Shown here one piece after another: positions 1 through 64,000 of a stretch of 64,000 nucleotides of DNA (position 1 is the first letter of the stretch; each line of letters begins with the position of its first letter). The notes below the pieces were generated by a model. It had not been told where the DNA came from. It did no database searches and saw nothing but the letters and a program-made list of their open reading frames with translations. The stretch covers positions 199,770 to 263,769 of the forward strand of contig CAKOMG010000002.1 of NCBI GenBank assembly GCA_934096585.1, given 5' to 3'. The stretch comes from an uncultured Bacilli bacterium (GTDB taxonomy: Bacteria; Bacillota_I; Bacilli_A; ML615J-28; CAG-698). A program made the translations under genes and the position numbers.

Positions 1-23
1 GCTATACTAAAGATGGGGAGTTA

Positions 24-1223
24 ATGTGGGTCAATCGCCAAAGTAAGTTAATTAAAGAGGAAGACAAAGTTTTAGTATATTGCATTTATCGTAATCTTTC
101 AATTAATTCTACAATATATCAATCAATTGTAAATGAAATTGATAGTGGTATAATTGTTACAGATAATGTAACTAAAGAGATATTGTTTATGAACGATATA
201 ACAAGACAAATATATGAATTAAACAATGAACCTGTTGAAGGTAAAAAAGCAAGTGATGTTTTCTTTGATTTTGAAAATATTGATAAAATTGAAACAGCCG
301 CAGAAGAAGATTATAAAAATAGGCATTATTATATTTATCGTAAACCAATTGTATGGAATAAAATTGATGCTGTTGTAACTTATATATCGGATCGCACTGA
401 CAGTTATAACGCTAATACTAAAGCTAAAAATATTATTGCTCATTTACCTTTTGGTCTAGCTGTCTTTACATTAGATAAAGACAATTGTTTAAAAAAGCCA
501 TACTTTAGTTATGAAACTATGAATATAATGGACTTTGAAGAAAATCTGGATAACAATGAACTTGTAAAGTTTGAACGTATAAATAAAGATGATTTGGAAA
601 AATTAATGCCAGTATTAAATGAGGCAAAGAGAGATTTTAAACCATTTGATTCGGAATTTAGAATCAAATGTAAAGATGGAACAAATAGATGGGTTCGTAT
701 TATTGGTAAACCATTTTATGATGTTGTTGAAAAACAAAAAATGTTTTTAGTATTATATTCAAACATTACTCGTTTTAAAGAACAAGAAGAAATTATAGAA
801 TTATCAAAACAAGAAATTAATATTGCCAATAGCTTAAGCAGTATTGGTAAGATTATATGTTATTATGATATCAAATCTAAAACCTTAACTTCACCTGATA
901 GTTATGCAAAAAGGCATGGTATCAAGGCAGTTATGACTAATTATCCGGATTATAAAACGCAAAATTGTGCTAATGATACATCAAATGAAGAGTTTATAAG
1001 GTTTTATAATGACATTAATAATGGCGTACCAAAGGGATGTATGGAAACATGCTATGAGTTAGCTGATGGAAAAATTGCTTATGAAAGGGCTGAATATATC
1101 ACTTTGTTTGACAAGAATCATATTCCAAAGATTGCAGTTATTGCGATTGAAGATTCATCAAACATACACCAAGCTGAAGTGAGATTCGAAGAAATGAAAA
1201 GAAAATGCGATATAAAACTATAA
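24..1223 (+). CDS. hypothetical protein, possibly 5'-partial (its frame stays open to the window edge upstream of the first ATG)
   Basis: Long ORF in the track. No stop between position 1 and the ATG at 24 in this frame. No confident motif. Confidence 0.45.
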   Translation: MWVNRQSKLIKEEDKVLVYCIYRNLSINSTIYQSIVNEIDSGIIVTDNVTKEILFMNDITRQIYELNNEPVEGKKASDVFFDFENIDKIETAAEEDYKNRHYYIYRKPIVWNKIDAVVTYISDRTDSYNANTKAKNIIAHLPFGLAVFTLDKDNCLKKPYFSYETMNIMDFEENLDNNELVKFERINKDDLEKLMPVLNEAKRDFKPFDSEFRIKCKDGTNRWVRIIGKPFYDVVEKQKMFLVLYSNITRFKEQEEIIELSKQEINIANSLSSIGKIICYYDIKSKTLTSPDSYAKRHGIKAVMTNYPDYKTQNCANDTSNEEFIRFYNDINNGVPKGCMETCYELADGKIAYERAEYITLFDKNHIPKIAVIAIEDSSNIHQAEVRFEEMKRKCDIKL

Positions 1224-1273
1224 AAGGTGCATATAAATTACAAATAATGATATAATAATTTTTGGAGGTTATT

Positions 1274-1921
1274 ATGACTTATAAAGAAATTATAAATAAT
1301 GAATTAATTAACACATACATTGAAGAAGCAGATAATGCGTTAAAAGCACTTGGATATACTGAACATAGTTTTCCTCATGTTACTTTAGTAAGTAAGAGAG
1401 TAGAATATATTTTAAAGACTTTAGGGTATGATGAAAGAACTATTGAACTAGGTAAGATTGCGGGTTATTTACATGATATTGGCAATCTTGTCAATCGTGT
1501 TGATCATAGTCAAAGTGGTGCTTTAATTGCCTTTAGAATTTTAAGTGATTTACATTTCCCACCTCGTGAGATAGCAATGATCACTTCCGCTATTGGTAAT
1601 CATGATGAAGGTACCGGTGTACCAGTTAGTCCGCTTGCAGCTGCTTTAATTATTGCGGATAAATCAGATGTTAGAAGATCAAGAGCAAGAAGCAAGGAAC
1701 ATGATATTCATTATTTAGTTAATTATTCCGCAATTAACACGGAACTTGTAATAAATGATGAGCATACCGTTATAAAACTTTTACTCACTGTCGATACTAA
1801 TTATAGTTCAGTTATGGATTATCTAGAGATATTTATGCATCGTATGATTCTATGTAAAGCTTCAGCGAAACTTTTAGGTATGGAGTTTAAATTGATATTT
1901 AATGATCAATCATTAATATAA
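1274..1921 (+). CDS. HD-domain phosphohydrolase
   Basis: H...H (FPHVTLVS) and HD (YLHDIGN) metal-binding motifs, plus GNHDEG. GGAGG RBS precedes the ATG at 1274; the track ORF begins at an upstream TTG at 1262. Confidence 0.6.
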   Translation: MTYKEIINNELINTYIEEADNALKALGYTEHSFPHVTLVSKRVEYILKTLGYDERTIELGKIAGYLHDIGNLVNRVDHSQSGALIAFRILSDLHFPPREIAMITSAIGNHDEGTGVPVSPLAAALIIADKSDVRRSRARSKEHDIHYLVNYSAINTELVINDEHTVIKLLLTVDTNYSSVMDYLEIFMHRMILCKASAKLLGMEFKLIFNDQSLI

Positions 1922-1930
1922 GGTTTATAT

Positions 1931-2707
1931 ATGCTTGGTGCTATAATTGGTGATATTGTTGGTTCAGTATATGAATTTAATAATATCAAAACTAAAGATT
2001 TTCCTTTGTTTAGTGATAATAGTCATGTGACTGATGATACTATTATGACCTTAGCTATTTATGACATTTTAAAGCATAGTTCTTTAGATGAAAAAGATGT
2101 TGTAAAAGGAATTAAAGAATGGGGAAGAATGTATCCTAATGTTGGGTATGGTCATAGATTTTATCAGTTTCTACTTAGTGATGAATATGAAAGTTATAAT
2201 AGCTATGGTAATGGTAGTGCTATGCGAGTTAGTGCTTGTGGTTATTTAGGAAGAAGCAAAGAAGAAGTAAAGAAATATTCTAATCTTGTAACTAGATGCA
2301 CACATTCTCATCCTGATGCACTTCTTGGTGCTGAAGTTGTAAGTTTATGTATTTATTACGCAAGGCATAATAAAACAAAAGATTTTATAAAAAAGTATGT
2401 AAGTAAATATTATGATTTAAATTATTGTTATGATAATTTAGTTAAAAATTATACATTTGATGTCACTTGTAAAGGTAGTGTTCCTGTAGCAATATATTGC
2501 TTTTTAATATCTAATGATTTTATAGATTGCCTAAGAACAACTGTATCAATTGGAGGGGATACTGATACACTTTGTGCTATTGCTTGTAGTATTGCCTATC
2601 CTTTTTATAAAGTACATGATGATAATTTAATTAAAGAAGTAATGAAAAGAATTCCTGAAGGAAAAGCAAAAAATACTTTTATGGAAATAGTAAAGGAAGA
2701 AAAATGA
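1931..2707 (+). CDS. ADP-ribosylglycohydrolase family protein
   Basis: N-terminal GAIIGDIVGS...THVTDDT, typical of the ADP-ribosylglycohydrolase (DraG/ARH) fold. Lies 10 nt downstream of the HD gene. Confidence 0.55.
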   Translation: MLGAIIGDIVGSVYEFNNIKTKDFPLFSDNSHVTDDTIMTLAIYDILKHSSLDEKDVVKGIKEWGRMYPNVGYGHRFYQFLLSDEYESYNSYGNGSAMRVSACGYLGRSKEEVKKYSNLVTRCTHSHPDALLGAEVVSLCIYYARHNKTKDFIKKYVSKYYDLNYCYDNLVKNYTFDVTCKGSVPVAIYCFLISNDFIDCLRTTVSIGGDTDTLCAIACSIAYPFYKVHDDNLIKEVMKRIPEGKAKNTFMEIVKEEK

Positions 2708-2952
2708 AAACAAAAATAATTACTATGATATTAGGTATGCTATTATTCTTTGGTTGTGTTGCCCTTAGTGTCTTTCTATTTGCGAATAGAAATGATAATA
2801 ACAAAAATGTGTTGTGGGGGATTATAGTGATAGTCTTTGGTCCTTTGATTGATGTTGCTATATGCATGGTAATTTGCGGGGGAATTGAAGCTATAAAAGA
2901 AACTAAAGAATTAGAAGACTTTGTATATGATAGAAAAAAAGATAAAAAGTAA
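2704..2952 (+). CDS. small membrane protein (2 predicted TM)
   Basis: Hydrophobic 82-aa ORF overlapping the upstream stop (ATGA). Followed by a terminator. Confidence 0.4.
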   Translation: MKTKIITMILGMLLFFGCVALSVFLFANRNDNNKNVLWGIIVIVFGPLIDVAICMVICGGIEAIKETKELEDFVYDRKKDKK

Positions 2953-2977
2953 TGCAAATAAAGCATTACTTTTTTTA
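2948..2977 (+). terminator. rho-independent terminator
   Basis: agtaatgc-aaataaa-gcattact followed by TTTTTTT. Confidence 0.7.
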
Positions 2978-3204
2978 TCATTATTGTAAGAGATATTTTT
3001 TATGCAATAATTAAATATTATAAAAAAAACAAAAAATGCTCTGTCAAGATTTCTTATGATTAAAAATTGCTTTCACAAGATTATTTGATAGAACTAATAA
3101 AAAAAGACAAAGAGTATGGCGTTTAGCCATACTCTTTATCATAATAAAACATACAAATTAATAAAACAATAGTAGTCTTATACCACACCGAAAAAAGAAA
3201 TAGA

Positions 3205-3275
3205 AAGGAGAGAAAGTGCTTTCACACATCTCAATTTATTTTATCATATTATTTTTTAAAATGCAATAGTAATTT
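3205..3275 (+). repeat. copy A of a ~70-bp duplicated element (RBS + GTG + 17-codon hydrophobic ORF MLSHISIYFIILFFKMQ, 3216..3269)
   Basis: aaaggagagaaaGTGctttcacac...ttttatcatattat...gcaatag is shared almost exactly with copy B. Confidence 0.5.
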
Positions 3276-3340
3276 TTATTTTTTTATAATATTTGCTTTG
3301 AGTTTGTGCTTTTAAAGTGAAGAAAGACAAAATAACAAAA

Positions 3341-3369
3341 AAGACACCGTAGCTATCGGTGTCTTTTTC
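3341..3369 (+). terminator. rho-independent terminator
   Basis: gacaccg-tagctat-cggtgtc followed by TTTTT. One of the few GC-rich hairpins in the region. Confidence 0.75.
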
Positions 3370-3416
3370 AAATGAAAAAAATAATTAATATCTAAAGAAA
3401 GGATATTATAATAATG

Positions 3417-3487
3417 AAGAGAGGAAAGTGCTTTCACACTTACATCTATATTTTATCATATTATCTTATTAAAAGCAATAGTTAAAT
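3417..3487 (+). repeat. copy B of the duplicated element (RBS + GTG + 14-codon ORF MLSHLHLYFIILSY, 3428..3472)
   Basis: agagaggaaaGTGctttcacac...ttttatcatattat...gcaatag. Preceded by an extended -10 (ggaTATTATAAT). Confidence 0.5.
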
Positions 3488-3585
3488 AATAAATATTTAT
3501 AAAAAGTAAAGATATTTATTAATAATTAAATTATTATAGATTTTTTGATAAAAAAATGATACAATAAGTTTAATGAGGAAAATAA

Positions 3586-6429
3586 ATGAACTTAATTAAA
3601 AAAATAATTGTAAAATTAAAAATCAAAAAAATTCTTATAAATATAAATAATTATTCTTTATTTACAATAGAAACTAATTATTTAAAAGGATTAACTAATT
3701 GCAATGATAAAAAAATCAAAGAATTAGTTAATAATACATTAAAACAAATTGATGAACATAATGAAATTGTAAATCAATGTAGTTTAAAATTAAATAGTTT
3801 AAATTTGGATTTAAAAGAAATTATTCAGGCTCCAATACATTATGATATAAATGAATATAATAATCTTTATAATAATTTAAAACTATTTAAGATTAGTGAT
3901 GTAGTTATAAAACAAAAAATAAATAAGATTAAAGAAATTATTGATAAATATGATAATATCAAAGAACAATATCTATTGTATATTTATTTAAGTGATTTAT
4001 ATGAAAGTAAAAAGAATCATTATATTGATCAACAAGAAGCAATTGATGTAGTTAATAAAATTGATAATTGCTTTAAGAAAATTAATTTAAAAAATGAGTA
4101 TTATGATTTCGCATTATTTCATAACTTTAAACAAACTATTGATATTTTAAATAACAATTTTATAAACACTAATTTAAAAGATTGCATTTTTGATAATGTC
4201 AATAATCTTAGTTTAGATGATGAGCAAAGAAAAAGTATCTTACAAGATGATGTTTCCAATTTAGTAATTGCGGGTGCTGGAAGTGGTAAAACTTTAACTA
4301 TTTGTGGAAAAATAAAATATTTACTTGAAAAGCAAAATATAAATCCAGATGAAATATTAGTTTTATCATATTCAAAAAGTTCTAGTGAAGACTTAAATAA
4401 AAAAATTATAAATATTAATCCTAATATTAAAGTTAAAACATTTCATTCTTTGGGTTTAGAAATTATTCAAAGTTCTTTGAATAAAAAACAAACTATAGAT
4501 GATCAATATGATCATATAGTTGAAGAATATTTTAGTAAAGGATTATATGAAAAAAGAGGCTTATCAAAAACAATAATGATATATTATTCTTTATATTTGA
4601 CACCTATTGATGAAGATGAACATTTTGAAGAATTATATGAATATTTTGAATCTTTAAAGCAAAAGAAATTAATAACATTAAAAAAAGAAAAAGTAAAAAG
4701 TGTACAAGAATTAATGATTGCCAATTATTATTTTATTAATGGTATTAATTATGAATATGAAGCTTCATATAAAATTGATACGAGTACAGATGAAAAAAGA
4801 CAATATACACCTGACTTTAAATTAACTGATTTTGAAGATTTATATCATGAACATTATGGAATAGATGAAGAAGGCAATACTCCACAATTTTCTAAAGAAG
4901 AAGAAAAAGAATATATCAATGGAATGATTTGGAAAAGGAGTGTACACGAAAAGTATGAAACAAAATGTATTGAAACTTATTCATACCAGTTTTCTGATGG
5001 AACAATTTTTGATAACTTAGATAAAGAATTAGAACAATACGGAATTGTTAAAAAGCCAATTACTTTCAAAGACTTTATGAATACACTAGCATCAAATTAT
5101 GATGGTAATAATTTTAGTTCTTTAATTAGACTTATTAAAACATTTATAAATCTTTATAAGACTAAATATGCTAATAATAGTTATTTTGATGAACTTAAAA
5201 ATCAAGTATTTTCTTCAACATATCAAAAGAATAGAACTTCATACTTCATTGATATTTGTAAAGATGTTTATAATTATTATTATGAAAAATTAAAGAGTGA
5301 GAATAAAATAGACTTTGATAATATGATTTATGATGCTATTGATTACCTGTCCGATTTAAATAATTTTAAATATAAATATATTATTGTTGATGAATTCCAA
5401 GATATTTCAGTTAGTAGAATGCGATTATTAAAAGCATTGACGTATCACGGGAGTTCTAAATTATTTGTTGTTGGCGATGATTGGCAGGCTATTTATAGAT
5501 TTTCTGGATGTGATATTAATATCTTTTTAAATTTTGATAAGTATTTTCCAATGGCATCAATTAGTTATATTACAAAAACATATCGAAATTCTTATGAACT
5601 TCAAAAGATTGTTGAACCATTTATTACCGCAAATCCTGCACAAATAAAAAAGAATTTACGATCGGACATCCACTTAAATAATCCAGTTATAATTTTTTAC
5701 TATGATAAAGATAAAACATTAACTTTATATGAAATTTTTAAAGAAATATATAAGGAAAAAAGTGATGCTAGTATACTGTTATTAGGTAGAAATAATAAAG
5801 ATTTAGATAAAATAAATAAAATGACATATAGCAAAAAAGATGGTAAATTAATATTTTTATCTTATGAAACTTTTAATGTAACATTTAAAACTGTACATAG
5901 TTCAAAAGGATTAGAAGATGAGTATGTTATTTTACTTAATGCGGATGATTGTACAAATGGTTTCCCTAACAAAATTGAAGATGATAGAGTGCTGAATTTA
6001 GTATTAAGTGAGAAGGATGAATATAAATTTTCTGAAGAAAGAAGACTATTTTATGTAGCTTTGACAAGAACAAAATCGAAATGTTATATAATTGTTGATG
6101 CACATAGACCATCAATATTTGTAAAAGAAATAATAGATAATTGCATCATTGGTAATGAAAGTAAGTTTCCAATTGAGAAAAAATATCACTGTCCAAAGTG
6201 TAAAGGTAAGACATTAGTACTAAAAAGAGGAGATAAAAGGAATTTTTATTGTTGCACTAACTATCCTTATTGCGACTATATTACTAGTAATACCAGGATG
6301 GTTGAAAATCAAATTATTTGTCCTAAGTGTGGCCACTATATGGTTAGAAGACAAAACACAAGGGATGGATCCTATTTCTATGGATGTAGTAATTACCCGA
6401 ATTGTACTTTTACTAGAAGGTTCAATTAG
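3586..6429 (+). CDS. UvrD/PcrA-family SF1 DNA helicase with two C-terminal topoisomerase-type C4 zinc ribbons
   Basis: Walker A IAGAGSGKT. Motifs IIVDEFQD, VVGDDWQAIYRFSG, TVHSSKGLEDEYV and YVALTRTK. C-terminal CPKC...CCTNYPYCDY and CPKC...GCSNYPNC. The N-terminal ~220 aa is K/N-rich. Confidence 0.8.
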   Translation: MNLIKKIIVKLKIKKILININNYSLFTIETNYLKGLTNCNDKKIKELVNNTLKQIDEHNEIVNQCSLKLNSLNLDLKEIIQAPIHYDINEYNNLYNNLKLFKISDVVIKQKINKIKEIIDKYDNIKEQYLLYIYLSDLYESKKNHYIDQQEAIDVVNKIDNCFKKINLKNEYYDFALFHNFKQTIDILNNNFINTNLKDCIFDNVNNLSLDDEQRKSILQDDVSNLVIAGAGSGKTLTICGKIKYLLEKQNINPDEILVLSYSKSSSEDLNKKIININPNIKVKTFHSLGLEIIQSSLNKKQTIDDQYDHIVEEYFSKGLYEKRGLSKTIMIYYSLYLTPIDEDEHFEELYEYFESLKQKKLITLKKEKVKSVQELMIANYYFINGINYEYEASYKIDTSTDEKRQYTPDFKLTDFEDLYHEHYGIDEEGNTPQFSKEEEKEYINGMIWKRSVHEKYETKCIETYSYQFSDGTIFDNLDKELEQYGIVKKPITFKDFMNTLASNYDGNNFSSLIRLIKTFINLYKTKYANNSYFDELKNQVFSSTYQKNRTSYFIDICKDVYNYYYEKLKSENKIDFDNMIYDAIDYLSDLNNFKYKYIIVDEFQDISVSRMRLLKALTYHGSSKLFVVGDDWQAIYRFSGCDINIFLNFDKYFPMASISYITKTYRNSYELQKIVEPFITANPAQIKKNLRSDIHLNNPVIIFYYDKDKTLTLYEIFKEIYKEKSDASILLLGRNNKDLDKINKMTYSKKDGKLIFLSYETFNVTFKTVHSSKGLEDEYVILLNADDCTNGFPNKIEDDRVLNLVLSEKDEYKFSEERRLFYVALTRTKSKCYIIVDAHRPSIFVKEIIDNCIIGNESKFPIEKKYHCPKCKGKTLVLKRGDKRNFYCCTNYPYCDYITSNTRMVENQIICPKCGHYMVRRQNTRDGSYFYGCSNYPNCTFTRRFN

Positions 6430-6634
6430 GAAATTATCGCTTAATTTCGATGATTTTAATTTGTATAAAAAGAGACAATTTGTCTCTTTTTATTATATCT
6501 CTTTGTCACTATTTAAAATTTTTTTATTTTTTATTAAAAAAATTGTAGAAAGATTGATAAAAACGTGATATAATGAGAGAAGAAAGAAAGTAGTAAATAG
6601 TAAATTTATAAAGAGAAATAAGGATTTTACTATT

Positions 6635-7486
6635 ATGAATGATGAAAAATTTTTAAAAGCATTTAAAATGTTTGATGATTTTGGTGCTAAAAGTTGTGAC
6701 AATAAAACTGCTTTAGAGTTATTGAAGCAATTTCATGACACTAAATGGAAGACTCTTGTTGATTTCTTTCCAGCAATCAACAATGGAATGATGGTTATAG
6801 GATTTGATGATATTGATCATAATGTTTGTGTTTCATATTATAAACAGGTTGCAAAGGCAGCTGATTATAAAGCTTTATGTCATGCTTTTATTTATGGTGT
6901 ATTACATAATAAGCCTGAATATGAATATGCATTACTTGCATATTTATATTTAATGCATTTAGAAATGCATAAATATAATTTTGTTAATGGAAAATGTGAT
7001 GTTTGTCATATGTTTGATGTTAAACAAATGACTAAACAACAACAGTTCATTGAAGCTAATAATATTATGTATGATTTATGTGTTAAGGGTAAGGTTAATG
7101 AATTAGATTTTAATTCAGCAACTCTTATTCTTAAATACTTTAGAACTTTAAAAGAAGTAGTAGTAGATAAAAGTGATTATGATAAGTTTATTAAAGCATT
7201 AAATCTTATAAAAGATGATGATAATATGAAACCTAATGATTATGTCAATGTTTTATATTCAGAACACTATTTTGAAGGTTCAAAAGATGCTTTAACAAAT
7301 GTTGTTAATATACTTGGATATTTAAATATATTGCATCATCCTGATGTATTAGAGGAAGAGGAAATGAAATCACAATATGGATTTGATCCAAATAGTGAGT
7401 TTAAGTATCCAGTTCAATTATGGAATTCATCTTTTGGATATGATAAAAAGAGAGTAAAAGAATTATTTGGGGATATGTTTAAATAA
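6635..7486 (+). CDS. hypothetical protein
   Basis: ORF with an upstream RBS-like aaggat. No recognisable motif. Confidence 0.5.
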   Translation: MNDEKFLKAFKMFDDFGAKSCDNKTALELLKQFHDTKWKTLVDFFPAINNGMMVIGFDDIDHNVCVSYYKQVAKAADYKALCHAFIYGVLHNKPEYEYALLAYLYLMHLEMHKYNFVNGKCDVCHMFDVKQMTKQQQFIEANNIMYDLCVKGKVNELDFNSATLILKYFRTLKEVVVDKSDYDKFIKALNLIKDDDNMKPNDYVNVLYSEHYFEGSKDALTNVVNILGYLNILHHPDVLEEEEMKSQYGFDPNSEFKYPVQLWNSSFGYDKKRVKELFGDMFK

Positions 7487-7745
7487 AGGAACCTTTAATT
7501 TGCATTTCTTTGGTTTTAGTGGCGAGACTTAAAACTTAGTTGTTCAATTATTTTAAATTGAATTAAAAGGAAAATAGAGGGTTATTTTAGCAAATTATGG
7601 AAAGATTTGTAAGGAAGTTTATAAAGTAAGTAAGTATTAAACATAAAAAGATAATAGGTATATTTAGTCTCTTTAAAAAATGAGATGAGTATATGTCTTT
7701 TAATGTGTTTAATACTTTTTTTGTTTTATAAGGGGGCTTAATATA

Positions 7746-10112
7746 ATGACTTGTTTAGAGCAAATTGAAAATTCTAATCAGAATATTTGTAATAATTTGA
7801 AACATGCAAAGAATGATTCAATTAATGAAAGAGGTTTTTATTCAAATAATCTATTAAAGTATATACGCGATTTAATTGAAGGAGTATTTGGTTATATTTA
7901 TAATGTGAAGAACAATGTCAATTTAGAATACAGCCAAAGCAATTACCATATATTTAAAAAATATGCATTGGATAATCATGAATTAAATTTTATTACGAAA
8001 TTTCATCAATTATTACAAAACTCAAGCTCTCATTATTCGTTATCTGATGAAATCGCAGAAAGAGTTTTTATTAAGTATTTAAAATATTTAAATGAATTAA
8101 AAATATTTATGAAAAAAAATTTCAACATTGAAATTTTAGAAAATATAGATGATTTTCCTCTTAACTATTGTCAGGATGTTCAACAAATATATAATGAAGT
8201 AGTAAAGGAATTTTATGCTATTAATTTACAAAAAGGAGTTTCAAAAAGGTATTATATACAAAAAATTAAACCATTTTTTGTTAATAAAAAGATGTATTTT
8301 GAAATTACATTAATTTCAGCATATGATTATGCTAGCAAAACTGATAGAATGATAGTTTATTCTGAAAAATGTATTGATACTAATTATTGTGTCACTATTG
8401 AACATGTTAGAAAAATAATTAAAGTTTCAAATATTGATATCGATGTAAACATTTTGTTAAATTATAAAATTTCAATAAGACCGTGTGAATTTAAAAATTT
8501 ATTTAAACTATTAGGAGTCGAACTTGATCATATAGGTGATACACATACAAAAATCAATAATTATTTAACACAATCAGGATTAAATCTATTTGAAATATGT
8601 TCATGCAGCGAAAAAGTATTTAATGATTTTTTAAATAACTTTGAATCTAGTGATAAAGGTCAAGGTATAATCGATGGTTTTAAAAGAATTAGAAACATTA
8701 TTGTTAATCATTTAAACGGGTCCAATATATTAAAATATTTGTTATTTATTATGAACAATCGAGTATTGAAATCGCAATATGAAGAAAAAGAAAATCAAAT
8801 TTTATCAAATCTATATTTAAAATGTGAAAGTATTCCTTTTGATGAAATGCCATATTGTTCTGATTTACATAAGCATAAAGTATCAATAAGTTATTTATAT
8901 GAATGTATATCTTCAAAAAATAGAGAACATGAATTTATAGCAAAAAAATTGAATCTTATAACTCAAGACACAAATAGTATTTATCACGAATTAGATGAAT
9001 TTTCAAATAATAAAAATATAGAGTTGCTTATAAGTAAACATACTGAAAAATTATATTATAAACATACTTGCAATGAAAAAGATAGAAGAATACTAGATTG
9101 GAATAAAAAATATTATATAGGACAAAATGAGAATATAATTAAATCAATTTTAGATAAATTAATTGCTTTAGCATCAACAAAAATTGATAACATGACTGCA
9201 AATAATGAAATGGTTATTAATGCTTTCCCAATTAATCAAGAAAAGAAAGATATTTTAAAAAATATGTTTAACAATAATTCTATTTCATTAATATATGGTT
9301 CAGCAGGTACAGGCAAAACAGAATTGATAAAGTATTTTTCAAAATTAAATGACACAAAAGAAAAGTTATTTATAACTCATACTTATAGTGCGTTAAATAA
9401 TTTAAAAAATAGAATTGATATAAGAAATTCTAGGTTCATAACTGCAGATAGTTTTATAGAAAGAAAAGTAAAATTTCAAACAGAAATTGTCATATTTGAT
9501 GAATGTTCTACTATTGATAATGCTCAAATGTATTATTTGTTAAATAATATAGAATTTAAATGTGCTATATTTGTTGGGGATGTTTATCAAATAGAATCTA
9601 TAGAATTAGGTAACTGGTTTTATTTAATAAGTAAATTTGTACCTAAAAATGTTATTAATATTTTAACTGAAAATTTTAGAACAAATAATAATGAATTACA
9701 AAACATATGGAAAGAAATAAGAGAAATTAAAGATGAATCAATGCTATCTCTAGATTTGAAAAAGTATTCACATTTAATTTCGGATGAATTATTTAGAAAA
9801 TGTTCTGATGATGAAATAATTTTATGCTTAAATTATAATGGTTTGTATGGCATCAATTCCATAAATAATTATTTTCAAAATAATAATCCTAACGAGGAAT
9901 TTTATTGGGATGGAAAGTACTATAAAAAAGAAGATCCTATAATTTTTAATGATTCTAAAGCTTATCCAAATCTTTTTTATAACAATTTAAAAGGAAAAAT
10001 AATAGACATAAGTAAAGAAAATGATAAATATATAGTTTTTACATTAGAAATCTTTAGAAGAATTGATTATTTTGGCTATTTTTACAATGTGAAAATAATT
10101 GAAACAATTTAG
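7746..10112 (+). pseudogene. RecD/Pif1-like SF1 helicase, N-terminal unknown domain plus helicase core and SH3-like domain. Frame-broken before the C-terminal subdomain
   Basis: Walker A YGSAGTGKTE, Walker B VIFDECST and FVGDVYQ. The frame ends ETI* exactly where the next ORF continues the helicase in another frame. Confidence 0.65.
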
Positions 10113-10132
10113 ATGGACATGCAATTGTTAGT

Positions 10133-10480
10133 TTGACGATTCATAAAAAAGCATCTAAAGATGACGAAGATAATGAAATAAATAATTATTATGTTCCGTT
10201 TGATGTTGCTTATGCAATGTCAATACATAAATCACAAGGGTTAGAATTTGACTCCGTTAAAATTATAATTACTGATGAGATAGATGAGAAAATATCACAT
10301 AATATTTTTTATACTGCTATTACAAGAGCGAAGAATCAGTTGGCTATTTATTGGTCACCAGAAACGGAGAAAAAAATCATAAGTAATTTTACTAAACTCA
10401 CTAGAGGAATAGATGCTAATATATTAGCAGAAAAATTTAAATATAAAATGTATAAAAATCAAAAATATAAATGTATTTAA
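10133..10480 (+). pseudogene. C-terminal helicase subdomain (UvrD_C_2-like) of the same RecD-like helicase, in the +2 frame relative to the upstream part
   Basis: AMSIHKSQGLEFDSV and YTAITRAKNQL motifs. Its frame opens at 10103, overlapping the upstream stop. Confidence 0.65.
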
Positions 10481-10493
10481 GGAGGAAGTACAA

Positions 10494-11411
10494 ATGAGTA
10501 ATCCAGTTGCAGAAGTAATATCTGCATTAACTTCACCAGTAACTTACTTAATTGATATAATAAGCAAGGGAATAGGTGTTTTATATGAACCACATAGAAT
10601 TAAAAAAGAAGCAGATGCAGTAGCATATAAAATTAATAAAATTAGTCAAGTGATTTCTGATAATGGAAATGAATCAATTGAATATAATGATAATAATTTA
10701 ATTATCAATAATTATGGCAGTCAATTATATAATAATACAATTGCAAGATTTGTACATTTAGAATTACAAAGAGAAATAAATATTGAGAAAATAGCTGACA
10801 AAGCATATGATATTTTGTTAGAAAAAACACAGCAGCTCACAGAAACTGTTTCACAAGATTGGATTTTCAAATTTATTACTTCTGCACAAGATATATCAGA
10901 AGAAACAATTCAGACATTATGGGCTAAAATATTAGCTAATGAAATATTAAAACCTAATAGTTTCTCATTAAGGACATTGAATGTTTTAAAAAATATGTCA
11001 AAAAATGACGCTTTACTGTTTGAAAAAATATGTTCTTGTATTATTAATAATGATTTTGTTCCTAATGAATTATCAATTTTAAAAAAATATGGAATTACTT
11101 ACAAGGATATTGTAAGTTTGGATGAATATGGATTAGTCAATTCATCTGGAACAGCTGTAACTAATTTTAATATTACTACAACTAATAAAATGTTATTTAA
11201 AAATGATTTATGGATTTGTGCCGCAAATAACCCTTCAAAAATATCGTTGCTTTGTTTTCCTTTAACGAATGTGGCAAAAGAGATAAAATCAATTATTAAT
11301 ATTGATATTAATGAAAAATTTTTGTTGGAATATGCACAAAAAATTAGGGATGATAATCCTAAATCCCAAATAGTATTATATAAAAAAGATGTAGAAACAA
11401 AATATCAATAA
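10494..11411 (+). CDS. hypothetical protein (W-x-K-I-L-A-N-E motif, weakly reminiscent of DUF2806-type proteins)
   Basis: GGAGG RBS. 14 nt after the helicase fragment. The family assignment is by memory only. Confidence 0.45.
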   Translation: MSNPVAEVISALTSPVTYLIDIISKGIGVLYEPHRIKKEADAVAYKINKISQVISDNGNESIEYNDNNLIINNYGSQLYNNTIARFVHLELQREINIEKIADKAYDILLEKTQQLTETVSQDWIFKFITSAQDISEETIQTLWAKILANEILKPNSFSLRTLNVLKNMSKNDALLFEKICSCIINNDFVPNELSILKKYGITYKDIVSLDEYGLVNSSGTAVTNFNITTTNKMLFKNDLWICAANNPSKISLLCFPLTNVAKEIKSIINIDINEKFLLEYAQKIRDDNPKSQIVLYKKDVETKYQ

Positions 11412-11462
11412 GAGAAAAAGGAAAATAAAAAATTTACAAAATTAAAAAAAAGGAGAAATTGT

Positions 11463-12296
11463 ATGTCAACAATACCAAAAAAATTTATAGAATCAATTGT
11501 TACGATAAGTGTTAACACAACAAGCAATCAAAAAACTTGTATAGGTACGGGATTTTTAATAGCATATTTAGTGGAAAATATTAATAATACAAAAAAATAT
11601 GGACTATTTTTAATAACAAATAAACATGTTTTGCAAAATCAGAAAAAAGTATTTATTGGATTTAATCAAATTAACGTGCCTTCATCATTTGAAGTACAAA
11701 TAGATTTAGAACAAAATGGACAATTATCATATTCAATGCATATGAATCCTGCTGTAGATATAGTGGCAATGAATATTAATGTGCTATTTTTGCAACAAAT
11801 GAATGCTCAATATCAATATTTTAGATTTGATGATGATGCTTTAAAGATTCAAGATATGCAGTCAAAGAATATTTTCGAAGGAGATATTATTTATTCATTG
11901 GGATACCCATTGAATTTGGTAAACACATCATCAAAAAATCCTATTTGCAGGTTAGGATGTGTTTCTAGAATTGCTGATTTATATATACCTAGTAATCCTG
12001 AAGTTAATTTTTTAGTTGATGCCCAATCATTTCCTGGAAATTCAGGAGGACCTATTATTTTAATAAAGGACGAGATTGCTTCTAATAATGAAAACAGAAC
12101 TAATTCTTATTTGATTGGCATTTTACATAAGAACATTTTATATCAAGATCAACTTATCAGTGCACGAATGGGAAATGCGCAATCTATTTTATCTGAAAAT
12201 AGCGGTCTAACAATGGTACATCCTGTTGATTTTATAGAAGAAGTAATTAAATTAGAAATTTTAAGAATTGGCATTAATAACATAACATCATGCTAA
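11463..12296 (+). CDS. cytoplasmic trypsin-like (S1/Trypsin_2) serine protease
   Basis: CIGTGFLI...TNKHV (His). DIVAM (Asp). FPGNSGGPII (GDSGGP-type Ser). No signal peptide. AGGAG RBS. Confidence 0.7.
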   Translation: MSTIPKKFIESIVTISVNTTSNQKTCIGTGFLIAYLVENINNTKKYGLFLITNKHVLQNQKKVFIGFNQINVPSSFEVQIDLEQNGQLSYSMHMNPAVDIVAMNINVLFLQQMNAQYQYFRFDDDALKIQDMQSKNIFEGDIIYSLGYPLNLVNTSSKNPICRLGCVSRIADLYIPSNPEVNFLVDAQSFPGNSGGPIILIKDEIASNNENRTNSYLIGILHKNILYQDQLISARMGNAQSILSENSGLTMVHPVDFIEEVIKLEILRIGINNITSC

Positions 12297-13852
12297 CAGA
12301 AGGAAATCATAAAGTGACAGAACTAGAAAAAAAACAATATGTTTTTAACGGCATAATTAATGAATTATTTGCAAGAATTTATAATTATAATTCCAATTTA
12401 TTGAGTAAATGTAATAAAGGTGATGAGTGTAATTATGATGAAGTATTTGATTTTTATATTACTTCTAATGCTATAAGCTTTTTAAAAAATGTATATTTAG
12501 GTTTTATTACATCTCAAACATTTTTTTTAAATATTAGGTGCATTATTGAAGGATTAGCAGTAAAAAAAGCATTTGAAAAAAATTATTTTACAATAACAAA
12601 TTTCAATTTGTTAAAAGTACAAGCTCCGATTATTGAGTACCATCAATATAAGGAATTTCAAAATATACTTGATGAATGCTTATTTAAACATAGAGTTTTA
12701 AAAGGATATAATGAAGCAAAAAATGTGTTTCAGCAATCATTGCCTAATCTAAGTAATAAGGAGTTTAACAAAGTTTTACGTTCTCAAATTCCATTTTCTG
12801 GCAATTCAAAAATGACTTATAAAAAAATAATTTATGATAATTTAGGAGAAGAAATGGCAGAAGCGTATGGCTTCTTAAGTACAATTGTTCATCCGAATTC
12901 AAATTATAAAAAAAATACATCAGATTTGCTTCAAGTAATTGTTTTAACAATAGAACGTTTAAGATTAGAGTATAATAAAAAAAAGCAAGGAACAATAGAT
13001 TTAAAGCAAATGGATACTTTTGTAAAGCTTTCTTCTGATGCTAAAGCTTTTGAAGAAATTATTAATGAAATATGTATAAATTTTAAAACTATAAGTGATT
13101 ATTTTGAAAAAAATTTTGGAGAAAATTATGTAAGTTTTACTTTTACTGATTTAAGCCATATTTATAAAGAAGTTTCGAGTGATTTAATATTTGGATTTGT
13201 TGAACAAGTTAAGTCAAAATATAAAGTCATTCTTGAACTATTGGCCAGCTTTCATTATGTATATATTGAAAGTGATCATGTTAATCAAGTTTTTCAATTA
13301 TTAAAATATAATGAATTTATTAATTCATCAAATAAGGACAGTAATATAAAATTTGATAAACAATTAAAACAAGGATATGAAGCTTATAAGGAAATTTATA
13401 AAAATGGAGTTAGTTATGATTTGTTTGTGAAAAAATTTAGTAATAAATTAGGATATACAATCAATGAAAATGGTGATGTAAAAACTTATAATGAATTGGT
13501 AAAGGATTTTTGTAACATATTTGATGTGCCTGATGATAGCATTTCACTTCCAAAAGTTCTTAAATTAAATTATGTTGAATCACAAATGTTATCTCATGCT
13601 AATGGTTACATGTGGTTTGCAAATTCAGGAGCATGGGGAGATGTAAATAACGTATTTGTAAATTTAAATATTATGTTAGCAAAAATTTGTTTCACAATGT
13701 ATATAATATTTAAAAACTATTATGATCAAAGTAATGAATATAAGTATAAAAAAATGGCTAATCTTTTGAAGAAGGCATATAAATATATAAATAATAGCCA
13801 ATTAATGATAATAGAAATTTTAAATAAAAGAAATGGGATAATAGCACAATAG
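12290..13852 (+). CDS. hypothetical 520-aa protein, translationally coupled to the protease gene
   Basis: ATG overlaps the protease stop (ATGCTAA). No recognisable motif. Confidence 0.55.
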   Translation: MLTEGNHKVTELEKKQYVFNGIINELFARIYNYNSNLLSKCNKGDECNYDEVFDFYITSNAISFLKNVYLGFITSQTFFLNIRCIIEGLAVKKAFEKNYFTITNFNLLKVQAPIIEYHQYKEFQNILDECLFKHRVLKGYNEAKNVFQQSLPNLSNKEFNKVLRSQIPFSGNSKMTYKKIIYDNLGEEMAEAYGFLSTIVHPNSNYKKNTSDLLQVIVLTIERLRLEYNKKKQGTIDLKQMDTFVKLSSDAKAFEEIINEICINFKTISDYFEKNFGENYVSFTFTDLSHIYKEVSSDLIFGFVEQVKSKYKVILELLASFHYVYIESDHVNQVFQLLKYNEFINSSNKDSNIKFDKQLKQGYEAYKEIYKNGVSYDLFVKKFSNKLGYTINENGDVKTYNELVKDFCNIFDVPDDSISLPKVLKLNYVESQMLSHANGYMWFANSGAWGDVNNVFVNLNIMLAKICFTMYIIFKNYYDQSNEYKYKKMANLLKKAYKYINNSQLMIIEILNKRNGIIAQ

Positions 13853-13884
13853 GAATGAATGTTTTCAAATTAAGGGATTAATTT

Positions 13885-14412
13885 ATGAATATAGAAACAA
13901 GAAAAGAAGAACATCAAATTATTAATAATTTGATTAATGAAATAAAATCATTAGATTTTAAAGCGGGGATATTAATGATAATAACTTCGTTATTTACAAT
14001 ATTTTCTTATAAATATATTGATGTTTTAAAAGACATAAAAATTAAAGAAATGGTTTATTCTGATTTATCAATAATTTATTTAATTTATAAGATATGTATA
14101 ATTACATTTGTTTCTTTAAATGTATTAGCATTATTAATGTTTTTAACTAGTTTATTAATAAGTGCAAGACATAGAAATAAAAATAGTTTAAGTAATTATA
14201 AGAATATACTTAGAATGAATACTTTTAATATTGATTGTGAAATAGGTAATTTAATTGATAATGATGAGGATTTAATTTTACAAATTAAAACTAAAGCATC
14301 AATTATTAAAAGAAAGAATTATTGGATAGGGTTAGGAATAATGATATTTGTTTTAATGTTTATTGTTTTTATTGGGTTAGGTGTATTAAGTTACATGAAT
14401 GTAGTTATGTGA
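13885..14412 (+). CDS. small integral membrane protein (about 3 TM helices)
   Basis: Hydrophobic segments ILMIITSLFTIF, IITFVSLNVLALLMFLTSLLI and IGLGIMIFVLMFIVFIGLGVL. Confidence 0.55.
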   Translation: MNIETRKEEHQIINNLINEIKSLDFKAGILMIITSLFTIFSYKYIDVLKDIKIKEMVYSDLSIIYLIYKICIITFVSLNVLALLMFLTSLLISARHRNKNSLSNYKNILRMNTFNIDCEIGNLIDNDEDLILQIKTKASIIKRKNYWIGLGIMIFVLMFIVFIGLGVLSYMNVVM

Positions 14413-14431
14413 AAAGAAAGAGAAGTGCGCA

Positions 14432-15388
14432 ATGGAAGAAGTAAAAGAGTATTTAAATAATGTATTAAGTACAAAAGAATTAAAGTATGGTGGTCCTAAA
14501 TATTTATATAAATATAGACCTTTTGATAAATATACATTTGATATGTTAGAAAACAATTATGTTTTTTTGTGTAAAGCTGCAGATTTAGATGATAAATCAG
14601 AATGTGATGTTTCAATAGATATAAGTTCATTAGTTGATAATGAAAAGGGTACATTAAAAAAAGAGTGTATAAATCAGATTTTAGAAATAGTTAAACCTTA
14701 TACTACTGAAGAAAATTTTAATAAATCAAGAAACACCATATTAGCTTGTGAAAATGCAAATGGAACTATTCAAGCTAATCAATTATTAGAAAGATATTTT
14801 GGGTTACAAGAATTATTTCCTGATAATGATATATCACCATTTATTAATTTTTTTGCTGATTTACCTAAACGAATAGAGAATTTAATGGATAACATAGATG
14901 CTGGAAAATTGATTAAATTAGCAGTAGATGCAAAACAATCAATAGGAATATGTTCGTTATCTGATTCTTCAAATATTGAAAAACAATGGGAACAATATGC
15001 GAATAATGAAACGGGATATTGTATAGAGTATGATGTAAGTGATTATAAGTTAAATAACAATTTATTTCCTGTAGTTTATGAGGATGATAGAAAGAATAAT
15101 ATCACTATGGTATTAGTTGCATTATTGGTTAATTCATTTATCAGAAAAATAAGCGCTAATCAAATAAAAACAGATATAACACAATACTTTCGTTTATTTT
15201 TAACTAAAAATACTATATGGGATTATCAAAGAGAATGGAGAATATTAGGCGATGCTAATTCAAAGGAAATTGCACCTAAAATTAAAACTATTTATTTAGG
15301 TAAAGAAGTGAGTAGTGAAAATGCAAAAAAAATGGAAGAGTATTGTTTGAAAAATAAAATAAAACTGGTAAATAGAAAGGATACTTAA
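14432..15388 (+). CDS. DUF2971-like protein
   Basis: N-terminal LYKYRPFDKYTFDMLENNYVFLCKAADLDDKSEC resembles the DUF2971 signature. Assigned from memory. Confidence 0.5.
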   Translation: MEEVKEYLNNVLSTKELKYGGPKYLYKYRPFDKYTFDMLENNYVFLCKAADLDDKSECDVSIDISSLVDNEKGTLKKECINQILEIVKPYTTEENFNKSRNTILACENANGTIQANQLLERYFGLQELFPDNDISPFINFFADLPKRIENLMDNIDAGKLIKLAVDAKQSIGICSLSDSSNIEKQWEQYANNETGYCIEYDVSDYKLNNNLFPVVYEDDRKNNITMVLVALLVNSFIRKISANQIKTDITQYFRLFLTKNTIWDYQREWRILGDANSKEIAPKIKTIYLGKEVSSENAKKMEEYCLKNKIKLVNRKDT

Positions 15389-15391
15389 TTA

Positions 15392-17131
15392 GTGAAGAGT
15401 AATAATTTAGAAAAAATATTACAAGATTTTATTGAAAATAATGAATATAAGTCTATTTTAATTAATGGTCCCTGGGGTTGTGGAAAAACCTATGAAGCTA
15501 ATAAATTCATTAAAGGACATAAAAATGATAAAAACAAAGTTTATTATATATCTTTATTTGGGTTAGAAAGTATTGATGAAATAAATACAGAATTATATTG
15601 CGCCACCCAAAAACATACAAATTTGGCTAAAAGAGTATTAAAAACAGGCTTTTTTGTATTAACAAAAGCTATAAAAGCAATACCACAAGTTTCTGATTTT
15701 ACAACGGCCCTTGATTATCAACTTTCTATCATTAATGATGGTTCAAAAAAGAAAAAAGAAATTAAAAAAACACTGCTAATTTTTGATGATTTAGAAAGAT
15801 TATCAAATAACATTTCTTATTCTGATTTGTTAGGGTATATGAATTCTTTATTTTTATCAAATTGTAGATTTGTTTGTTTAATGTCTTATGAGAATGTTAA
15901 TGAAAATAGGAAAAAAGATTTTGATGATTTTAAAGAAAAGGTATTCGACACGATTTACAATATAAATGAGTCAAATATAGATGTTCTTGACGAAATATTT
16001 TCAAATTTGAATTTTTCTTTAAATACTGACATTTATGAACTATTTGAAATGAATATACGATTTGCAAAGAAAACAAAATTATTTTATGACAGAATAGAAA
16101 AGCATATGGACACATCAAAAATTAATTTAGAAGATATAAGTTTAAATAAAGAATTATTAATAAAAGCATGTATATATACAATAAAAATATCACTAAAAAA
16201 CCATGAAATGGTTGATGGAGATCATAATAAAGATTATAAATTTTATAACGAGTATTTTGATAACGATATTGCCAATGGAATTATAAACATAATTAAAAAT
16301 GAAAAATATAAAAGCGATTTTTCAATTCCTAATTTTAAATTTTTGGTTATGTCACTTTTAAAAGTATTTATGCATGATGATTATACTATGTTTGATAGTT
16401 TAACTATTGATGAAAGTGATAATAAAACTGACTATATTTTGGACAAGACTTTCTTTTATTTATCTGATGAACATAAAATAGAATATATTAACGAATTTAA
16501 AAAGGCTTTAAATGATAAAGAATTTAAATGGAATGGTGGACTTGGAAGAATATTGGGTGCTATTTTAAATGATAGTGATGTTTCTTTTACTGATGAAGAA
16601 ATTGCTAGTATTGCTAGATATCTAGTTAGTGAAAAGCAAAATGGTAAAATAAATGTAAAATGGGAATTGAATATATATGACAATAACAATATAATTTCAA
16701 AATATGATGATTTAATTAAAAAAATAGAAAACAAAATTAATGAAATTAAAAAAATTGATTATGTTCAAAAGTTAAAGAGATATGTAAAAGAATCTAATTA
16801 TAATGAATTGTATAATTGTGTTAGTGAACTTGGTACATGTGATACTCCAGAAAAACAAGAGGCATTAAAATATATAGTTGATAACAATTTTTTGATTCCA
16901 GATATTTCAGGTGATATTGATGAAAATCTATGGTCTTATTGTCATTCAATGGCACGATTTGCTAAAGCTAATGATAAGTGCGATGAATTTATTAAATATG
17001 CAAAATCAGTTTGCAATAAAGCTAAGTCAATAAGCGAAATCGAAAGATTTTATGCATTAATCTATTACAATATTGATAGCAATTTTAAGAAGAATGATTT
17101 AAGCAATATGAAAAACGAATATAATAATTAA
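15392..17131 (+). CDS. KAP-family P-loop NTPase (soluble, no TM insert)
   Basis: ILINGPWGCGKTYEA (GxWGxGKT) and LLIFDDLERL. 4 nt after the upstream gene. Confidence 0.7.
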   Translation: MKSNNLEKILQDFIENNEYKSILINGPWGCGKTYEANKFIKGHKNDKNKVYYISLFGLESIDEINTELYCATQKHTNLAKRVLKTGFFVLTKAIKAIPQVSDFTTALDYQLSIINDGSKKKKEIKKTLLIFDDLERLSNNISYSDLLGYMNSLFLSNCRFVCLMSYENVNENRKKDFDDFKEKVFDTIYNINESNIDVLDEIFSNLNFSLNTDIYELFEMNIRFAKKTKLFYDRIEKHMDTSKINLEDISLNKELLIKACIYTIKISLKNHEMVDGDHNKDYKFYNEYFDNDIANGIINIIKNEKYKSDFSIPNFKFLVMSLLKVFMHDDYTMFDSLTIDESDNKTDYILDKTFFYLSDEHKIEYINEFKKALNDKEFKWNGGLGRILGAILNDSDVSFTDEEIASIARYLVSEKQNGKINVKWELNIYDNNNIISKYDDLIKKIENKINEIKKIDYVQKLKRYVKESNYNELYNCVSELGTCDTPEKQEALKYIVDNNFLIPDISGDIDENLWSYCHSMARFAKANDKCDEFIKYAKSVCNKAKSISEIERFYALIYYNIDSNFKKNDLSNMKNEYNN

Positions 17132-17825
17132 TGTTATTATAAAAGTAAAAAGTAAAGAATATTAAACGATAAGTGTTTTTTGATCAGAAGTTAAACAAAA
17201 ATTAAAATATTATGTTTATATATTAGTTGATAAAAAGAACATATTTTTGATATTATAAAGAAAAAAGTAATTAGAATTTTTAATTATGTAAAATGATAAA
17301 GCAATAATATGATTATAAATATGGAATAATAAGAGCAACAGCACATATTAATCAAATAGTTGTATTTTATTTGAGATTACTTAGAATTAGAGTGCTATTC
17401 TTTATATTTGAATTAAAAAAATTTATTATATTGTATTTAAAAAATTTTAAATATTAATATAATAGGTATTAATTTTTAAATTCAAATAATTATTTAAAAA
17501 TATGAAATTTATTTATAAGGATAATATAAAAAATGTATAAATATGTTCATAAGTTTTTATGCTTTTTTCAACTGTGGAAGAGGAAAAAAGAAAGCGAGTA
17601 AATGCTTGCTTTTTAGTGGTTACTATGATATACTATATTTAGTGAAAGGAGGTTTTTATATCTCTGTTTTTTGATTAGTTATAGAAATTCGTTAATGCTT
17701 AAAAGAGTAAAAAGACATTAAATCAAAATTGCTAAACATAGTAAACCATGTATATTTAAATTTATAAAAAATGTTAATAATAAGTAATTTATTATGTAAA
17801 TTTGTAGAAATGTTAATTACAAAGT

Positions 17826-17837
17826 GTTGATATAATT
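17826..17837 (+). promoter_or_regulatory. extended -10 promoter (TGTTGATATAAT) for the methyltransferase gene
   Basis: A TGnTATAAT-type element ~25 nt upstream of the ATG at 17863. Confidence 0.45.
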
Positions 17838-17862
17838 GAACATATTTCAGAGATTAATAATT

Positions 17863-19083
17863 ATGCTTAAACAATCAATAAATGTTCATTTAACTAGAAA
17901 AGAAATAATTAAAAGTGGTAGTGTTTATACAAGTCCTGAATTAGTTAACTTAGTATTTAATCAAGCACAAGAATTTATAGATGGAAATACAGTTATAGGC
18001 GATTTTGGATCTGGATACGGAGCCTTTATAGAAAAATTTAAAAATTATGGTAAAAGATGTTTCGGAACTGAATGTGATGATTTAGCTTATAATTTATTAA
18101 AAAATGTTTATTTCGATATAGATATTTATCATGAAAACTCATTATTAAATGTAAATAGGGAAAAGTATTCTATATTGGAGCAAGACAAATTGATGATTAT
18201 CGGAAATCCTCCTTATAACGATACAACTAGTATATTCAAAAAGGGCGAAAAAGGTGAATTGATTTGTGATTCTGATTTAAAATCAAGAGATTTTGGCTTA
18301 TCTTTCTTAAAGGCTTATAACAAGCTAAAAGCAGATTACATTTGTGTCTTGCATCCTTTATCATATTTAATAAAAAAGCAAAATTTTACTTCTTTAGGTG
18401 ATTTTAAAAATAACTATAAATTGATTTCAGGGACTATCTTTTCAAGTAAAGAATTTGAGAGTATAAAGAAAAATAATTCAGATTTTCCTGTCGTTTCTGC
18501 TATATATAAAAGAGATGAAAAAGGAATGGATTATGATTTTATAAGAAAATTTAAATTTAAAATTTATAGAGAAAAAGGCGAATTCATATTAAGCAAAGTT
18601 TTAACTATTGATGGTTTGGTTGGCAAATACCCAACATCACATAAAATGAATAATAACCAAAATGAATCTAACTTAACTAAGCAAGATCAAAATAAAAATG
18701 ATTTGATACATTGCTTGCAATTTTATACACTAAGAGATATGAACTCGTTATTAAGAAATACTGGTTTTGTTGAAGGAGTAATTCCTAATGGAATTGACGT
18801 AACTTTAGAAAACTTATACCAATATTCATGGCTTTATTTTTTGAAAATTAATTTTAATCCAACGATAAATAAGTTTTTATATGGTAATTTATCTCCACTT
18901 TATTCAAATAAGATGAATGATTCAAAATTCAAATCTGAAGTTGTATATTATGCTTATTATCATTGTGATTTAGTTAAAAAATATATGAATTTAGAAAAGA
19001 TAAAATCATTATATGGACCATCTCCTGATCAATATAGTGCAATCTTTGATGAACTAGAAAATATATATAGCTTGTTTGTGTAA
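17863..19083 (+). CDS. gamma-class N6-adenine DNA methyltransferase (M.TaqI-like)
   Basis: Motif I VIGDFGSGYGAF upstream of motif IV IIGNPPYN. The track ORF starts at a TTG inside the -10 box; the ATG at 17863 is the likely start. Confidence 0.7.
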   Translation: MLKQSINVHLTRKEIIKSGSVYTSPELVNLVFNQAQEFIDGNTVIGDFGSGYGAFIEKFKNYGKRCFGTECDDLAYNLLKNVYFDIDIYHENSLLNVNREKYSILEQDKLMIIGNPPYNDTTSIFKKGEKGELICDSDLKSRDFGLSFLKAYNKLKADYICVLHPLSYLIKKQNFTSLGDFKNNYKLISGTIFSSKEFESIKKNNSDFPVVSAIYKRDEKGMDYDFIRKFKFKIYREKGEFILSKVLTIDGLVGKYPTSHKMNNNQNESNLTKQDQNKNDLIHCLQFYTLRDMNSLLRNTGFVEGVIPNGIDVTLENLYQYSWLYFLKINFNPTINKFLYGNLSPLYSNKMNDSKFKSEVVYYAYYHCDLVKKYMNLEKIKSLYGPSPDQYSAIFDELENIYSLFV

Positions 19084-19185
19084 TTAAAAGAAAATTAATA
19101 TAATAATAATTTATTATTTCGTCTTGAATGATTCAGTTTAATTGTAATGACATTTTTGAACTTTAAAAAAATTGTGAAATAAAAA

Positions 19186-19226
19186 GCAATAACTATTGTG
19201 GGTTGTCCAATAATTATTGCTTTTTT
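19186..19226 (+). terminator. rho-independent terminator
   Basis: gcaataactattg-tgggttgtc-caataattattgc followed by TTTTTT. Confidence 0.6.
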
Positions 19227-19591
19227 AACGTGTTTTATTAGGCGTGTTATAATAAATAATGATATTAATGAATTAATTATTTTTTAATATACAATGCAAC
19301 TTAATAAACAGGATTAGTTTAAAAAAATGTACATTAATAATATTTTAATTATGTCATAATATTATGAATTATATAGTTCTTTTGTCATGTTTATATTTTT
19401 TTTAAATAAAGTATTATTCATATTTAGCACTTAACTTTTCATGTATTATAGTGAATTCATGTTGTTAAGATATTAATATAAATTTTTTTCCTACAAATAT
19501 TGTCTATACTGATTTTATTGTCTCTATTAAAATTTATTGCAAAATAAAGTTTTTAAAAAATTAATTTTGCAAGGACATTTGTTAGAGCATT

Positions 19592-20365
19592 TTAATTTTG
19601 TGCAAAAGCATTTTTAATTATTACACTTAAAATTTCTAAAATATCATGTTTATGTGTTGATGAACACATTCCAAAACAAATAAATAAATCAAAAATAATA
19701 GATTTCATAGAAACATCAAAGGTTAGAATTCCATATGGTGTTTTTGCTGCAGTATTATTAATAATATTAGCACTATTATCAAATGCATCAACTGGAATAA
19801 TTAAATATAACATTGGTTGAACTCCTGTTGCGTATTGTTGCTTTTGTATCATGATTTCTATCAGCAGTTTTGAGTCATTAGGCTTAGTAATAAATGTAGG
19901 TAATTTAGTTGAAGAAGATAAAAATTCTATATTGTTTATTAGTAATGGGGCTTCTTTTTTAACTTCGATAGAATATTGATCTTGTAAAAAAGTGTTATTA
20001 TTATGTATTTGATTATAAATATTAGATATTTCTTGCTCTGAAATAATATTATTTTTACACATAAAATAAGTGATTTCTGATAATTCATAAGGGTGCTTTC
20101 TTTTTTTATTTGCTCCGATAAAAACAAAATTGTCAGTGTTAAGCTGTGTATTTTTTTCATCATTTCCAATTATAGTGTCGTAACCTATCTGCCATTCTAA
20201 ATAAGATTTTTTTGAAATAATATTTGATTTTGGTGCAAAGCCACTACCAAAAGATTGAATGTCATCTCTTGTTTTGCATCTGAATTTTCCTTGGCTTGTT
20301 AAAGGTAAGTTAACGGTTAGTGTATTATCGTTATTATCATAAAACATTTCAGCTAATTTTCTCAT
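19592..20365 (-). CDS. hypothetical protein; candidate cognate restriction endonuclease (convergent with the MTase)
   Basis: 257-aa ORF with an RBS (aggaggaact) before the ATG. No clear nuclease motif. The call is contextual only. Confidence 0.35.
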   Translation of the reverse strand: MRKLAEMFYDNNDNTLTVNLPLTSQGKFRCKTRDDIQSFGSGFAPKSNIISKKSYLEWQIGYDTIIGNDEKNTQLNTDNFVFIGANKKRKHPYELSEITYFMCKNNIISEQEISNIYNQIHNNNTFLQDQYSIEVKKEAPLLINNIEFLSSSTKLPTFITKPNDSKLLIEIMIQKQQYATGVQPMLYLIIPVDAFDNSANIINNTAAKTPYGILTFDVSMKSIIFDLFICFGMCSSTHKHDILEILSVIIKNAFAQN

Positions 20366-21033
20366 TTTATAGTTCCTCCTATTATAAAGCTTTTATTAAA
20401 AATAATTCTTATGTTATATGTGTATTGATATTTTTATAAAAAATTTTAATTATAAATTTTTGCATTGCTTTAAATGAATCTTGCTTTCTGCAATATTTTA
20501 TTGTATTTAGAACGCTCATTAATAGATCAATTCTCATCTTTGCTTTAAATTTTTAAGTTTTTATAACTTGTATATAAGCTTTTTATATGTAATGAGAGTA
20601 ATTGTTTTTGCATTTAGATATTACTTAAAATCATTAAATTAATTGATGCTTTTAAAAAATTAAACTATTTCTTCGAATTTTTAAATATCGCAAATTTATT
20701 ATTAATGATATAAATTTAGTAAATGATTTAATTTATAATTATTTTTTGAAAGATATGTAATATTTTTTATAAAACTTTTAATTATATATTAACTTTCGAT
20801 TAATTATAACATTTTTTTATCAAAAATACTATTTGAGCATAATAATTATTATATGAAAGCGTTTCATCATTACTTAATAATTAAAAATATATTTTTAAAA
20901 AATAGAAAAAAGAAAGCTGTTTCGTATAAATATGTTATATTTTCAGCAGATAATAAATTTTTAAATTGTAATTTTCTTTCATATAATTATGTTAAAATAT
21001 ATAAATAGAATAAATATAGAAAGGAAATTAAAT

Positions 21034-21987
21034 ATGAATGTAATAGAACTAATTAATAATGCAAATAAAATTTCAAAAAATGATATAATTAAATTGCAAG
21101 ATATGTTTGAAAACCTTAAATATAAAAATGAAGATGATTTTGAAAAGTTAAAAAGGATAATTAGCAGTATAAGCAGTAATTATCTTGAGATTAATGAAGC
21201 TAACTTAGTAGAAATTAATTTATTAAAGGAATTACTTATAGATTATTTGTGTTATATGGAAAAAGTAGAAGACAATATGTTTATGTTGAAACTAATATGC
21301 TCATTAATTTGTTATTCAAAAGATTCATTAAATCAATTTAATGATCCAATACCTTTGGAATTTGCTATTGCTGAATGTTATTTAAATATTGCAAAAGTAT
21401 TTATTAATTATTATAATCATCATTTTATTATTTATGTTGATAGGCGTAATTATGAAAAAAAGTTGAATATATTGTATAATGACAATATGGCAATTGAATT
21501 ACTATTAGAAAGCATTAAATATGTTCCTAATTATGATGAAGCTAATTTGTTACTATCAATTATTTATTTGAATAATAATAACTATTATAAATCATATGAA
21601 TATTTTATGAATATTAAAGGCTATGGTGAAGAATTATTTGATTGTACAGGTAATAAATATCATTTTTATCATGAGCGTGATATAGATGGAGATTTATTTA
21701 ATAGTTTAGGATTTGTTTTGCAACAAAATGAATGTTTTTTTGAAGCCTTTCAAGTTTTTTACAAATCTTATTTGATTAATAAGCATAAAGAAATAGAAAA
21801 TAAAAATTCTAACATTCTTTATAATCTTGCTAGTTGTTATTTAGATGGAATTGGTGTTCATCAAAATTTAGATAAAGGAATTTATTTTTTAAACTTATAT
21901 ATTAAAAATCTAAAGTTAAATAATATAGATATTAATCAAACAGAAGATCATGATGGAATTATTGATAGATTTTATTTTAAAAAATAA
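21034..21987 (+). CDS. Sel1/TPR-like repeat protein
   Basis: YNLASCYLDGIGVHQNLDKGIYFL resembles a Sel1 repeat. RBS aaaggaaa precedes the ATG at 21034. Confidence 0.5.
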   Translation: MNVIELINNANKISKNDIIKLQDMFENLKYKNEDDFEKLKRIISSISSNYLEINEANLVEINLLKELLIDYLCYMEKVEDNMFMLKLICSLICYSKDSLNQFNDPIPLEFAIAECYLNIAKVFINYYNHHFIIYVDRRNYEKKLNILYNDNMAIELLLESIKYVPNYDEANLLLSIIYLNNNNYYKSYEYFMNIKGYGEELFDCTGNKYHFYHERDIDGDLFNSLGFVLQQNECFFEAFQVFYKSYLINKHKEIENKNSNILYNLASCYLDGIGVHQNLDKGIYFLNLYIKNLKLNNIDINQTEDHDGIIDRFYFKK

Positions 21988-22030
21988 TTTTAACGGTTGA
22001 AATAATTTAAAGTGATTTGATATAATATTT
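21987..22030 (+). promoter_or_regulatory. promoter cassette copy 1 (TTTTAACGGTTGAAA...TTGATATAATA)
   Basis: -35 TTGAAA at 21997-22002, 18-nt spacer, -10 TATAAT at 22021-22026. Near-identical to copies at 30371 and 31272. Confidence 0.6.
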
Positions 22031-22032
22031 GT

Positions 22033-22150
22033 AACCTTATGGTTAGCCCGCTCATATGGCTTAAAACAGGGAGTGTCGAAAGGAAGCAACATAGAAAACC
22101 GATTAGCATAAACTTTAGAGTAGGGTATTGCTTTCCACTCTATATTTTTA
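22033..22150 (+). ncRNA. candidate small ncRNA (~115 nt), contains a GUC-GAAA-GGAAGCAAC hairpin reminiscent of SRP RNA domain IV
   Basis: Strong promoter, a locally GC-rich structured sequence and the terminator agagtagg-loop-ccactct + TATTTTTATT. The only ORF here is a 69-aa frame of doubtful coding character. Confidence 0.45.
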
Positions 22151-22471
22151 TTATTAATAGCTTATGTTGCGATAAATTTAAAATAAAATACACTTTAAGT
22201 TTTTACAATTTAAATGAATTCAATTTTAATCTTTTTATAACAAAATGATTAAATGATTAATAATTAAAACAAATTATTATAAATGCTTAATTATAAAAAA
22301 TATAAAAATATAATAGTTCATAATTTAAAGATTTTTATTAAGTAAAGAGTAATAGTGATACTATATTTATAAACTTGTATGTTGCTATTACCTTTTTCAA
22401 TTATAACGATTTACAAATTGAATATCAATTTGATATAATAGAAATATAAACTAAGGAATAGGGAGGATATA

Positions 22472-25303
22472 ATGAAAAAAGAATTGAATAGAACAACTCT
22501 TGTTGAAATAGGGAATGAATTAAAATATCAAATTAAAACAAAAAAAGATATTTTTTCTGAAACAATCGTATTTGTGCCAGATAAAAGTGTTGAACAATGG
22601 TTTAAGGCTTTTTGGTTAAATACTGAAGATGATGTTTTAATGAATGTAAAATTTAAAACACTTAACGAAGGAATATTTGATATTTTTGATATAGCAAAAT
22701 ATCAAAATATTGTATCACCATTATCATTAAATTACTTCGTTCTTAAAGCACTTGTTTCACTAACAAAAGAAGAGCTAGGAGAAACAATAACTAATTATAT
22801 TTATAAAGAAAATAGTATTGATAGTACAAAATTGTATGATTTAAGTACTGAATTAACAAACTTATTTACTAACTATGAAAAAGATATGATAGAAATAACA
22901 GGTAATCAAGAAATAATTTATGATTATGTTATGAATGAATTAGATAATAATTCGTTATTTACAATTAAACATTTAATTGATCAAAATACTAAGTACAAAT
23001 ATTATGATAATACTATAAATATATTTGGGTATGATGAATTTGATCATTTGACTCAAAAGATTATTGATGATTTTTCAAAAGATAATAATGTTATTATTTA
23101 TTCTTTAAAAAAGAATGAGAATGTGAAACTACCTGATATAAAATTAGTTTCTGCACCATCAAAAGAAAAAGAAATAGTTAGTTTACATAGTACAATTTGT
23201 GAATTATTAAAAGATAAAACAAATACTTATAAAGACTTTTTAGTACTAGCTCCTAATATAACTGATTATGAAATCGAAATAGTTAGAGTGTTTAAACAAG
23301 ATAATATTAGTTTTCCAAATATTCCGTTTATAATTAACAATAAAAATAAAAAGTCTAGTGAATTAACAAAAGGGCTAAATGTTTTATTTAACATTTTAAA
23401 AAAAGGATTTTTTACTCGTTTTGACTTTATTGATTTAATAACTAACAAAATGATTATGGAATCAAGAAATATTGAAGAAGATAATATTAATAGTTTTAAA
23501 CAAATAATTGCTGAAGCGAATGTGTATAGAAATGATGATTGGAATTATGCTAAAAAAAGAATTGTTTTATCTAAATTAGTAGATTCTAATCAAATAGATG
23601 ATAATATAATTCAAGTTAAAAATCAAAAATATCTAACATATTCTAATATTTCATTAGATGATGAATCCAAAGTAAAATTCATAAAATTAGTAGATGATTT
23701 ATATGATTGGACTAAATTGTTTTCAAATAACCCTCTAATAACTGATGAAATAATAGACTCATTAATGCTTAACCTAAGCAAATGGTTTTCAATCCTTGAT
23801 CAAAATAATTGCGAAACTAATATTATCTTTAAAAAAATAATATCAGGATTAAATAATTGGAAAAAATATAATATATCTTGTGATAATATTCCTTTATTTA
23901 CTTTAATGTATATACTAATAAAAAGTAGTGAAAAGCAAGATATAAATTCATCTAATTTATTTATTGAAGGTATTTCGTTTATGGATTATTTGCCAAATGT
24001 AATTTTAGAATCAAAGTATGTATTTTTTATTGGAGCAAGTTCAAATTGTTTTCCTAATAAAGTGATTAAAAGTGAACTGGATTTAAGACAAGATTTTCAA
24101 AAAGATGATTATACTCATTTTGAATTGCAAGTATATAATTCTAGATGTTTGTTTAATATAAGTTTTGTTAATAAGAATTTAAAAACTGATGAAGATTTTT
24201 ATCCATCGTCTTTTGTATTAAAATTGTTAAATCATAAAGGCATAAAAAAATATGAAGATTTTCAAATTAATGTTCAATTAGATGAAAAAAGGGAATGGAA
24301 TCATTTGTATACAAAAAAAGAATTTAAAGATAAAGATTTTTATTACGGCTTATTCAATAATAAAGAAGAAGAGTATGTTCCAATTACTGTAACAAAAGAA
24401 GTAAATCATAAAGTCAAAGTGTCTGATATTGTTAGTTTCTTAAAAGAACCTTTACAATTTAAAGCAGAACAATTATTTAAACGTTATGATAATTTAAGCG
24501 AAAAGTTAGAAAATGAATATGAAGCATTATGTCTTAATGCATTAACTAAGTATATACTTGTAAGTAAGGTTGCAAATTATTTGTTGACAGATAGAAAGAA
24601 AGAATTAACAGATGACGAAAAAAATAAGTTATTCTTGCTATATGATTTAAAGCATGAACTACCTCAGATTAATGATGGTTTAAAGATAAATGCAATTGAC
24701 AATGTTATTAAAGAAAGTCAAGAAATATATGATCAAATAATGACAGATACTAGTGGGAATTATGAGTTAAAAGTATTAGATGATTTAAATATAAATGTTG
24801 ATAATGAAGTTATAACCATTACTTCAAAAGATACTATATGTATAAATAAAAATGATGATAGTAGAAATTATTATGAACTTAAAAAAATAAAAAAAGAAAC
24901 CAAAGAATACTTAAAATTATATATTTCTTCATTAATTGATATAGCACAAGAAAAAACAAATGTAAAATACAAAGTACAATTAATAAAGGAAGGTATTAAA
25001 TCTTTCGAAATTACACCAAATCAAGCACAAGAAATTATTAAAAAATTATTGATTTTAATGAATGACTATTCAAATAATAAGTATTTTGATATTGAAACAA
25101 TGGACAAATGTGATTATAAGGAATTAATAGATAATGCTCTTGATCCATCAGGAAATAAAGGGGCTTGGAAATATTTTAAAGATAAAAGACTATTTAATGA
25201 AAATAACTTAGGTTATAATGAAGATGATTTTGATAAAGAATTTAATGAAATGAAAAATATAATAAGCAATTTAATATTATTTTTAAAAAAGGGAGATGAA
25301 TAA
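22472..25303 (+). CDS. recC: exodeoxyribonuclease V gamma subunit RecC (compact, 943 aa)
   Basis: Immediately upstream of, and overlapping, recB. Size and position match a recC-recB-recD operon. No catalytic motifs expected. Confidence 0.6.
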   Translation: MKKELNRTTLVEIGNELKYQIKTKKDIFSETIVFVPDKSVEQWFKAFWLNTEDDVLMNVKFKTLNEGIFDIFDIAKYQNIVSPLSLNYFVLKALVSLTKEELGETITNYIYKENSIDSTKLYDLSTELTNLFTNYEKDMIEITGNQEIIYDYVMNELDNNSLFTIKHLIDQNTKYKYYDNTINIFGYDEFDHLTQKIIDDFSKDNNVIIYSLKKNENVKLPDIKLVSAPSKEKEIVSLHSTICELLKDKTNTYKDFLVLAPNITDYEIEIVRVFKQDNISFPNIPFIINNKNKKSSELTKGLNVLFNILKKGFFTRFDFIDLITNKMIMESRNIEEDNINSFKQIIAEANVYRNDDWNYAKKRIVLSKLVDSNQIDDNIIQVKNQKYLTYSNISLDDESKVKFIKLVDDLYDWTKLFSNNPLITDEIIDSLMLNLSKWFSILDQNNCETNIIFKKIISGLNNWKKYNISCDNIPLFTLMYILIKSSEKQDINSSNLFIEGISFMDYLPNVILESKYVFFIGASSNCFPNKVIKSELDLRQDFQKDDYTHFELQVYNSRCLFNISFVNKNLKTDEDFYPSSFVLKLLNHKGIKKYEDFQINVQLDEKREWNHLYTKKEFKDKDFYYGLFNNKEEEYVPITVTKEVNHKVKVSDIVSFLKEPLQFKAEQLFKRYDNLSEKLENEYEALCLNALTKYILVSKVANYLLTDRKKELTDDEKNKLFLLYDLKHELPQINDGLKINAIDNVIKESQEIYDQIMTDTSGNYELKVLDDLNINVDNEVITITSKDTICINKNDDSRNYYELKKIKKETKEYLKLYISSLIDIAQEKTNVKYKVQLIKEGIKSFEITPNQAQEIIKKLLILMNDYSNNKYFDIETMDKCDYKELIDNALDPSGNKGAWKYFKDKRLFNENNLGYNEDDFDKEFNEMKNIISNLILFLKKGDE

Positions 25304-28300
25304 AATGGATCAATTTAAGATTGAAAATTTTAAAGAAAATATTAATTATGTAATTGAAGCTTCAGCGGGAACGGGAAAAACATATAATATTATTGAAATA
25401 GTAAAAAAACTTCTTCAAGGTAAAAATATTAAATTAAATGATATTTTAATAGTAACATATACAGAAAAGGCAGCAGGTGAATTAAGAGATAGAATTAGAA
25501 AAGAATTACCAGAAGAAGATGTGGATAATGTACCAATTTTTACAATACACTCTTTTTGTCAAAGCGTAATTAAAGAATTTGGAATTTCTTCTAATTTGCC
25601 ATTAAATCTAAGTTTAGTTGGAAATGATGAATTAAATGAGTTTGCTGATAAATTTATTAGAGATTGTTCATTAATTGATGATATTGCTGAATGCCTTAAA
25701 CAAGGTATAGAAATTAATATAGATACTTTGAAAAACAAATTAGTTGATGGGGTTGATAAGTATTATTTGGATTCTAATTATAATGAAGATAGCGAAATAA
25801 TAGTTATAAAAGATTCTAATGAATTTTTGGATGAGATAAATAAATTAAAAAATAAAAAAGCTAATAAAAGTAATAATGATAAGATTAAAAAAAGTATGAT
25901 TCATTTTTTAAGTTGTAAATACTTAAAGCAACTATACATAGCTTGGCAAAAAGAAAAAGAACTAAATAAAAAAGAATCTTATAACGATATGATTAGATCT
26001 GTTAGAGAAGCAATATTAGATAACAAATGTTTATTGAAAAGCAAATTACAAGAAAAATATAAATATGCAATAATAGATGAATTTCAAGACACTAATCAAT
26101 TACAATTTGATATATTTAGTAATATATTCTTATGTGAAAACCATAATATAATAGTTGTTGGTGATCCAAAACAATCAATATATTCATTTCAAGGAGCAGA
26201 TGTTAATGTTTATTATAAAGCAGTTGATGAGATATTAAAAAAAGGTGGATTGAAATGCTCATTAAATACTAATTATCGCTCAACACAAAATATTGTTACA
26301 TCATGTAATCAATTGTTTAAACATTTTGATTTTGATGGTATGGATCAATTTGAAGAATCTATTTGCCCAACAGATGAAGTACATAAAAGAGAAGTATTAT
26401 TTGATGGTAAAGATATTGAATCATTTTGGATTGGAAATAAAGACCTAAATGATATTGAATACGCAAAAGCAGTAGTTAAAGAAATAATAATTTGTTGCGA
26501 AAAAGATAAAAATGGAAAAACTAGATTGCAATTAAAAAAAGGACCTGAAGAATTTAGAAATGTCAGTTTCAAAGATTTTGCTATTTTAGGAAGAACAAGA
26601 TTGGAAATGCAGGCAATTTGTAATATTTTTAAAAAAGTAGGTATTCCTTTTGTTAAGTATAAGGATTTAAAATTGTTTAATGGAAAAGAATGCGCCGATT
26701 GGAAAGCTATATTTGAAGCAATTGATTGCATTGATTTTACAGGTTCGAATAGAGCAATATTTAAAAAAGCCTTATTCACAAATTTCTTTGGACTTTCATT
26801 GCAAGAGATTGCTGATGAAAAATATAATACAGATGAAAGTGATCAAATGGTATTAATAAGTAAATGGAAATTGATAGCTTCAGAAAAACAATGGGAAGAT
26901 TTAATTGATGACATTTTAGTAAGTTCAAATATTATTGATAGGATGAGTTCTTTAACTAATATCGATTCTATTGGAATATATAAGCAAATTGGTAATTATT
27001 GCGTTGATTATTTAACAAGTAACCATTCCATTAATGATTTAATTAATAAACTAAATGATCTAAGTCAAGGTGAAGAAGATACTGAAGATGGAAATGTTGT
27101 AGAAAGAAGTACAAATTTTGATGCTATACAACTGCTTACAATGCATACATCAAAGGGACTTCAATTTCCGGTAGTTATAGCTGTTGGTGGATTTAAACAG
27201 TTTCCTCCTGAAAAAGGAATAGTAACATATCATAAAGAAAATAAAAAGATATTAGATTTTCAAATTAATGAAGAATTTAAAAAAGAACGTTTAGAAGAAA
27301 CTAAAAGATTATTTTATGTAGCATATACTAGAGCAGAATATATTTTAATGTTTCCTTGTGTAAGCAAATTTATAACAAATAATGATAAAAACTTTATTAT
27401 AGATTCTATTAATCAATATGAAAATAATAATAAATTTAAAAGAATTGATGCTTCAATATTTAATTATAAGGAACTAAAAGAAAAAGTTCAAAATATATTA
27501 AATAAACCAGCTGAAGAATCAAAAGAAGAACGAGTTAAACAAGAAGAAGTACTAAAAACAATTATTAAAGAAAGTAATTCAAAAAAGGTTTACAAACATT
27601 CATATTCTTCTTTATCCCATTCTGGAGTAATTGATGAAGATGACAATAAAGAAGGAGTAGTAATTGGAGGATTATCAAATTTCGATACTAAAGTTGTTTC
27701 TGATAATCCATATTTAAACGAAAGTAATAATGCAATTCAAATGCCAAGTGATTATCCTAAAGGTTCAAACATAGGAACATGTTTACATGAAATTCTTGAA
27801 AAAATAGATTTCACAAATACTAATAATTTGATTTATATTGTAAAAAATAGTTTTAGTAAAAATGGGTTTAAAGATAATGATGAAAAATGGAATGACTATA
27901 CTAAAAAAATAATTGATAATGTACTAAATGCTAAACTTCCGATTATAAAAGGGAATAACATAACTAATGACTATTTATTATTAAGCGAAATACCAAATAA
28001 TTGTAAAAAAAATGAAGTTGAGTTTTCATATAATTTATTAAATGAAAAACTAAAGAATTATTGTAATGGCTTTATTGATTTACTTTTTAAGAATGGTGAA
28101 TATTATTCCATTGTTGACTGGAAATCAGATGGATTAAGTGATGACTTTATTTCATTTTCATCACAAAAAGATTTGCAAGAACATGTTAGTGATTGCTACT
28201 CTATCCAAAGAGTAATATACTCTTATTCATTAATTCAATGGTTAAAATGTTATTATAAAAATGAAACGGAAGAGGAATTGTTTAACAATCATTTTGGTGG

Positions 28301-28430
28301 AATCTATTATATTTTTGTGAGAGGATGCAATGAAGGGACAGGAAATGGAGTATATTGTCAGACATGGAATAATTATAAAGAATTAGAAAATTCATTTAAT
28401 GAAATTATTAATTCTAGAATATGGAGGTAA
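25296..28430 (+). CDS. recB: exodeoxyribonuclease V beta subunit RecB (SF1 helicase + C-terminal PD-(D/E)xK nuclease)
   Basis: EASAGTGKTY Walker A. IIDEFQDTN. VVGDPKQSIY. TMHTSKGLQF. YVAYTRA. C-terminal GFIDLLFKNGEYYSIVDWKSD nuclease motif. Confidence 0.8.
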   Translation: MNKMDQFKIENFKENINYVIEASAGTGKTYNIIEIVKKLLQGKNIKLNDILIVTYTEKAAGELRDRIRKELPEEDVDNVPIFTIHSFCQSVIKEFGISSNLPLNLSLVGNDELNEFADKFIRDCSLIDDIAECLKQGIEINIDTLKNKLVDGVDKYYLDSNYNEDSEIIVIKDSNEFLDEINKLKNKKANKSNNDKIKKSMIHFLSCKYLKQLYIAWQKEKELNKKESYNDMIRSVREAILDNKCLLKSKLQEKYKYAIIDEFQDTNQLQFDIFSNIFLCENHNIIVVGDPKQSIYSFQGADVNVYYKAVDEILKKGGLKCSLNTNYRSTQNIVTSCNQLFKHFDFDGMDQFEESICPTDEVHKREVLFDGKDIESFWIGNKDLNDIEYAKAVVKEIIICCEKDKNGKTRLQLKKGPEEFRNVSFKDFAILGRTRLEMQAICNIFKKVGIPFVKYKDLKLFNGKECADWKAIFEAIDCIDFTGSNRAIFKKALFTNFFGLSLQEIADEKYNTDESDQMVLISKWKLIASEKQWEDLIDDILVSSNIIDRMSSLTNIDSIGIYKQIGNYCVDYLTSNHSINDLINKLNDLSQGEEDTEDGNVVERSTNFDAIQLLTMHTSKGLQFPVVIAVGGFKQFPPEKGIVTYHKENKKILDFQINEEFKKERLEETKRLFYVAYTRAEYILMFPCVSKFITNNDKNFIIDSINQYENNNKFKRIDASIFNYKELKEKVQNILNKPAEESKEERVKQEEVLKTIIKESNSKKVYKHSYSSLSHSGVIDEDDNKEGVVIGGLSNFDTKVVSDNPYLNESNNAIQMPSDYPKGSNIGTCLHEILEKIDFTNTNNLIYIVKNSFSKNGFKDNDEKWNDYTKKIIDNVLNAKLPIIKGNNITNDYLLLSEIPNNCKKNEVEFSYNLLNEKLKNYCNGFIDLLFKNGEYYSIVDWKSDGLSDDFISFSSQKDLQEHVSDCYSIQRVIYSYSLIQWLKCYYKNETEEELFNNHFGGIYYIFVRGCNEGTGNGVYCQTWNNYKELENSFNEIINSRIWR

Positions 28431-30381
28431 TATGAACGAATATAATAATTTAAAAGAACTTGTTATAAAATATAAACTAATGTCTCCTATTTGGAAATAT
28501 GTTTTAGAGTTAATAGAAGAAGAATTAGACTTCAATGAAAATGAACGAGAGTATGTTTTGATATTGTTTATTATCTATTTTTGTTTAATAGACGATGGTA
28601 ATATTTGTATGTTACTTAATAAAAATATATTAAGTGAAAAGTGGAATGAAAAAGTAGAATCAACAATCATAATGCAAAGAAACAAGATGATTGTTGATGA
28701 CACTGAATTAAATACTATCAAAAAATTAACAAACGTAGCTATAAATGATTATTTATCTTTAATTAATAATGAGCATTTAAATAAAGTAATTGGTAAAAAT
28801 AAAGAATTTGAAATAGAAGATGGATGGTTATATTTAAGAAAATATAATATTGCAAGAAAAGGAATAATTAATTCTATTAAAAGATTATTTGATAAAGAAT
28901 ATATAGGAAACCCCCTTTATAATTATAAAGATTATTGTATTAAAAATGTTAATAATGAAAATAACAAAGAATTTAGTTTATCTAAAGGACAAGAGAATGC
29001 GGTAAACAAAGGATTTAATAAGAATTTAATTATTACTGGTGGTCCTGGGACAGGTAAGACGACTTCAATCTTATTTCTTTTAATTAACATTCTTACTTCA
29101 AATCTTGAAAGTAATGTTTATTTAATTGCACCAAGTGGAAAAGCTGCCAGTAGAATGAAAGAGAGTATAATAAAGGGATTATCATTAGTAAATGAAGAGT
29201 TTAAAAATAAAAATTATGATTTAATTGATAAAATAAATAAACTAGAGGAATCTACTATTCATAGATTATTATCTTATGATTATGAAACAAATAGTTTTTT
29301 ATACAATAAATATCATCCATTTAATCAAGATTCAATATTTGTAATTGATGAAGCTAGTATGATTGATATATGTTTATTTAATTCCCTATTAGAAGCAGTC
29401 CCTGATAATGCAAGAATATTTATTATGGGAGACAAAAATCAGTTACCTTCAGTAGAGTGTGGTGCAGTATTTGGTGAATTCCTAAAAATGAATGAATTAA
29501 AAGATAATATTATTGAACTAGATGAATCAATAAGGTTTAAAAAAGGAACAAAGATATATGAATTTGCGCAAGCAATTAATCAAGGAAATACTCTACCTAT
29601 ATCCAATGATGAGTTCAAGGAATTGAAAGACTTTACAATATATGAAGAAAATAATAATAAACCAATTTATTTCTTTAACTATAATGATTCAAAACAAGAT
29701 TTTGATAGTGTAATAAAAAAATGGGGTAATAAATATTATAAAAACCTTCAAATGAAATGTTCAAATCTTGATTATAACAATAGTGAATCTTTTAATGAAC
29801 TTTTTAGTTTAATAGAAGAATCAAAAATACTATGTGCTGAAAATGATGGTATTTATGGAGTTAAACAAATCAATAATATAATAAAAAAGAACTATGTTAA
29901 CAATTCAATAATTTCATATAATGGTCACTATCCTGGAGAAATTATGATGATTAATAAAAATAATAAAACATTAGATCTTTATAATGGTGATTCAGGAATC
30001 CTAGTTACTTTTGAAAATGACAATACTTTATATTTTATGATTAAAAAATCATCTACATTAGTAAATACAGATGAAAAGAAAAATAACAAAGTATTTAAAA
30101 AGGAACAGTATGTATTTTATCCATTAAGATTAATATCGTTTAATGAAATTGATTTAGCTTATGCAATTACTATTCATAAATCTCAAGGATCAGATTATAA
30201 AAATATTCTAGTGATATTACCTAAACAAAAAGGACATCCTTTACTTAATAGACAAATTGTTTATACTGCTATTACAAGAACAAAAGGAAATACATATATA
30301 ATTTCAAATCTTAATCGTTTAGAAGAAGCAAAAGACAATTTAATTATTCGCGATACTAACATAGCTAGTTTTAACGGTTGA
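28399..30381 (+). CDS. recD: exodeoxyribonuclease V alpha subunit RecD
   Basis: ITGGPGTGKTT. VIDEASMID. AITIHKSQGSDY. TAITRTKG. Overlaps the recB end by 32 nt. Confidence 0.8.
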   Translation: MKLLILEYGGNMNEYNNLKELVIKYKLMSPIWKYVLELIEEELDFNENEREYVLILFIIYFCLIDDGNICMLLNKNILSEKWNEKVESTIIMQRNKMIVDDTELNTIKKLTNVAINDYLSLINNEHLNKVIGKNKEFEIEDGWLYLRKYNIARKGIINSIKRLFDKEYIGNPLYNYKDYCIKNVNNENNKEFSLSKGQENAVNKGFNKNLIITGGPGTGKTTSILFLLINILTSNLESNVYLIAPSGKAASRMKESIIKGLSLVNEEFKNKNYDLIDKINKLEESTIHRLLSYDYETNSFLYNKYHPFNQDSIFVIDEASMIDICLFNSLLEAVPDNARIFIMGDKNQLPSVECGAVFGEFLKMNELKDNIIELDESIRFKKGTKIYEFAQAINQGNTLPISNDEFKELKDFTIYEENNNKPIYFFNYNDSKQDFDSVIKKWGNKYYKNLQMKCSNLDYNNSESFNELFSLIEESKILCAENDGIYGVKQINNIIKKNYVNNSIISYNGHYPGEIMMINKNNKTLDLYNGDSGILVTFENDNTLYFMIKKSSTLVNTDEKKNNKVFKKEQYVFYPLRLISFNEIDLAYAITIHKSQGSDYKNILVILPKQKGHPLLNRQIVYTAITRTKGNTYIISNLNRLEEAKDNLIIRDTNIASFNG

Positions 30382-30408
30382 AAATTAGAAAGTGAATTTG
30401 ATATAATA
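30371..30408 (+). promoter_or_regulatory. promoter cassette copy 2
   Basis: -35 TTGAAA at 30378-30383 (overlaps the recD stop), 18-nt spacer, TGATATAAT at 30399-30407. Confidence 0.6.
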
Positions 30409-30413
30409 TTAGT

Positions 30414-30630
30414 GTAATTAAATAATCATAATTAAATATACCTTCCTAAATTTAACAAGGCTGATATACCCTTGTAATAAAGTATATCTAAAAATGAATA
30501 ATAAAATAATCCATAAAGAGATGGCGAGAGACAAGCTCAATGACCCATCAGCAACTTACAGTAAAATGCAAAGTGCTAAAGCTTGAACGATGGAATCAGT
30601 GAAAGGCTTCCATCATAGAAGCCTTTTTTG
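30414..30630 (+). ncRNA. candidate ~215-nt structured ncRNA (class unknown) or an unusually long terminated leader
   Basis: No ORF. Locally GC-enriched with multiple hairpins (acaagg-loop-ccttgt; gatgg-loop-ccatc). Ends in the intrinsic terminator aggcttc-catcata-gaagcct + TTTTTT. Confidence 0.45.
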
Positions 30631-30670
30631 ATTATTAACATATAATTAGTTATAAAAGGAAAAATTGTTT

Positions 30671-31240
30671 ATGAAATGTAAATTTGTTTTGCAAAGTTGT
30701 AATATACTTAAAAAAAATAGTAAAAAAAGAAAATTGATTTATGTGAATGACTATTTTGTTTTTAATTTAACAAAAACATATAAAGACATTATTGACGAAT
30801 ATATAGATGAAGGTATGATTATTATTAAAAAAAGTTGTTCATATAAGTTAGTAGAAAAAATACTTTTAGAAAATAAATATATCTACCGGCCAAGCTTATA
30901 CTATTTAAAATACAATAGAAAGTATAGTTTAAGAAGCATTGTTTATATGATTAAAAAACCAAATATTTTGAATGATAAACTATTTATAGAAAAAATAAAA
31001 GTATTATTAAAACAATCAGGTTGTAAATCAATACTATTTATAAATAAAACTCAGGAAGTTTATATTGATTTAAAAAAGAATAAAAATAAATGTAAAGAAA
31101 CAAATAAAAAAAGACTTTATAAAAAATATAAAGGCGTTCTTATACCATGCTATGGAATTTATCTATATAGAAATAATCATTATTCAATAGATAGTGGTGA
31201 ATTTCAAGCAGGTTTTAGATATAGGTATACACGTTTTTAA
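30671..31240 (+). CDS. hypothetical K-rich protein
   Basis: RBS aaaaggaaaaa precedes the ATG at 30671; the track starts at an upstream TTG. Confidence 0.45.
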   Translation: MKCKFVLQSCNILKKNSKKRKLIYVNDYFVFNLTKTYKDIIDEYIDEGMIIIKKSCSYKLVEKILLENKYIYRPSLYYLKYNRKYSLRSIVYMIKKPNILNDKLFIEKIKVLLKQSGCKSILFINKTQEVYIDLKKNKNKCKETNKKRLYKKYKGVLIPCYGIYLYRNNHYSIDSGEFQAGFRYRYTRF

Positions 31241-31271
31241 CTAAGTAAAAGGTAAAATAAGGTGACAGAGT

Positions 31272-31310
31272 TTTAACGGTTGAAAAAAAATTAGTGAATT
31301 TGATATAATA
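31272..31310 (+). promoter_or_regulatory. promoter cassette copy 3
   Basis: -35 TTGAAA at 31280-31285, 18-nt spacer, TGATATAAT. Drives the FtsH-like operon. Confidence 0.6.
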
Positions 31311-31335
31311 GTATTATAAAAACAGGAGAAAAAAT

Positions 31336-32577
31336 ATGGAGCAATTTAATAAAATTATAGGATATGAAAATGTAAAAAAAGAATTAATTACAATTAGTGA
31401 TTACTTTAATAAAACGGATTTATGTAGACAACACAATGTTAAGTTACCTAAAGGAATTCTTCTTTATGGGGATTCAGGATGTGGTAAAACATTATTTTTA
31501 AAAGAATTTTGTAAGGTAACTAATAAATATGTAATAAATGTTCAAGGATGCAGTGATGATATAATTAAAGAAATTAGCGATGATTTTAAAGAAGCACGTG
31601 TTATAGGAAATACTGTAATAATTATAGATGAGTTAGACTTACTAATAAACAAAGATTATAGAATAGTTAGATTGTTGCAATCATATTTGGATGGATTTGA
31701 AGATTATGATGGAATTTTTGTAGTAGCAACAACTAATAATGTTGGAAAAATAGAAAATTCATTATTAAGAGAGGGGAGATTTGATAGAAAAATTAAAGTA
31801 GATTTACCAAATGAAAAAACAAGAAAGGAATTAATTGATTATTACATAAGACAATTAGGTCTTGATGTAAATGTTGATTCTGAATATTTATCAAAAATCA
31901 TGGTCGATAGATCTTGCAGTTTTATTCAAACAATTATTAATGATTGTTATTTGAGATTTAATCAAAACATTACAACTGATAATATTGATTATTCATATAA
32001 TGTTATTGCATATGGAAACACAAATGATTATATAAAAAATGATATAAATAAAACAATAGCCATTCATGAAGCAGGACATATTGCCTTAACATATAAAAAT
32101 AGAAAGTATTTTACTTTTTATAAAGCATCAATTAACACAAATTCAAATAAAATAAATGGAGTTTCAAAACTTTATGATGCAAAAGAACAAAATGATGATT
32201 TAGAAGAGTATATCGCAAAAATTGAAATTGATATTGCAGGTTTTTTAACAACATACAATTTACTAAAAATAAAAGATGGAGGTTCTTATGGAGATTTAAA
32301 AGATGCTATTTATAATGCAAGATTTTTAATCAATAGTTTAGGATACAAAATGCCAAGAAATGTATTGAGAGAATATGACCAATTTGAGGGTAGAAATGAA
32401 ACAGAAATTAACTGTCATCGCAATGAAATTTTCGTGAGAAAATTGATGAAAAAATGTGAAAGAAATGTAAAAAAATACATTATTAAAAATAAAAAGAAAA
32501 TATATGATATAGCAAATCAATTGTATGAAAGAGGATCAATTAAACAAAATGAAGTAATGGAAATAATGGAGAGGTAA
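31336..32577 (+). CDS. soluble FtsH-like protease: AAA+ ATPase fused to an M41-type HExxH metalloprotease. No transmembrane N-terminus
   Basis: Walker A GDSGCGKT. Walker B IIIDELD. Sensor-1 VVATTNN. REGRFDRKI. Protease motif TIAIHEAGHIAL. Confidence 0.7.
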   Translation: MEQFNKIIGYENVKKELITISDYFNKTDLCRQHNVKLPKGILLYGDSGCGKTLFLKEFCKVTNKYVINVQGCSDDIIKEISDDFKEARVIGNTVIIIDELDLLINKDYRIVRLLQSYLDGFEDYDGIFVVATTNNVGKIENSLLREGRFDRKIKVDLPNEKTRKELIDYYIRQLGLDVNVDSEYLSKIMVDRSCSFIQTIINDCYLRFNQNITTDNIDYSYNVIAYGNTNDYIKNDINKTIAIHEAGHIALTYKNRKYFTFYKASINTNSNKINGVSKLYDAKEQNDDLEEYIAKIEIDIAGFLTTYNLLKIKDGGSYGDLKDAIYNARFLINSLGYKMPRNVLREYDQFEGRNETEINCHRNEIFVRKLMKKCERNVKKYIIKNKKKIYDIANQLYERGSIKQNEVMEIMER

Positions 32578-32580
32578 AAA

Positions 32581-34257
32581 ATGAAAATAAAAAGAAAAAA
32601 TAAAGAAAAAGAAGAATTTATAGAAAACTATAAGAACTATTTAATAAATAATTGGGAAATGATTAAGGATTATGTAACTAATCGTACTATGAATATTAAA
32701 GTGAATAAGGAATGCTGGCCTGAAGATTTTCTACCAAATAATTATTTTTATGAAAAGAAAGGGTTCAATGAGATTACAAAATATAATAAAATACCAATAT
32801 ATCAATTGCTTTATTTAAATGGTATGGATGATATGTTTCAAATCGATAAATATGGAGCTATATTTTATTTAAGTGCTATAAAAAAGATTAATAATTCATC
32901 AAAATTGATTCTTGAGCCACTTGATAATAGAAAAAAATTATATGATGATTATGATTATAATTTGTTTATTAATTATAATAGTTATAATAGTTTATTTATG
33001 GGTTTTAGTGAAGAAGAAATCAAAAATAGAATAACAGATGGTTTAATAATTAAAGTGATTGACAATCATTTAGAATTTGAAAAGTATTTTAAATTAAATG
33101 ATTATGATCTTGGCGAATTACAGACAACAGAATTGCCTAGAGTAGCATCTAGATTAATAAAAAATAATAAATTTAATGACTTATCTATTTTAGAAAAAGA
33201 TGAAATCAATAAAATAAATTATTATGATTTTTTAAAAAAAATTTATAATTATGTTTCAAATATTGATGAACAAGAATTGAATGATATATATAAGAAGAGT
33301 TTATCTTTATTTTGTGATATTTGTTTGATTGCTTTTATTTTTATGTCTAAAATTGTTTATTTAAATAAAGTTAATGGCAAAACAAGAAAGTTTAATTATA
33401 AACTTTTCGATGATGAGAATAATGAAATTCTTTCAAAAACAGTTGATAATATTAGTCCATTTTTTATAAAAAATGAGATAATTAATTATGAATATAAAAG
33501 TAAACTAAAATTAGAAGGATTAAATTTTGAAATACAAGAAATTATAGATTATAAACAAAGAATATTAGATGATATGCTAGAAGAATATGTTAATTTGTTA
33601 GGAATGGATGGTGCAGTAAATAAAGCAAAAACATGGGATAATAGAGTAATACATTCGATTGCACATTCATTGATTTATCATTGCAAGGATCCTGAAACTC
33701 GATACAAGGCTATTGATGTATCTATAGAGTTGGTTAAACTTAATATTGATAACTTTATAAACAAAACTATATTTGGATGTTCTAGAGTTGATTATTATTT
33801 TATTTTAGAAGATATCACATTGATAATTGATGTATTATTAGACTCTAACATTCTTTCAACGCATAACTGTAGAAAGTATTTTAATATACCTAATGATTAT
33901 CATTATGATAATTTGTTAGCATTTGAATATTTGAAAAAGGGATATAAGCTGGTTTTACGATTCGGCGTAAATTATAAATTAATGTATTTATATGGATTAA
34001 TTTTATACAAAGAAATTTTTACAAAGAATACTAAAGAAGAAGGTTTACAAATCATAAAACAATATAATGAGCATTTAGAACATGACTTTGATGTCGCTTT
34101 AGCAAGGTATTGGCATTATTTGAAAGATGAAAAAAACTATGATAATGAACAATCGATTCAAGCATATATAGATAATAAATTAGAAAAGGTTGAAAAAATT
34201 AAACATGATTATTACGCCAATTGTAGTCAATGGAAAAATAGTAGCTCAAATTTATGA
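32581..34257 (+). CDS. hypothetical 558-aa protein, co-operonic with the FtsH-like gene (3-nt gap)
   Basis: ORF with RBS. No recognisable motif. Confidence 0.5.
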   Translation: MKIKRKNKEKEEFIENYKNYLINNWEMIKDYVTNRTMNIKVNKECWPEDFLPNNYFYEKKGFNEITKYNKIPIYQLLYLNGMDDMFQIDKYGAIFYLSAIKKINNSSKLILEPLDNRKKLYDDYDYNLFINYNSYNSLFMGFSEEEIKNRITDGLIIKVIDNHLEFEKYFKLNDYDLGELQTTELPRVASRLIKNNKFNDLSILEKDEINKINYYDFLKKIYNYVSNIDEQELNDIYKKSLSLFCDICLIAFIFMSKIVYLNKVNGKTRKFNYKLFDDENNEILSKTVDNISPFFIKNEIINYEYKSKLKLEGLNFEIQEIIDYKQRILDDMLEEYVNLLGMDGAVNKAKTWDNRVIHSIAHSLIYHCKDPETRYKAIDVSIELVKLNIDNFINKTIFGCSRVDYYFILEDITLIIDVLLDSNILSTHNCRKYFNIPNDYHYDNLLAFEYLKKGYKLVLRFGVNYKLMYLYGLILYKEIFTKNTKEEGLQIIKQYNEHLEHDFDVALARYWHYLKDEKNYDNEQSIQAYIDNKLEKVEKIKHDYYANCSQWKNSSSNL

Positions 34258-34399
34258 AAGTGATGAAGAAATAATAGTTAGAGACAATTTGTTTAATGCA
34301 TTATATGGATATGATAAAGTAAATAATTATACCTTTGATAGCAATCATGAAAAAGTATGTAATGGAAATATTTTGAATCAAATAATAAAAATAGAATAA
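34190..34399 (+). CDS. small protein with YD-repeat-like segments (low confidence; the real start is probably internal)
   Basis: YGYDKVNNYTFDSNHEKVCNG resembles the downstream paralogue. Overlaps the 3' end of the 558-aa gene out of frame. Confidence 0.3.
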   Translation: MKKLNMIITPIVVNGKIVAQIYESDEEIIVRDNLFNALYGYDKVNNYTFDSNHEKVCNGNILNQIIKIE

Positions 34400-34413
34400 A
34401 AAGGAGAACAAGT

Positions 34414-34599
34414 ATGGATGAAATTTTAAAAGATAGATATGGGCATAAAATAGGAACAATAAAAGAAGTGGGAAATAAATTGTATATTTATGATGAACAT
34501 GGTCATAAAGCAGGATATTATGATCCAAATACAAATAAGACATATGATGAACATGGTCATTTTGTTGGAACTGGAAATTTATTAACTTCATTGATATAA
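34414..34599 (+). CDS. 61-aa YD-repeat-like small protein
   Basis: RBS AAAGGAG precedes the ATG. Three degenerate repeats: RYGHKIGTI, YIYDEHGHKAGYYDPNTNKT and YDEHGHFVGTG. Confidence 0.5.
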   Translation: MDEILKDRYGHKIGTIKEVGNKLYIYDEHGHKAGYYDPNTNKTYDEHGHFVGTGNLLTSLI

Positions 34600-34638
34600 A
34601 GTGATTATTGCTTTATTATATATCTAATTATTCATGAA

Positions 34639-34668
34639 TGCTATCTTTAAAAGCTTTACTTATGTAGA
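34639..34668 (+). terminator. probable intrinsic terminator (A/U-rich stem)
   Basis: aaaagct-loop-agctttt followed by TTTT. Confidence 0.4.
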
Positions 34669-34961
34669 GCTTTTTTTTGTATAAAAAATACAATTTTTTA
34701 ATTTTCATTATTTTTTTATTGCATATAATCGAATACTATGATATAATAAGATTAACTAGAAGAGGTTATTTTTTTCAAAGTATTTGAGTAATGTAATTTT
34801 CTTATTGCTTTTTCGCAAAAGTTTTAAGAGGAAAATATTACAACTATTATTTTGACGAATGAAACCTTATTTATAAGGATTAGTCTATCTAAAAATAGGC
34901 TATCTTTAATCATAAGGTTTTTTTCTTTTTCTAGTAATACATAAAAAGGAGAAAGAAAAGT

Positions 34962-35774
34962 ATGAGAAAAAATTTGAATGATTATTTTGAAAGTGTGGAA
35001 AGAAAAATTGGCTATGAGTTTGAAAATGAAGATTTGTTAAGACAAGCATTTACTAGAAAATCTTATAGTTCAATTTATGGAACTGAAAATAATGAAGTAT
35101 TGGAATTTATTGGTGATAAAGTAATTGATTTGATTGTAGTTAAAGTTATTTCTGATTATTTTGGATTCTATAAATCAGAATCAGCTTATTATGATGAAGA
35201 TAATGATTTAAATGAGTTTTGTATTGTTGCTAATAAAGATGAATCTGATTTTACAGAAATAAAAAAAGAATTAGTATCAAATGAAAACTTGTCAAAAATA
35301 ATTGATAAATTAGATTTTGCAAAATTAATGTGGATGGGAGATAACGACATCAATAATCATATTGAAAAAGAGCAAAAAGTTAAAGCTGATTTATTTGAAG
35401 CAATAGTTGGTGCAATAACCATAGATTGTGATTGGAATATGGAAATATTGGAAGAGGTTATAAAAAGATTATTATATATTAATAATACACTGAAAAATGT
35501 TTCTACGGAAGAAGAAAGACCAGAAAAATTTACTGTTGAAAAAGCAATTAACACATTAAAAGAGCTTGCTGAACAAGGAAAATGTTCTGAACCTATATAT
35601 GAAATATCAGATGAACAAATATTTCAAGATGGAGAATATTGGTGGTCTTGTGATTGCACTGTTAATAGTTGGCATATTTCAGAAAGTGCACTTTCTAAAA
35701 GTAAAAAAGGTGCTAAAAAGTATACTGCTTATTTAGTTCTATGCACTAGATATAATCTAGATGTCGAGGAATAA
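34962..35774 (+). CDS. class-1 RNase III paralogue (catalytic domain with ~45-aa insertion, plus C-terminal dsRBD)
   Basis: RKIGYEFENEDLLRQAFTRKSYS. NEVLEFIGDKVID (E/D catalytic). ADLFEAIVGAITID (D/E catalytic). dsRBD-like SKKGAKKYTAYLVL. Confidence 0.75.
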   Translation: MRKNLNDYFESVERKIGYEFENEDLLRQAFTRKSYSSIYGTENNEVLEFIGDKVIDLIVVKVISDYFGFYKSESAYYDEDNDLNEFCIVANKDESDFTEIKKELVSNENLSKIIDKLDFAKLMWMGDNDINNHIEKEQKVKADLFEAIVGAITIDCDWNMEILEEVIKRLLYINNTLKNVSTEEERPEKFTVEKAINTLKELAEQGKCSEPIYEISDEQIFQDGEYWWSCDCTVNSWHISESALSKSKKGAKKYTAYLVLCTRYNLDVEE

Positions 35775-35777
35775 ATT

Positions 35778-36338
35778 ATGGAAAATTCACAAATTGAAGT
35801 GTTAAAGAAAAAGTATTCTCAAATAATTGATGATTTAATTAAAGTAAATAAGAAGTTTTATAAGCTTAATTATGAAATAAAATGGATTTTTATCTTTGAT
35901 GAAAATGTGGCAAATGTTTGTGCTTTTGATGCTAAGAAAGGTATAATAAAAATAAATGTGGTGACAGTTGCTTATTCTTATGAAAATAATCAACCTTTAT
36001 TTATTGAGTGTTTTCTATTACATGAAATAAGACACTTTTATCAACAATTAATAATTAATGAGTACTTAAGAAATCCAAATGAATGTATAAATAGTGTTAT
36101 TGCACAACAATGGCTTTTTGAAAAGAAAAATTATATTAAGCCTCTTGATGAAAATGGGCACTTAAATGTAAATTATTACCTACAGGACATAGAAATTGAT
36201 GCTTTTTCGTTTTCATATGCCGTTATAATATATAAATATGGTGATTTAAAATATCTTAAAATACCAAGTGCTTATCAAAATGAATATTTTAAAGAACAAT
36301 TGAATACTTGGATTGAACTATTTAAAAAAGAACAATAA
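35778..36338 (+). CDS. small HExxH protein (putative zincin-like metallopeptidase, ImmA/IrrE- or SprT-like), coupled to the RNase III gene
   Basis: CFLLHEIRHFYQQ. 4-nt intergenic gap. Confidence 0.5.
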   Translation: MENSQIEVLKKKYSQIIDDLIKVNKKFYKLNYEIKWIFIFDENVANVCAFDAKKGIIKINVVTVAYSYENNQPLFIECFLLHEIRHFYQQLIINEYLRNPNECINSVIAQQWLFEKKNYIKPLDENGHLNVNYYLQDIEIDAFSFSYAVIIYKYGDLKYLKIPSAYQNEYFKEQLNTWIELFKKEQ

Positions 36339-36360
36339 ATATGTTCCGATGCTAAATTTA

Positions 36361-36589
36361 TTAATCCACGACTAGGTTCTTGGAAAAAAGATGTTTATGA
36401 GTTAATAGATAAAAAATGGGTGAGTATTTTAATCTGCAAAATATTTATGACTATGAGAATTATCTTAAAAATTTATATCCATCAAATAATAACATAAGGC
36501 CTAAAATTAGACAAGTTCTACAGCAACTTCGAGATATAGGACTTATAAAATTTCTTGGATCAGGGTCTTATAAAAAATTAATAAAATAA
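36361..36589 (+). pseudogene. frameshifted gene remnant (about 75 codons across two frames)
   Basis: Frame A reads NPRLGSWKKDVYELIDKKWVSIL. Frame B continues NLQNIYDYENYLKNLYPSNNNIRPKIRQVLQQLRDIGLIKFLGSGSYKKLIK*. No start codon or RBS. Confidence 0.4.
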
Positions 36590-36673
36590 TAGTCTTAATT
36601 CTTTTGCTTAGTATTTTTTAACCATATAACTAATATTATTAATGTATTTTATTATTATGTAAGGAGACTAAAA

Positions 36674-36997
36674 ATGAAAAAAACAATTTTAGCTATTATA
36701 TTATTTTTCATATTACTATTTATTGCTGGCGGATGTACTGCTGTCTTTCAAGGAGTAGAAGCGCTATGGCAAGCTATTATAGGATTTTTACCTATTTTTA
36801 AACCTGCCATTGAACAATCATTTAAAGATTATTTTACTTCTGCATACTTTATTGTTGGTGTAATAATTTTTATAGGTTCACTTTTTGGTATTACAATAAA
36901 CGTAAAAAATAGACATGTTTTATATGTGTTGATTTCTACAATACTGACTATTATTTCTTTATTAAGTATTATTACTAATTTGGTGGTGTGTAAATAA
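36674..36997 (+). CDS. small membrane protein (3 TM)
   Basis: Hydrophobic 107-aa ORF with RBS AAGGAGA. Its stop abuts the next ATG. Confidence 0.5.
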   Translation: MKKTILAIILFFILLFIAGGCTAVFQGVEALWQAIIGFLPIFKPAIEQSFKDYFTSAYFIVGVIIFIGSLFGITINVKNRHVLYVLISTILTIISLLSIITNLVVCK

Positions 36998-37495
36998 ATG
37001 AAAGAAAATGCTATATTATTATTAATAAAAGAAATTAAAAAAAGTTTAGAATCAGGAAATTATTTATCCGCATTAATTGTTGCATTAACAATTCCAGATA
37101 TTTGTGGGAAAATATTATATCCAAAAGAAACGAATGGTAAAAGATATAAAAAATGGTTTGACAAATATATTGGTGATTACAAAAATAGTCCGATATATAA
37201 GGATTTACCTGAATGCATAGGATGGACTAACATGAATGGCGAAAAATTTTATGCATTAAGATGTGCTATGCTTCATGAAGGCTCAGATGATATTGTTGAT
37301 AAAATCAAAATAGACAAATTCAACCTTTATTATGGAAACAATTCTATCATCGAAAAACATTGTGTTGAGTATAGAGAAGATTCCTTATTTGATGGTTCAG
37401 TAATAGAACATCCTAAAATTGAATCATTAGATATTAACGTATATGAAATATGTCAAAAAATAATTTTAGCTGCTAATTTTTTTTTTAAAAAATGA
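36998..37495 (+). CDS. hypothetical protein, coupled to the membrane protein
   Basis: The ATG follows the upstream TAA directly. Confidence 0.5.
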   Translation: MKENAILLLIKEIKKSLESGNYLSALIVALTIPDICGKILYPKETNGKRYKKWFDKYIGDYKNSPIYKDLPECIGWTNMNGEKFYALRCAMLHEGSDDIVDKIKIDKFNLYYGNNSIIEKHCVEYREDSLFDGSVIEHPKIESLDINVYEICQKIILAANFFFKK

Positions 37496-37747
37496 AGTTG
37501 ATGATTTATCAAAGCTCCCAACAATTCAATACAATCTTGGTATACCTTCAATATTTTTATCAAATACTAATTTAAAATAAATATAAAAAGAAAGCAATAA
37601 TTCTATGGATAATCAATCCATAATGATTATTGCTTTTTATTTTAGCTTATTAAAATTAATTTATATATTTTAAATAAATAGTTAAGTTTAAAAAATGAAA
37701 AAAAGATTCATAACTAAATGGTATACTATTAAAAAAAGGAAGGTAAA

Positions 37748-38707
37748 ATGATGGAATTAATCAAAGATTATAGAAATTTAGAAAATGGTTGGAATGGTGG
37801 ACTTTCAGAAGCATATGTTTGTTGTTTAAATCTAATTAATAATAAAAAGGTAAATAATATACTTTTTGATAAAAAACTTACAACAAAAATTCTTGATAAT
37901 AATTATTATATGCTATTACAAATAGTTTTGAAAGAAATTAAAAAATTATTACCTCAAGGGAATGGTAATAAATATATATATGAATGTATAGATTTAGATC
38001 AATTAAACAAGGAATGTGGTAAAAAAATGATTCCAATAGTTGATGAAATTCGAATAAAATATTATTGTGTTATCATAAGAAATATTATTAGTTATTTGAG
38101 TTCTGAAATTGAATTATTTAAAAAGTTAGAAAAAAAGACAGAAGAAGAAAGAAATAAACTGCTAGAAGAAATGGAAAGATATATAATAAGTTATTTTAAT
38201 GTATTTGAAAATCTTCCAAAACAAAATAGTAAAAAAAGTCGTAAAAATGACAATAATAAAAAAGAAACTGTTGAAGATAAAATAATTAATGAGTATATTG
38301 ATCAACTTAATGCATTCGAACAAAAGCCATTTGATCAATATGATTCTTTTGAAAATTACGTTGAAGAAACAATAACTGTTAAAAATAATATTGAAGAAGG
38401 AATTGAAAAAATTAATAGAAATCTTATTAAAAACAGTGTTGAAATAAATGAATTTGCTGAAAAGTATGAAATTAAAGTTGAAGAAGTTGAAAGAATCTTT
38501 ACTAGTGACAATTTTAAAACCTCATTAAGCAATAATCCAGTTGTTGATTGTTATAATTCATATATAAATGAAAATATTATAGGCGAATTTATAAATTTCT
38601 TTGGTCAACTTTTTTCATTTGAATTTAATGATAATTTAGAGGCAAATATTCCAGATTTATTTGAAACTCGTTCACAATACTATCATGGTAAATATAGAGA
38701 AAATTAA
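37748..38707 (+). CDS. hypothetical protein (coiled-coil-rich)
   Basis: ORF with RBS AAAGGAAGG. Confidence 0.5.
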   Translation: MMELIKDYRNLENGWNGGLSEAYVCCLNLINNKKVNNILFDKKLTTKILDNNYYMLLQIVLKEIKKLLPQGNGNKYIYECIDLDQLNKECGKKMIPIVDEIRIKYYCVIIRNIISYLSSEIELFKKLEKKTEEERNKLLEEMERYIISYFNVFENLPKQNSKKSRKNDNNKKETVEDKIINEYIDQLNAFEQKPFDQYDSFENYVEETITVKNNIEEGIEKINRNLIKNSVEINEFAEKYEIKVEEVERIFTSDNFKTSLSNNPVVDCYNSYINENIIGEFINFFGQLFSFEFNDNLEANIPDLFETRSQYYHGKYREN

Positions 38708-38728
38708 TCAAATTTTGAGTAAAGTTAT

Positions 38729-41700
38729 ATGAATAATATAGAAAGAATAGTTAATATAATAAAAGAAAAGATAAAAAGCAATCCTATAATTTTATTTAAT
38801 TGCTTTTTTACTGAGAAGATGCTATATGAATTATTAGTTGAAGAAGCAATTGATGAAAGAATCTTTTATTACATGATGTTTTTATATGACTTTGGATATG
38901 TTTCTGATGTGATATTTAAAAATAAAGATATTGCAATAAATAATATTAAAAATAAGAATAATGAATCGCAACTACCAATTCAAGAAATTAATTATTGGAA
39001 TTTAATCTTATCTGATGAAATAATTAAATGCATTAAGGAAACACATTTTAATGAACGAAAGTTAAATGAAAATGTTGGTAAAATTATATTTTTGAATGAA
39101 CCTTCATTTAATGATTCAAATTATTCAGGTGTTGATGGTGAATATGAAATTTATAAAGAACTAAAAACTTTTAATGATCAAAAATATAATGATTTTTTAT
39201 ATGCAAATTATAGAGTTAAAATACATAATAAAGATTATGAATCTGATTTTATAATAGTTTCAAATAATGTCATAATAATTATTGAAGTTAAAAATTGGCA
39301 TGGAGAGATTACAATCGATAAGTATGGTAATATTACAACTAATGGTTCTTTAGGATATAAAAATCCAATTTCTCAAAATAATAGACATGTTAATGATTTA
39401 AGAACTTTTCTTATAAATAAATTTGATATTGATATTCCTATTAAATCTGTAATAGTTTTTGGCAAAAAGTCACATGTGATTAATATTGATAAAGAATATA
39501 ATAGGGACACTGAAATAATTAATTATGATGAATTGAATTATTTTATACAAAAAACTATTCATAATGATGAAAATAAAAAGATTTTTGATAATAAAATCAT
39601 ATCATCATTCATTAATGTGTACAACAGTTTCGATAACACAAATTATATTTTTTATCCTGAAGATTTTATTAATTTAGAATTAGCAAATGAGTATTATAAA
39701 TATCAAGAAGTTGTTAAAGATTCAAATTATAAAAAAGGTAAAAAAATATTTCACTATTCAATAGATTCTACTAATAGGCAATTAGAAAATGATATGAATA
39801 CTATTTATTTTGATAAAATCATTAAATATAATATTCGTTTTAATGATGATATTAAGTATAATTGTTTTATAATCAATAGCTTTTTAAAATTCAATGTTAA
39901 ATGTAGATTTAAATATGCAAATTTAATTGCTGTAATTTATAATTATTTGCTTAGAAATAATGAAATAGATTCTTCATTAGATATACCTTTATTTATAAAT
40001 CATTATGATTATAATAATATTACAGATATAAGAGAACAATATCCTAAAATATTTAAATTAATGATAGTTATACTATTGCTTATTAAAAATAATTATTTTA
40101 CATTAAATGAAATGAATATTGAAATACCTTTTTTTATAGAAGATAAATATGAAAGTTTATTAACTATAGCAATCAAATGCTTGAATAATTATTTAGAAAA
40201 AATTTCATTATTAACCATAGGTAAAATATTAAAATTAAAAATTCAAGATGATGAATCATATGAAGTAGGATTTGAAAAAGATTCTAATTTGGATATTATG
40301 ATTTTAGATTATAATAATAAAAAATTCTCACAAGAAATCGAAGAAAATTCTTTATGGATTGAAGATAATATTAGATATAATATAAACGACAAAAATGATT
40401 ATATTTTAATTGATTTTTTAAAAGAATTTACACCTTTTACAGCATTTAAAGAAGGGCAATTAGATTTTATAAAAAATATTCTCAATTTTCCAACAAACAA
40501 AATTGTAATTATGCCTACGGGAAGCGGTAAATCATTAATATATTATTTTTGTGCAATTTTACAACCGAAAGTAACATTTATTGTTTCGCCTAACGATATT
40601 TTGATTAGTAATCAAATAAATAATTTAAAGAAAATTCATAGATATACTAATGTAGTTAAATTAAGTTATAAAACAAAAATAGGCTTAAATCAAATAATTT
40701 ATTCTACACCTATTATTTTACAAGAGGATTCACTTATTAGAGACATAATAGATTGTGACAACATATATAGTTTTGTTTTAGATGAAGTTCATTGTTTATC
40801 TTTCCTAAGTCATAATTTTAGACCAGAATATTTCACATTATCATCTAAACTAAATATGTTTTTCAAAAAGACATTATCTTTGGGTTTTACCGCAACTTCT
40901 GATTACGAAGTTACAAAAGATTTAGCAAAACAATTAACAATTAATTTTTCAGAACAGGATATCTTGGAAAATATAAATATGAGAACAGATAGGCTTTCAT
41001 ATGATATTAGATGTTATGATACAAGGGAAGAACAGTTAATTGCTTTGTTTGAATTATCCAAAAGGATTAGTGTACTTAAGAATATTGTTTTTGTAAAAGA
41101 TGAAAAAACAGCAAATGAAATATTTAAAATAATAGGAACAAATAAAAGTTTAATTTTTTCACAAGATGATCAGGGTGTCTTAGATTTATTTATAGATTTA
41201 AATAGTGGTTTTAATTTTTTAATTTGTGGATATGAATTAGGGATAGGATTAGATTTAGGTAATATCAGCAATGTTATACATTTTGGAATTCCTTACTCAA
41301 AAATGGATTATGTTCAACAAATAGGTCGTGCAGGAAGAAATGGAGAATATTGTAAATCTTACGTATTATATTTAAATCAACAGAAATTTGAATCCTATTT
41401 ATTTGATAGAAATTTAGAATACGATTCATTTATTAGTAAATTAATTGCAGATGAAAAAAACGATTATACAATGAGTTATTTAAATATATTTAAAAAATTT
41501 TTAAATTATAATAAACAAAAGAAAGAATTTAAAAATATTCTATTACAAGTTATGGAAGATTATTTTAATCGCGGATTTACTACTACCATTTTGACTGAAA
41601 ACAATGATTTCTGTTTTTATATTTTACAAGCACTTGGAATTATATCATACTGGGGAAAAAATAAAAATCAAGTGGTACTTTGCTTGAATAAATTAAATAA

Positions 41701-42442
41701 TATTAGTTTAATTAAAAATAACTTTCGAACATACATGTCTATTATTGGAAATAATGATATGAATGAAAAAATATCTTATTGCAATGATATGACTAAATTA
41801 GCATTATTATTTTATGATGTTTTTGTAGAAAACTACATTATTTCTAAAAGAAACCAAGTGTTTGAACTTCTAGAAATGTTAGAAAGATATAAAGACCAAA
41901 TGAATGTTTCAAATGAAATTAATTCAGAAATTGAGAATTTTTTTGCATTGCCTTTTATGCGTGTTTCTAAATGTGAAAATTGGATAAGAAAAGTCCCTTT
42001 AATGGATATTAACTCTAATATTTTATCTTTTAATTCAGACGATATAGATAATATTATCAATGTCGTTGATTTAATAAATTATGCAACACCTAGTGTTTAT
42101 TACTTAAAACTATTGCGAGAATATGTAAATAATAGTGAAATAAAAGATTTTACAAATAAGATTGAACAGATTTGTAATAAATTAGATTCATACAATATTT
42201 TTAATTTATTTATATCTTTTGGTGATGTTTTAAAAAAATTATCGAGCAATGAAAAAAAGAATTTTGATAATTATTTATTACAAGTTTTATCTATGATGTC
42301 AAATTTAATTTCAATAGATAATTTTAATGTGATGTCAAAAAAATATATAAATAATTTATCAATTGAATCAAATAAATACTATGCATTAGCTATTTATTTT
42401 GACGAATATATTAAAAAAATGAGGAAAGATAAAAATGGATGA
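38729..42442 (+). CDS. NERD-domain / RecQ-family SF2 helicase fusion protein (1237 aa)
   Basis: NERD-like DFIIVSNNVIIIIEVKNWHGEI. RecQ motif I MPTGSGKSLIYY. Motif II VLDEVHCLSFLSHNFRPEY. Motif VI QQIGRAGRNGEY. Confidence 0.7.
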   Translation: MNNIERIVNIIKEKIKSNPIILFNCFFTEKMLYELLVEEAIDERIFYYMMFLYDFGYVSDVIFKNKDIAINNIKNKNNESQLPIQEINYWNLILSDEIIKCIKETHFNERKLNENVGKIIFLNEPSFNDSNYSGVDGEYEIYKELKTFNDQKYNDFLYANYRVKIHNKDYESDFIIVSNNVIIIIEVKNWHGEITIDKYGNITTNGSLGYKNPISQNNRHVNDLRTFLINKFDIDIPIKSVIVFGKKSHVINIDKEYNRDTEIINYDELNYFIQKTIHNDENKKIFDNKIISSFINVYNSFDNTNYIFYPEDFINLELANEYYKYQEVVKDSNYKKGKKIFHYSIDSTNRQLENDMNTIYFDKIIKYNIRFNDDIKYNCFIINSFLKFNVKCRFKYANLIAVIYNYLLRNNEIDSSLDIPLFINHYDYNNITDIREQYPKIFKLMIVILLLIKNNYFTLNEMNIEIPFFIEDKYESLLTIAIKCLNNYLEKISLLTIGKILKLKIQDDESYEVGFEKDSNLDIMILDYNNKKFSQEIEENSLWIEDNIRYNINDKNDYILIDFLKEFTPFTAFKEGQLDFIKNILNFPTNKIVIMPTGSGKSLIYYFCAILQPKVTFIVSPNDILISNQINNLKKIHRYTNVVKLSYKTKIGLNQIIYSTPIILQEDSLIRDIIDCDNIYSFVLDEVHCLSFLSHNFRPEYFTLSSKLNMFFKKTLSLGFTATSDYEVTKDLAKQLTINFSEQDILENINMRTDRLSYDIRCYDTREEQLIALFELSKRISVLKNIVFVKDEKTANEIFKIIGTNKSLIFSQDDQGVLDLFIDLNSGFNFLICGYELGIGLDLGNISNVIHFGIPYSKMDYVQQIGRAGRNGEYCKSYVLYLNQQKFESYLFDRNLEYDSFISKLIADEKNDYTMSYLNIFKKFLNYNKQKKEFKNILLQVMEDYFNRGFTTTILTENNDFCFYILQALGIISYWGKNKNQVVLCLNKLNNISLIKNNFRTYMSIIGNNDMNEKISYCNDMTKLALLFYDVFVENYIISKRNQVFELLEMLERYKDQMNVSNEINSEIENFFALPFMRVSKCENWIRKVPLMDINSNILSFNSDDIDNIINVVDLINYATPSVYYLKLLREYVNNSEIKDFTNKIEQICNKLDSYNIFNLFISFGDVLKKLSSNEKKNFDNYLLQVLSMMSNLISIDNFNVMSKKYINNLSIESNKYYALAIYFDEYIKKMRKDKNG

Positions 42443-43451
42443 TAAAAAAATTGAAATTATAAAAGAACACATAGATTCCTTTGTTAATGATATGGTTGAT
42501 ATTAATAAAATTGAAGAAACATTAAAACTATATTATACTAATATAAAAACACAAGTAGAAGTTTTTACAACTGAATTTAACAAAAATAGAGAATATTTGT
42601 TAAATCAAATTGAAAAAGAGCGAAATCAATTAAATAATTTATCTTCAAATCAAATTGATTTGTTTAAAGAAGAAGCAAGAAAAGAACTAGAAGCTTTTAA
42701 AAAATTTAATAATGATTTAAATGAAAATCATAAGTCTTTTACTAGTGAAATCGAACGAATGATTTCCAATATCATTGAAAAAAATCAAAACCATTTACGA
42801 GATTTATCTTCTCAACAAATTGAATTATTTAAAGAGCAAACCGAAAAGCAAATAAAGAGTAATAATGAGCTAATTGATAATTACAAGCGAAATCAAAATG
42901 AATTTAGTAGTAATTTTAATCAGGCCTTAGTTACTTTAAACAGTTCAATATCAAAATATAATGATGAAAGTATTAGATATTTTGAAAAAAACAATAAATT
43001 AGTTATAGATTGTGAAAATAGATTTCAACAAATTAATAATGATGTTGATAATATTAGTAAAATAATAAAGGATTCAACAACAATAATATCAACAGAATTT
43101 AATAATATTATTCAAGTATTAAATAATTCATACACACAAATTAATGAATTTCTTATTAGTTTTAATAATAGTGTTGAAATTAATAATAAATTAATAAGTG
43201 ATAATTTTATTAAAATGTCAACAGAATTGAATGATGAATTTAATTCTATTTCAACAAAATTTAGTAATATCTTAGATGATAATAATAAAATAAATAATGA
43301 TATTAAACTAAAAATTGAATCGATAAACCAATATAGTGAAGAAAATCGTGAAAATAATAAAATGATTAAAAAACAAATGAAATTCTTGTGTGTTGCAATT
43401 ATTATTAACTTTTTAATTTCATTAGCATTGTTAATTTTATATTTTGTATAA
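42435..43451 (+). CDS. coiled-coil protein with a C-terminal transmembrane anchor
   Basis: Repetitive N/Q/E/K-rich heptad-like sequence ending in FLCVAIIINFLISLALLILYFV. Overlaps the helicase stop by 8 nt. Confidence 0.55.
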   Translation: MDDKKIEIIKEHIDSFVNDMVDINKIEETLKLYYTNIKTQVEVFTTEFNKNREYLLNQIEKERNQLNNLSSNQIDLFKEEARKELEAFKKFNNDLNENHKSFTSEIERMISNIIEKNQNHLRDLSSQQIELFKEQTEKQIKSNNELIDNYKRNQNEFSSNFNQALVTLNSSISKYNDESIRYFEKNNKLVIDCENRFQQINNDVDNISKIIKDSTTIISTEFNNIIQVLNNSYTQINEFLISFNNSVEINNKLISDNFIKMSTELNDEFNSISTKFSNILDDNNKINNDIKLKIESINQYSEENRENNKMIKKQMKFLCVAIIINFLISLALLILYFV

Positions 43452-43470
43452 TATACAAATTTATTTATAA

Positions 43471-43515
43471 AGACAATAATTTTTAAATGGTAATCATTAA
43501 ATTATTGTCTTTTTT
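43471..43515 (+). terminator. rho-independent terminator
   Basis: 12-bp perfect stem agacaataattt/aaattattgtct followed by TTTTTT. Confidence 0.7.
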
Positions 43516-43785
43516 AATTGTTTATTCGAAAACAATTCCTTTTTTTGTAGAAATAACATATAATATAAATGCATATATACCTATTTAATTCGAACTAATA
43601 GTTTAAGCAGCTTAAAATGTCATCAGGCATAAGGAAGTCACAAGACTTTTATATTCAAGATTAAATTGATTTAAACATATTGTTTTACAAGAATGTAAAA
43701 AATTCATTCATAAAATATTACAAAAATGTAATTTATGGGTTGCTTTTTATTACAAAAATGTGTATTATAATATTAGGAGCATTTT

Positions 43786-45120
43786 ATGTTAAAAAGAAAG
43801 ATTGATTTATTTTTAAAAAAATGGTTTAACAACAATAATAGACATCCATTAATAATTAGAGGACCTAAATTAATTGGCAAAACTACTTCAATAATGAGCT
43901 TTGCAAAAACACATTATGAAAATATTATCTATATTAATTTAATGGATGATCAAAGATATAAAAAAGCATTTGAATATAATAATCAATCACAAGTCTTATC
44001 TTGTTTATTAAAAATGAATCCAGAATTAAAATTTATTCCTAATAAAACTATAATAATTATAGATGAAATACAAGAATGTCCAAATGTCTGTACATCGCTA
44101 AAATCATTTAGCTTGGAAAAACAATATGATATAATATGTATTGGTGTGATATTAGATATTCATTTAGAAAAAATTCAAAGTATACCAGTAGGATATAAAC
44201 ATGAATATATAATGCGTTCATTGGATTTTGAAGAATTCTTATGGGCAAATGGATATGATGAGTTTCAAATAGATAACGTTTATTCATATTTAAAACAATT
44301 AAAACCACTACCAATTGAATTATATAATAATCTTTTAAAATTATTTAAAGATTATATAACGATAGGTGGAATGCCTGAAATTGTTGATGAATATATTAAA
44401 GGAAAATCAATAAATGATTTATTATCAATGCATTATTCCATTTATCAAACATATAAAAATGAAATAAAGAGTTACGTAGAAAAGAAAAATGTAAAAAAAA
44501 TAGAATTAATTTTTGATAATATAACAAAAGAATTAATAAGTAATGATGACAAATTTGAAATTCATGATTCATCAATTCGCTATAAAACATATAATTATTA
44601 TGAATGTATTAATAGTTTAAAAGATGCTGGAGTAATTAATATTGCTTATAACTTACAATCTCTTGATTTACCTTTAAAGGGAAATGAAATAGATAATTAC
44701 TTTAGAATATATTATAGTGATACATCTCTACTATTATCTTCAATTGATGAAGAATCAAAAAAAGACTTCATTATTAATAATAATTTTCAAATTTATAATG
44801 GAGCTTTATTTGAAAACATAGTTGCAGAAGCTATAACAAAACAAGGATATGAAGATATATTCTTTTATAAAAATGATTCAGCAACTATTGAGTTAGATTT
44901 TGTAATAAGAGTAAAAAATGAAATAATTCCTATAGAAGTAAAAGCTAAAAAAGGAAGAGCTAAATCATTAAGAACATTATTAGATGAGAATATAGTTAAT
45001 TATGGAATTAAACTATCAAATAACAATATAGGATTCGATGGTAAAATATTTACAATTCCTTCATTTCTTACATTCTTATTAAAAAGATTTTTTAATGAAA
45101 CAGATTATATAAAATGGTAA
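43786..45120 (+). CDS. AAA-family ATPase of the DUF4143 (archaeal-ATPase-like) type
   Basis: PLIIRGPKLIGKTT Walker A. IIIIDEIQECPN. Confidence 0.6.
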   Translation: MLKRKIDLFLKKWFNNNNRHPLIIRGPKLIGKTTSIMSFAKTHYENIIYINLMDDQRYKKAFEYNNQSQVLSCLLKMNPELKFIPNKTIIIIDEIQECPNVCTSLKSFSLEKQYDIICIGVILDIHLEKIQSIPVGYKHEYIMRSLDFEEFLWANGYDEFQIDNVYSYLKQLKPLPIELYNNLLKLFKDYITIGGMPEIVDEYIKGKSINDLLSMHYSIYQTYKNEIKSYVEKKNVKKIELIFDNITKELISNDDKFEIHDSSIRYKTYNYYECINSLKDAGVINIAYNLQSLDLPLKGNEIDNYFRIYYSDTSLLLSSIDEESKKDFIINNNFQIYNGALFENIVAEAITKQGYEDIFFYKNDSATIELDFVIRVKNEIIPIEVKAKKGRAKSLRTLLDENIVNYGIKLSNNNIGFDGKIFTIPSFLTFLLKRFFNETDYIKW

Positions 45121-45135
45121 ATAAGGAGTTACATT

Positions 45136-46233
45136 ATGTTTGAAAGTAAAAATCAAAAGTTTATAACTAAGTTAATAGAAGTAATGAATAAAAATAAGGG
45201 ACAATTTAAAAACATTGATTCACCTGACAAATTTTCAAAATTTAATATATTCATTAAAAATGAAATTAAAAAAATAGAATCATTAGATATTATAGATGGT
45301 GATTTACATTACTCACTTCATATGAATGAACTTCTTAAAGAAGACTTTTATGAACCAGAATTATTCCCCGCAATATACTTTCCAAAAAACAAAATAATAG
45401 TATCAATGAAGTTTAAAGATACATTCATTAAAAAGAAAGAAGATACTATAATATTTGCCATATGTTATGATATTACAAGTGATGCACTTAAATATTATTC
45501 TAATAACTGTTTAAAAACGGATATTTATTTTAGTGAAATAAAGAATGGCAAATTAGATCCTATTATAGCTATCAAAAATGTAAATGCTGAAAGAATAATT
45601 GCGGATATAATAGCTTTACCTCATTTACAAACAAATGAAAGTAGTAGCAATACAATAAGAAGAGCAATAGGAGAAAACATATTTTATTTATTAGATAAAG
45701 ATTTATTAAGAATAGTTTTAAGTCAAGATGATGATCCATTCTCTGGACATTGTATTTGGGGAACTGAGATTGTTGAAAACTATTATTTAATGCTTGAATT
45801 ATTCACAAATCTCTCATTATCTTACTATACTCCTAATCCTGAAAAAATAGATTACTTTATCCAAGGATTCTTTGAATTTCATAAAGATTATGTATTAAGT
45901 GCATTTTGGCCAAACTTATCCACAAAAGCAGAGAATAATGAATATACAGAATTCGGGATAGTAATGAATAGAAATACTAAAAAAATGAGATTCTTTGCGG
46001 AAAGAAAATCAATCTTCTTATCACAAACAAGTTTCCTAATAGATGAATATTATGAAGATGGAACAAAGTATTGTTGGTTAAAAGAAGATATTGAACAAGT
46101 ATATGACAGTAATAAAGATCCAATTGAAATCTTTGCAAGAAACATTTGGTTTTTACTTGAAAATGAAGAAACATTAAAAAGAAGTGCAAAACAAAATTTA
46201 ATGTTTTATGTGAATGGGATAAAGATTAAATAA
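45136..46233 (+). CDS. hypothetical protein
   Basis: ORF with RBS AAGGAG. Confidence 0.5.
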   Translation: MFESKNQKFITKLIEVMNKNKGQFKNIDSPDKFSKFNIFIKNEIKKIESLDIIDGDLHYSLHMNELLKEDFYEPELFPAIYFPKNKIIVSMKFKDTFIKKKEDTIIFAICYDITSDALKYYSNNCLKTDIYFSEIKNGKLDPIIAIKNVNAERIIADIIALPHLQTNESSSNTIRRAIGENIFYLLDKDLLRIVLSQDDDPFSGHCIWGTEIVENYYLMLELFTNLSLSYYTPNPEKIDYFIQGFFEFHKDYVLSAFWPNLSTKAENNEYTEFGIVMNRNTKKMRFFAERKSIFLSQTSFLIDEYYEDGTKYCWLKEDIEQVYDSNKDPIEIFARNIWFLLENEETLKRSAKQNLMFYVNGIKIK

Positions 46234-46334
46234 CAACGATTATAAATAATCTTTACAACGGCAATAAATAGCAACGGCAATAAATTGCCTTTATATATAA
46301 TAAGAAAGAGATATAATTTTTAAGGAGTACTACA

Positions 46335-46952
46335 ATGAAAGTATTAATTATAAATGGAAGTCCAAGAACTAATGGCAATACTCAAATAGCCATTAATGAA
46401 CTAACAAAAGAATTTGAAAAAGAAAACATTGAAGTAAAAAATATCGAAATAGGAACAAAAGACATAAGAGGATGTATAGCATGTGGCACATGCTATAAAA
46501 CCGGTAAATGTGCATTTAATGACTTAGTTAACGAAGGAATAGAATTATTAAAAGAAGTAGATGGAGTAATTATTGCAAGCCCTGTATACTATGCTTCCGC
46601 AAACGGCTCTCTAATATCATTTTTAGATCGTATGTTTTATGCAAATCATACTGACCTAACAATGAAAGTAGGTGCAAGTGTAGCAGTAGCAAGAAGAGGT
46701 GGCACCTCTTCAACATTCGATGAACTAAATAAATACTTCACAATTAGCGGTATGCCAATTGCATCAAGTTACTATTGGAATAGTGTCCACGGAAGAGATA
46801 AAGGTGAAGCTCAAGAAGATAAAGAAGGATTATACACAATGCGAATGCTTGCTAAAAACATGATCTTTTTAATGAAAGCAATAGCTCTTGGAAAAGAAAA
46901 ATATGGACTACCACTTAAAGAAGAGCGTGCAGTTACAAACTTTATTCATTAA
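46335..46952 (+). CDS. NAD(P)H-dependent FMN reductase / iron-sulfur flavoprotein (flavodoxin-like fold)
   Basis: MKVLIINGSPRTNGNT and CIACGTCYKTGKC. Confidence 0.65.
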   Translation: MKVLIINGSPRTNGNTQIAINELTKEFEKENIEVKNIEIGTKDIRGCIACGTCYKTGKCAFNDLVNEGIELLKEVDGVIIASPVYYASANGSLISFLDRMFYANHTDLTMKVGASVAVARRGGTSSTFDELNKYFTISGMPIASSYYWNSVHGRDKGEAQEDKEGLYTMRMLAKNMIFLMKAIALGKEKYGLPLKEERAVTNFIH

Positions 46953-46978
46953 ACATCTCTAAAAAGAGATGTTTTTTT
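46952..46978 (+). terminator. rho-independent terminator
   Basis: aacatctct-aaaa-agagatgtt followed by TTTTTT. Confidence 0.75.
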
Positions 46979-47047
46979 ACTTGCAACTTAGAGTTGCTTG
47001 CTATATAATTATAATTATAGTAAAATATTGGTGTAAGGAGGAAAAAG

Positions 47048-47494
47048 ATGATAGATTTTGTGAAAGTTGGAAATGTCATAATGACAAAAAGAAGACAACT
47101 AAATATGACACAAGATGATTTAGCTAATCATTTATTTGTCACTAGACAACTAGTATCAAAATGGGAAAATGGAACCGGAGTTCCCTCAATAGACGTATTG
47201 ATTGAATTATCCAAATTATTCAAAATTCCTATTGAAGAGCTCTTATGTTTAAATGAAGAATTTATTGTCAATGAAGAAAATATCTTTAGTGGCCATAACA
47301 GAATGTTTGTCATTGAAAATATCATAAATAATAACATAAAAGTTGATTTACCAAGTGTCTTCTATCAATTTTCTAACACAGAAAGAATGATAGTATTAAG
47401 AGCCATAAAAGATGGACGATTAAAAATCAATATAAAAGAACTATATCCTAAACTTACACCTGAAGAACAATTATACATTAGAAAGGAGATATAA
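47048..47494 (+). CDS. XRE-family helix-turn-helix transcriptional regulator
   Basis: MTQDDLANHLFVTRQLVSKWENGTGVPSIDVLIELSKLFKIPIEELL. Confidence 0.7.
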   Translation: MIDFVKVGNVIMTKRRQLNMTQDDLANHLFVTRQLVSKWENGTGVPSIDVLIELSKLFKIPIEELLCLNEEFIVNEENIFSGHNRMFVIENIINNNIKVDLPSVFYQFSNTERMIVLRAIKDGRLKINIKELYPKLTPEEQLYIRKEI

Positions 47495-47496
47495 TT

Positions 47497-48153
47497 ATGA
47501 TTTTAAAAAAAGTAATTGAAGATAATAAAGAAATATATGTTCCAATTAGTTTGGAAGAAGCTGCACAACTAAAAGATCGTTCTTTACTTGTTTTCACAAG
47601 TGAAGATTCAGAAGATGAATTTGAAGATTATTTAGATGAACTAGAAGAACGTGAAGAAGAAGAAAGAGAAAGATTAGAAGAAGAACGTGAAAGAATGGAA
47701 GAAGAAAGAGAAGATGAATGGGAAGAAAAGATGGATAAATTGGAAGAAAAGTTAGACAAATTAAAAGATTTTGATGTCTTTAACTTTGATTTCTCACATA
47801 TAGGTAAAGGATCAAAAATAATGTCTATATTACCATTCTTAAGTAGAGAACAATTATCTGAAATTGTAAATGGGTATATTGATGGAACATTAGGATATGA
47901 TATTAACATTACATGCTTATTCCCATTTATTTGTAGAGAAGATTGTGATAAGCTATTTAATAAGTTTTTATCTGATGAATCATTACATTCATATGTTTAT
48001 AAAATAATACCATTTGTTTCATCAAATGTCTTACAAGAATTTGTGAATGAATATGTAAATGGAAAATATCAAAATATTGATGTAAAGAAAATATATCCAT
48101 TTTTACCAAATTATTCAATTAAACAATTATTTGATTATTTATGTAAAAAATAA
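47497..48153 (+). CDS. hypothetical protein with a highly acidic E/R-repeat segment
   Basis: LEEREEEERERLEEERERMEEEREDEWEEK. 2 nt after the HTH gene. Confidence 0.5.
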   Translation: MILKKVIEDNKEIYVPISLEEAAQLKDRSLLVFTSEDSEDEFEDYLDELEEREEEERERLEEERERMEEEREDEWEEKMDKLEEKLDKLKDFDVFNFDFSHIGKGSKIMSILPFLSREQLSEIVNGYIDGTLGYDINITCLFPFICREDCDKLFNKFLSDESLHSYVYKIIPFVSSNVLQEFVNEYVNGKYQNIDVKKIYPFLPNYSIKQLFDYLCKK

Positions 48154-48341
48154 AACTTTAGTTTAGAGGTGATTTATCATGAAGAAATTATTTTCTAATA
48201 AAACTAAAAACTGTTATAATCAACTTGAAGATAGTAAAACTTTTAATTATGAAAAAGAATATAATAAATATTTATTAGAAATGCAAAATATAGATTTAGT
48301 TGAAAAAAGAATTCGTAACACTAATTATTTGTGTTAAAATA

Positions 48342-48370
48342 AAGCCTCCTAAAAATTAGGAGGTTTTATT
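48342..48370 (+). terminator. rho-independent terminator
   Basis: aagcctcct-aaaaatt-aggaggttt followed by T-rich sequence. Follows an unlisted 52-aa ORF (about 48179-48337). Confidence 0.65.
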
Positions 48371-48451
48371 TAAAAATAATCAATTTCACTTGAAAAAAAA
48401 GATAATATATTATATAATATAGCCACTTAAATTATATATTTGGAGAACTGT

Positions 48452-48973
48452 ATGATACAAATTAAAATCATTGATCAAAATCATGAAAATGATATTCATT
48501 TGCCAAATGATGATTTTAAAATTTTTGGAAGATTAAAACCTTCATATATCAATGATTCATGGAGTTATGAAATCATTAAAAATGATACCATAACACAAAT
48601 GAAGTTTCCTGATGAATTATATAATTATAGTGAAATGAAAGACTATATTTTTATTGGTGCTTATGATAATGATAATTGTATAGGATTATTAGTTTTAAGA
48701 CACTGTTTCTTTAAATACATGTATATTTATGATTTAAAAGTAAAAAACGAGTATAGAGGAAAGCATGTAGGTAAAATGTTAATAGAGAAAGCAAGTTGTG
48801 TAGCCAAAGATTTTAAGTATAGTGGTATATACACAATAGTTCAAGATAACAATTTAAGTGCTTGTTTATTTTATTTAAATAACGGATTCTATATTGGTGG
48901 TATTGATACTAATATTTATAAACATACAGCGCAAGAGGGAAAGATAGACATAATATTATATAAGGAATGTTAA
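48452..48973 (+). CDS. GNAT-family N-acetyltransferase
   Basis: LKVKNEYRGKHVGKMLIEKA (motif A) and NNGFYIGG. Confidence 0.6.
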   Translation: MIQIKIIDQNHENDIHLPNDDFKIFGRLKPSYINDSWSYEIIKNDTITQMKFPDELYNYSEMKDYIFIGAYDNDNCIGLLVLRHCFFKYMYIYDLKVKNEYRGKHVGKMLIEKASCVAKDFKYSGIYTIVQDNNLSACLFYLNNGFYIGGIDTNIYKHTAQEGKIDIILYKEC

Positions 48974-48990
48974 AAGTAAGGAGTGTAATT

Positions 48991-49602
48991 ATGGTTAAAA
49001 AGTTTTTAACAATTTTTAGTTTAGTAATTTGTATGTTTTGTTTAGTAGCTTGTGATGAGGGAAATGATGATGGACCACATGAACAACTTCATGATTCAAA
49101 ACAATGGTTCACGGAAAAAGAATTAGAAGCAAAAGGATTAAAAGGACTTAAAGCTCCAATCAATTTGACAGGTGATATGAATTCAAGTGATACATGGTTT
49201 AATGATGGATATTCATTCTCTCAAAATTGCCCAAGTGAAGAAGTGTTTGAAGAAAACGCCAAGATTATATTTGAATATTTGAAAGCAAATTATAATGGAA
49301 AAATGGGTAAACCAAGAATTGAACAAATAGGAATGGAAACTAATGAAACTTGGTACATCATTGAACAAAAAGAAACATTAGCTGATTATTTTGATGATAA
49401 TCCTAGTAAATTATATTTATTCTATTATGTTGTTGATGAAACATTAGAAGATGGGTATTTAACAAGTAATGGTGTTTTGACACTTGAAATTCGTTATGAA
49501 TTCGATACATCTACTAATGCTTATCTGTTTAAGTTGTTTATTGAAAATCCAAGTAAATCACATAATGGTGCTTATACAAATTATTATAAATTGAGAGGTT
49601 AA
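48991..49602 (+). CDS. lipoprotein
   Basis: MVKKFLTIFSLVICMFCLVAC signal peptide with a lipobox. AAGGAG RBS. Confidence 0.6.
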   Translation: MVKKFLTIFSLVICMFCLVACDEGNDDGPHEQLHDSKQWFTEKELEAKGLKGLKAPINLTGDMNSSDTWFNDGYSFSQNCPSEEVFEENAKIIFEYLKANYNGKMGKPRIEQIGMETNETWYIIEQKETLADYFDDNPSKLYLFYYVVDETLEDGYLTSNGVLTLEIRYEFDTSTNAYLFKLFIENPSKSHNGAYTNYYKLRG

Positions 49603-49603
49603 T

Positions 49604-50293
49604 ATGAAATATAAAATTGTTGGGTGGACTGATTATGATAATGAAGAATTTAAGGAAATGGTAAACTTCACTCACAATGCCTATTTAACACTTATTAGAG
49701 AAATTAGAGAACAAGGATATACAATATCTGGATATGATCATCAAGAAAATGGGTGGGTACCCATTTTTAACACTGGTGAAATTATTAGAATGACGCAAAG
49801 AGGATGGGGCGGAATCATGGCAGATGTCATCCAGTTTGAACAAAAAAATGGATATGAGTATTCAATTTATGGTGTTGGTGGTGCTGTTATGGGATATAAT
49901 GACGAGTCTATCTATCTTAAAGATGATATTGATTTTCCAAATATTGAAGATATTTGTGACACCTATAAAATTGTAATATCTGAAAAAACATTTAATAATT
50001 ATCAAGATGGTGAAACATTATTTAGATTCTTCATAAATGAAGAATTAAGTAGTTCAGATAATCATGATCGTTTGTTACTTACTTATAAAGGTCATGTCAT
50101 AAAAACAGAAATAATGTGTATCTATTATTATGAAAAAAGTAAAATAGATGACCAAATCGAAGCATGTAGGGCCTATGAAGAAGATAAAGAATCAAAATAT
50201 ATTTATATTGTTGAACCTAATAGACCATATGACTTTGAATCAAAAAGAAAATCAATGGTATTAAGAATATTAAGTGAATATGAAGAAGAATAA
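49604..50293 (+). CDS. hypothetical protein
   Basis: ORF immediately after the lipoprotein gene. Confidence 0.5.
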   Translation: MKYKIVGWTDYDNEEFKEMVNFTHNAYLTLIREIREQGYTISGYDHQENGWVPIFNTGEIIRMTQRGWGGIMADVIQFEQKNGYEYSIYGVGGAVMGYNDESIYLKDDIDFPNIEDICDTYKIVISEKTFNNYQDGETLFRFFINEELSSSDNHDRLLLTYKGHVIKTEIMCIYYYEKSKIDDQIEACRAYEEDKESKYIYIVEPNRPYDFESKRKSMVLRILSEYEEE

Positions 50294-50344
50294 AGACTCT
50301 TTCTTATTATATATAGTGTTGTATATTAAAATGAAAATTTTATA

Positions 50345-50382
50345 ATGTTCTTTGCCATTTTATAGGCAAGGAACATTTTTTT
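50345..50382 (+). terminator. rho-independent terminator
   Basis: atgttctttgcc-attttata-ggcaaggaacat followed by TTTTTTT. Confidence 0.65.
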
Positions 50383-50455
50383 AAAATGCTCATTAATCTC
50401 TTTTCTTATTATATATAATATGGTATAATAGTATTAATATTTTAAGAGGTACTTT

Positions 50456-51745
50456 ATGGATAAACTTATTTTTTTATCAAAGCAATATGATTTAGTAGTT
50501 GGTGATACGTTTGAACTTTTTTATCGTGGAGTTATTAGATCAATGAACCCTTATAAATATTACATTCATGTAGTATGTGATAAGGGTAATCCTTTCCCTA
50601 GGTATTTTTCCTATACACCAAAAGAAAATGAAGAAGGAAAGTATAAGTTAACTATAAGTTTGTATGATGATTATCATAATTTAGTTGAAAGTGGTGAAAC
50701 AGTTTTAAATGTTATTAAACCGGAAAAACCAAAACGTAAAATGAATATTTTATGTATTGGGGACTCCCTAACATTTAATGGTATGTGGCCATATGAAGGC
50801 TATAGACGCTTTACACAAAACGACGGTGAGCCCAAGGGACTTGGTTTTAGCGAATCATTAAATATGATTGGGACATGCAAAAAAGCAGAAGTAGGATATG
50901 AAGGATATGGAGGATGGCAATGGCGTCACTTCTGTTTAAATGAAGCATTTGATGCTTCAAGTGGAATATGGGTAGAACTGGATAATAATCCTTTTGACGA
51001 AAATGATCAACATTCTATTTGGATGTGTGATAATTTACCATGGGTAATGGAATCAATTGAAAAGAATAGAATAAAATTTAAAAGAGGATTAAATAACTAT
51101 TTTTGTGGGAACACAATTAGTAATGTATTTAATCATATAAGTGGTGGTGTACATCATAATACAATCAAAGGAACAAAATATTATTTTGACAAAGGAAATC
51201 CTTTCTGGAATGAAGAAACAAAAGGACCAGACTTCAAAAAGTATGTTTTAAAAAACAATTTCCCAGGAATTGATTATGTTTATATCCTATTGACATGGAA
51301 TGGACAATTTACTCCATTTAATCATGATTTTAGTCATTTTGATCCCTTTATAAGACAATTAATTGATCAAATTCATAAAGACTTTAAAGATGCTAAAATA
51401 AGATTAATGGGTATTCAAAGTCCATCAATTAATGGTGGTATTGCTTTTAATTATGGAGCTAGCGGCTATTATTCTGATGTATTTGGTGAAGTATCAACAG
51501 CCTTCTTTTATGATGAATATTTAGAAAAATTATGTTCTGAATATGATTTTTGTAAATATATTGATACAAAGGCACAATTTGATGTCGAGTATAATATGCC
51601 CGCAATGATGAAACCTGTTAACACTAGAAGTAGTATAATGGAACGCATTGGAACAAATGGTGTCCACCCAACAAATGATGGATATTTACAAATAGGTGAT
51701 GTATTCTATCGTGCTTTAGTAAGTGATATGAAAAATGAAAAATAA
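50456..51745 (+). CDS. SGNH/GDSL-family hydrolase
   Basis: ILCIGDSLTFNG (GDSL block) and C-terminal GVHPTNDGY (DxxH block). Confidence 0.6.
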   Translation: MDKLIFLSKQYDLVVGDTFELFYRGVIRSMNPYKYYIHVVCDKGNPFPRYFSYTPKENEEGKYKLTISLYDDYHNLVESGETVLNVIKPEKPKRKMNILCIGDSLTFNGMWPYEGYRRFTQNDGEPKGLGFSESLNMIGTCKKAEVGYEGYGGWQWRHFCLNEAFDASSGIWVELDNNPFDENDQHSIWMCDNLPWVMESIEKNRIKFKRGLNNYFCGNTISNVFNHISGGVHHNTIKGTKYYFDKGNPFWNEETKGPDFKKYVLKNNFPGIDYVYILLTWNGQFTPFNHDFSHFDPFIRQLIDQIHKDFKDAKIRLMGIQSPSINGGIAFNYGASGYYSDVFGEVSTAFFYDEYLEKLCSEYDFCKYIDTKAQFDVEYNMPAMMKPVNTRSSIMERIGTNGVHPTNDGYLQIGDVFYRALVSDMKNEK

Positions 51746-51844
51746 GTCGAATTACTTTATAATTTGACTGTAAAATTTAAATATCGTTGCTTACTTTTAA
51801 AAAATGTGATATAATAGATTTATATAAATGAGTGGAGGTATTTT

Positions 51845-52573
51845 ATGTTTTTATTATTTTATGACCCAATATATGAAAAGTTTTTTCAATTTTTTAATAA
51901 TTCTATATGGAGTGTAGTTATAAGAATTGTTACTGCTGTAATAATGGGAGCAATCATTGGTTGTGAAAGAAGCAATAAACGTCACGCTGCTGGACTTAGA
52001 ACTTTTATTTTAGTTACACTTGCCGCAACTGTTGCGATGATGCTTGATTATTTTACGGGATTAAATACAGCTGGCTTTTATTTACCTATAATGTCTGGTG
52101 CTGTAATAATAGGTGTTGCTATCATTAGTTCTAACACTACTTTATTCACATCAAGAAGTCAAATTAAAGGCCTAACAACATCTGTAGGTTTATGGGCATG
52201 TGCTATTTTAGGACTTACATTAGGGGCCCAATTATATATGACAACTATTATTTTATTTGTTGCTTTATTGCTTAGTTTATCCCTATTTCCTGTATTTGAA
52301 TCAATTCTAAAAAATAGATCAAACCATTTTGAAGTTCATTTAGAATTGAAAAATGCAAGTTACTTAAAAGATTTCGTAACAACAATTCGTGAATTAGGAT
52401 TAAAAATAGATGATATTGAATCTAATCCCGCATACATTAATTCAGGATTAAGTGTATATTCAATTTCCATTTCTATTACAAGTAAAGAATTAAAAAAATA
52501 TAAAACACATAAAGAAATAATCGAAGCATTAAAAACATTAGATTATGTTTACTATATTGAAGAAATGAACTAG
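51845..52573 (+). CDS. MgtC/SapB-family membrane protein
   Basis: IMGAIIGCERSNKRHAAGLRTFILV. Confidence 0.7.
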   Translation: MFLLFYDPIYEKFFQFFNNSIWSVVIRIVTAVIMGAIIGCERSNKRHAAGLRTFILVTLAATVAMMLDYFTGLNTAGFYLPIMSGAVIIGVAIISSNTTLFTSRSQIKGLTTSVGLWACAILGLTLGAQLYMTTIILFVALLLSLSLFPVFESILKNRSNHFEVHLELKNASYLKDFVTTIRELGLKIDDIESNPAYINSGLSVYSISISITSKELKKYKTHKEIIEALKTLDYVYYIEEMN

Positions 52574-52582
52574 AGGTAAAAA

Positions 52583-53050
52583 ATGAAAATTTGGAATAAA
52601 ACACAAGACATTAAACTTGATGTAAAACTAGATGAAAAACCTGGATTTTACATATGGTATGAAGACGAAGTTGATAAAGACACTAAAGATGCATTAGATG
52701 AATTTGTTAACTGGGTATTTAATAATTATAATGTTACAACACCAGTATACATCAATTGTGTAAACAAAGATTATGTCACATATGAAAATGATGATAATGA
52801 GCAAGGATATATATTTAATTGGTATACAACTAAAAAAGTAGAAACAATCGATAATATTGATGATTGCCCTGATATTCTTCTTCCTGTTAAAATTGGTGAA
52901 TGGGAATTTGAAGACATTTTAAGATCTTTAGTTGAAGCAATTACTTTATATTTTGCTTGGTGTTTAAATGAATTAAATGATAATTTTACAGTAGATGAGG
53001 AAGAAGTACAAGAAATAATAGATAAATATTATGCTTTATGTGAAGAATAA
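52583..53050 (+). CDS. hypothetical acidic protein
   Basis: ORF with RBS. Confidence 0.45.
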   Translation: MKIWNKTQDIKLDVKLDEKPGFYIWYEDEVDKDTKDALDEFVNWVFNNYNVTTPVYINCVNKDYVTYENDDNEQGYIFNWYTTKKVETIDNIDDCPDILLPVKIGEWEFEDILRSLVEAITLYFAWCLNELNDNFTVDEEEVQEIIDKYYALCEE

Positions 53051-53095
53051 TGCCAGTTTAATTCTTATTTTTAAACAAAAAGAAAGGATGAAATT

Positions 53096-53488
53096 ATGGA
53101 TAATTTTCAAAGATTTTTAACTGAAAAGAACTTAAACGAAGAAGAAGTATTTGTATTACTTGTTGGTCAAGAAAATGATATTTTACCTGGTGCAGAGTAT
53201 TATAATTACTATGTTATTGTTAAAACAAATGAAATGGTATGCTATGATAATAATGATTTTAATAAAGAATATCACATCAGTTTCTCTTCATTTCAACAAG
53301 CTGAGTTTGGTTTCGCTGAAGGAAACTTATGGATTATAAGTCAAGTTAATGGTTCATTTTTTGCATTTGGTGCTTCAAGAAAAATGTGGAAATCGGGTAT
53401 TGGCAAAAAATTAGTTGATAGACTTGGATATTATATTGGAATTGATAATGAAAAAGCATATAATAAGTTTGTTGGTATTAGGAAATAA
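53096..53488 (+). CDS. hypothetical protein
   Basis: ORF with RBS AAAGGATG. Confidence 0.45.
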   Translation: MDNFQRFLTEKNLNEEEVFVLLVGQENDILPGAEYYNYYVIVKTNEMVCYDNNDFNKEYHISFSSFQQAEFGFAEGNLWIISQVNGSFFAFGASRKMWKSGIGKKLVDRLGYYIGIDNEKAYNKFVGIRK

Positions 53489-53502
53489 TTAATTAGAAAT
53501 AA

Positions 53503-53536
53503 AAAGAGTTTTTGTATGAAAACTCTTTTGTTTTTT
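53503..53536 (+). terminator. rho-independent terminator
   Basis: aaagagttttt-gtatg-aaaactcttt followed by a T-run. Confidence 0.7.
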
Positions 53537-53601
53537 TCATTTGGCTTAAAGATTGAAATAAATTTGAATAAGGTGTATAATATAGTACTAGAGGAAATAG
53601 T

Positions 53602-54963
53602 ATGAATAATAACATTTTAGGAACAGAAAAAATAGGTAAATTATTTATAAAACTGGCAATACCATCAGTTGTTGCACAAATTATTAATTTACTATATAAT
53701 ATTGTTGATAGAATATTTATTGGTCATATTCCTGATGTTGGTAAAGAGGCTTTAACAGGAGTTGGCGTATGTTTACCAATTATCACTTTAATTAGTGCTT
53801 TTTCCGCTCTTTGCGGAATGGGTGGCGCACCTAAAGCTGCCATTAAGATGGGTGAAGGAAAAAAAGAAGAAGCAAATAAAATTTTAGGTAACTCTTTTAC
53901 CTTAACTATAATTCTAGCTATCGTTTTAACAATCATCTTTGAAATATTTGGTTATGATTTATTAATGGCTTTTGGTGCAAGTGAAAATACTATTACTTAT
54001 GCTTCCCCTTATTTAAAAGTATATACGATAGGAACAATATTTGTGATGATATCGTTAGGATTAAATATGTTTATCACAACCCAAGGTTATTCTAATATTA
54101 GCATGCGCAATGTAATAATTGGAGCAGTCTCAAATATTATCCTTGATCCGATATTTATATATTTGTTTAAAATGGGTGTTAAAGGAGCAGCATTAGCTAC
54201 AATCATTTCTCAAGCTATATCTTCAGTATTTGTTTTAAAATTTTTATTTGGAAGTAAAACTTTATTAAAAATAAAAGTTAATAATTTAAAACTAAAAGCA
54301 AGTATAATATTACCTTGTATTGCTTTAGGAGTATCTCCTTTTGTAATGCAAGCAACCGAAAGTATACTTTCAATATGTTTTAATACATCACTTCAAAAAT
54401 ACGGACAAGATTTAGCAGTTGGAACAATGACTATTTTAACATCATTAATGCAACTTGCAATGCTTCCATTACACGGATTTACTCAAGGAGCTCAGCCGAT
54501 AATTAGTTATAATTATGGTGCTAAGCAATATGATAGAGTAAAGAAAACATTCATTATTCAATTAATTGTATGTTTTAGTTATTCATTTATATTTTGGTTA
54601 ATGGTTATGGTTTTACCTAAACCATTAATTATGATGTTTACAAGTAATAAAGAATTAATAGATTATACAACATGGGCAATTAGAATTTATATGGCATTCC
54701 TTGGTATCTTTGGTGTGCAAATCGCTTGTCAACAAACTTTTGTTTCCCTTGGTAATGCGATAATATCTTTAATACTAGCCTTACTTAGAAAAGTAATTTT
54801 ATTAATTCCTTTAATTTACATTATCCCAACATTTATAAATAATAAATGCATGGCTGTCTTTTTAGCAGAACCAGTTTCAGATATGATTGCTGTTACAACA
54901 ACCATAACAGTATTCCTAATATATTTTAAAAAGAAATTTGGAAAACAAATGAAAGAGGTATAG
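53602..54963 (+). CDS. MATE-family efflux transporter
   Basis: 12 hydrophobic segments. N-terminal LAIPSVVAQIINLLYNIVDRIFIGH. Confidence 0.65.
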   Translation: MNNNILGTEKIGKLFIKLAIPSVVAQIINLLYNIVDRIFIGHIPDVGKEALTGVGVCLPIITLISAFSALCGMGGAPKAAIKMGEGKKEEANKILGNSFTLTIILAIVLTIIFEIFGYDLLMAFGASENTITYASPYLKVYTIGTIFVMISLGLNMFITTQGYSNISMRNVIIGAVSNIILDPIFIYLFKMGVKGAALATIISQAISSVFVLKFLFGSKTLLKIKVNNLKLKASIILPCIALGVSPFVMQATESILSICFNTSLQKYGQDLAVGTMTILTSLMQLAMLPLHGFTQGAQPIISYNYGAKQYDRVKKTFIIQLIVCFSYSFIFWLMVMVLPKPLIMMFTSNKELIDYTTWAIRIYMAFLGIFGVQIACQQTFVSLGNAIISLILALLRKVILLIPLIYIIPTFINNKCMAVFLAEPVSDMIAVTTTITVFLIYFKKKFGKQMKEV

Positions 54964-54964
54964 T

Positions 54965-56323
54965 ATGAAAATAGTAGTTATAGGTGACGGAAAGGTCGGA
55001 AGAACGATTGTTGAACACACATCAAGAGAAGGTCATGAAGTCATCATTATTGATAAAAACCCCAAAGTAATTGAACAAATAGTAGATAAATATGATGTTA
55101 TGGGAATTTGTGGGAACGGAGCAAGTTACGAAATTCAAAAGAGTGCATCCGTTAACAAAGCCGATTTAGTTGTAGCAACAACCTCAAGTGATGAAGTCAA
55201 TATTTTATCATGTATTGTTGCTAAAGCTTTAGGTGCCCGTTTTACAATTGCTCGTGTTAGAAGTTATGAATATAACAGTCAAATTGACATCATGAAAAAA
55301 ACATTAGGAATTACATTAATTCTTAATCCTGAGTATGAAACTGCAAAAGAAATATCTAATATTATTAATTTTCCTGAAGCCATAAGAGTTGATACATTTG
55401 CGAAAGGAAATGTTGACTTAGTGGAATTATATATTCCTGAAAACAGTCCGTTAATCGACCAATCACTGTCAAGCATTCATTCTAAGTATCAAGTAAGTAT
55501 CTTAGTATGCGCAGTACAAAGAGGGGATGAAGTTATAATTCCTGATGGTAACTTTGTTTTTAAAGCTAAAGATAAAATTCATATTACCGCAAGTAGAAAT
55601 AATGTCAGAGCATTTCTTAAAAAATTAGGATTAATAGAATCAAAACTACAAACAGTATTAATAATTGGTGGCGGAAAGATCAGTTTATATCTTGCTGAAC
55701 AACTAATTAAAAACAAATATAAAGTAAAAATTGTGGAAAAAGATTATAAAAGATGTTTAGAATTAAGCGAATTATTAAGTGATGCCATAATCATTCATGG
55801 TGATGGTAGTGATCAAATATTACTTCAAGAAGAAGGAATAAATGAAACAGATGCTGTTGTTTGTTTAACTGACCTAGATGAAGAAAACATTATTGTTTCA
55901 ATGTATGCATCAAAACAAAATGTTCACAAAATTATAACAAAAGTAAATAAAAGTACCTTATTTAATTTGTTTGAGACAATTGATATGGCAAGTATTGTTG
56001 CCCCAAAAGAAATCACAGCATCCAGAATTGTTAGCTATGTTCGTGCAACAAGTAACTTAAGAGGAAGTAATGTAATCACCCTTTATAAACTTGTAAACAA
56101 TCAAGTTGAAGCTCTTGAATTCATTGCCAAAGACAATAAAAAAATTGTAAATATCGCTTTAAAAGATTTGAAATTAAAAAGCAAAATATTAATTGCATGT
56201 ATCATTCGCGATGGTGAAGTAATAATCCCATCAGGTAATGATATGATTATGAACAACGATAGTGTTATTGTTGTCACAACTGCAGAAAAATGTTTAACTG
56301 AGCTTTCAGATATACTGGTGTAA
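54965..56323 (+). CDS. trkA: Trk potassium uptake protein TrkA (two RCK/NAD-binding domains)
   Basis: MKIVVIGDGKVGRT and VLIIGGGKISLYLA. Confidence 0.75.
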   Translation: MKIVVIGDGKVGRTIVEHTSREGHEVIIIDKNPKVIEQIVDKYDVMGICGNGASYEIQKSASVNKADLVVATTSSDEVNILSCIVAKALGARFTIARVRSYEYNSQIDIMKKTLGITLILNPEYETAKEISNIINFPEAIRVDTFAKGNVDLVELYIPENSPLIDQSLSSIHSKYQVSILVCAVQRGDEVIIPDGNFVFKAKDKIHITASRNNVRAFLKKLGLIESKLQTVLIIGGGKISLYLAEQLIKNKYKVKIVEKDYKRCLELSELLSDAIIIHGDGSDQILLQEEGINETDAVVCLTDLDEENIIVSMYASKQNVHKIITKVNKSTLFNLFETIDMASIVAPKEITASRIVSYVRATSNLRGSNVITLYKLVNNQVEALEFIAKDNKKIVNIALKDLKLKSKILIACIIRDGEVIIPSGNDMIMNNDSVIVVTTAEKCLTELSDILV

Positions 56324-56326
56324 ATC

Positions 56327-57787
56327 ATGAACTATTCGATTGCTAAAAACTTATTAGGAAAAATATTGATAATAATAGCAATCCTAATGGTTTTACCATT
56401 AATTGTAGCTATATGTTATCAAGAAAAGTTATTAAACATGTTTGCCTTTTTAATTCCAATGGTGGTGCTTTTTGGTATTGGCTTTTTACTTAATATTAAA
56501 AAAGCAAAAGATACAAGAATGAGTGCAAGAGATGGATTTATAATTGTTGGTTTAACATGGATTTTAATGTCACTATGTGGAGCCATTCCTTTAATGATTT
56601 CAGGAGAAGTTCCAAATTTCTTTGATGCTTTCTTTGAAATGAGTTCAGGCTTTACAACAACTGGTGCCAGTGTAATACCTGATATTACTAAGATTAGTCA
56701 TAGTATTTTATTCTGGAGAAGCTTGTCCCACTGGATTGGTGGTATGGGAATCCTAGTATTTATTCTAGCCTTTATCCCAGAAAGTAACGAAGGTTCTGCT
56801 GTACACATTTTAAGAGCTGAAAGTCCAGGACCTCAAGCTGGTAAATTAGTTTCAAAAATGAAAGTGACATCAAGAATTCTATATTTGATTTATATTACTT
56901 TAACTATTATATTAATTTTATTACTATGGATTGGTCCAGATAAAAAAATGGAATTTTTTAATAGTGTAATTTATGCACTTGGTACTGCTGGTACTGGTGG
57001 ATTTTCAATGGATGCAAGTGGTCTTGATGGTTATAGTAGTTATTCGCAATATGTAATTGCTATATTTATGTTATTATTTGGTGTTAACTTTTCAATCTTT
57101 TATTTAATACTAATTGGGTCATGGAAAGAAGTATTTAAAAATGAAGAATTAAAAGCATATTTCATTATTGTTGTTGCATCAGTATTAATTGTATCAGTTA
57201 ATATTTATTCAATTTATCAAAATATAGAAACTTCCTTTAGACAAGCTTTATTTCAAGTTGCTTCCATCATTTCAACAACCGGCTATTCATCTGCGAATTT
57301 TGATACTTGGCCAACTATGTCTAAAATAATATTAATATTTGTAATGGTAACAGGAGCTTGTGCTGGATCAACTGCAGGTGGAGTTAAAATAATTAGAATA
57401 ATTATTGTTATTAAATCTACTTTACGAAAGATTAAAAATATGGTTAGTCCAAGAAAAGTAGAAATTATTAAAGTCGATGGAAAACCACTAAATGAGAGCG
57501 TAATTGATTCTGTTCAAAGCTATATTGTTGTTTACATTATTATTTTCTTATTATGTTCGTTATTAATATCAATTGATAATTTTGATTTAGTATCTAATTT
57601 GACTGCTTCCCTTACTTGTTTAAGTAATGTTGGACCTGGTCTTGGTATTGTCGGTCCTCATGGATCATTTGCGGATTTCTCATGGTTTTCAAAATTTGTA
57701 TTGTCACTTGAAATGATTGCAGGTAGACTTGAATTATTCCCATTATTAATTTTGTTCAGTCCAAGAGCATGGACTAGAAGATCTTAA
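56327..57787 (+). CDS. trkH: Trk-type potassium transporter membrane subunit TrkH
   Basis: Polytopic membrane protein with selectivity-filter-like SSGFTTTGAS and STTGYSS. Adjacent to trkA. Confidence 0.7.
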   Translation: MNYSIAKNLLGKILIIIAILMVLPLIVAICYQEKLLNMFAFLIPMVVLFGIGFLLNIKKAKDTRMSARDGFIIVGLTWILMSLCGAIPLMISGEVPNFFDAFFEMSSGFTTTGASVIPDITKISHSILFWRSLSHWIGGMGILVFILAFIPESNEGSAVHILRAESPGPQAGKLVSKMKVTSRILYLIYITLTIILILLLWIGPDKKMEFFNSVIYALGTAGTGGFSMDASGLDGYSSYSQYVIAIFMLLFGVNFSIFYLILIGSWKEVFKNEELKAYFIIVVASVLIVSVNIYSIYQNIETSFRQALFQVASIISTTGYSSANFDTWPTMSKIILIFVMVTGACAGSTAGGVKIIRIIIVIKSTLRKIKNMVSPRKVEIIKVDGKPLNESVIDSVQSYIVVYIIIFLLCSLLISIDNFDLVSNLTASLTCLSNVGPGLGIVGPHGSFADFSWFSKFVLSLEMIAGRLELFPLLILFSPRAWTRRS

Positions 57788-57797
57788 GGAAAAAAAT

Positions 57798-58463
57798 ATG
57801 AGTTTAAGACTTGATTATTTACCAGGGCAAGAAAATATAAAATTGTATCAAGATGATGAAATGTTTTGCATTAATACAGATACAATGGTATTAGGGGAGT
57901 TTATTAATGTTTACCGTCAAGATACAGTTTTAGACATTGGTACAAATAATGGGGCATTACTATTATATGCAAGCATGTTTAATCCTAAGAAATTAATCGG
58001 TATTGATATTAATGAAAAAGCGATTGAGCTAGCCAAAAAAAATATGGAATTAAACGACATTAAAAATTATGAATTAAAGCATGCGGATGCTTCAACGTAT
58101 CAAGGGGAAGAAGTAGATGTTATAATTTTTAATCCTCCTTATTTTAAGACGAAAGAAGATAATAAATGTGAAAACTATTATTATAAGATTGCTAAACATG
58201 AAGGAGACTTTAGTTTAGAAAAAATGGTTAGTTGTATAGATAGAAATTTAAAAAATAATGGTACATTATATTTTTTATTTCAAACATCAAGATTAAATGA
58301 AGTGTTAATTGCTTTAAATAAGAAAAAAATAATTGTAAAAGAGATGCAATTTGTTTATGATGAAAATAAAGAGTATTCTAATGTATTTATGATTAAGGCT
58401 GTTAAACATGCAAATGAAGGTATGAATGTTAAAAAGCCAATCATTATAAAAAGATCCAAATAA
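57798..58463 (+). CDS. class I SAM-dependent methyltransferase with NPPY motif (YfiC/HemK-like)
   Basis: [13 protein letters not shown] and IIFNPPYF. Confidence 0.6.
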
Positions 58464-58476
58464 ATGGATCTTTTTT
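58452..58476 (+). terminator. rho-independent terminator overlapping the stop codon
   Basis: gatcca-aataaa-tggatc followed by TTTTTT. Confidence 0.6.
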
Positions 58477-58479
58477 CTA

Positions 58480-58514
58480 TTTCCCAAAAATAAAAAAATA
58501 TTGATTTTGGGAAA
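58480..58514. repeat. 10-bp perfect inverted repeat tttcccaaaa / ttttgggaaa with a 15-nt spacer
   Basis: Directly downstream of the terminator, overlapping the start of a doubtful 73-aa ORF. Confidence 0.5.
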
Positions 58515-58724
58515 TGAAAGTGATATAAAAAGGGATGAAAAAATATATATTCAGGTTTCTCAAAATATTATGGATCAATCCACATTTCAAAGAGAGGTTA
58601 CACCACTTTTACAAATCAAAGATGCATATCCAAAAATGTTAATTTCTAGAACTTATCACGAACAATATAAGTATGAAGGAATAGCCATAATTGATATTGC
58701 TGATTGGTTAAAGAACATATAAAA

Positions 58725-58752
58725 AAATACTTAGCTTAAGGGCTAAGTATTT
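58725..58752. terminator. bidirectional terminator between convergent genes
   Basis: aaatacttagc-ttaagg-gctaagtattt flanked by A-run and T-run. Confidence 0.65.
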
Positions 58753-59762
58753 TATATTGGTTTATTCATAAATTCTGCCAATTTTTTAGCTTTATTCATT
58801 AGCTTTTCGAATTTATCAATGCGTAATGATTCTCCACCATCACTTAAAGCATGCTCTGGAGCGTTATGTACTTCAATCATCAAACCATCAGCTCCTGCCG
58901 CAATGGCTGCTAAAGACACCCCTTCAACAAGTTCCCAATGACCAGTTGCATGAGATGGATCAATAATAATTGGTAGATTCGTTTTTTGCTTGATAATAGC
59001 AATAACCGATAAGTCAAGAGTATTTCTAGTCATCGTTTCAAAGGTTCTAATTCCTCTTTCACATAATATGACATTAGGATTACCATTTGCAATTATATAT
59101 TCGGCACTCATTAACCATTCTTCAATGGTATTGCCAAAACCTCTTTTTAAAATAACTGGTTTGTCAACTTTACCAAGTGCTTTAAGTAATTCAAAGTTTT
59201 GCATATTTCTGGCACCCACTTGATATATATCCACAATATCTTTCAAATCATCAATTTGTTTAATGGACATAGCTTCAGAAACAAAAGGTAAAGCAGTTTC
59301 TTTTTTGACTTTTTCAATCATAGAAATAGCATCAGTTCCTAACCCTTGGAATACATAAGGAGAAGTACGAGGTTTAAATATACCGCCCCTTAATATTGTT
59401 GCTCCCGCCTTTTTAATTGCTTTTGCAGTTTCCATAATTTGATTTTCATTTTCAACACTACATGGCCCCGCAATAATAATAGTTCTAGTGCTATCAAAAA
59501 CTATATCATTAACTTTAATTGGCTTAATTTCTTTATTGTCTTTTTTAGTTTTATAAAAAGGATCAGAAATTTTAATAGTATCAATTACAAAATCAAAACC
59601 ATTTATGACATCAGTATCTAGATTTGTTGTGGTGCCAATTAATCCAAAGACGCCAAGATCATGGCTACTAGCATCGATAACTTTAATATTATAACTTTCA
59701 ATTTTTCTTTTTAATTCCAAAACTTTATCTTCTGGCGTTTCAATTTTAAATGTTATTATCAT
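58752..59762 (-). CDS. 3-deoxy-7-phosphoheptulonate (DAHP) synthase, class I-beta type with an N-terminal regulatory domain
   Basis: IIAGPCSVENENQIMETAKAIKKAGATILRGGIFKPRTSPY. Confidence 0.75.
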   Translation of the reverse strand: MIITFKIETPEDKVLELKRKIESYNIKVIDASSHDLGVFGLIGTTTNLDTDVINGFDFVIDTIKISDPFYKTKKDNKEIKPIKVNDIVFDSTRTIIIAGPCSVENENQIMETAKAIKKAGATILRGGIFKPRTSPYVFQGLGTDAISMIEKVKKETALPFVSEAMSIKQIDDLKDIVDIYQVGARNMQNFELLKALGKVDKPVILKRGFGNTIEEWLMSAEYIIANGNPNVILCERGIRTFETMTRNTLDLSVIAIIKQKTNLPIIIDPSHATGHWELVEGVSLAAIAAGADGLMIEVHNAPEHALSDGGESLRIDKFEKLMNKAKKLAEFMNKPI

Positions 59763-59884
59763 AATTATTTCCTTATTATTAAATATACTAATATTATAAC
59801 ATAATTTTAAAAAAAAGTAAAAAAGTTTACTTAAATTTAAGTGAAATATGTTATAATAGATATAAGTATTAAATGAGGTAGTTT

Positions 59885-61399
59885 ATGAATAAAGAATTAA
59901 GCGAACAAATTGAAAAATATGAAGGATTCAGAAATAGAATTAAAGCCTTAAATTATGTTGGTAACATCATTTACTGGGATGCATCAACAGTTGCTCCAAG
60001 AGACTCATACATGGAAAGAGGAGAAAGAATGTCTGTAATATATAAAGAACATTACGACATTAGAATGAGTAAAGAATATATTGAAACAGTTGAATATTTA
60101 TCAAATCATAAAGAAGAGCTTGATAGTGATTTTAACCATGAAATAGAACTTATAGTAGAAGATATTGAAAATACAAAAAAAATACCTGTTGAAGAGATGC
60201 TTGCCTATGAAAAGATTGTAAATGAAGCAATAGTAAAATGGGAAGAAGCAAAAAATAAAGATGATTTAAGTATATTTTTGCCTTCATTAAAAGAAATAGT
60301 TAAATATAAAAGAAAAGAAATAAAATATTTAGAAAAAGAAAATTTAAAAGGCTATGATGTTTTATTAAATAATTATGAAAAAGGATATACTATTAAAGAA
60401 TACGATAAATTTTTTGATAGATTAAAAGAGGAATTAGTTCCCTTTGTAAAAAAAGTATTAGCAATAAATAATAATAAATACCCTTTTAGTGAAAAGGCAT
60501 TTAATATTGAAAAACAAAAGGAAATGCAAAAATATATTGCCACCGTTATGTGCTTTGATTTTAATCGTGGAGCCATGGGTGAAACAGAGCATCCATTTAC
60601 TTGGAATACATCATCTAAAAATGTCAGAACCACAAATCATTTTTATTTAAATCATTTTGATTATTCCATTTTTAGTGCTATTCATGAACTTGGTCATGCA
60701 ACCTATGAATTGAATGTTGATCCGAAATATGATGATACATTTATCGGTGGTGGAGCATCAATGGCGCTTCATGAATCACAATCGAGATTTTATGAAAACA
60801 TTATTGGAAGAAGTTATGAGTTTTGGAAAAACCATTACTTTAAACTTCAAGAACTATTTTATGAAGAATTGAAGGATGTAAGTTTAGATGAATTTTATCA
60901 CTTCATTAATAATGTTCAAGCATCATTTATAAGAACAGAAGCTGATGAACTTACATATCCCCTACATATAATGTTAAGATATGAATTAGAAAAGAAACTA
61001 ATGGCTGGAGAAATTGAAGTAGACATGATAGAAAAAGAATGGAATAAACTATTTAAAGAATACTTTGGATTAGATGTTCCATCTCCAAAGTATGGAGTAC
61101 TTCAAGATAGTCACTGGTCTGATGGCTCGTTCGGCTATTTCCCAACATATGCTTTAGGTAGTGCTATTGCTAGCCAATTGTTTGATAAGATGAATGAGGA
61201 TTTTGATGTTTTAAAATCATTAGATTCTAAAACTACACTATCTATTAATGAATGGTTAAAAGAACACATTCATAAATATGGCTCTAGTAAATATTCAAAA
61301 GAGATTTTAGAAAAGGCAATTCAAGGACCGTTTGATGCAAAGCACTATATTAATTATTTAATTAATAAGTATTCAAAAATTTATAATGTAAGTAAATAA
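59885..61399 (+). CDS. M32 carboxypeptidase (Taq-type)
   Basis: HELGHATYE and GVLQDSHWSDGSFGYFPTYALG. Confidence 0.75.
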   Translation: MNKELSEQIEKYEGFRNRIKALNYVGNIIYWDASTVAPRDSYMERGERMSVIYKEHYDIRMSKEYIETVEYLSNHKEELDSDFNHEIELIVEDIENTKKIPVEEMLAYEKIVNEAIVKWEEAKNKDDLSIFLPSLKEIVKYKRKEIKYLEKENLKGYDVLLNNYEKGYTIKEYDKFFDRLKEELVPFVKKVLAINNNKYPFSEKAFNIEKQKEMQKYIATVMCFDFNRGAMGETEHPFTWNTSSKNVRTTNHFYLNHFDYSIFSAIHELGHATYELNVDPKYDDTFIGGGASMALHESQSRFYENIIGRSYEFWKNHYFKLQELFYEELKDVSLDEFYHFINNVQASFIRTEADELTYPLHIMLRYELEKKLMAGEIEVDMIEKEWNKLFKEYFGLDVPSPKYGVLQDSHWSDGSFGYFPTYALGSAIASQLFDKMNEDFDVLKSLDSKTTLSINEWLKEHIHKYGSSKYSKEILEKAIQGPFDAKHYINYLINKYSKIYNVSK

Positions 61400-61412
61400 A
61401 AAGGAGAAAATA

Positions 61413-62501
61413 ATGAAAGATTTTATTACTGCACTTATTGTGCCATCAAGAATGCGTAAATTTCGCTATATGAGTATTCTCATAGCAATGTTAATATTCG
61501 TTGTCAGTATTTATTTAATAAGTATTCCTCACAATGTATTTTTAAATCAAAATAAAGACAAATTTATTAAAGAAAACTCTTATGTTAGTGTGTATGAAGA
61601 TTTAGAAAACACCGCGCTAAGTGATGACTTTAAGAATCAAGGATATAAAGTTGTTAAAAACGCAATGACTTCTAAAACTAATGAAGGTCTTGTTAAAATA
61701 TTCCAATTTAACACTGATGCAACTATAAAAGGTGAACAAAAAAATATTAATTTATATGTGGTTTTTGATCCTAAAAGCACACTTCTAGATAATACTGAAA
61801 AAATCAAAAAAGGATACTTAGCAAAATTTGAGAATGCAAAATATGCCCAATCAATTGCTTATTTGATTTATATTGATTCTCTTTCAACAACTGAAGAAGT
61901 AAATGATGCATGGTATGAAGAACGTTATATATATTATAACAGTCTATCAAAAGAAGAAATCCAAAAAATATACCAATCAAAAAACAATTTTGATTTATAT
62001 GGTATTAAAATTACAGGAGAAAATAATTATTTGACTATTTTCTTAAAAGACCAATTAATTACACAAATAGCTTATAAAGCTAAAGAAGGTGCTGATGTAA
62101 CTTATCCAGCATTAACTTCATATTATAGTAATTGTGATGACATTGATTTTAGCTCAGTTACAACATTAAAAGAATTTGGTACTGTTGTGGCAAATGGCTT
62201 ATTCAAAGCATTAAAAGAAACAGAAAAAACTAGATACTTATTTAATGTTATAATTTATGCAATCATTTATCCCGCAATATATTGTTTATTATTATTCTGG
62301 TGTATGCGTAAAAGAGGTACAATGAAAACATACAAAGAATATTATAACGTAGCATCAATTGCTAGTATTATTCCAGTTTTAGCAACATTTATTACTGGTT
62401 GGTTTGTACCAAATGCTGTATTAATTTATGGTATTGGTTTCTCAGTAATGACATTAATTGCATTTTATAAAATAAATCTTACTCCAGAACAAGGTGTATA
62501 A
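61413..62501 (+). CDS. membrane protein (N- and C-terminal TM segments)
   Basis: Hydrophobic ends flank a soluble middle. Confidence 0.5.
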   Translation: MKDFITALIVPSRMRKFRYMSILIAMLIFVVSIYLISIPHNVFLNQNKDKFIKENSYVSVYEDLENTALSDDFKNQGYKVVKNAMTSKTNEGLVKIFQFNTDATIKGEQKNINLYVVFDPKSTLLDNTEKIKKGYLAKFENAKYAQSIAYLIYIDSLSTTEEVNDAWYEERYIYYNSLSKEEIQKIYQSKNNFDLYGIKITGENNYLTIFLKDQLITQIAYKAKEGADVTYPALTSYYSNCDDIDFSSVTTLKEFGTVVANGLFKALKETEKTRYLFNVIIYAIIYPAIYCLLLFWCMRKRGTMKTYKEYYNVASIASIIPVLATFITGWFVPNAVLIYGIGFSVMTLIAFYKINLTPEQGV

Positions 62502-62602
62502 AGATTATTATTTATATTTAATTCGACATTAACTTGCTTTGTTAGAATTAGATGAATCACTAACAAATTACTAATAATATTGTAAAATGTTCATTAAAGA
62601 AT

Positions 62603-62634
62603 AAAAAGTCTCCTAAATAAAAGGAGACTTTTTG
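62603..62634. terminator. bidirectional terminator
   Basis: aagtctcct-aaataaa-aggagactt flanked by A-run and T-run, between convergent genes. Confidence 0.7.
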
Positions 62635-63855
62635 CTATCTTGATATAATTTTTACAATATTAATTAAAATATTTACGCATCTATCCATTGCTTCAGTTGT
62701 TATACATTCATATCTACCATGACAATTATAGCCACCTGTTCCAAGATTTGGACATAGAATGTTATTGTATGTTAGAGTTGCACCATCAGTTCCCCCTCTA
62801 ATTGGTGAGATGATTGGAGCTATACCTTCCATAATAGTTGCTTCCTTTGCAATATCAACTATTTCCATATGATCCTTTAAATACTCATACATATTATAAT
62901 AAGTATCTTTAATTGTTACTTTAACTGGATTAGTTTCGTATTTTTTATTTAAGAATTCTTGAATATCTAAGAAATTTTGTTTTTGTTTATTGAATAACTC
63001 TTTATCATGATTTCTTATTATATAATGCATCTTTGTATTTTCAACTGTCCCTTCAATATCATTTAAATGATTAAATCCTTCATACATTGTTGTGTTTTCT
63101 GGCTTATTAAAAGAAGGAAGAAGATTGTTGAATTCCATAGCGATTAAAATACTATTAATCATATGACCTTTAGCGCTACCTGGGTGAATGTTAATACCAT
63201 TAATTTCTACATCAGCACTAGCTGCATTAAAATTTTCGTAGTCAATTGAACCTTCAGCACCACCATCAACTGTATATGCAAAATCAACTTTAAATTCCTC
63301 ATAATTAAATTTGCTTGTCCCTTCCCCTATTTCTTCATCAGGAGTAAAACAAATTCTAATCATTCCATGTTCAAATTCTTTATGGTCATGAATGTATTCA
63401 ACAAGTGTCATTATTTCCGCAATACCGGCTTTATCATCAGCCCCTAGTAATGTTGTTCCATCAGTGACAATTAGAGTTTCTCCAACTCTATTTTTTAAGA
63501 ATGGAAACTCTTTAACACTCATTACAATATTTTTTTCTTCATTTAAAACGACATCTTCACCATTATAATTAAATATCATTCTTGGATTTACATTTTCTCC
63601 AGTTAAATCTGGTGAAGTATCCATGTGGGAAATAAATCCAATTGTTTTAATGTCTTTTTTAGAGTTGCTTGGTATATAGCCATATACATAACCATATTTA
63701 TCCATATAGGCATTAGTAACTCCAAGATCTAGTAATTCATCGACTAATACTTTACCAAGATTAAATTGACACTTAGTGCTAGGATGACTTGTACTATTTG
63801 GATCAGACATTGTATTTATTTTGACATAATTTAAAAATCTTGCAAAACTTTTCAT
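62635..63855 (-). CDS. pepT: peptidase T (tripeptide aminopeptidase, M20B)
   Basis: MKSFARFLNYVKINTMSD N-terminus, HMDT and GADDKAG motifs typical of PepT. Confidence 0.75.
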   Translation of the reverse strand: MKSFARFLNYVKINTMSDPNSTSHPSTKCQFNLGKVLVDELLDLGVTNAYMDKYGYVYGYIPSNSKKDIKTIGFISHMDTSPDLTGENVNPRMIFNYNGEDVVLNEEKNIVMSVKEFPFLKNRVGETLIVTDGTTLLGADDKAGIAEIMTLVEYIHDHKEFEHGMIRICFTPDEEIGEGTSKFNYEEFKVDFAYTVDGGAEGSIDYENFNAASADVEINGINIHPGSAKGHMINSILIAMEFNNLLPSFNKPENTTMYEGFNHLNDIEGTVENTKMHYIIRNHDKELFNKQKQNFLDIQEFLNKKYETNPVKVTIKDTYYNMYEYLKDHMEIVDIAKEATIMEGIAPIISPIRGGTDGATLTYNNILCPNLGTGGYNCHGRYECITTEAMDRCVNILINIVKIISR

Positions 63856-64000
63856 ATAATTCTCCTTTTTCTAAATTTTACCACTTGTAAATTTAATTGT
63901 CAAATAATTATTTAAAAATGGGCTTTTACCTAATCAATTATTTGATTTTAAACATATATTATATTGGTGATAAAAGTTGATTGATAAAAAAACATGTGAA

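Follow-up and report, generated by a model that had tools for sequence, protein, structure and literature searches.

A NERD-bearing RecQ-like helicase with a tail-anchored partner: a candidate anti-phage operon in an uncultured Bacilli bacterium

In the window, which is the whole stretch of 64,000 nt analysed here, three genes on the + strand form one operon between two hairpin terminators. Table 1 lists the genes, the terminators and the domains of the helicase. When the ORF positions were re-read, the coordinates given for all three ORFs by the first-pass annotation were found to be right. The upstream gene and the helicase gene are separated by a 21-nt gap, and the helicase gene overlaps the downstream gene by 8 nt (ATGGATGA), as had been noted before. 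A GAGGA Shine-Dalgarno sequence for the downstream gene is located within the 3' end of the helicase gene. Judging from the overlap together with this internal Shine-Dalgarno sequence, the downstream gene is translationally coupled to the helicase gene. As for the boundaries, the left hairpin has an RNA folding energy of -20.8 kcal/mol (z -5.8, equalled by 0 of 200 shuffles) and the right hairpin one of -13.4 kcal/mol (z -4.1, equalled by 1 of 200). The left hairpin was missed by the consensus terminator scan, which requires 3 G-C pairs.

Table 1. Genes, helicase domains and terminators of the operon (positions in the window).
Feature	Position	Strand	Description
Left terminator	37589..37638	+	Intrinsic terminator hairpin then U-run; left boundary, closes the preceding two-gene operon
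Upstream gene	37748..38707	+	319 aa
Helicase gene	38729..42442	+	1237 aa
Helicase residues 1-113	38729..39067	+	All-helical N-terminal domain, AF2 pLDDT about 80
Helicase residues 118-280	39080..39568	+	NERD, PD-(D/E)xK nuclease domain, tetrad E138, D173, E186, K188
Helicase residues 302-359	39632..39805	+	Flexible linker, AF2 pLDDT below 50
Helicase residues 363-536	39815..40336	+	Family-specific alpha/beta middle domain, pLDDT 85-97
Helicase residues 554-885	40388..41383	+	RecQ-type SF2 motor, RecA1 and RecA2
Helicase residues 889-986	41393..41686	+	Helical hairpin, then winged-helix-like element
Helicase residues 992-1237	41702..42439	+	Family-specific all-alpha C-terminal domain, pLDDT 78-96
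Downstream gene	42435..43451	+	338 aa
Right terminator	43469..43512	+	Intrinsic terminator hairpin then U-run; right boundary of the operon

The large protein had been described as a helicase with a RecQ-type SF2 core, and this is borne out. Over residues 563-885 the protein aligns to RecQ-family profiles and to structures of RecQ, BLM and WRN, at an E-value of 1.4e-35 for the RecQ profile TIGR00614 and at values of about 1e-20 to 1e-17 (best 2.5e-20) for the three helicases in PDB. Pfam places DEAD at residues 576-729 and Helicase_C at 784-872, and the helicase motifs quoted earlier are present, with DEVHCLS...FRPEY at 685-701 and QQIGRAGRNGEY at 863-874. Foldseek was run on a model of the chassis, i.e., the middle domain, the RecQ core and the C-terminal domain (mean pLDDT 90.9, pTM 0.91); it returned a RecQ-family probability of 1.0, and WRN helicase structures were among the best fold matches. 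The motor residues are motif 0 Q577, Walker A K601, DEVH at 685-688, the aromatic loop FRPEY and the arginine fingers R867/R870. They are identical in all 76 sequences that have a residue there (1 of the 77 alignment rows is gapped) and, judged by these residues, the ATP-dependent RecQ-type motor is intact.

The regions around the motor had been called long unannotated extensions. In confident AF2 models they are discrete domains. The middle domain has no Pfam match, and no conserved catalytic-type residues were seen in it across the family. When the chassis model was searched as a whole, with the middle and C-terminal domains in it, alignments to PDB chains reached no further than about the RecQ catalytic core. 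Behind the motor, a helical hairpin occupies the place of the RecQ Zn-binding module (DSSP of the AF2 models), and the element that follows, carrying the motif LYxLxxxGxIxxW, resembles a winged helix in its helix/strand pattern. A 126-residue stretch composed of this element and the start of the C-terminal domain has no PDB sequence match. In the relatives, the consensus WYYxxFLYxHREQ marks the C-terminal domain, which is a candidate docking site for partner proteins. The RecQ core is flanked by two new domains with confident models and no match among solved structures or profile libraries.

By its sequence and fold, the helicase belongs to the RecQ family in the broad sense (SF2) and falls outside canonical bacterial RecQ. 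It scores 119.5 bits against an equivalog cut-off of 640.2 for TIGR01389, and 92.5 against 1015 for PRK11057. The Zn-binding, RQC and HRDC domains are absent, as Pfam gave no PF16124, PF09382 or PF00570 match; true RecQs (P0005-P0007), recovered in one search for relatives, have all three, and where they stand the helicase model has the helical hairpin, the winged-helix-like element and the all-alpha domain. These properties bear on the explanation that the protein serves recombination or repair as a housekeeping paralogue of RecQ and that its neighbour genes are unrelated. It would agree with the RecQ-type core, and since recBCD-like genes lie at 22472-30381 in the same window, there is room on context for a recombination link. 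Nevertheless, the score far under the equivalog cut-off and the missing accessory domains argue against it, and so does the distribution of the relatives. A word search of 5.8 billion clustered proteins returned 4 full-length helicase relatives, an extreme sparsity. In related genomes the loci differ: helicases that are 91% identical occupy two different genomic sites and, at one site that is shared, the flanks are 78-92% identical with the helicase at 51% and the anchor protein at 45%. Moreover, coupled translation of the helicase and partner genes recurs across loci. The relatives, being sporadic, at differing genomic sites and fast-evolving, are not core recombination genes, and we consider the housekeeping explanation highly improbable.

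In the N-terminal part, the NERD domain reported earlier is present. Pfam PF08378 matches residues 134-244 over profile positions 2-110 of 111, with an E-value of 4.6e-19 and 69.4 bits against a gathering cut-off of 22.1. In the AF2 model the region has an alpha/beta fold, and pLDDT lies at 73-94 in most blocks of 10 residues. The tetrad given in Table 1 is kept in all 11 NERD-bearing members of the alignment, and with E-D-ExK complete the nuclease site is intact. NERD is the catalytic nuclease of the defence effector ZwsA, in which the identical E/D/ExK tetrad is essential; this characterised defence NERD cleaves RNA (bioRxiv 10.64898/2026.04.06.716636). Profile comparison gives weak similarity between the helical domain preceding NERD and the domain with which NERD-less relatives begin (hhalign P 2e-4, probability 46%). 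At the linker, the alignment shows about 170 additional residues, rich in E and K, inserted in the relative P0004.

The extent of the family was surveyed by an exhaustive HMMER search with the window protein in the query profile, and the following counts are over the 149 best representative clusters. The middle domain is common to 122 of them and the C-terminal domain to 109, and the full chassis (middle domain, RecQ core and helical C-terminal domain) is found in at least 96. NERD occupies the N-terminus in only about 9 clusters, from two lineages; DUF4145 and a PDC-M16A-like domain are other N-terminal modules on the chassis. The NERD-RecQ fusion, which the first-pass annotation called unusual, does not define the group: the conserved RecQ-like chassis can bear any of several exchangeable heads, among them NERD. 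The NERD-less members have no recognised nuclease, so the common mechanism of the family may not be DNA degradation. Searches of PADLOC, Pfam, NCBIfam, PDB and BFVD matched only the generic RecQ core of the chassis, and in the PADLOC profile search no named helicase-nuclease defence family was matched beyond it. Phage and plasmid records yielded no member of the family, a result that weighs neither for nor against a defence role.

Across the helicase family, no feature is as constant as the tail-anchored protein encoded downstream. In the window, a KD hydropathy scan agrees with the single C-terminal TM anchor proposed before, placing a hydrophobic segment at residues 313-338 (nt 43371-43448), the extreme end of the protein; Lys-rich residues precede it and the scan showed no further TM. 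A conserved motif, hExxIxxFxxNh, is located near the N-terminus at residues about 5-30, and a helical stalk of about 280 aa connects it with the TM. The protein had also been called repetitive, but self-BLASTP gave no internal repeat and TRF nothing relevant, while the coiled-coil label given to both partner proteins stands as a reading of composition, a hydrophobic periodicity of 3.6 residues and weak matches to coiled-coil families. A tail-anchored helical protein lies directly downstream of the helicase, usually overlapping it, in 11 of 13 distinct loci (the window, L001, L004, L038, L040, L041, L042, L043, L046, L049 and L051). Of the remaining two, one ends at a contig edge and the other has a downstream protein without a TM. 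The two genes overlap by up to 23 nt or lie up to 24 nt apart, and stalk length ranges from about 100 to 310 aa, a threefold natural variation. This recurrence lends strong support to the earlier idea that the partner is membrane-tethered. The window protein has both features by which the family is recognised, namely the chassis (middle domain, RecQ core and all-alpha C-terminal domain) and the tail-anchored follower. In this large family, which has no name, helicase and anchor are conserved as a pair, and the N-terminal module of the helicase varies.

The upstream protein contains no TM and has no family match in Pfam, PADLOC or NCBIfam. Its N-terminal motif DYRNLExGWxGGxSEAY is conserved, and the remainder is divergent and E/K-rich. 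Between the window and L048 the upstream proteins are 39% identical and the adjacent helicases 68%; the upstream protein diverges much faster than the helicase. It had been regarded as a generic flanking gene, a view that does not hold, for its family is linked specifically to NERD-type helicases: in L005, L048 and L049/L050 a homologue immediately precedes the NERD-RecQ helicase, the family is present alongside both NERD lineages, and most NERD-less members are without it. We propose the protein as a regulator or sensor subunit.

A fast-evolving, tightly linked partner would also suit a module for abortive infection, or a toxin-antitoxin module, resembling PsyrTA/RqlHI. In that case the RecQ-like nuclease-helicase would be a genotoxic toxin, restrained by the upstream protein as antitoxin and/or by sequestration at the membrane anchor, and infection would free it so that host and phage nucleic acid are destroyed. 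The order of a small protein followed by the enzyme is that of many toxin-antitoxin pairs, and PsyrT is the best PADLOC match of the helicase (E 2.4e-36). PsyrTA/RqlHI is a RecQ-like-helicase toxin-antitoxin system with a DprA-like antitoxin and defence activity (Millman et al. 2022); likeness to the window operon extends to the RecQ-like SF2 core, a multi-gene accessory module and possible helicase genotoxicity. However, the alignment to PsyrT is confined to the helicase core (profile positions 12-386 of 689), and the operon was not assigned to this system. Neither neighbour gene has a DprA or PsyrA match in Pfam or PADLOC, and the window helicase adds the NERD, middle and all-alpha domains and the tail-anchored partner. 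Furthermore, the upstream family is missing from most NERD-less members, although all of them retain the membrane anchor, which points to localisation, not antitoxin neutralisation, as the conserved principle. On balance, a toxin-antitoxin role is rather unlikely.

The genomic neighbourhoods give a further line of evidence. In the window, a type II MTase and REase and an IetA-like ATPase are neighbours and PDC-S01 lies 335 nt downstream, which supports a defence-island-like setting. L041 is flanked by a Mokosh-like helicase and a type IV REase, and L051 has AbiEii, a resolvase and a Schlafen/AlbA_2 protein as neighbours. L042 lies within an element having a serine recombinase, a Mob_Pre relaxase and a PIF1-like helicase, resolvases also adjoin L004 and L040, and L001 is a two-gene insertion between gmk-rpoZ and priA-fmt. 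Family members sit in defence or mobile islands. The element around L042 and the resolvases beside the other three loci would fit another explanation, in which the membrane helicase-nuclease is a DNA-processing accessory of mobile elements and aids their transfer, replication or exclusion of competitors; conjugative DNA, too, enters and leaves at the membrane. However, no transfer or replication genes were found near the window, L001 or L049 loci, defence genes travel on such elements as well, and swappable N-terminal modules with rapid divergence are typical of conflict systems. We regard an accessory function of this kind as very unlikely.

The helicase-anchor pair represents a family without a name whose members occur in defence islands, which makes the operon a good candidate for a new anti-phage system. 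Its place among named systems was suggested earlier to be nuclease-helicase immunity of the Nhi or Hna type. Nhi consists of a nuclease with an SF1 helicase and Hna of an SF2 helicase with a C-terminal nuclease, both as single-gene systems. What stands is the fusion of nuclease and helicase in one polypeptide with intact catalytic residues, together with the defence-island location. On the rest, assignment to Nhi fails and assignment to Hna is improbable: the motor here is RecQ-type SF2 instead of the SF1 of Nhi, the nuclease is an N-terminal NERD instead of the C-terminal nuclease of a different type in Hna, and the helicase has conserved partner genes. PADLOC gave no Nhi- or Hna-type match for the operon proteins, in a release that may not include such profiles. 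DpdF, also a RecQ-like helicase, belongs to the Dpd cluster for 7-deazaguanine modification of DNA and restriction, and several of its PADLOC profiles match the RecQ-like core (E 1e-34 to 1e-14), but the alignment is limited to the first about 340 profile positions (e.g., 14-342 of 610). Dpd membership was rejected, with an NCBIfam DpdF score of 58 bits against a cut-off of 550 and no other Dpd genes in 20 neighbouring ORFs. Hachiman similarly pairs a PD-(D/E)xK nuclease (HamA) with an SF2 helicase (HamB), but the two are fused here and Hachiman has no membrane partner; no operon protein matched HamA (DUF1837) or HamB in PADLOC at E up to 0.01, and Hachiman was excluded. The PglW/BREX kinase, the MADS6 kinase and ZwsA share the NERD module with its E/D/ExK tetrad, and the helicase weakly matches MADS6 (E 3.4e-10) and PglW through NERD only; in these proteins NERD is joined to kinases or RNA-binding domains, with neither a RecQ-like motor nor a tail-anchored partner. 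Eukaryotic WRN likewise has a nuclease N-terminal to a RecQ-family motor, but its nuclease is a DnaQ-like exonuclease and it retains RQC and HRDC, and outside the core the resemblance is analogy, not homology.

Zorya type I combines a ZorAB membrane motor, bearing a long intracellular helical tail, with ZorC and the helicase-nuclease ZorD. The likeness is conceptual, as both have a membrane-anchored component with a long helical stalk and an SF2 helicase/nuclease effector. The downstream protein weakly matches the ZorA tail in PADLOC (positions 359-586 of 699, E 3e-6), probably through composition. The anchor here has a single C-terminal TM without a MotA/ExbB-type channel, and the effector is RecQ-like with NERD, unlike the SNF2-like ZorD. 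With no multi-TM ZorA domain and no ZorB, ZorC or ZorD match in PADLOC, the operon is not a Zorya system.

We propose, with a probability of roughly one half, that the operon is a three-gene, horizontally mobile anti-phage (anti-foreign-DNA) module whose enzymatic core is a membrane-tethered nuclease-helicase; its defence role is suggested by context in about a dozen loci. The conserved N-terminal about 30 residues of the anchor would probably dock on the C-terminal or middle domain of the helicase, and the stalk of 100-310 aa would fix how far beneath the cytoplasmic membrane the enzyme sits. By analogy with the 3'-5' translocation of RecQ, the motor may load on incoming phage or plasmid DNA and pass it to the NERD nuclease. 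The chromosome would be protected from the enzyme by this localisation, by the upstream protein or by both. That protein would bind via its conserved N-terminal motif, and its fast-diverging body could be a sensor, specificity or inhibitory subunit. If this module is confirmed, it would represent a new family in the nuclease-helicase branch of bacterial immunity and, after Zorya, a second and much simpler case in which a long helical stalk places a defence effector at the membrane. With one TM helix, a stalk that varies threefold and one enzyme, such a small system would be handy for studying spatial confinement in the discrimination of self from non-self DNA.

More tentatively, the operon might be a variant of an unrecognised immune class, which we consider possible rather than probable. 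The class would be built from a RecQ-like motor, a swappable N-terminal effector or sensor, a tail-anchored stalk of tunable length and a hyper-variable specificity subunit, and the motor, permanently at the membrane, would meet foreign DNA where it enters. At one locus an in-frame fusion joins the upstream partner to rpoZ; taking this as a cue, some variants may, still more speculatively, couple to RNA polymerase.

The three open reading frames of the operon were recovered at exactly the coordinates of the first-pass annotation, all on the forward strand, and the main features are collected in the table. With the G+C content of the window at about 24%, the 3.7-kb open frame of the helicase is far beyond chance; the DNA is chromosomal. 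A gap of 21 nt separates the upstream gene from the helicase gene, and the helicase stop and the downstream start overlap by 8 nt (ATGGATGA), the same length as first reported. Since a GAGGA Shine-Dalgarno sequence for the downstream gene also lies inside the helicase 3' end, the overlapping pair is predicted to be a classic case of translational coupling. Two A+T-rich hairpins, each followed by a U-run, bound the genes; neither was picked up by a consensus terminator scan, which demands three G-C pairs. From the spacing, the overlap and the two bounding hairpins, the three genes are therefore regarded as one discrete transcription unit.

Features of the window, the helicase and the alternative upstream partners (window and locus positions in nucleotides, helicase positions in residues)
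Sequence	Position	Feature	Remarks
Window	17836-19083	Type II methyltransferase	
Window	19592-20365 (-)	Restriction enzyme, R.Pab1-like	Convergent with methyltransferase
Window	22472-30381	recC/recB/recD-like genes	Beside methyltransferase and restriction enzyme
Window	31336-32577	IetA-like soluble AAA + peptidase-M41-like protein	413 aa; partial IetA matches, E 1.5e-15
Window	37589-37638	A+T-rich hairpin, then U-run	dG -20.8, z -5.8
Window	37748-38707 (+)	Upstream gene	319 aa
Window	38729-42442 (+)	Helicase gene	1237 aa
Window	42435-43451 (+)	Downstream gene	338 aa
Window	43469-43512	A+T-rich hairpin, then U-run	dG -13.4, z -4.1
Helicase	1-113	Helical N-domain	AlphaFold2 model
Helicase	118-280	NERD alpha/beta fold	AlphaFold2 model
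Helicase	134-244	NERD	Pfam, E 4.6e-19, 69 bits (cut-off 22)
Helicase	302-359	Disordered linker	AlphaFold2 model
Helicase	363-536	Alpha/beta middle domain	AlphaFold2 model
Helicase	~554-885	RecA1 + RecA2	AlphaFold2 model
Helicase	576-729	DEAD	Pfam
Helicase	784-872	Helicase_C	Pfam
Helicase	889-946	Helical hairpin replacing Zn module	AlphaFold2 model
Helicase	951-986	Winged-helix-like element	AlphaFold2 model
Helicase	992 onwards	All-alpha domain	AlphaFold2 model
L004	8489-9964	Alternative upstream partner	Shared N-terminal motif IG..IYh..YG...IV
L038	7157-7891	Alternative upstream partner	Same motif
L040	2059-3213	Alternative upstream partner	Same motif

Helicase residues ~563-885 are matched by RecQ-family profiles (TIGR00614, E 1.4e-35; TIGR01389, E 1.4e-34) and by solved chains of RecQ, BLM, WRN, RECQL5 and RECQL4 (E down to 2.5e-20). 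Both motifs first reported, DEVHCLS...FRPEY (685-701) and QQIGRAGRNGEY (863-874), were confirmed. The protein falls outside canonical RecQ: it reaches 119 bits against the 640-bit RecQ equivalog cut-off, and no RecQ_Zn_bind, RQC or HRDC match was found in it, all three of which are carried by the true RecQs of the same search. All 11 NERD-bearing sequences have an intact E-D-ExK nuclease tetrad, and the helicase catalytic residues are identical in the 76 relatives having a residue there (one of the 77 aligned rows is gapped).

The domain boundaries in the table come from AlphaFold2 models of residues 1-1200 (pLDDT 85) and 380-1237 (96-sequence alignment; mean pLDDT 90.9, pTM 0.91). When both whole models were compared by Foldseek with the PDB (to April 2026) and BFVD, matches were confined to helicase cores, with query-normalised TM-scores of at most 0.39 and 0.26, respectively, and a 126-residue profile running from the winged-helix-like element into the first part of the all-alpha domain found nothing among PDB sequences. 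Thus the domains flanking the RecQ core have no detectable characterised counterpart. In the relative P0004 (10001-14242 of locus L004), an E/K-rich insertion of ~170 aa falls exactly at the position matching window residues ~302-359. Because this is the linker modelled as disordered, the connection between NERD and the chassis (middle domain, RecQ core and all-alpha C-terminal domain) would tolerate big length changes.

Among 5.8 billion clustered proteins, a word-indexed search gave only three full-length relatives of the helicase, at 34-40% identity, and the same type of search with a 76-sequence family alignment added nothing beyond these first-search matches and generic RecQs. We also searched 1.84 billion representatives exhaustively by HMMER with a profile of residues 120-1237 and re-analysed the best 149 clusters. 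The region N-terminal of the RecQ core (the middle domain, ~363-536) was matched in 122 of the 149, the C-terminal region in 109 and both in 96, and the match started at the NERD domain in 9. These matches place the helicase in a large unnamed family, whose N-terminal parts fall into several unrelated classes, for example one of 41 clusters (regions of 75-353 aa, some with coiled-coil-like segments) and one of 23 (mostly ~110-170 aa), besides singleton heads such as the DUF4145 of P0036 and that of P0047, which resembles the PADLOC candidate PDC-M16A. NERD is present in two lineages: in that of the window (P0001, P0002, P0004, P0020-P0022) a helical N-domain precedes it, and in the second (P0072, P0074, P0088, P0099) it stands at the very N-terminus. 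No recognisable nuclease was found in the NERD-less members. An hhalign comparison of the pre-NERD domain of the window helicase with the N-domain of the 23-cluster group (P 2e-4, probability 46%) weakly suggests that the two are the same domain; on that reading, NERD was inserted into an older architecture. A NERD-only pattern scan of genome contigs yielded stand-alone NERD proteins of ~275-380 aa in Clostridia and no NERD-RecQ fusions.

The downstream protein has, as first described, a single hydrophobic segment at its extreme C-terminus (residues 313-338), preceded by a Lys-rich stretch and with no other transmembrane segment, so that it is predicted to be tail-anchored with an N-in topology. 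It had also been called repetitive, a description we could not sustain, as no internal repeat was found. The soluble part has a 3.6-residue hydrophobic periodicity; together with the lack of repeats this justifies the label of helical stalk, which is presumed to be a coiled coil. Homology to ZorA was rejected, since the PADLOC matches (best E 3e-6) cover the ZorA tail only and are probably compositional.

For this partner we compared 13 distinct loci, each including the 3' end of the helicase gene (the window, L001, L004, L005, L038, L040, L041, L042, L043, L046, L047, L049 and L051), with helicase identity to that of the window down to ~21-26% and G+C contents from 20% to 51%. In 11 of them the helicase is followed by a gene at spacings from a 23-nt overlap to a 24-nt gap, and the product of this gene (107-338 aa) combines the conserved N-terminal motif hExxIxxFxxNh with a helical region that varies in length and one transmembrane segment at the extreme C-terminus. 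The contig of L005 ends just after this motif, and in L047 the motif is present and the transmembrane segment absent. Across these loci, the helicase and the tail-anchored protein appear as the one unit of the family that stays constant. In L046 (2011-4169, minus strand), convergent with the helicase module, the gene of another, unrelated tail-anchored helical protein (123 aa) adjoins those of an HD-like protein of 192 aa and of a 351-aa protein carrying an IEVKVHD motif; tail-anchored helical partners may be a more general theme.

The upstream gene is more variable. In the window its product has no transmembrane segment and no match in Pfam, NCBIfam, PADLOC or PHROGs. Proteins of this type, with the N-terminal motif DYRNLExGWxGGxSEAY, precede NERD helicases of both lineages (L005, L048, L049/L050); another type is found in L004, L038 and L040, an SF1 helicase gene lies directly upstream in L041 and L042, and L043 has no upstream partner. 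Helicase identity between the window and L048 is 68%, against only 39% for the upstream proteins. A CarD/TRCF-like RNA polymerase-interaction domain, suspected by eye in the L004, L038 and L040 proteins, found no support in Pfam (E<=1) or a PDB profile search and counts only as a lead. In L001 (9269-9940), an rpoZ frame (Rpb6 domain, residues 16-68) carries a C-terminal extension of ~150 aa, which is 48% identical (E 2e-38) to the repeated module of the upstream partner in L004, whose system is closely related. At the island junction, an upstream-type partner thus seems to have been joined in frame to the omega subunit of RNA polymerase, which could be an insertion accident or a functional link to the polymerase.

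PADLOC-DB 2.0.0 was run on the window helicase and eight diverse relatives. Its DpdF models match the RecQ core only (e.g. positions 14-342 of 610), the NCBIfam DpdF score of the window helicase being 58 bits against a cut-off of 550, and other matches are traces via NERD (PglW) or motif VI. No DprA-like, Dpd, HamA/HamB or ZorB/ZorC/ZorD components were found near the operon, and a full-text literature search returned no description of a defence system combining a RecQ-like/NERD helicase with a tail-anchored partner. Near functional analogies can still be named. Zorya is one, as it reportedly couples a helicase-nuclease effector to a membrane component that has a long helical tail; Nhi, Hna and Hachiman, nuclease-helicase defences with the two activities fused or paired, are others. 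The proposal of a defence-type nuclease-helicase is supported, and its assignment to the Nhi or Hna type is not. In PsyrTA/RqlHI the toxin is a RecQ-like helicase, an analogy under which the operon would be a PsyrTA-like toxin or abortive variant; the PsyrT match is limited to the RecQ core (profile positions 12-386 of 689), and we consider this unlikely. ZwsA shares the NERD tetrad of the window helicase and illustrates that a NERD with this tetrad can be a catalytic defence effector, acting on RNA (bioRxiv 10.64898/2026.04.06.716636).

The window operon sits within a long run of accessory genes, and a strong member of the PADLOC candidate PDC-S01 (AAA_14 + DUF4143, E 1e-124) starts 335 nt downstream of it. 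Relatives occur in human-gut metagenomes. Defence and mobile genes recur around the family: a Mokosh-like helicase and a type IV restriction enzyme stand on either side of L041, and AbiEii, a resolvase and a Schlafen/AlbA_2 protein are encoded close to L051. The element that contains L042 also carries a serine recombinase and a Mob_Pre relaxase, and L040 adjoins a resolvase, surroundings that would also suit a DNA-processing role for mobile elements, a role that we judge rather improbable. A tblastn search of plasmid and phage records matched only generic RecQ cores, and the WYYxxFLYHHREQ pattern of the C-terminal domain occurred in 0 viral and 3 metagenome loci, two of the three being informative. 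The helicases of L001, a two-gene insertion between gmk-rpoZ and priA-fmt, and of L004 are 91% identical at different chromosomal sites. L004 and L038 have one site in common, where identity is 78-92% for the genes on either side, 51% for the helicase and 45% for the anchor. Such a sporadic distribution, together with mobility, the occupation of hotspots and accelerated divergence, typically marks conflict systems and speaks against a role in core recombination; we consider housekeeping repair very improbable.

We favour, with a probability of about 0.5, direct defence by an immune module against foreign DNA, built on a membrane-tethered nuclease-helicase. It builds on a single chain with intact nuclease and motor, on an obligatory tail-anchored partner coupled to it in translation, on a rapidly evolving upstream protein that is specific to the NERD-type members, and on the defence-island and mobile context. 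The conserved N-terminal ~30 residues of the anchor would dock on a family-specific helicase domain and thereby station the enzyme under the membrane, at a distance fixed by the stalk. The enzyme would then load on incoming DNA and degrade it through NERD, with confinement and/or the upstream protein sparing the chromosome. From the comparisons of sequence, the real unit appears to be a conserved pair of RecQ-like chassis and tail-anchored stalk with interchangeable N-terminal heads, and the window operon its rare NERD version with a third subunit of its own. The operon is a compact and attractive candidate for experimental testing.

Several neighbouring genes deserve mention. In L040 (7095-12100), a TerY_C/kinase/VWA/PP2C cluster resembling the "TerY-P triad" directly follows the helicase-anchor pair. 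The recBCD-like genes of the window belong to a 24% G+C genome, and the related locus L001 has Firmicutes-type genes; the usual enzyme in Firmicutes is AddAB, not RecBCD. The IetA-like gene is followed by that of a 558-aa protein without matches, and the two (31336-34257) could form an ATPase-partner pair that is either Iet-like or novel. A separate two-gene module may lie at 34962-36338, where the gene of an RNase III-like protein of 270 aa, with RNase III domains and no dsrm match, is followed after 3 nt by that of a 186-aa protein with a HEIRH (HExxH) motif and no family match. At 36674-37495, a 107-aa protein with membrane-like hydrophobic stretches by eye abuts a 165-aa protein matching phrog_18591 (E 3e-31, unknown function); they form their own small operon, with the first hairpin of the table as terminator at its end. 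The PDC-S01 gene is followed after 15 nt by that of a 365-aa protein without a match in any library (43786-46233 together). Most large frames in 1-17131 (399, 788, 520 and 579 aa) have no NCBIfam match, and a 947-aa helicase IV/UvrD-like protein is encoded at 3586-6429. Housekeeping genes (MATE, TrkH, PepT) start further right, and the accessory region of the window may be ~45 kb long.
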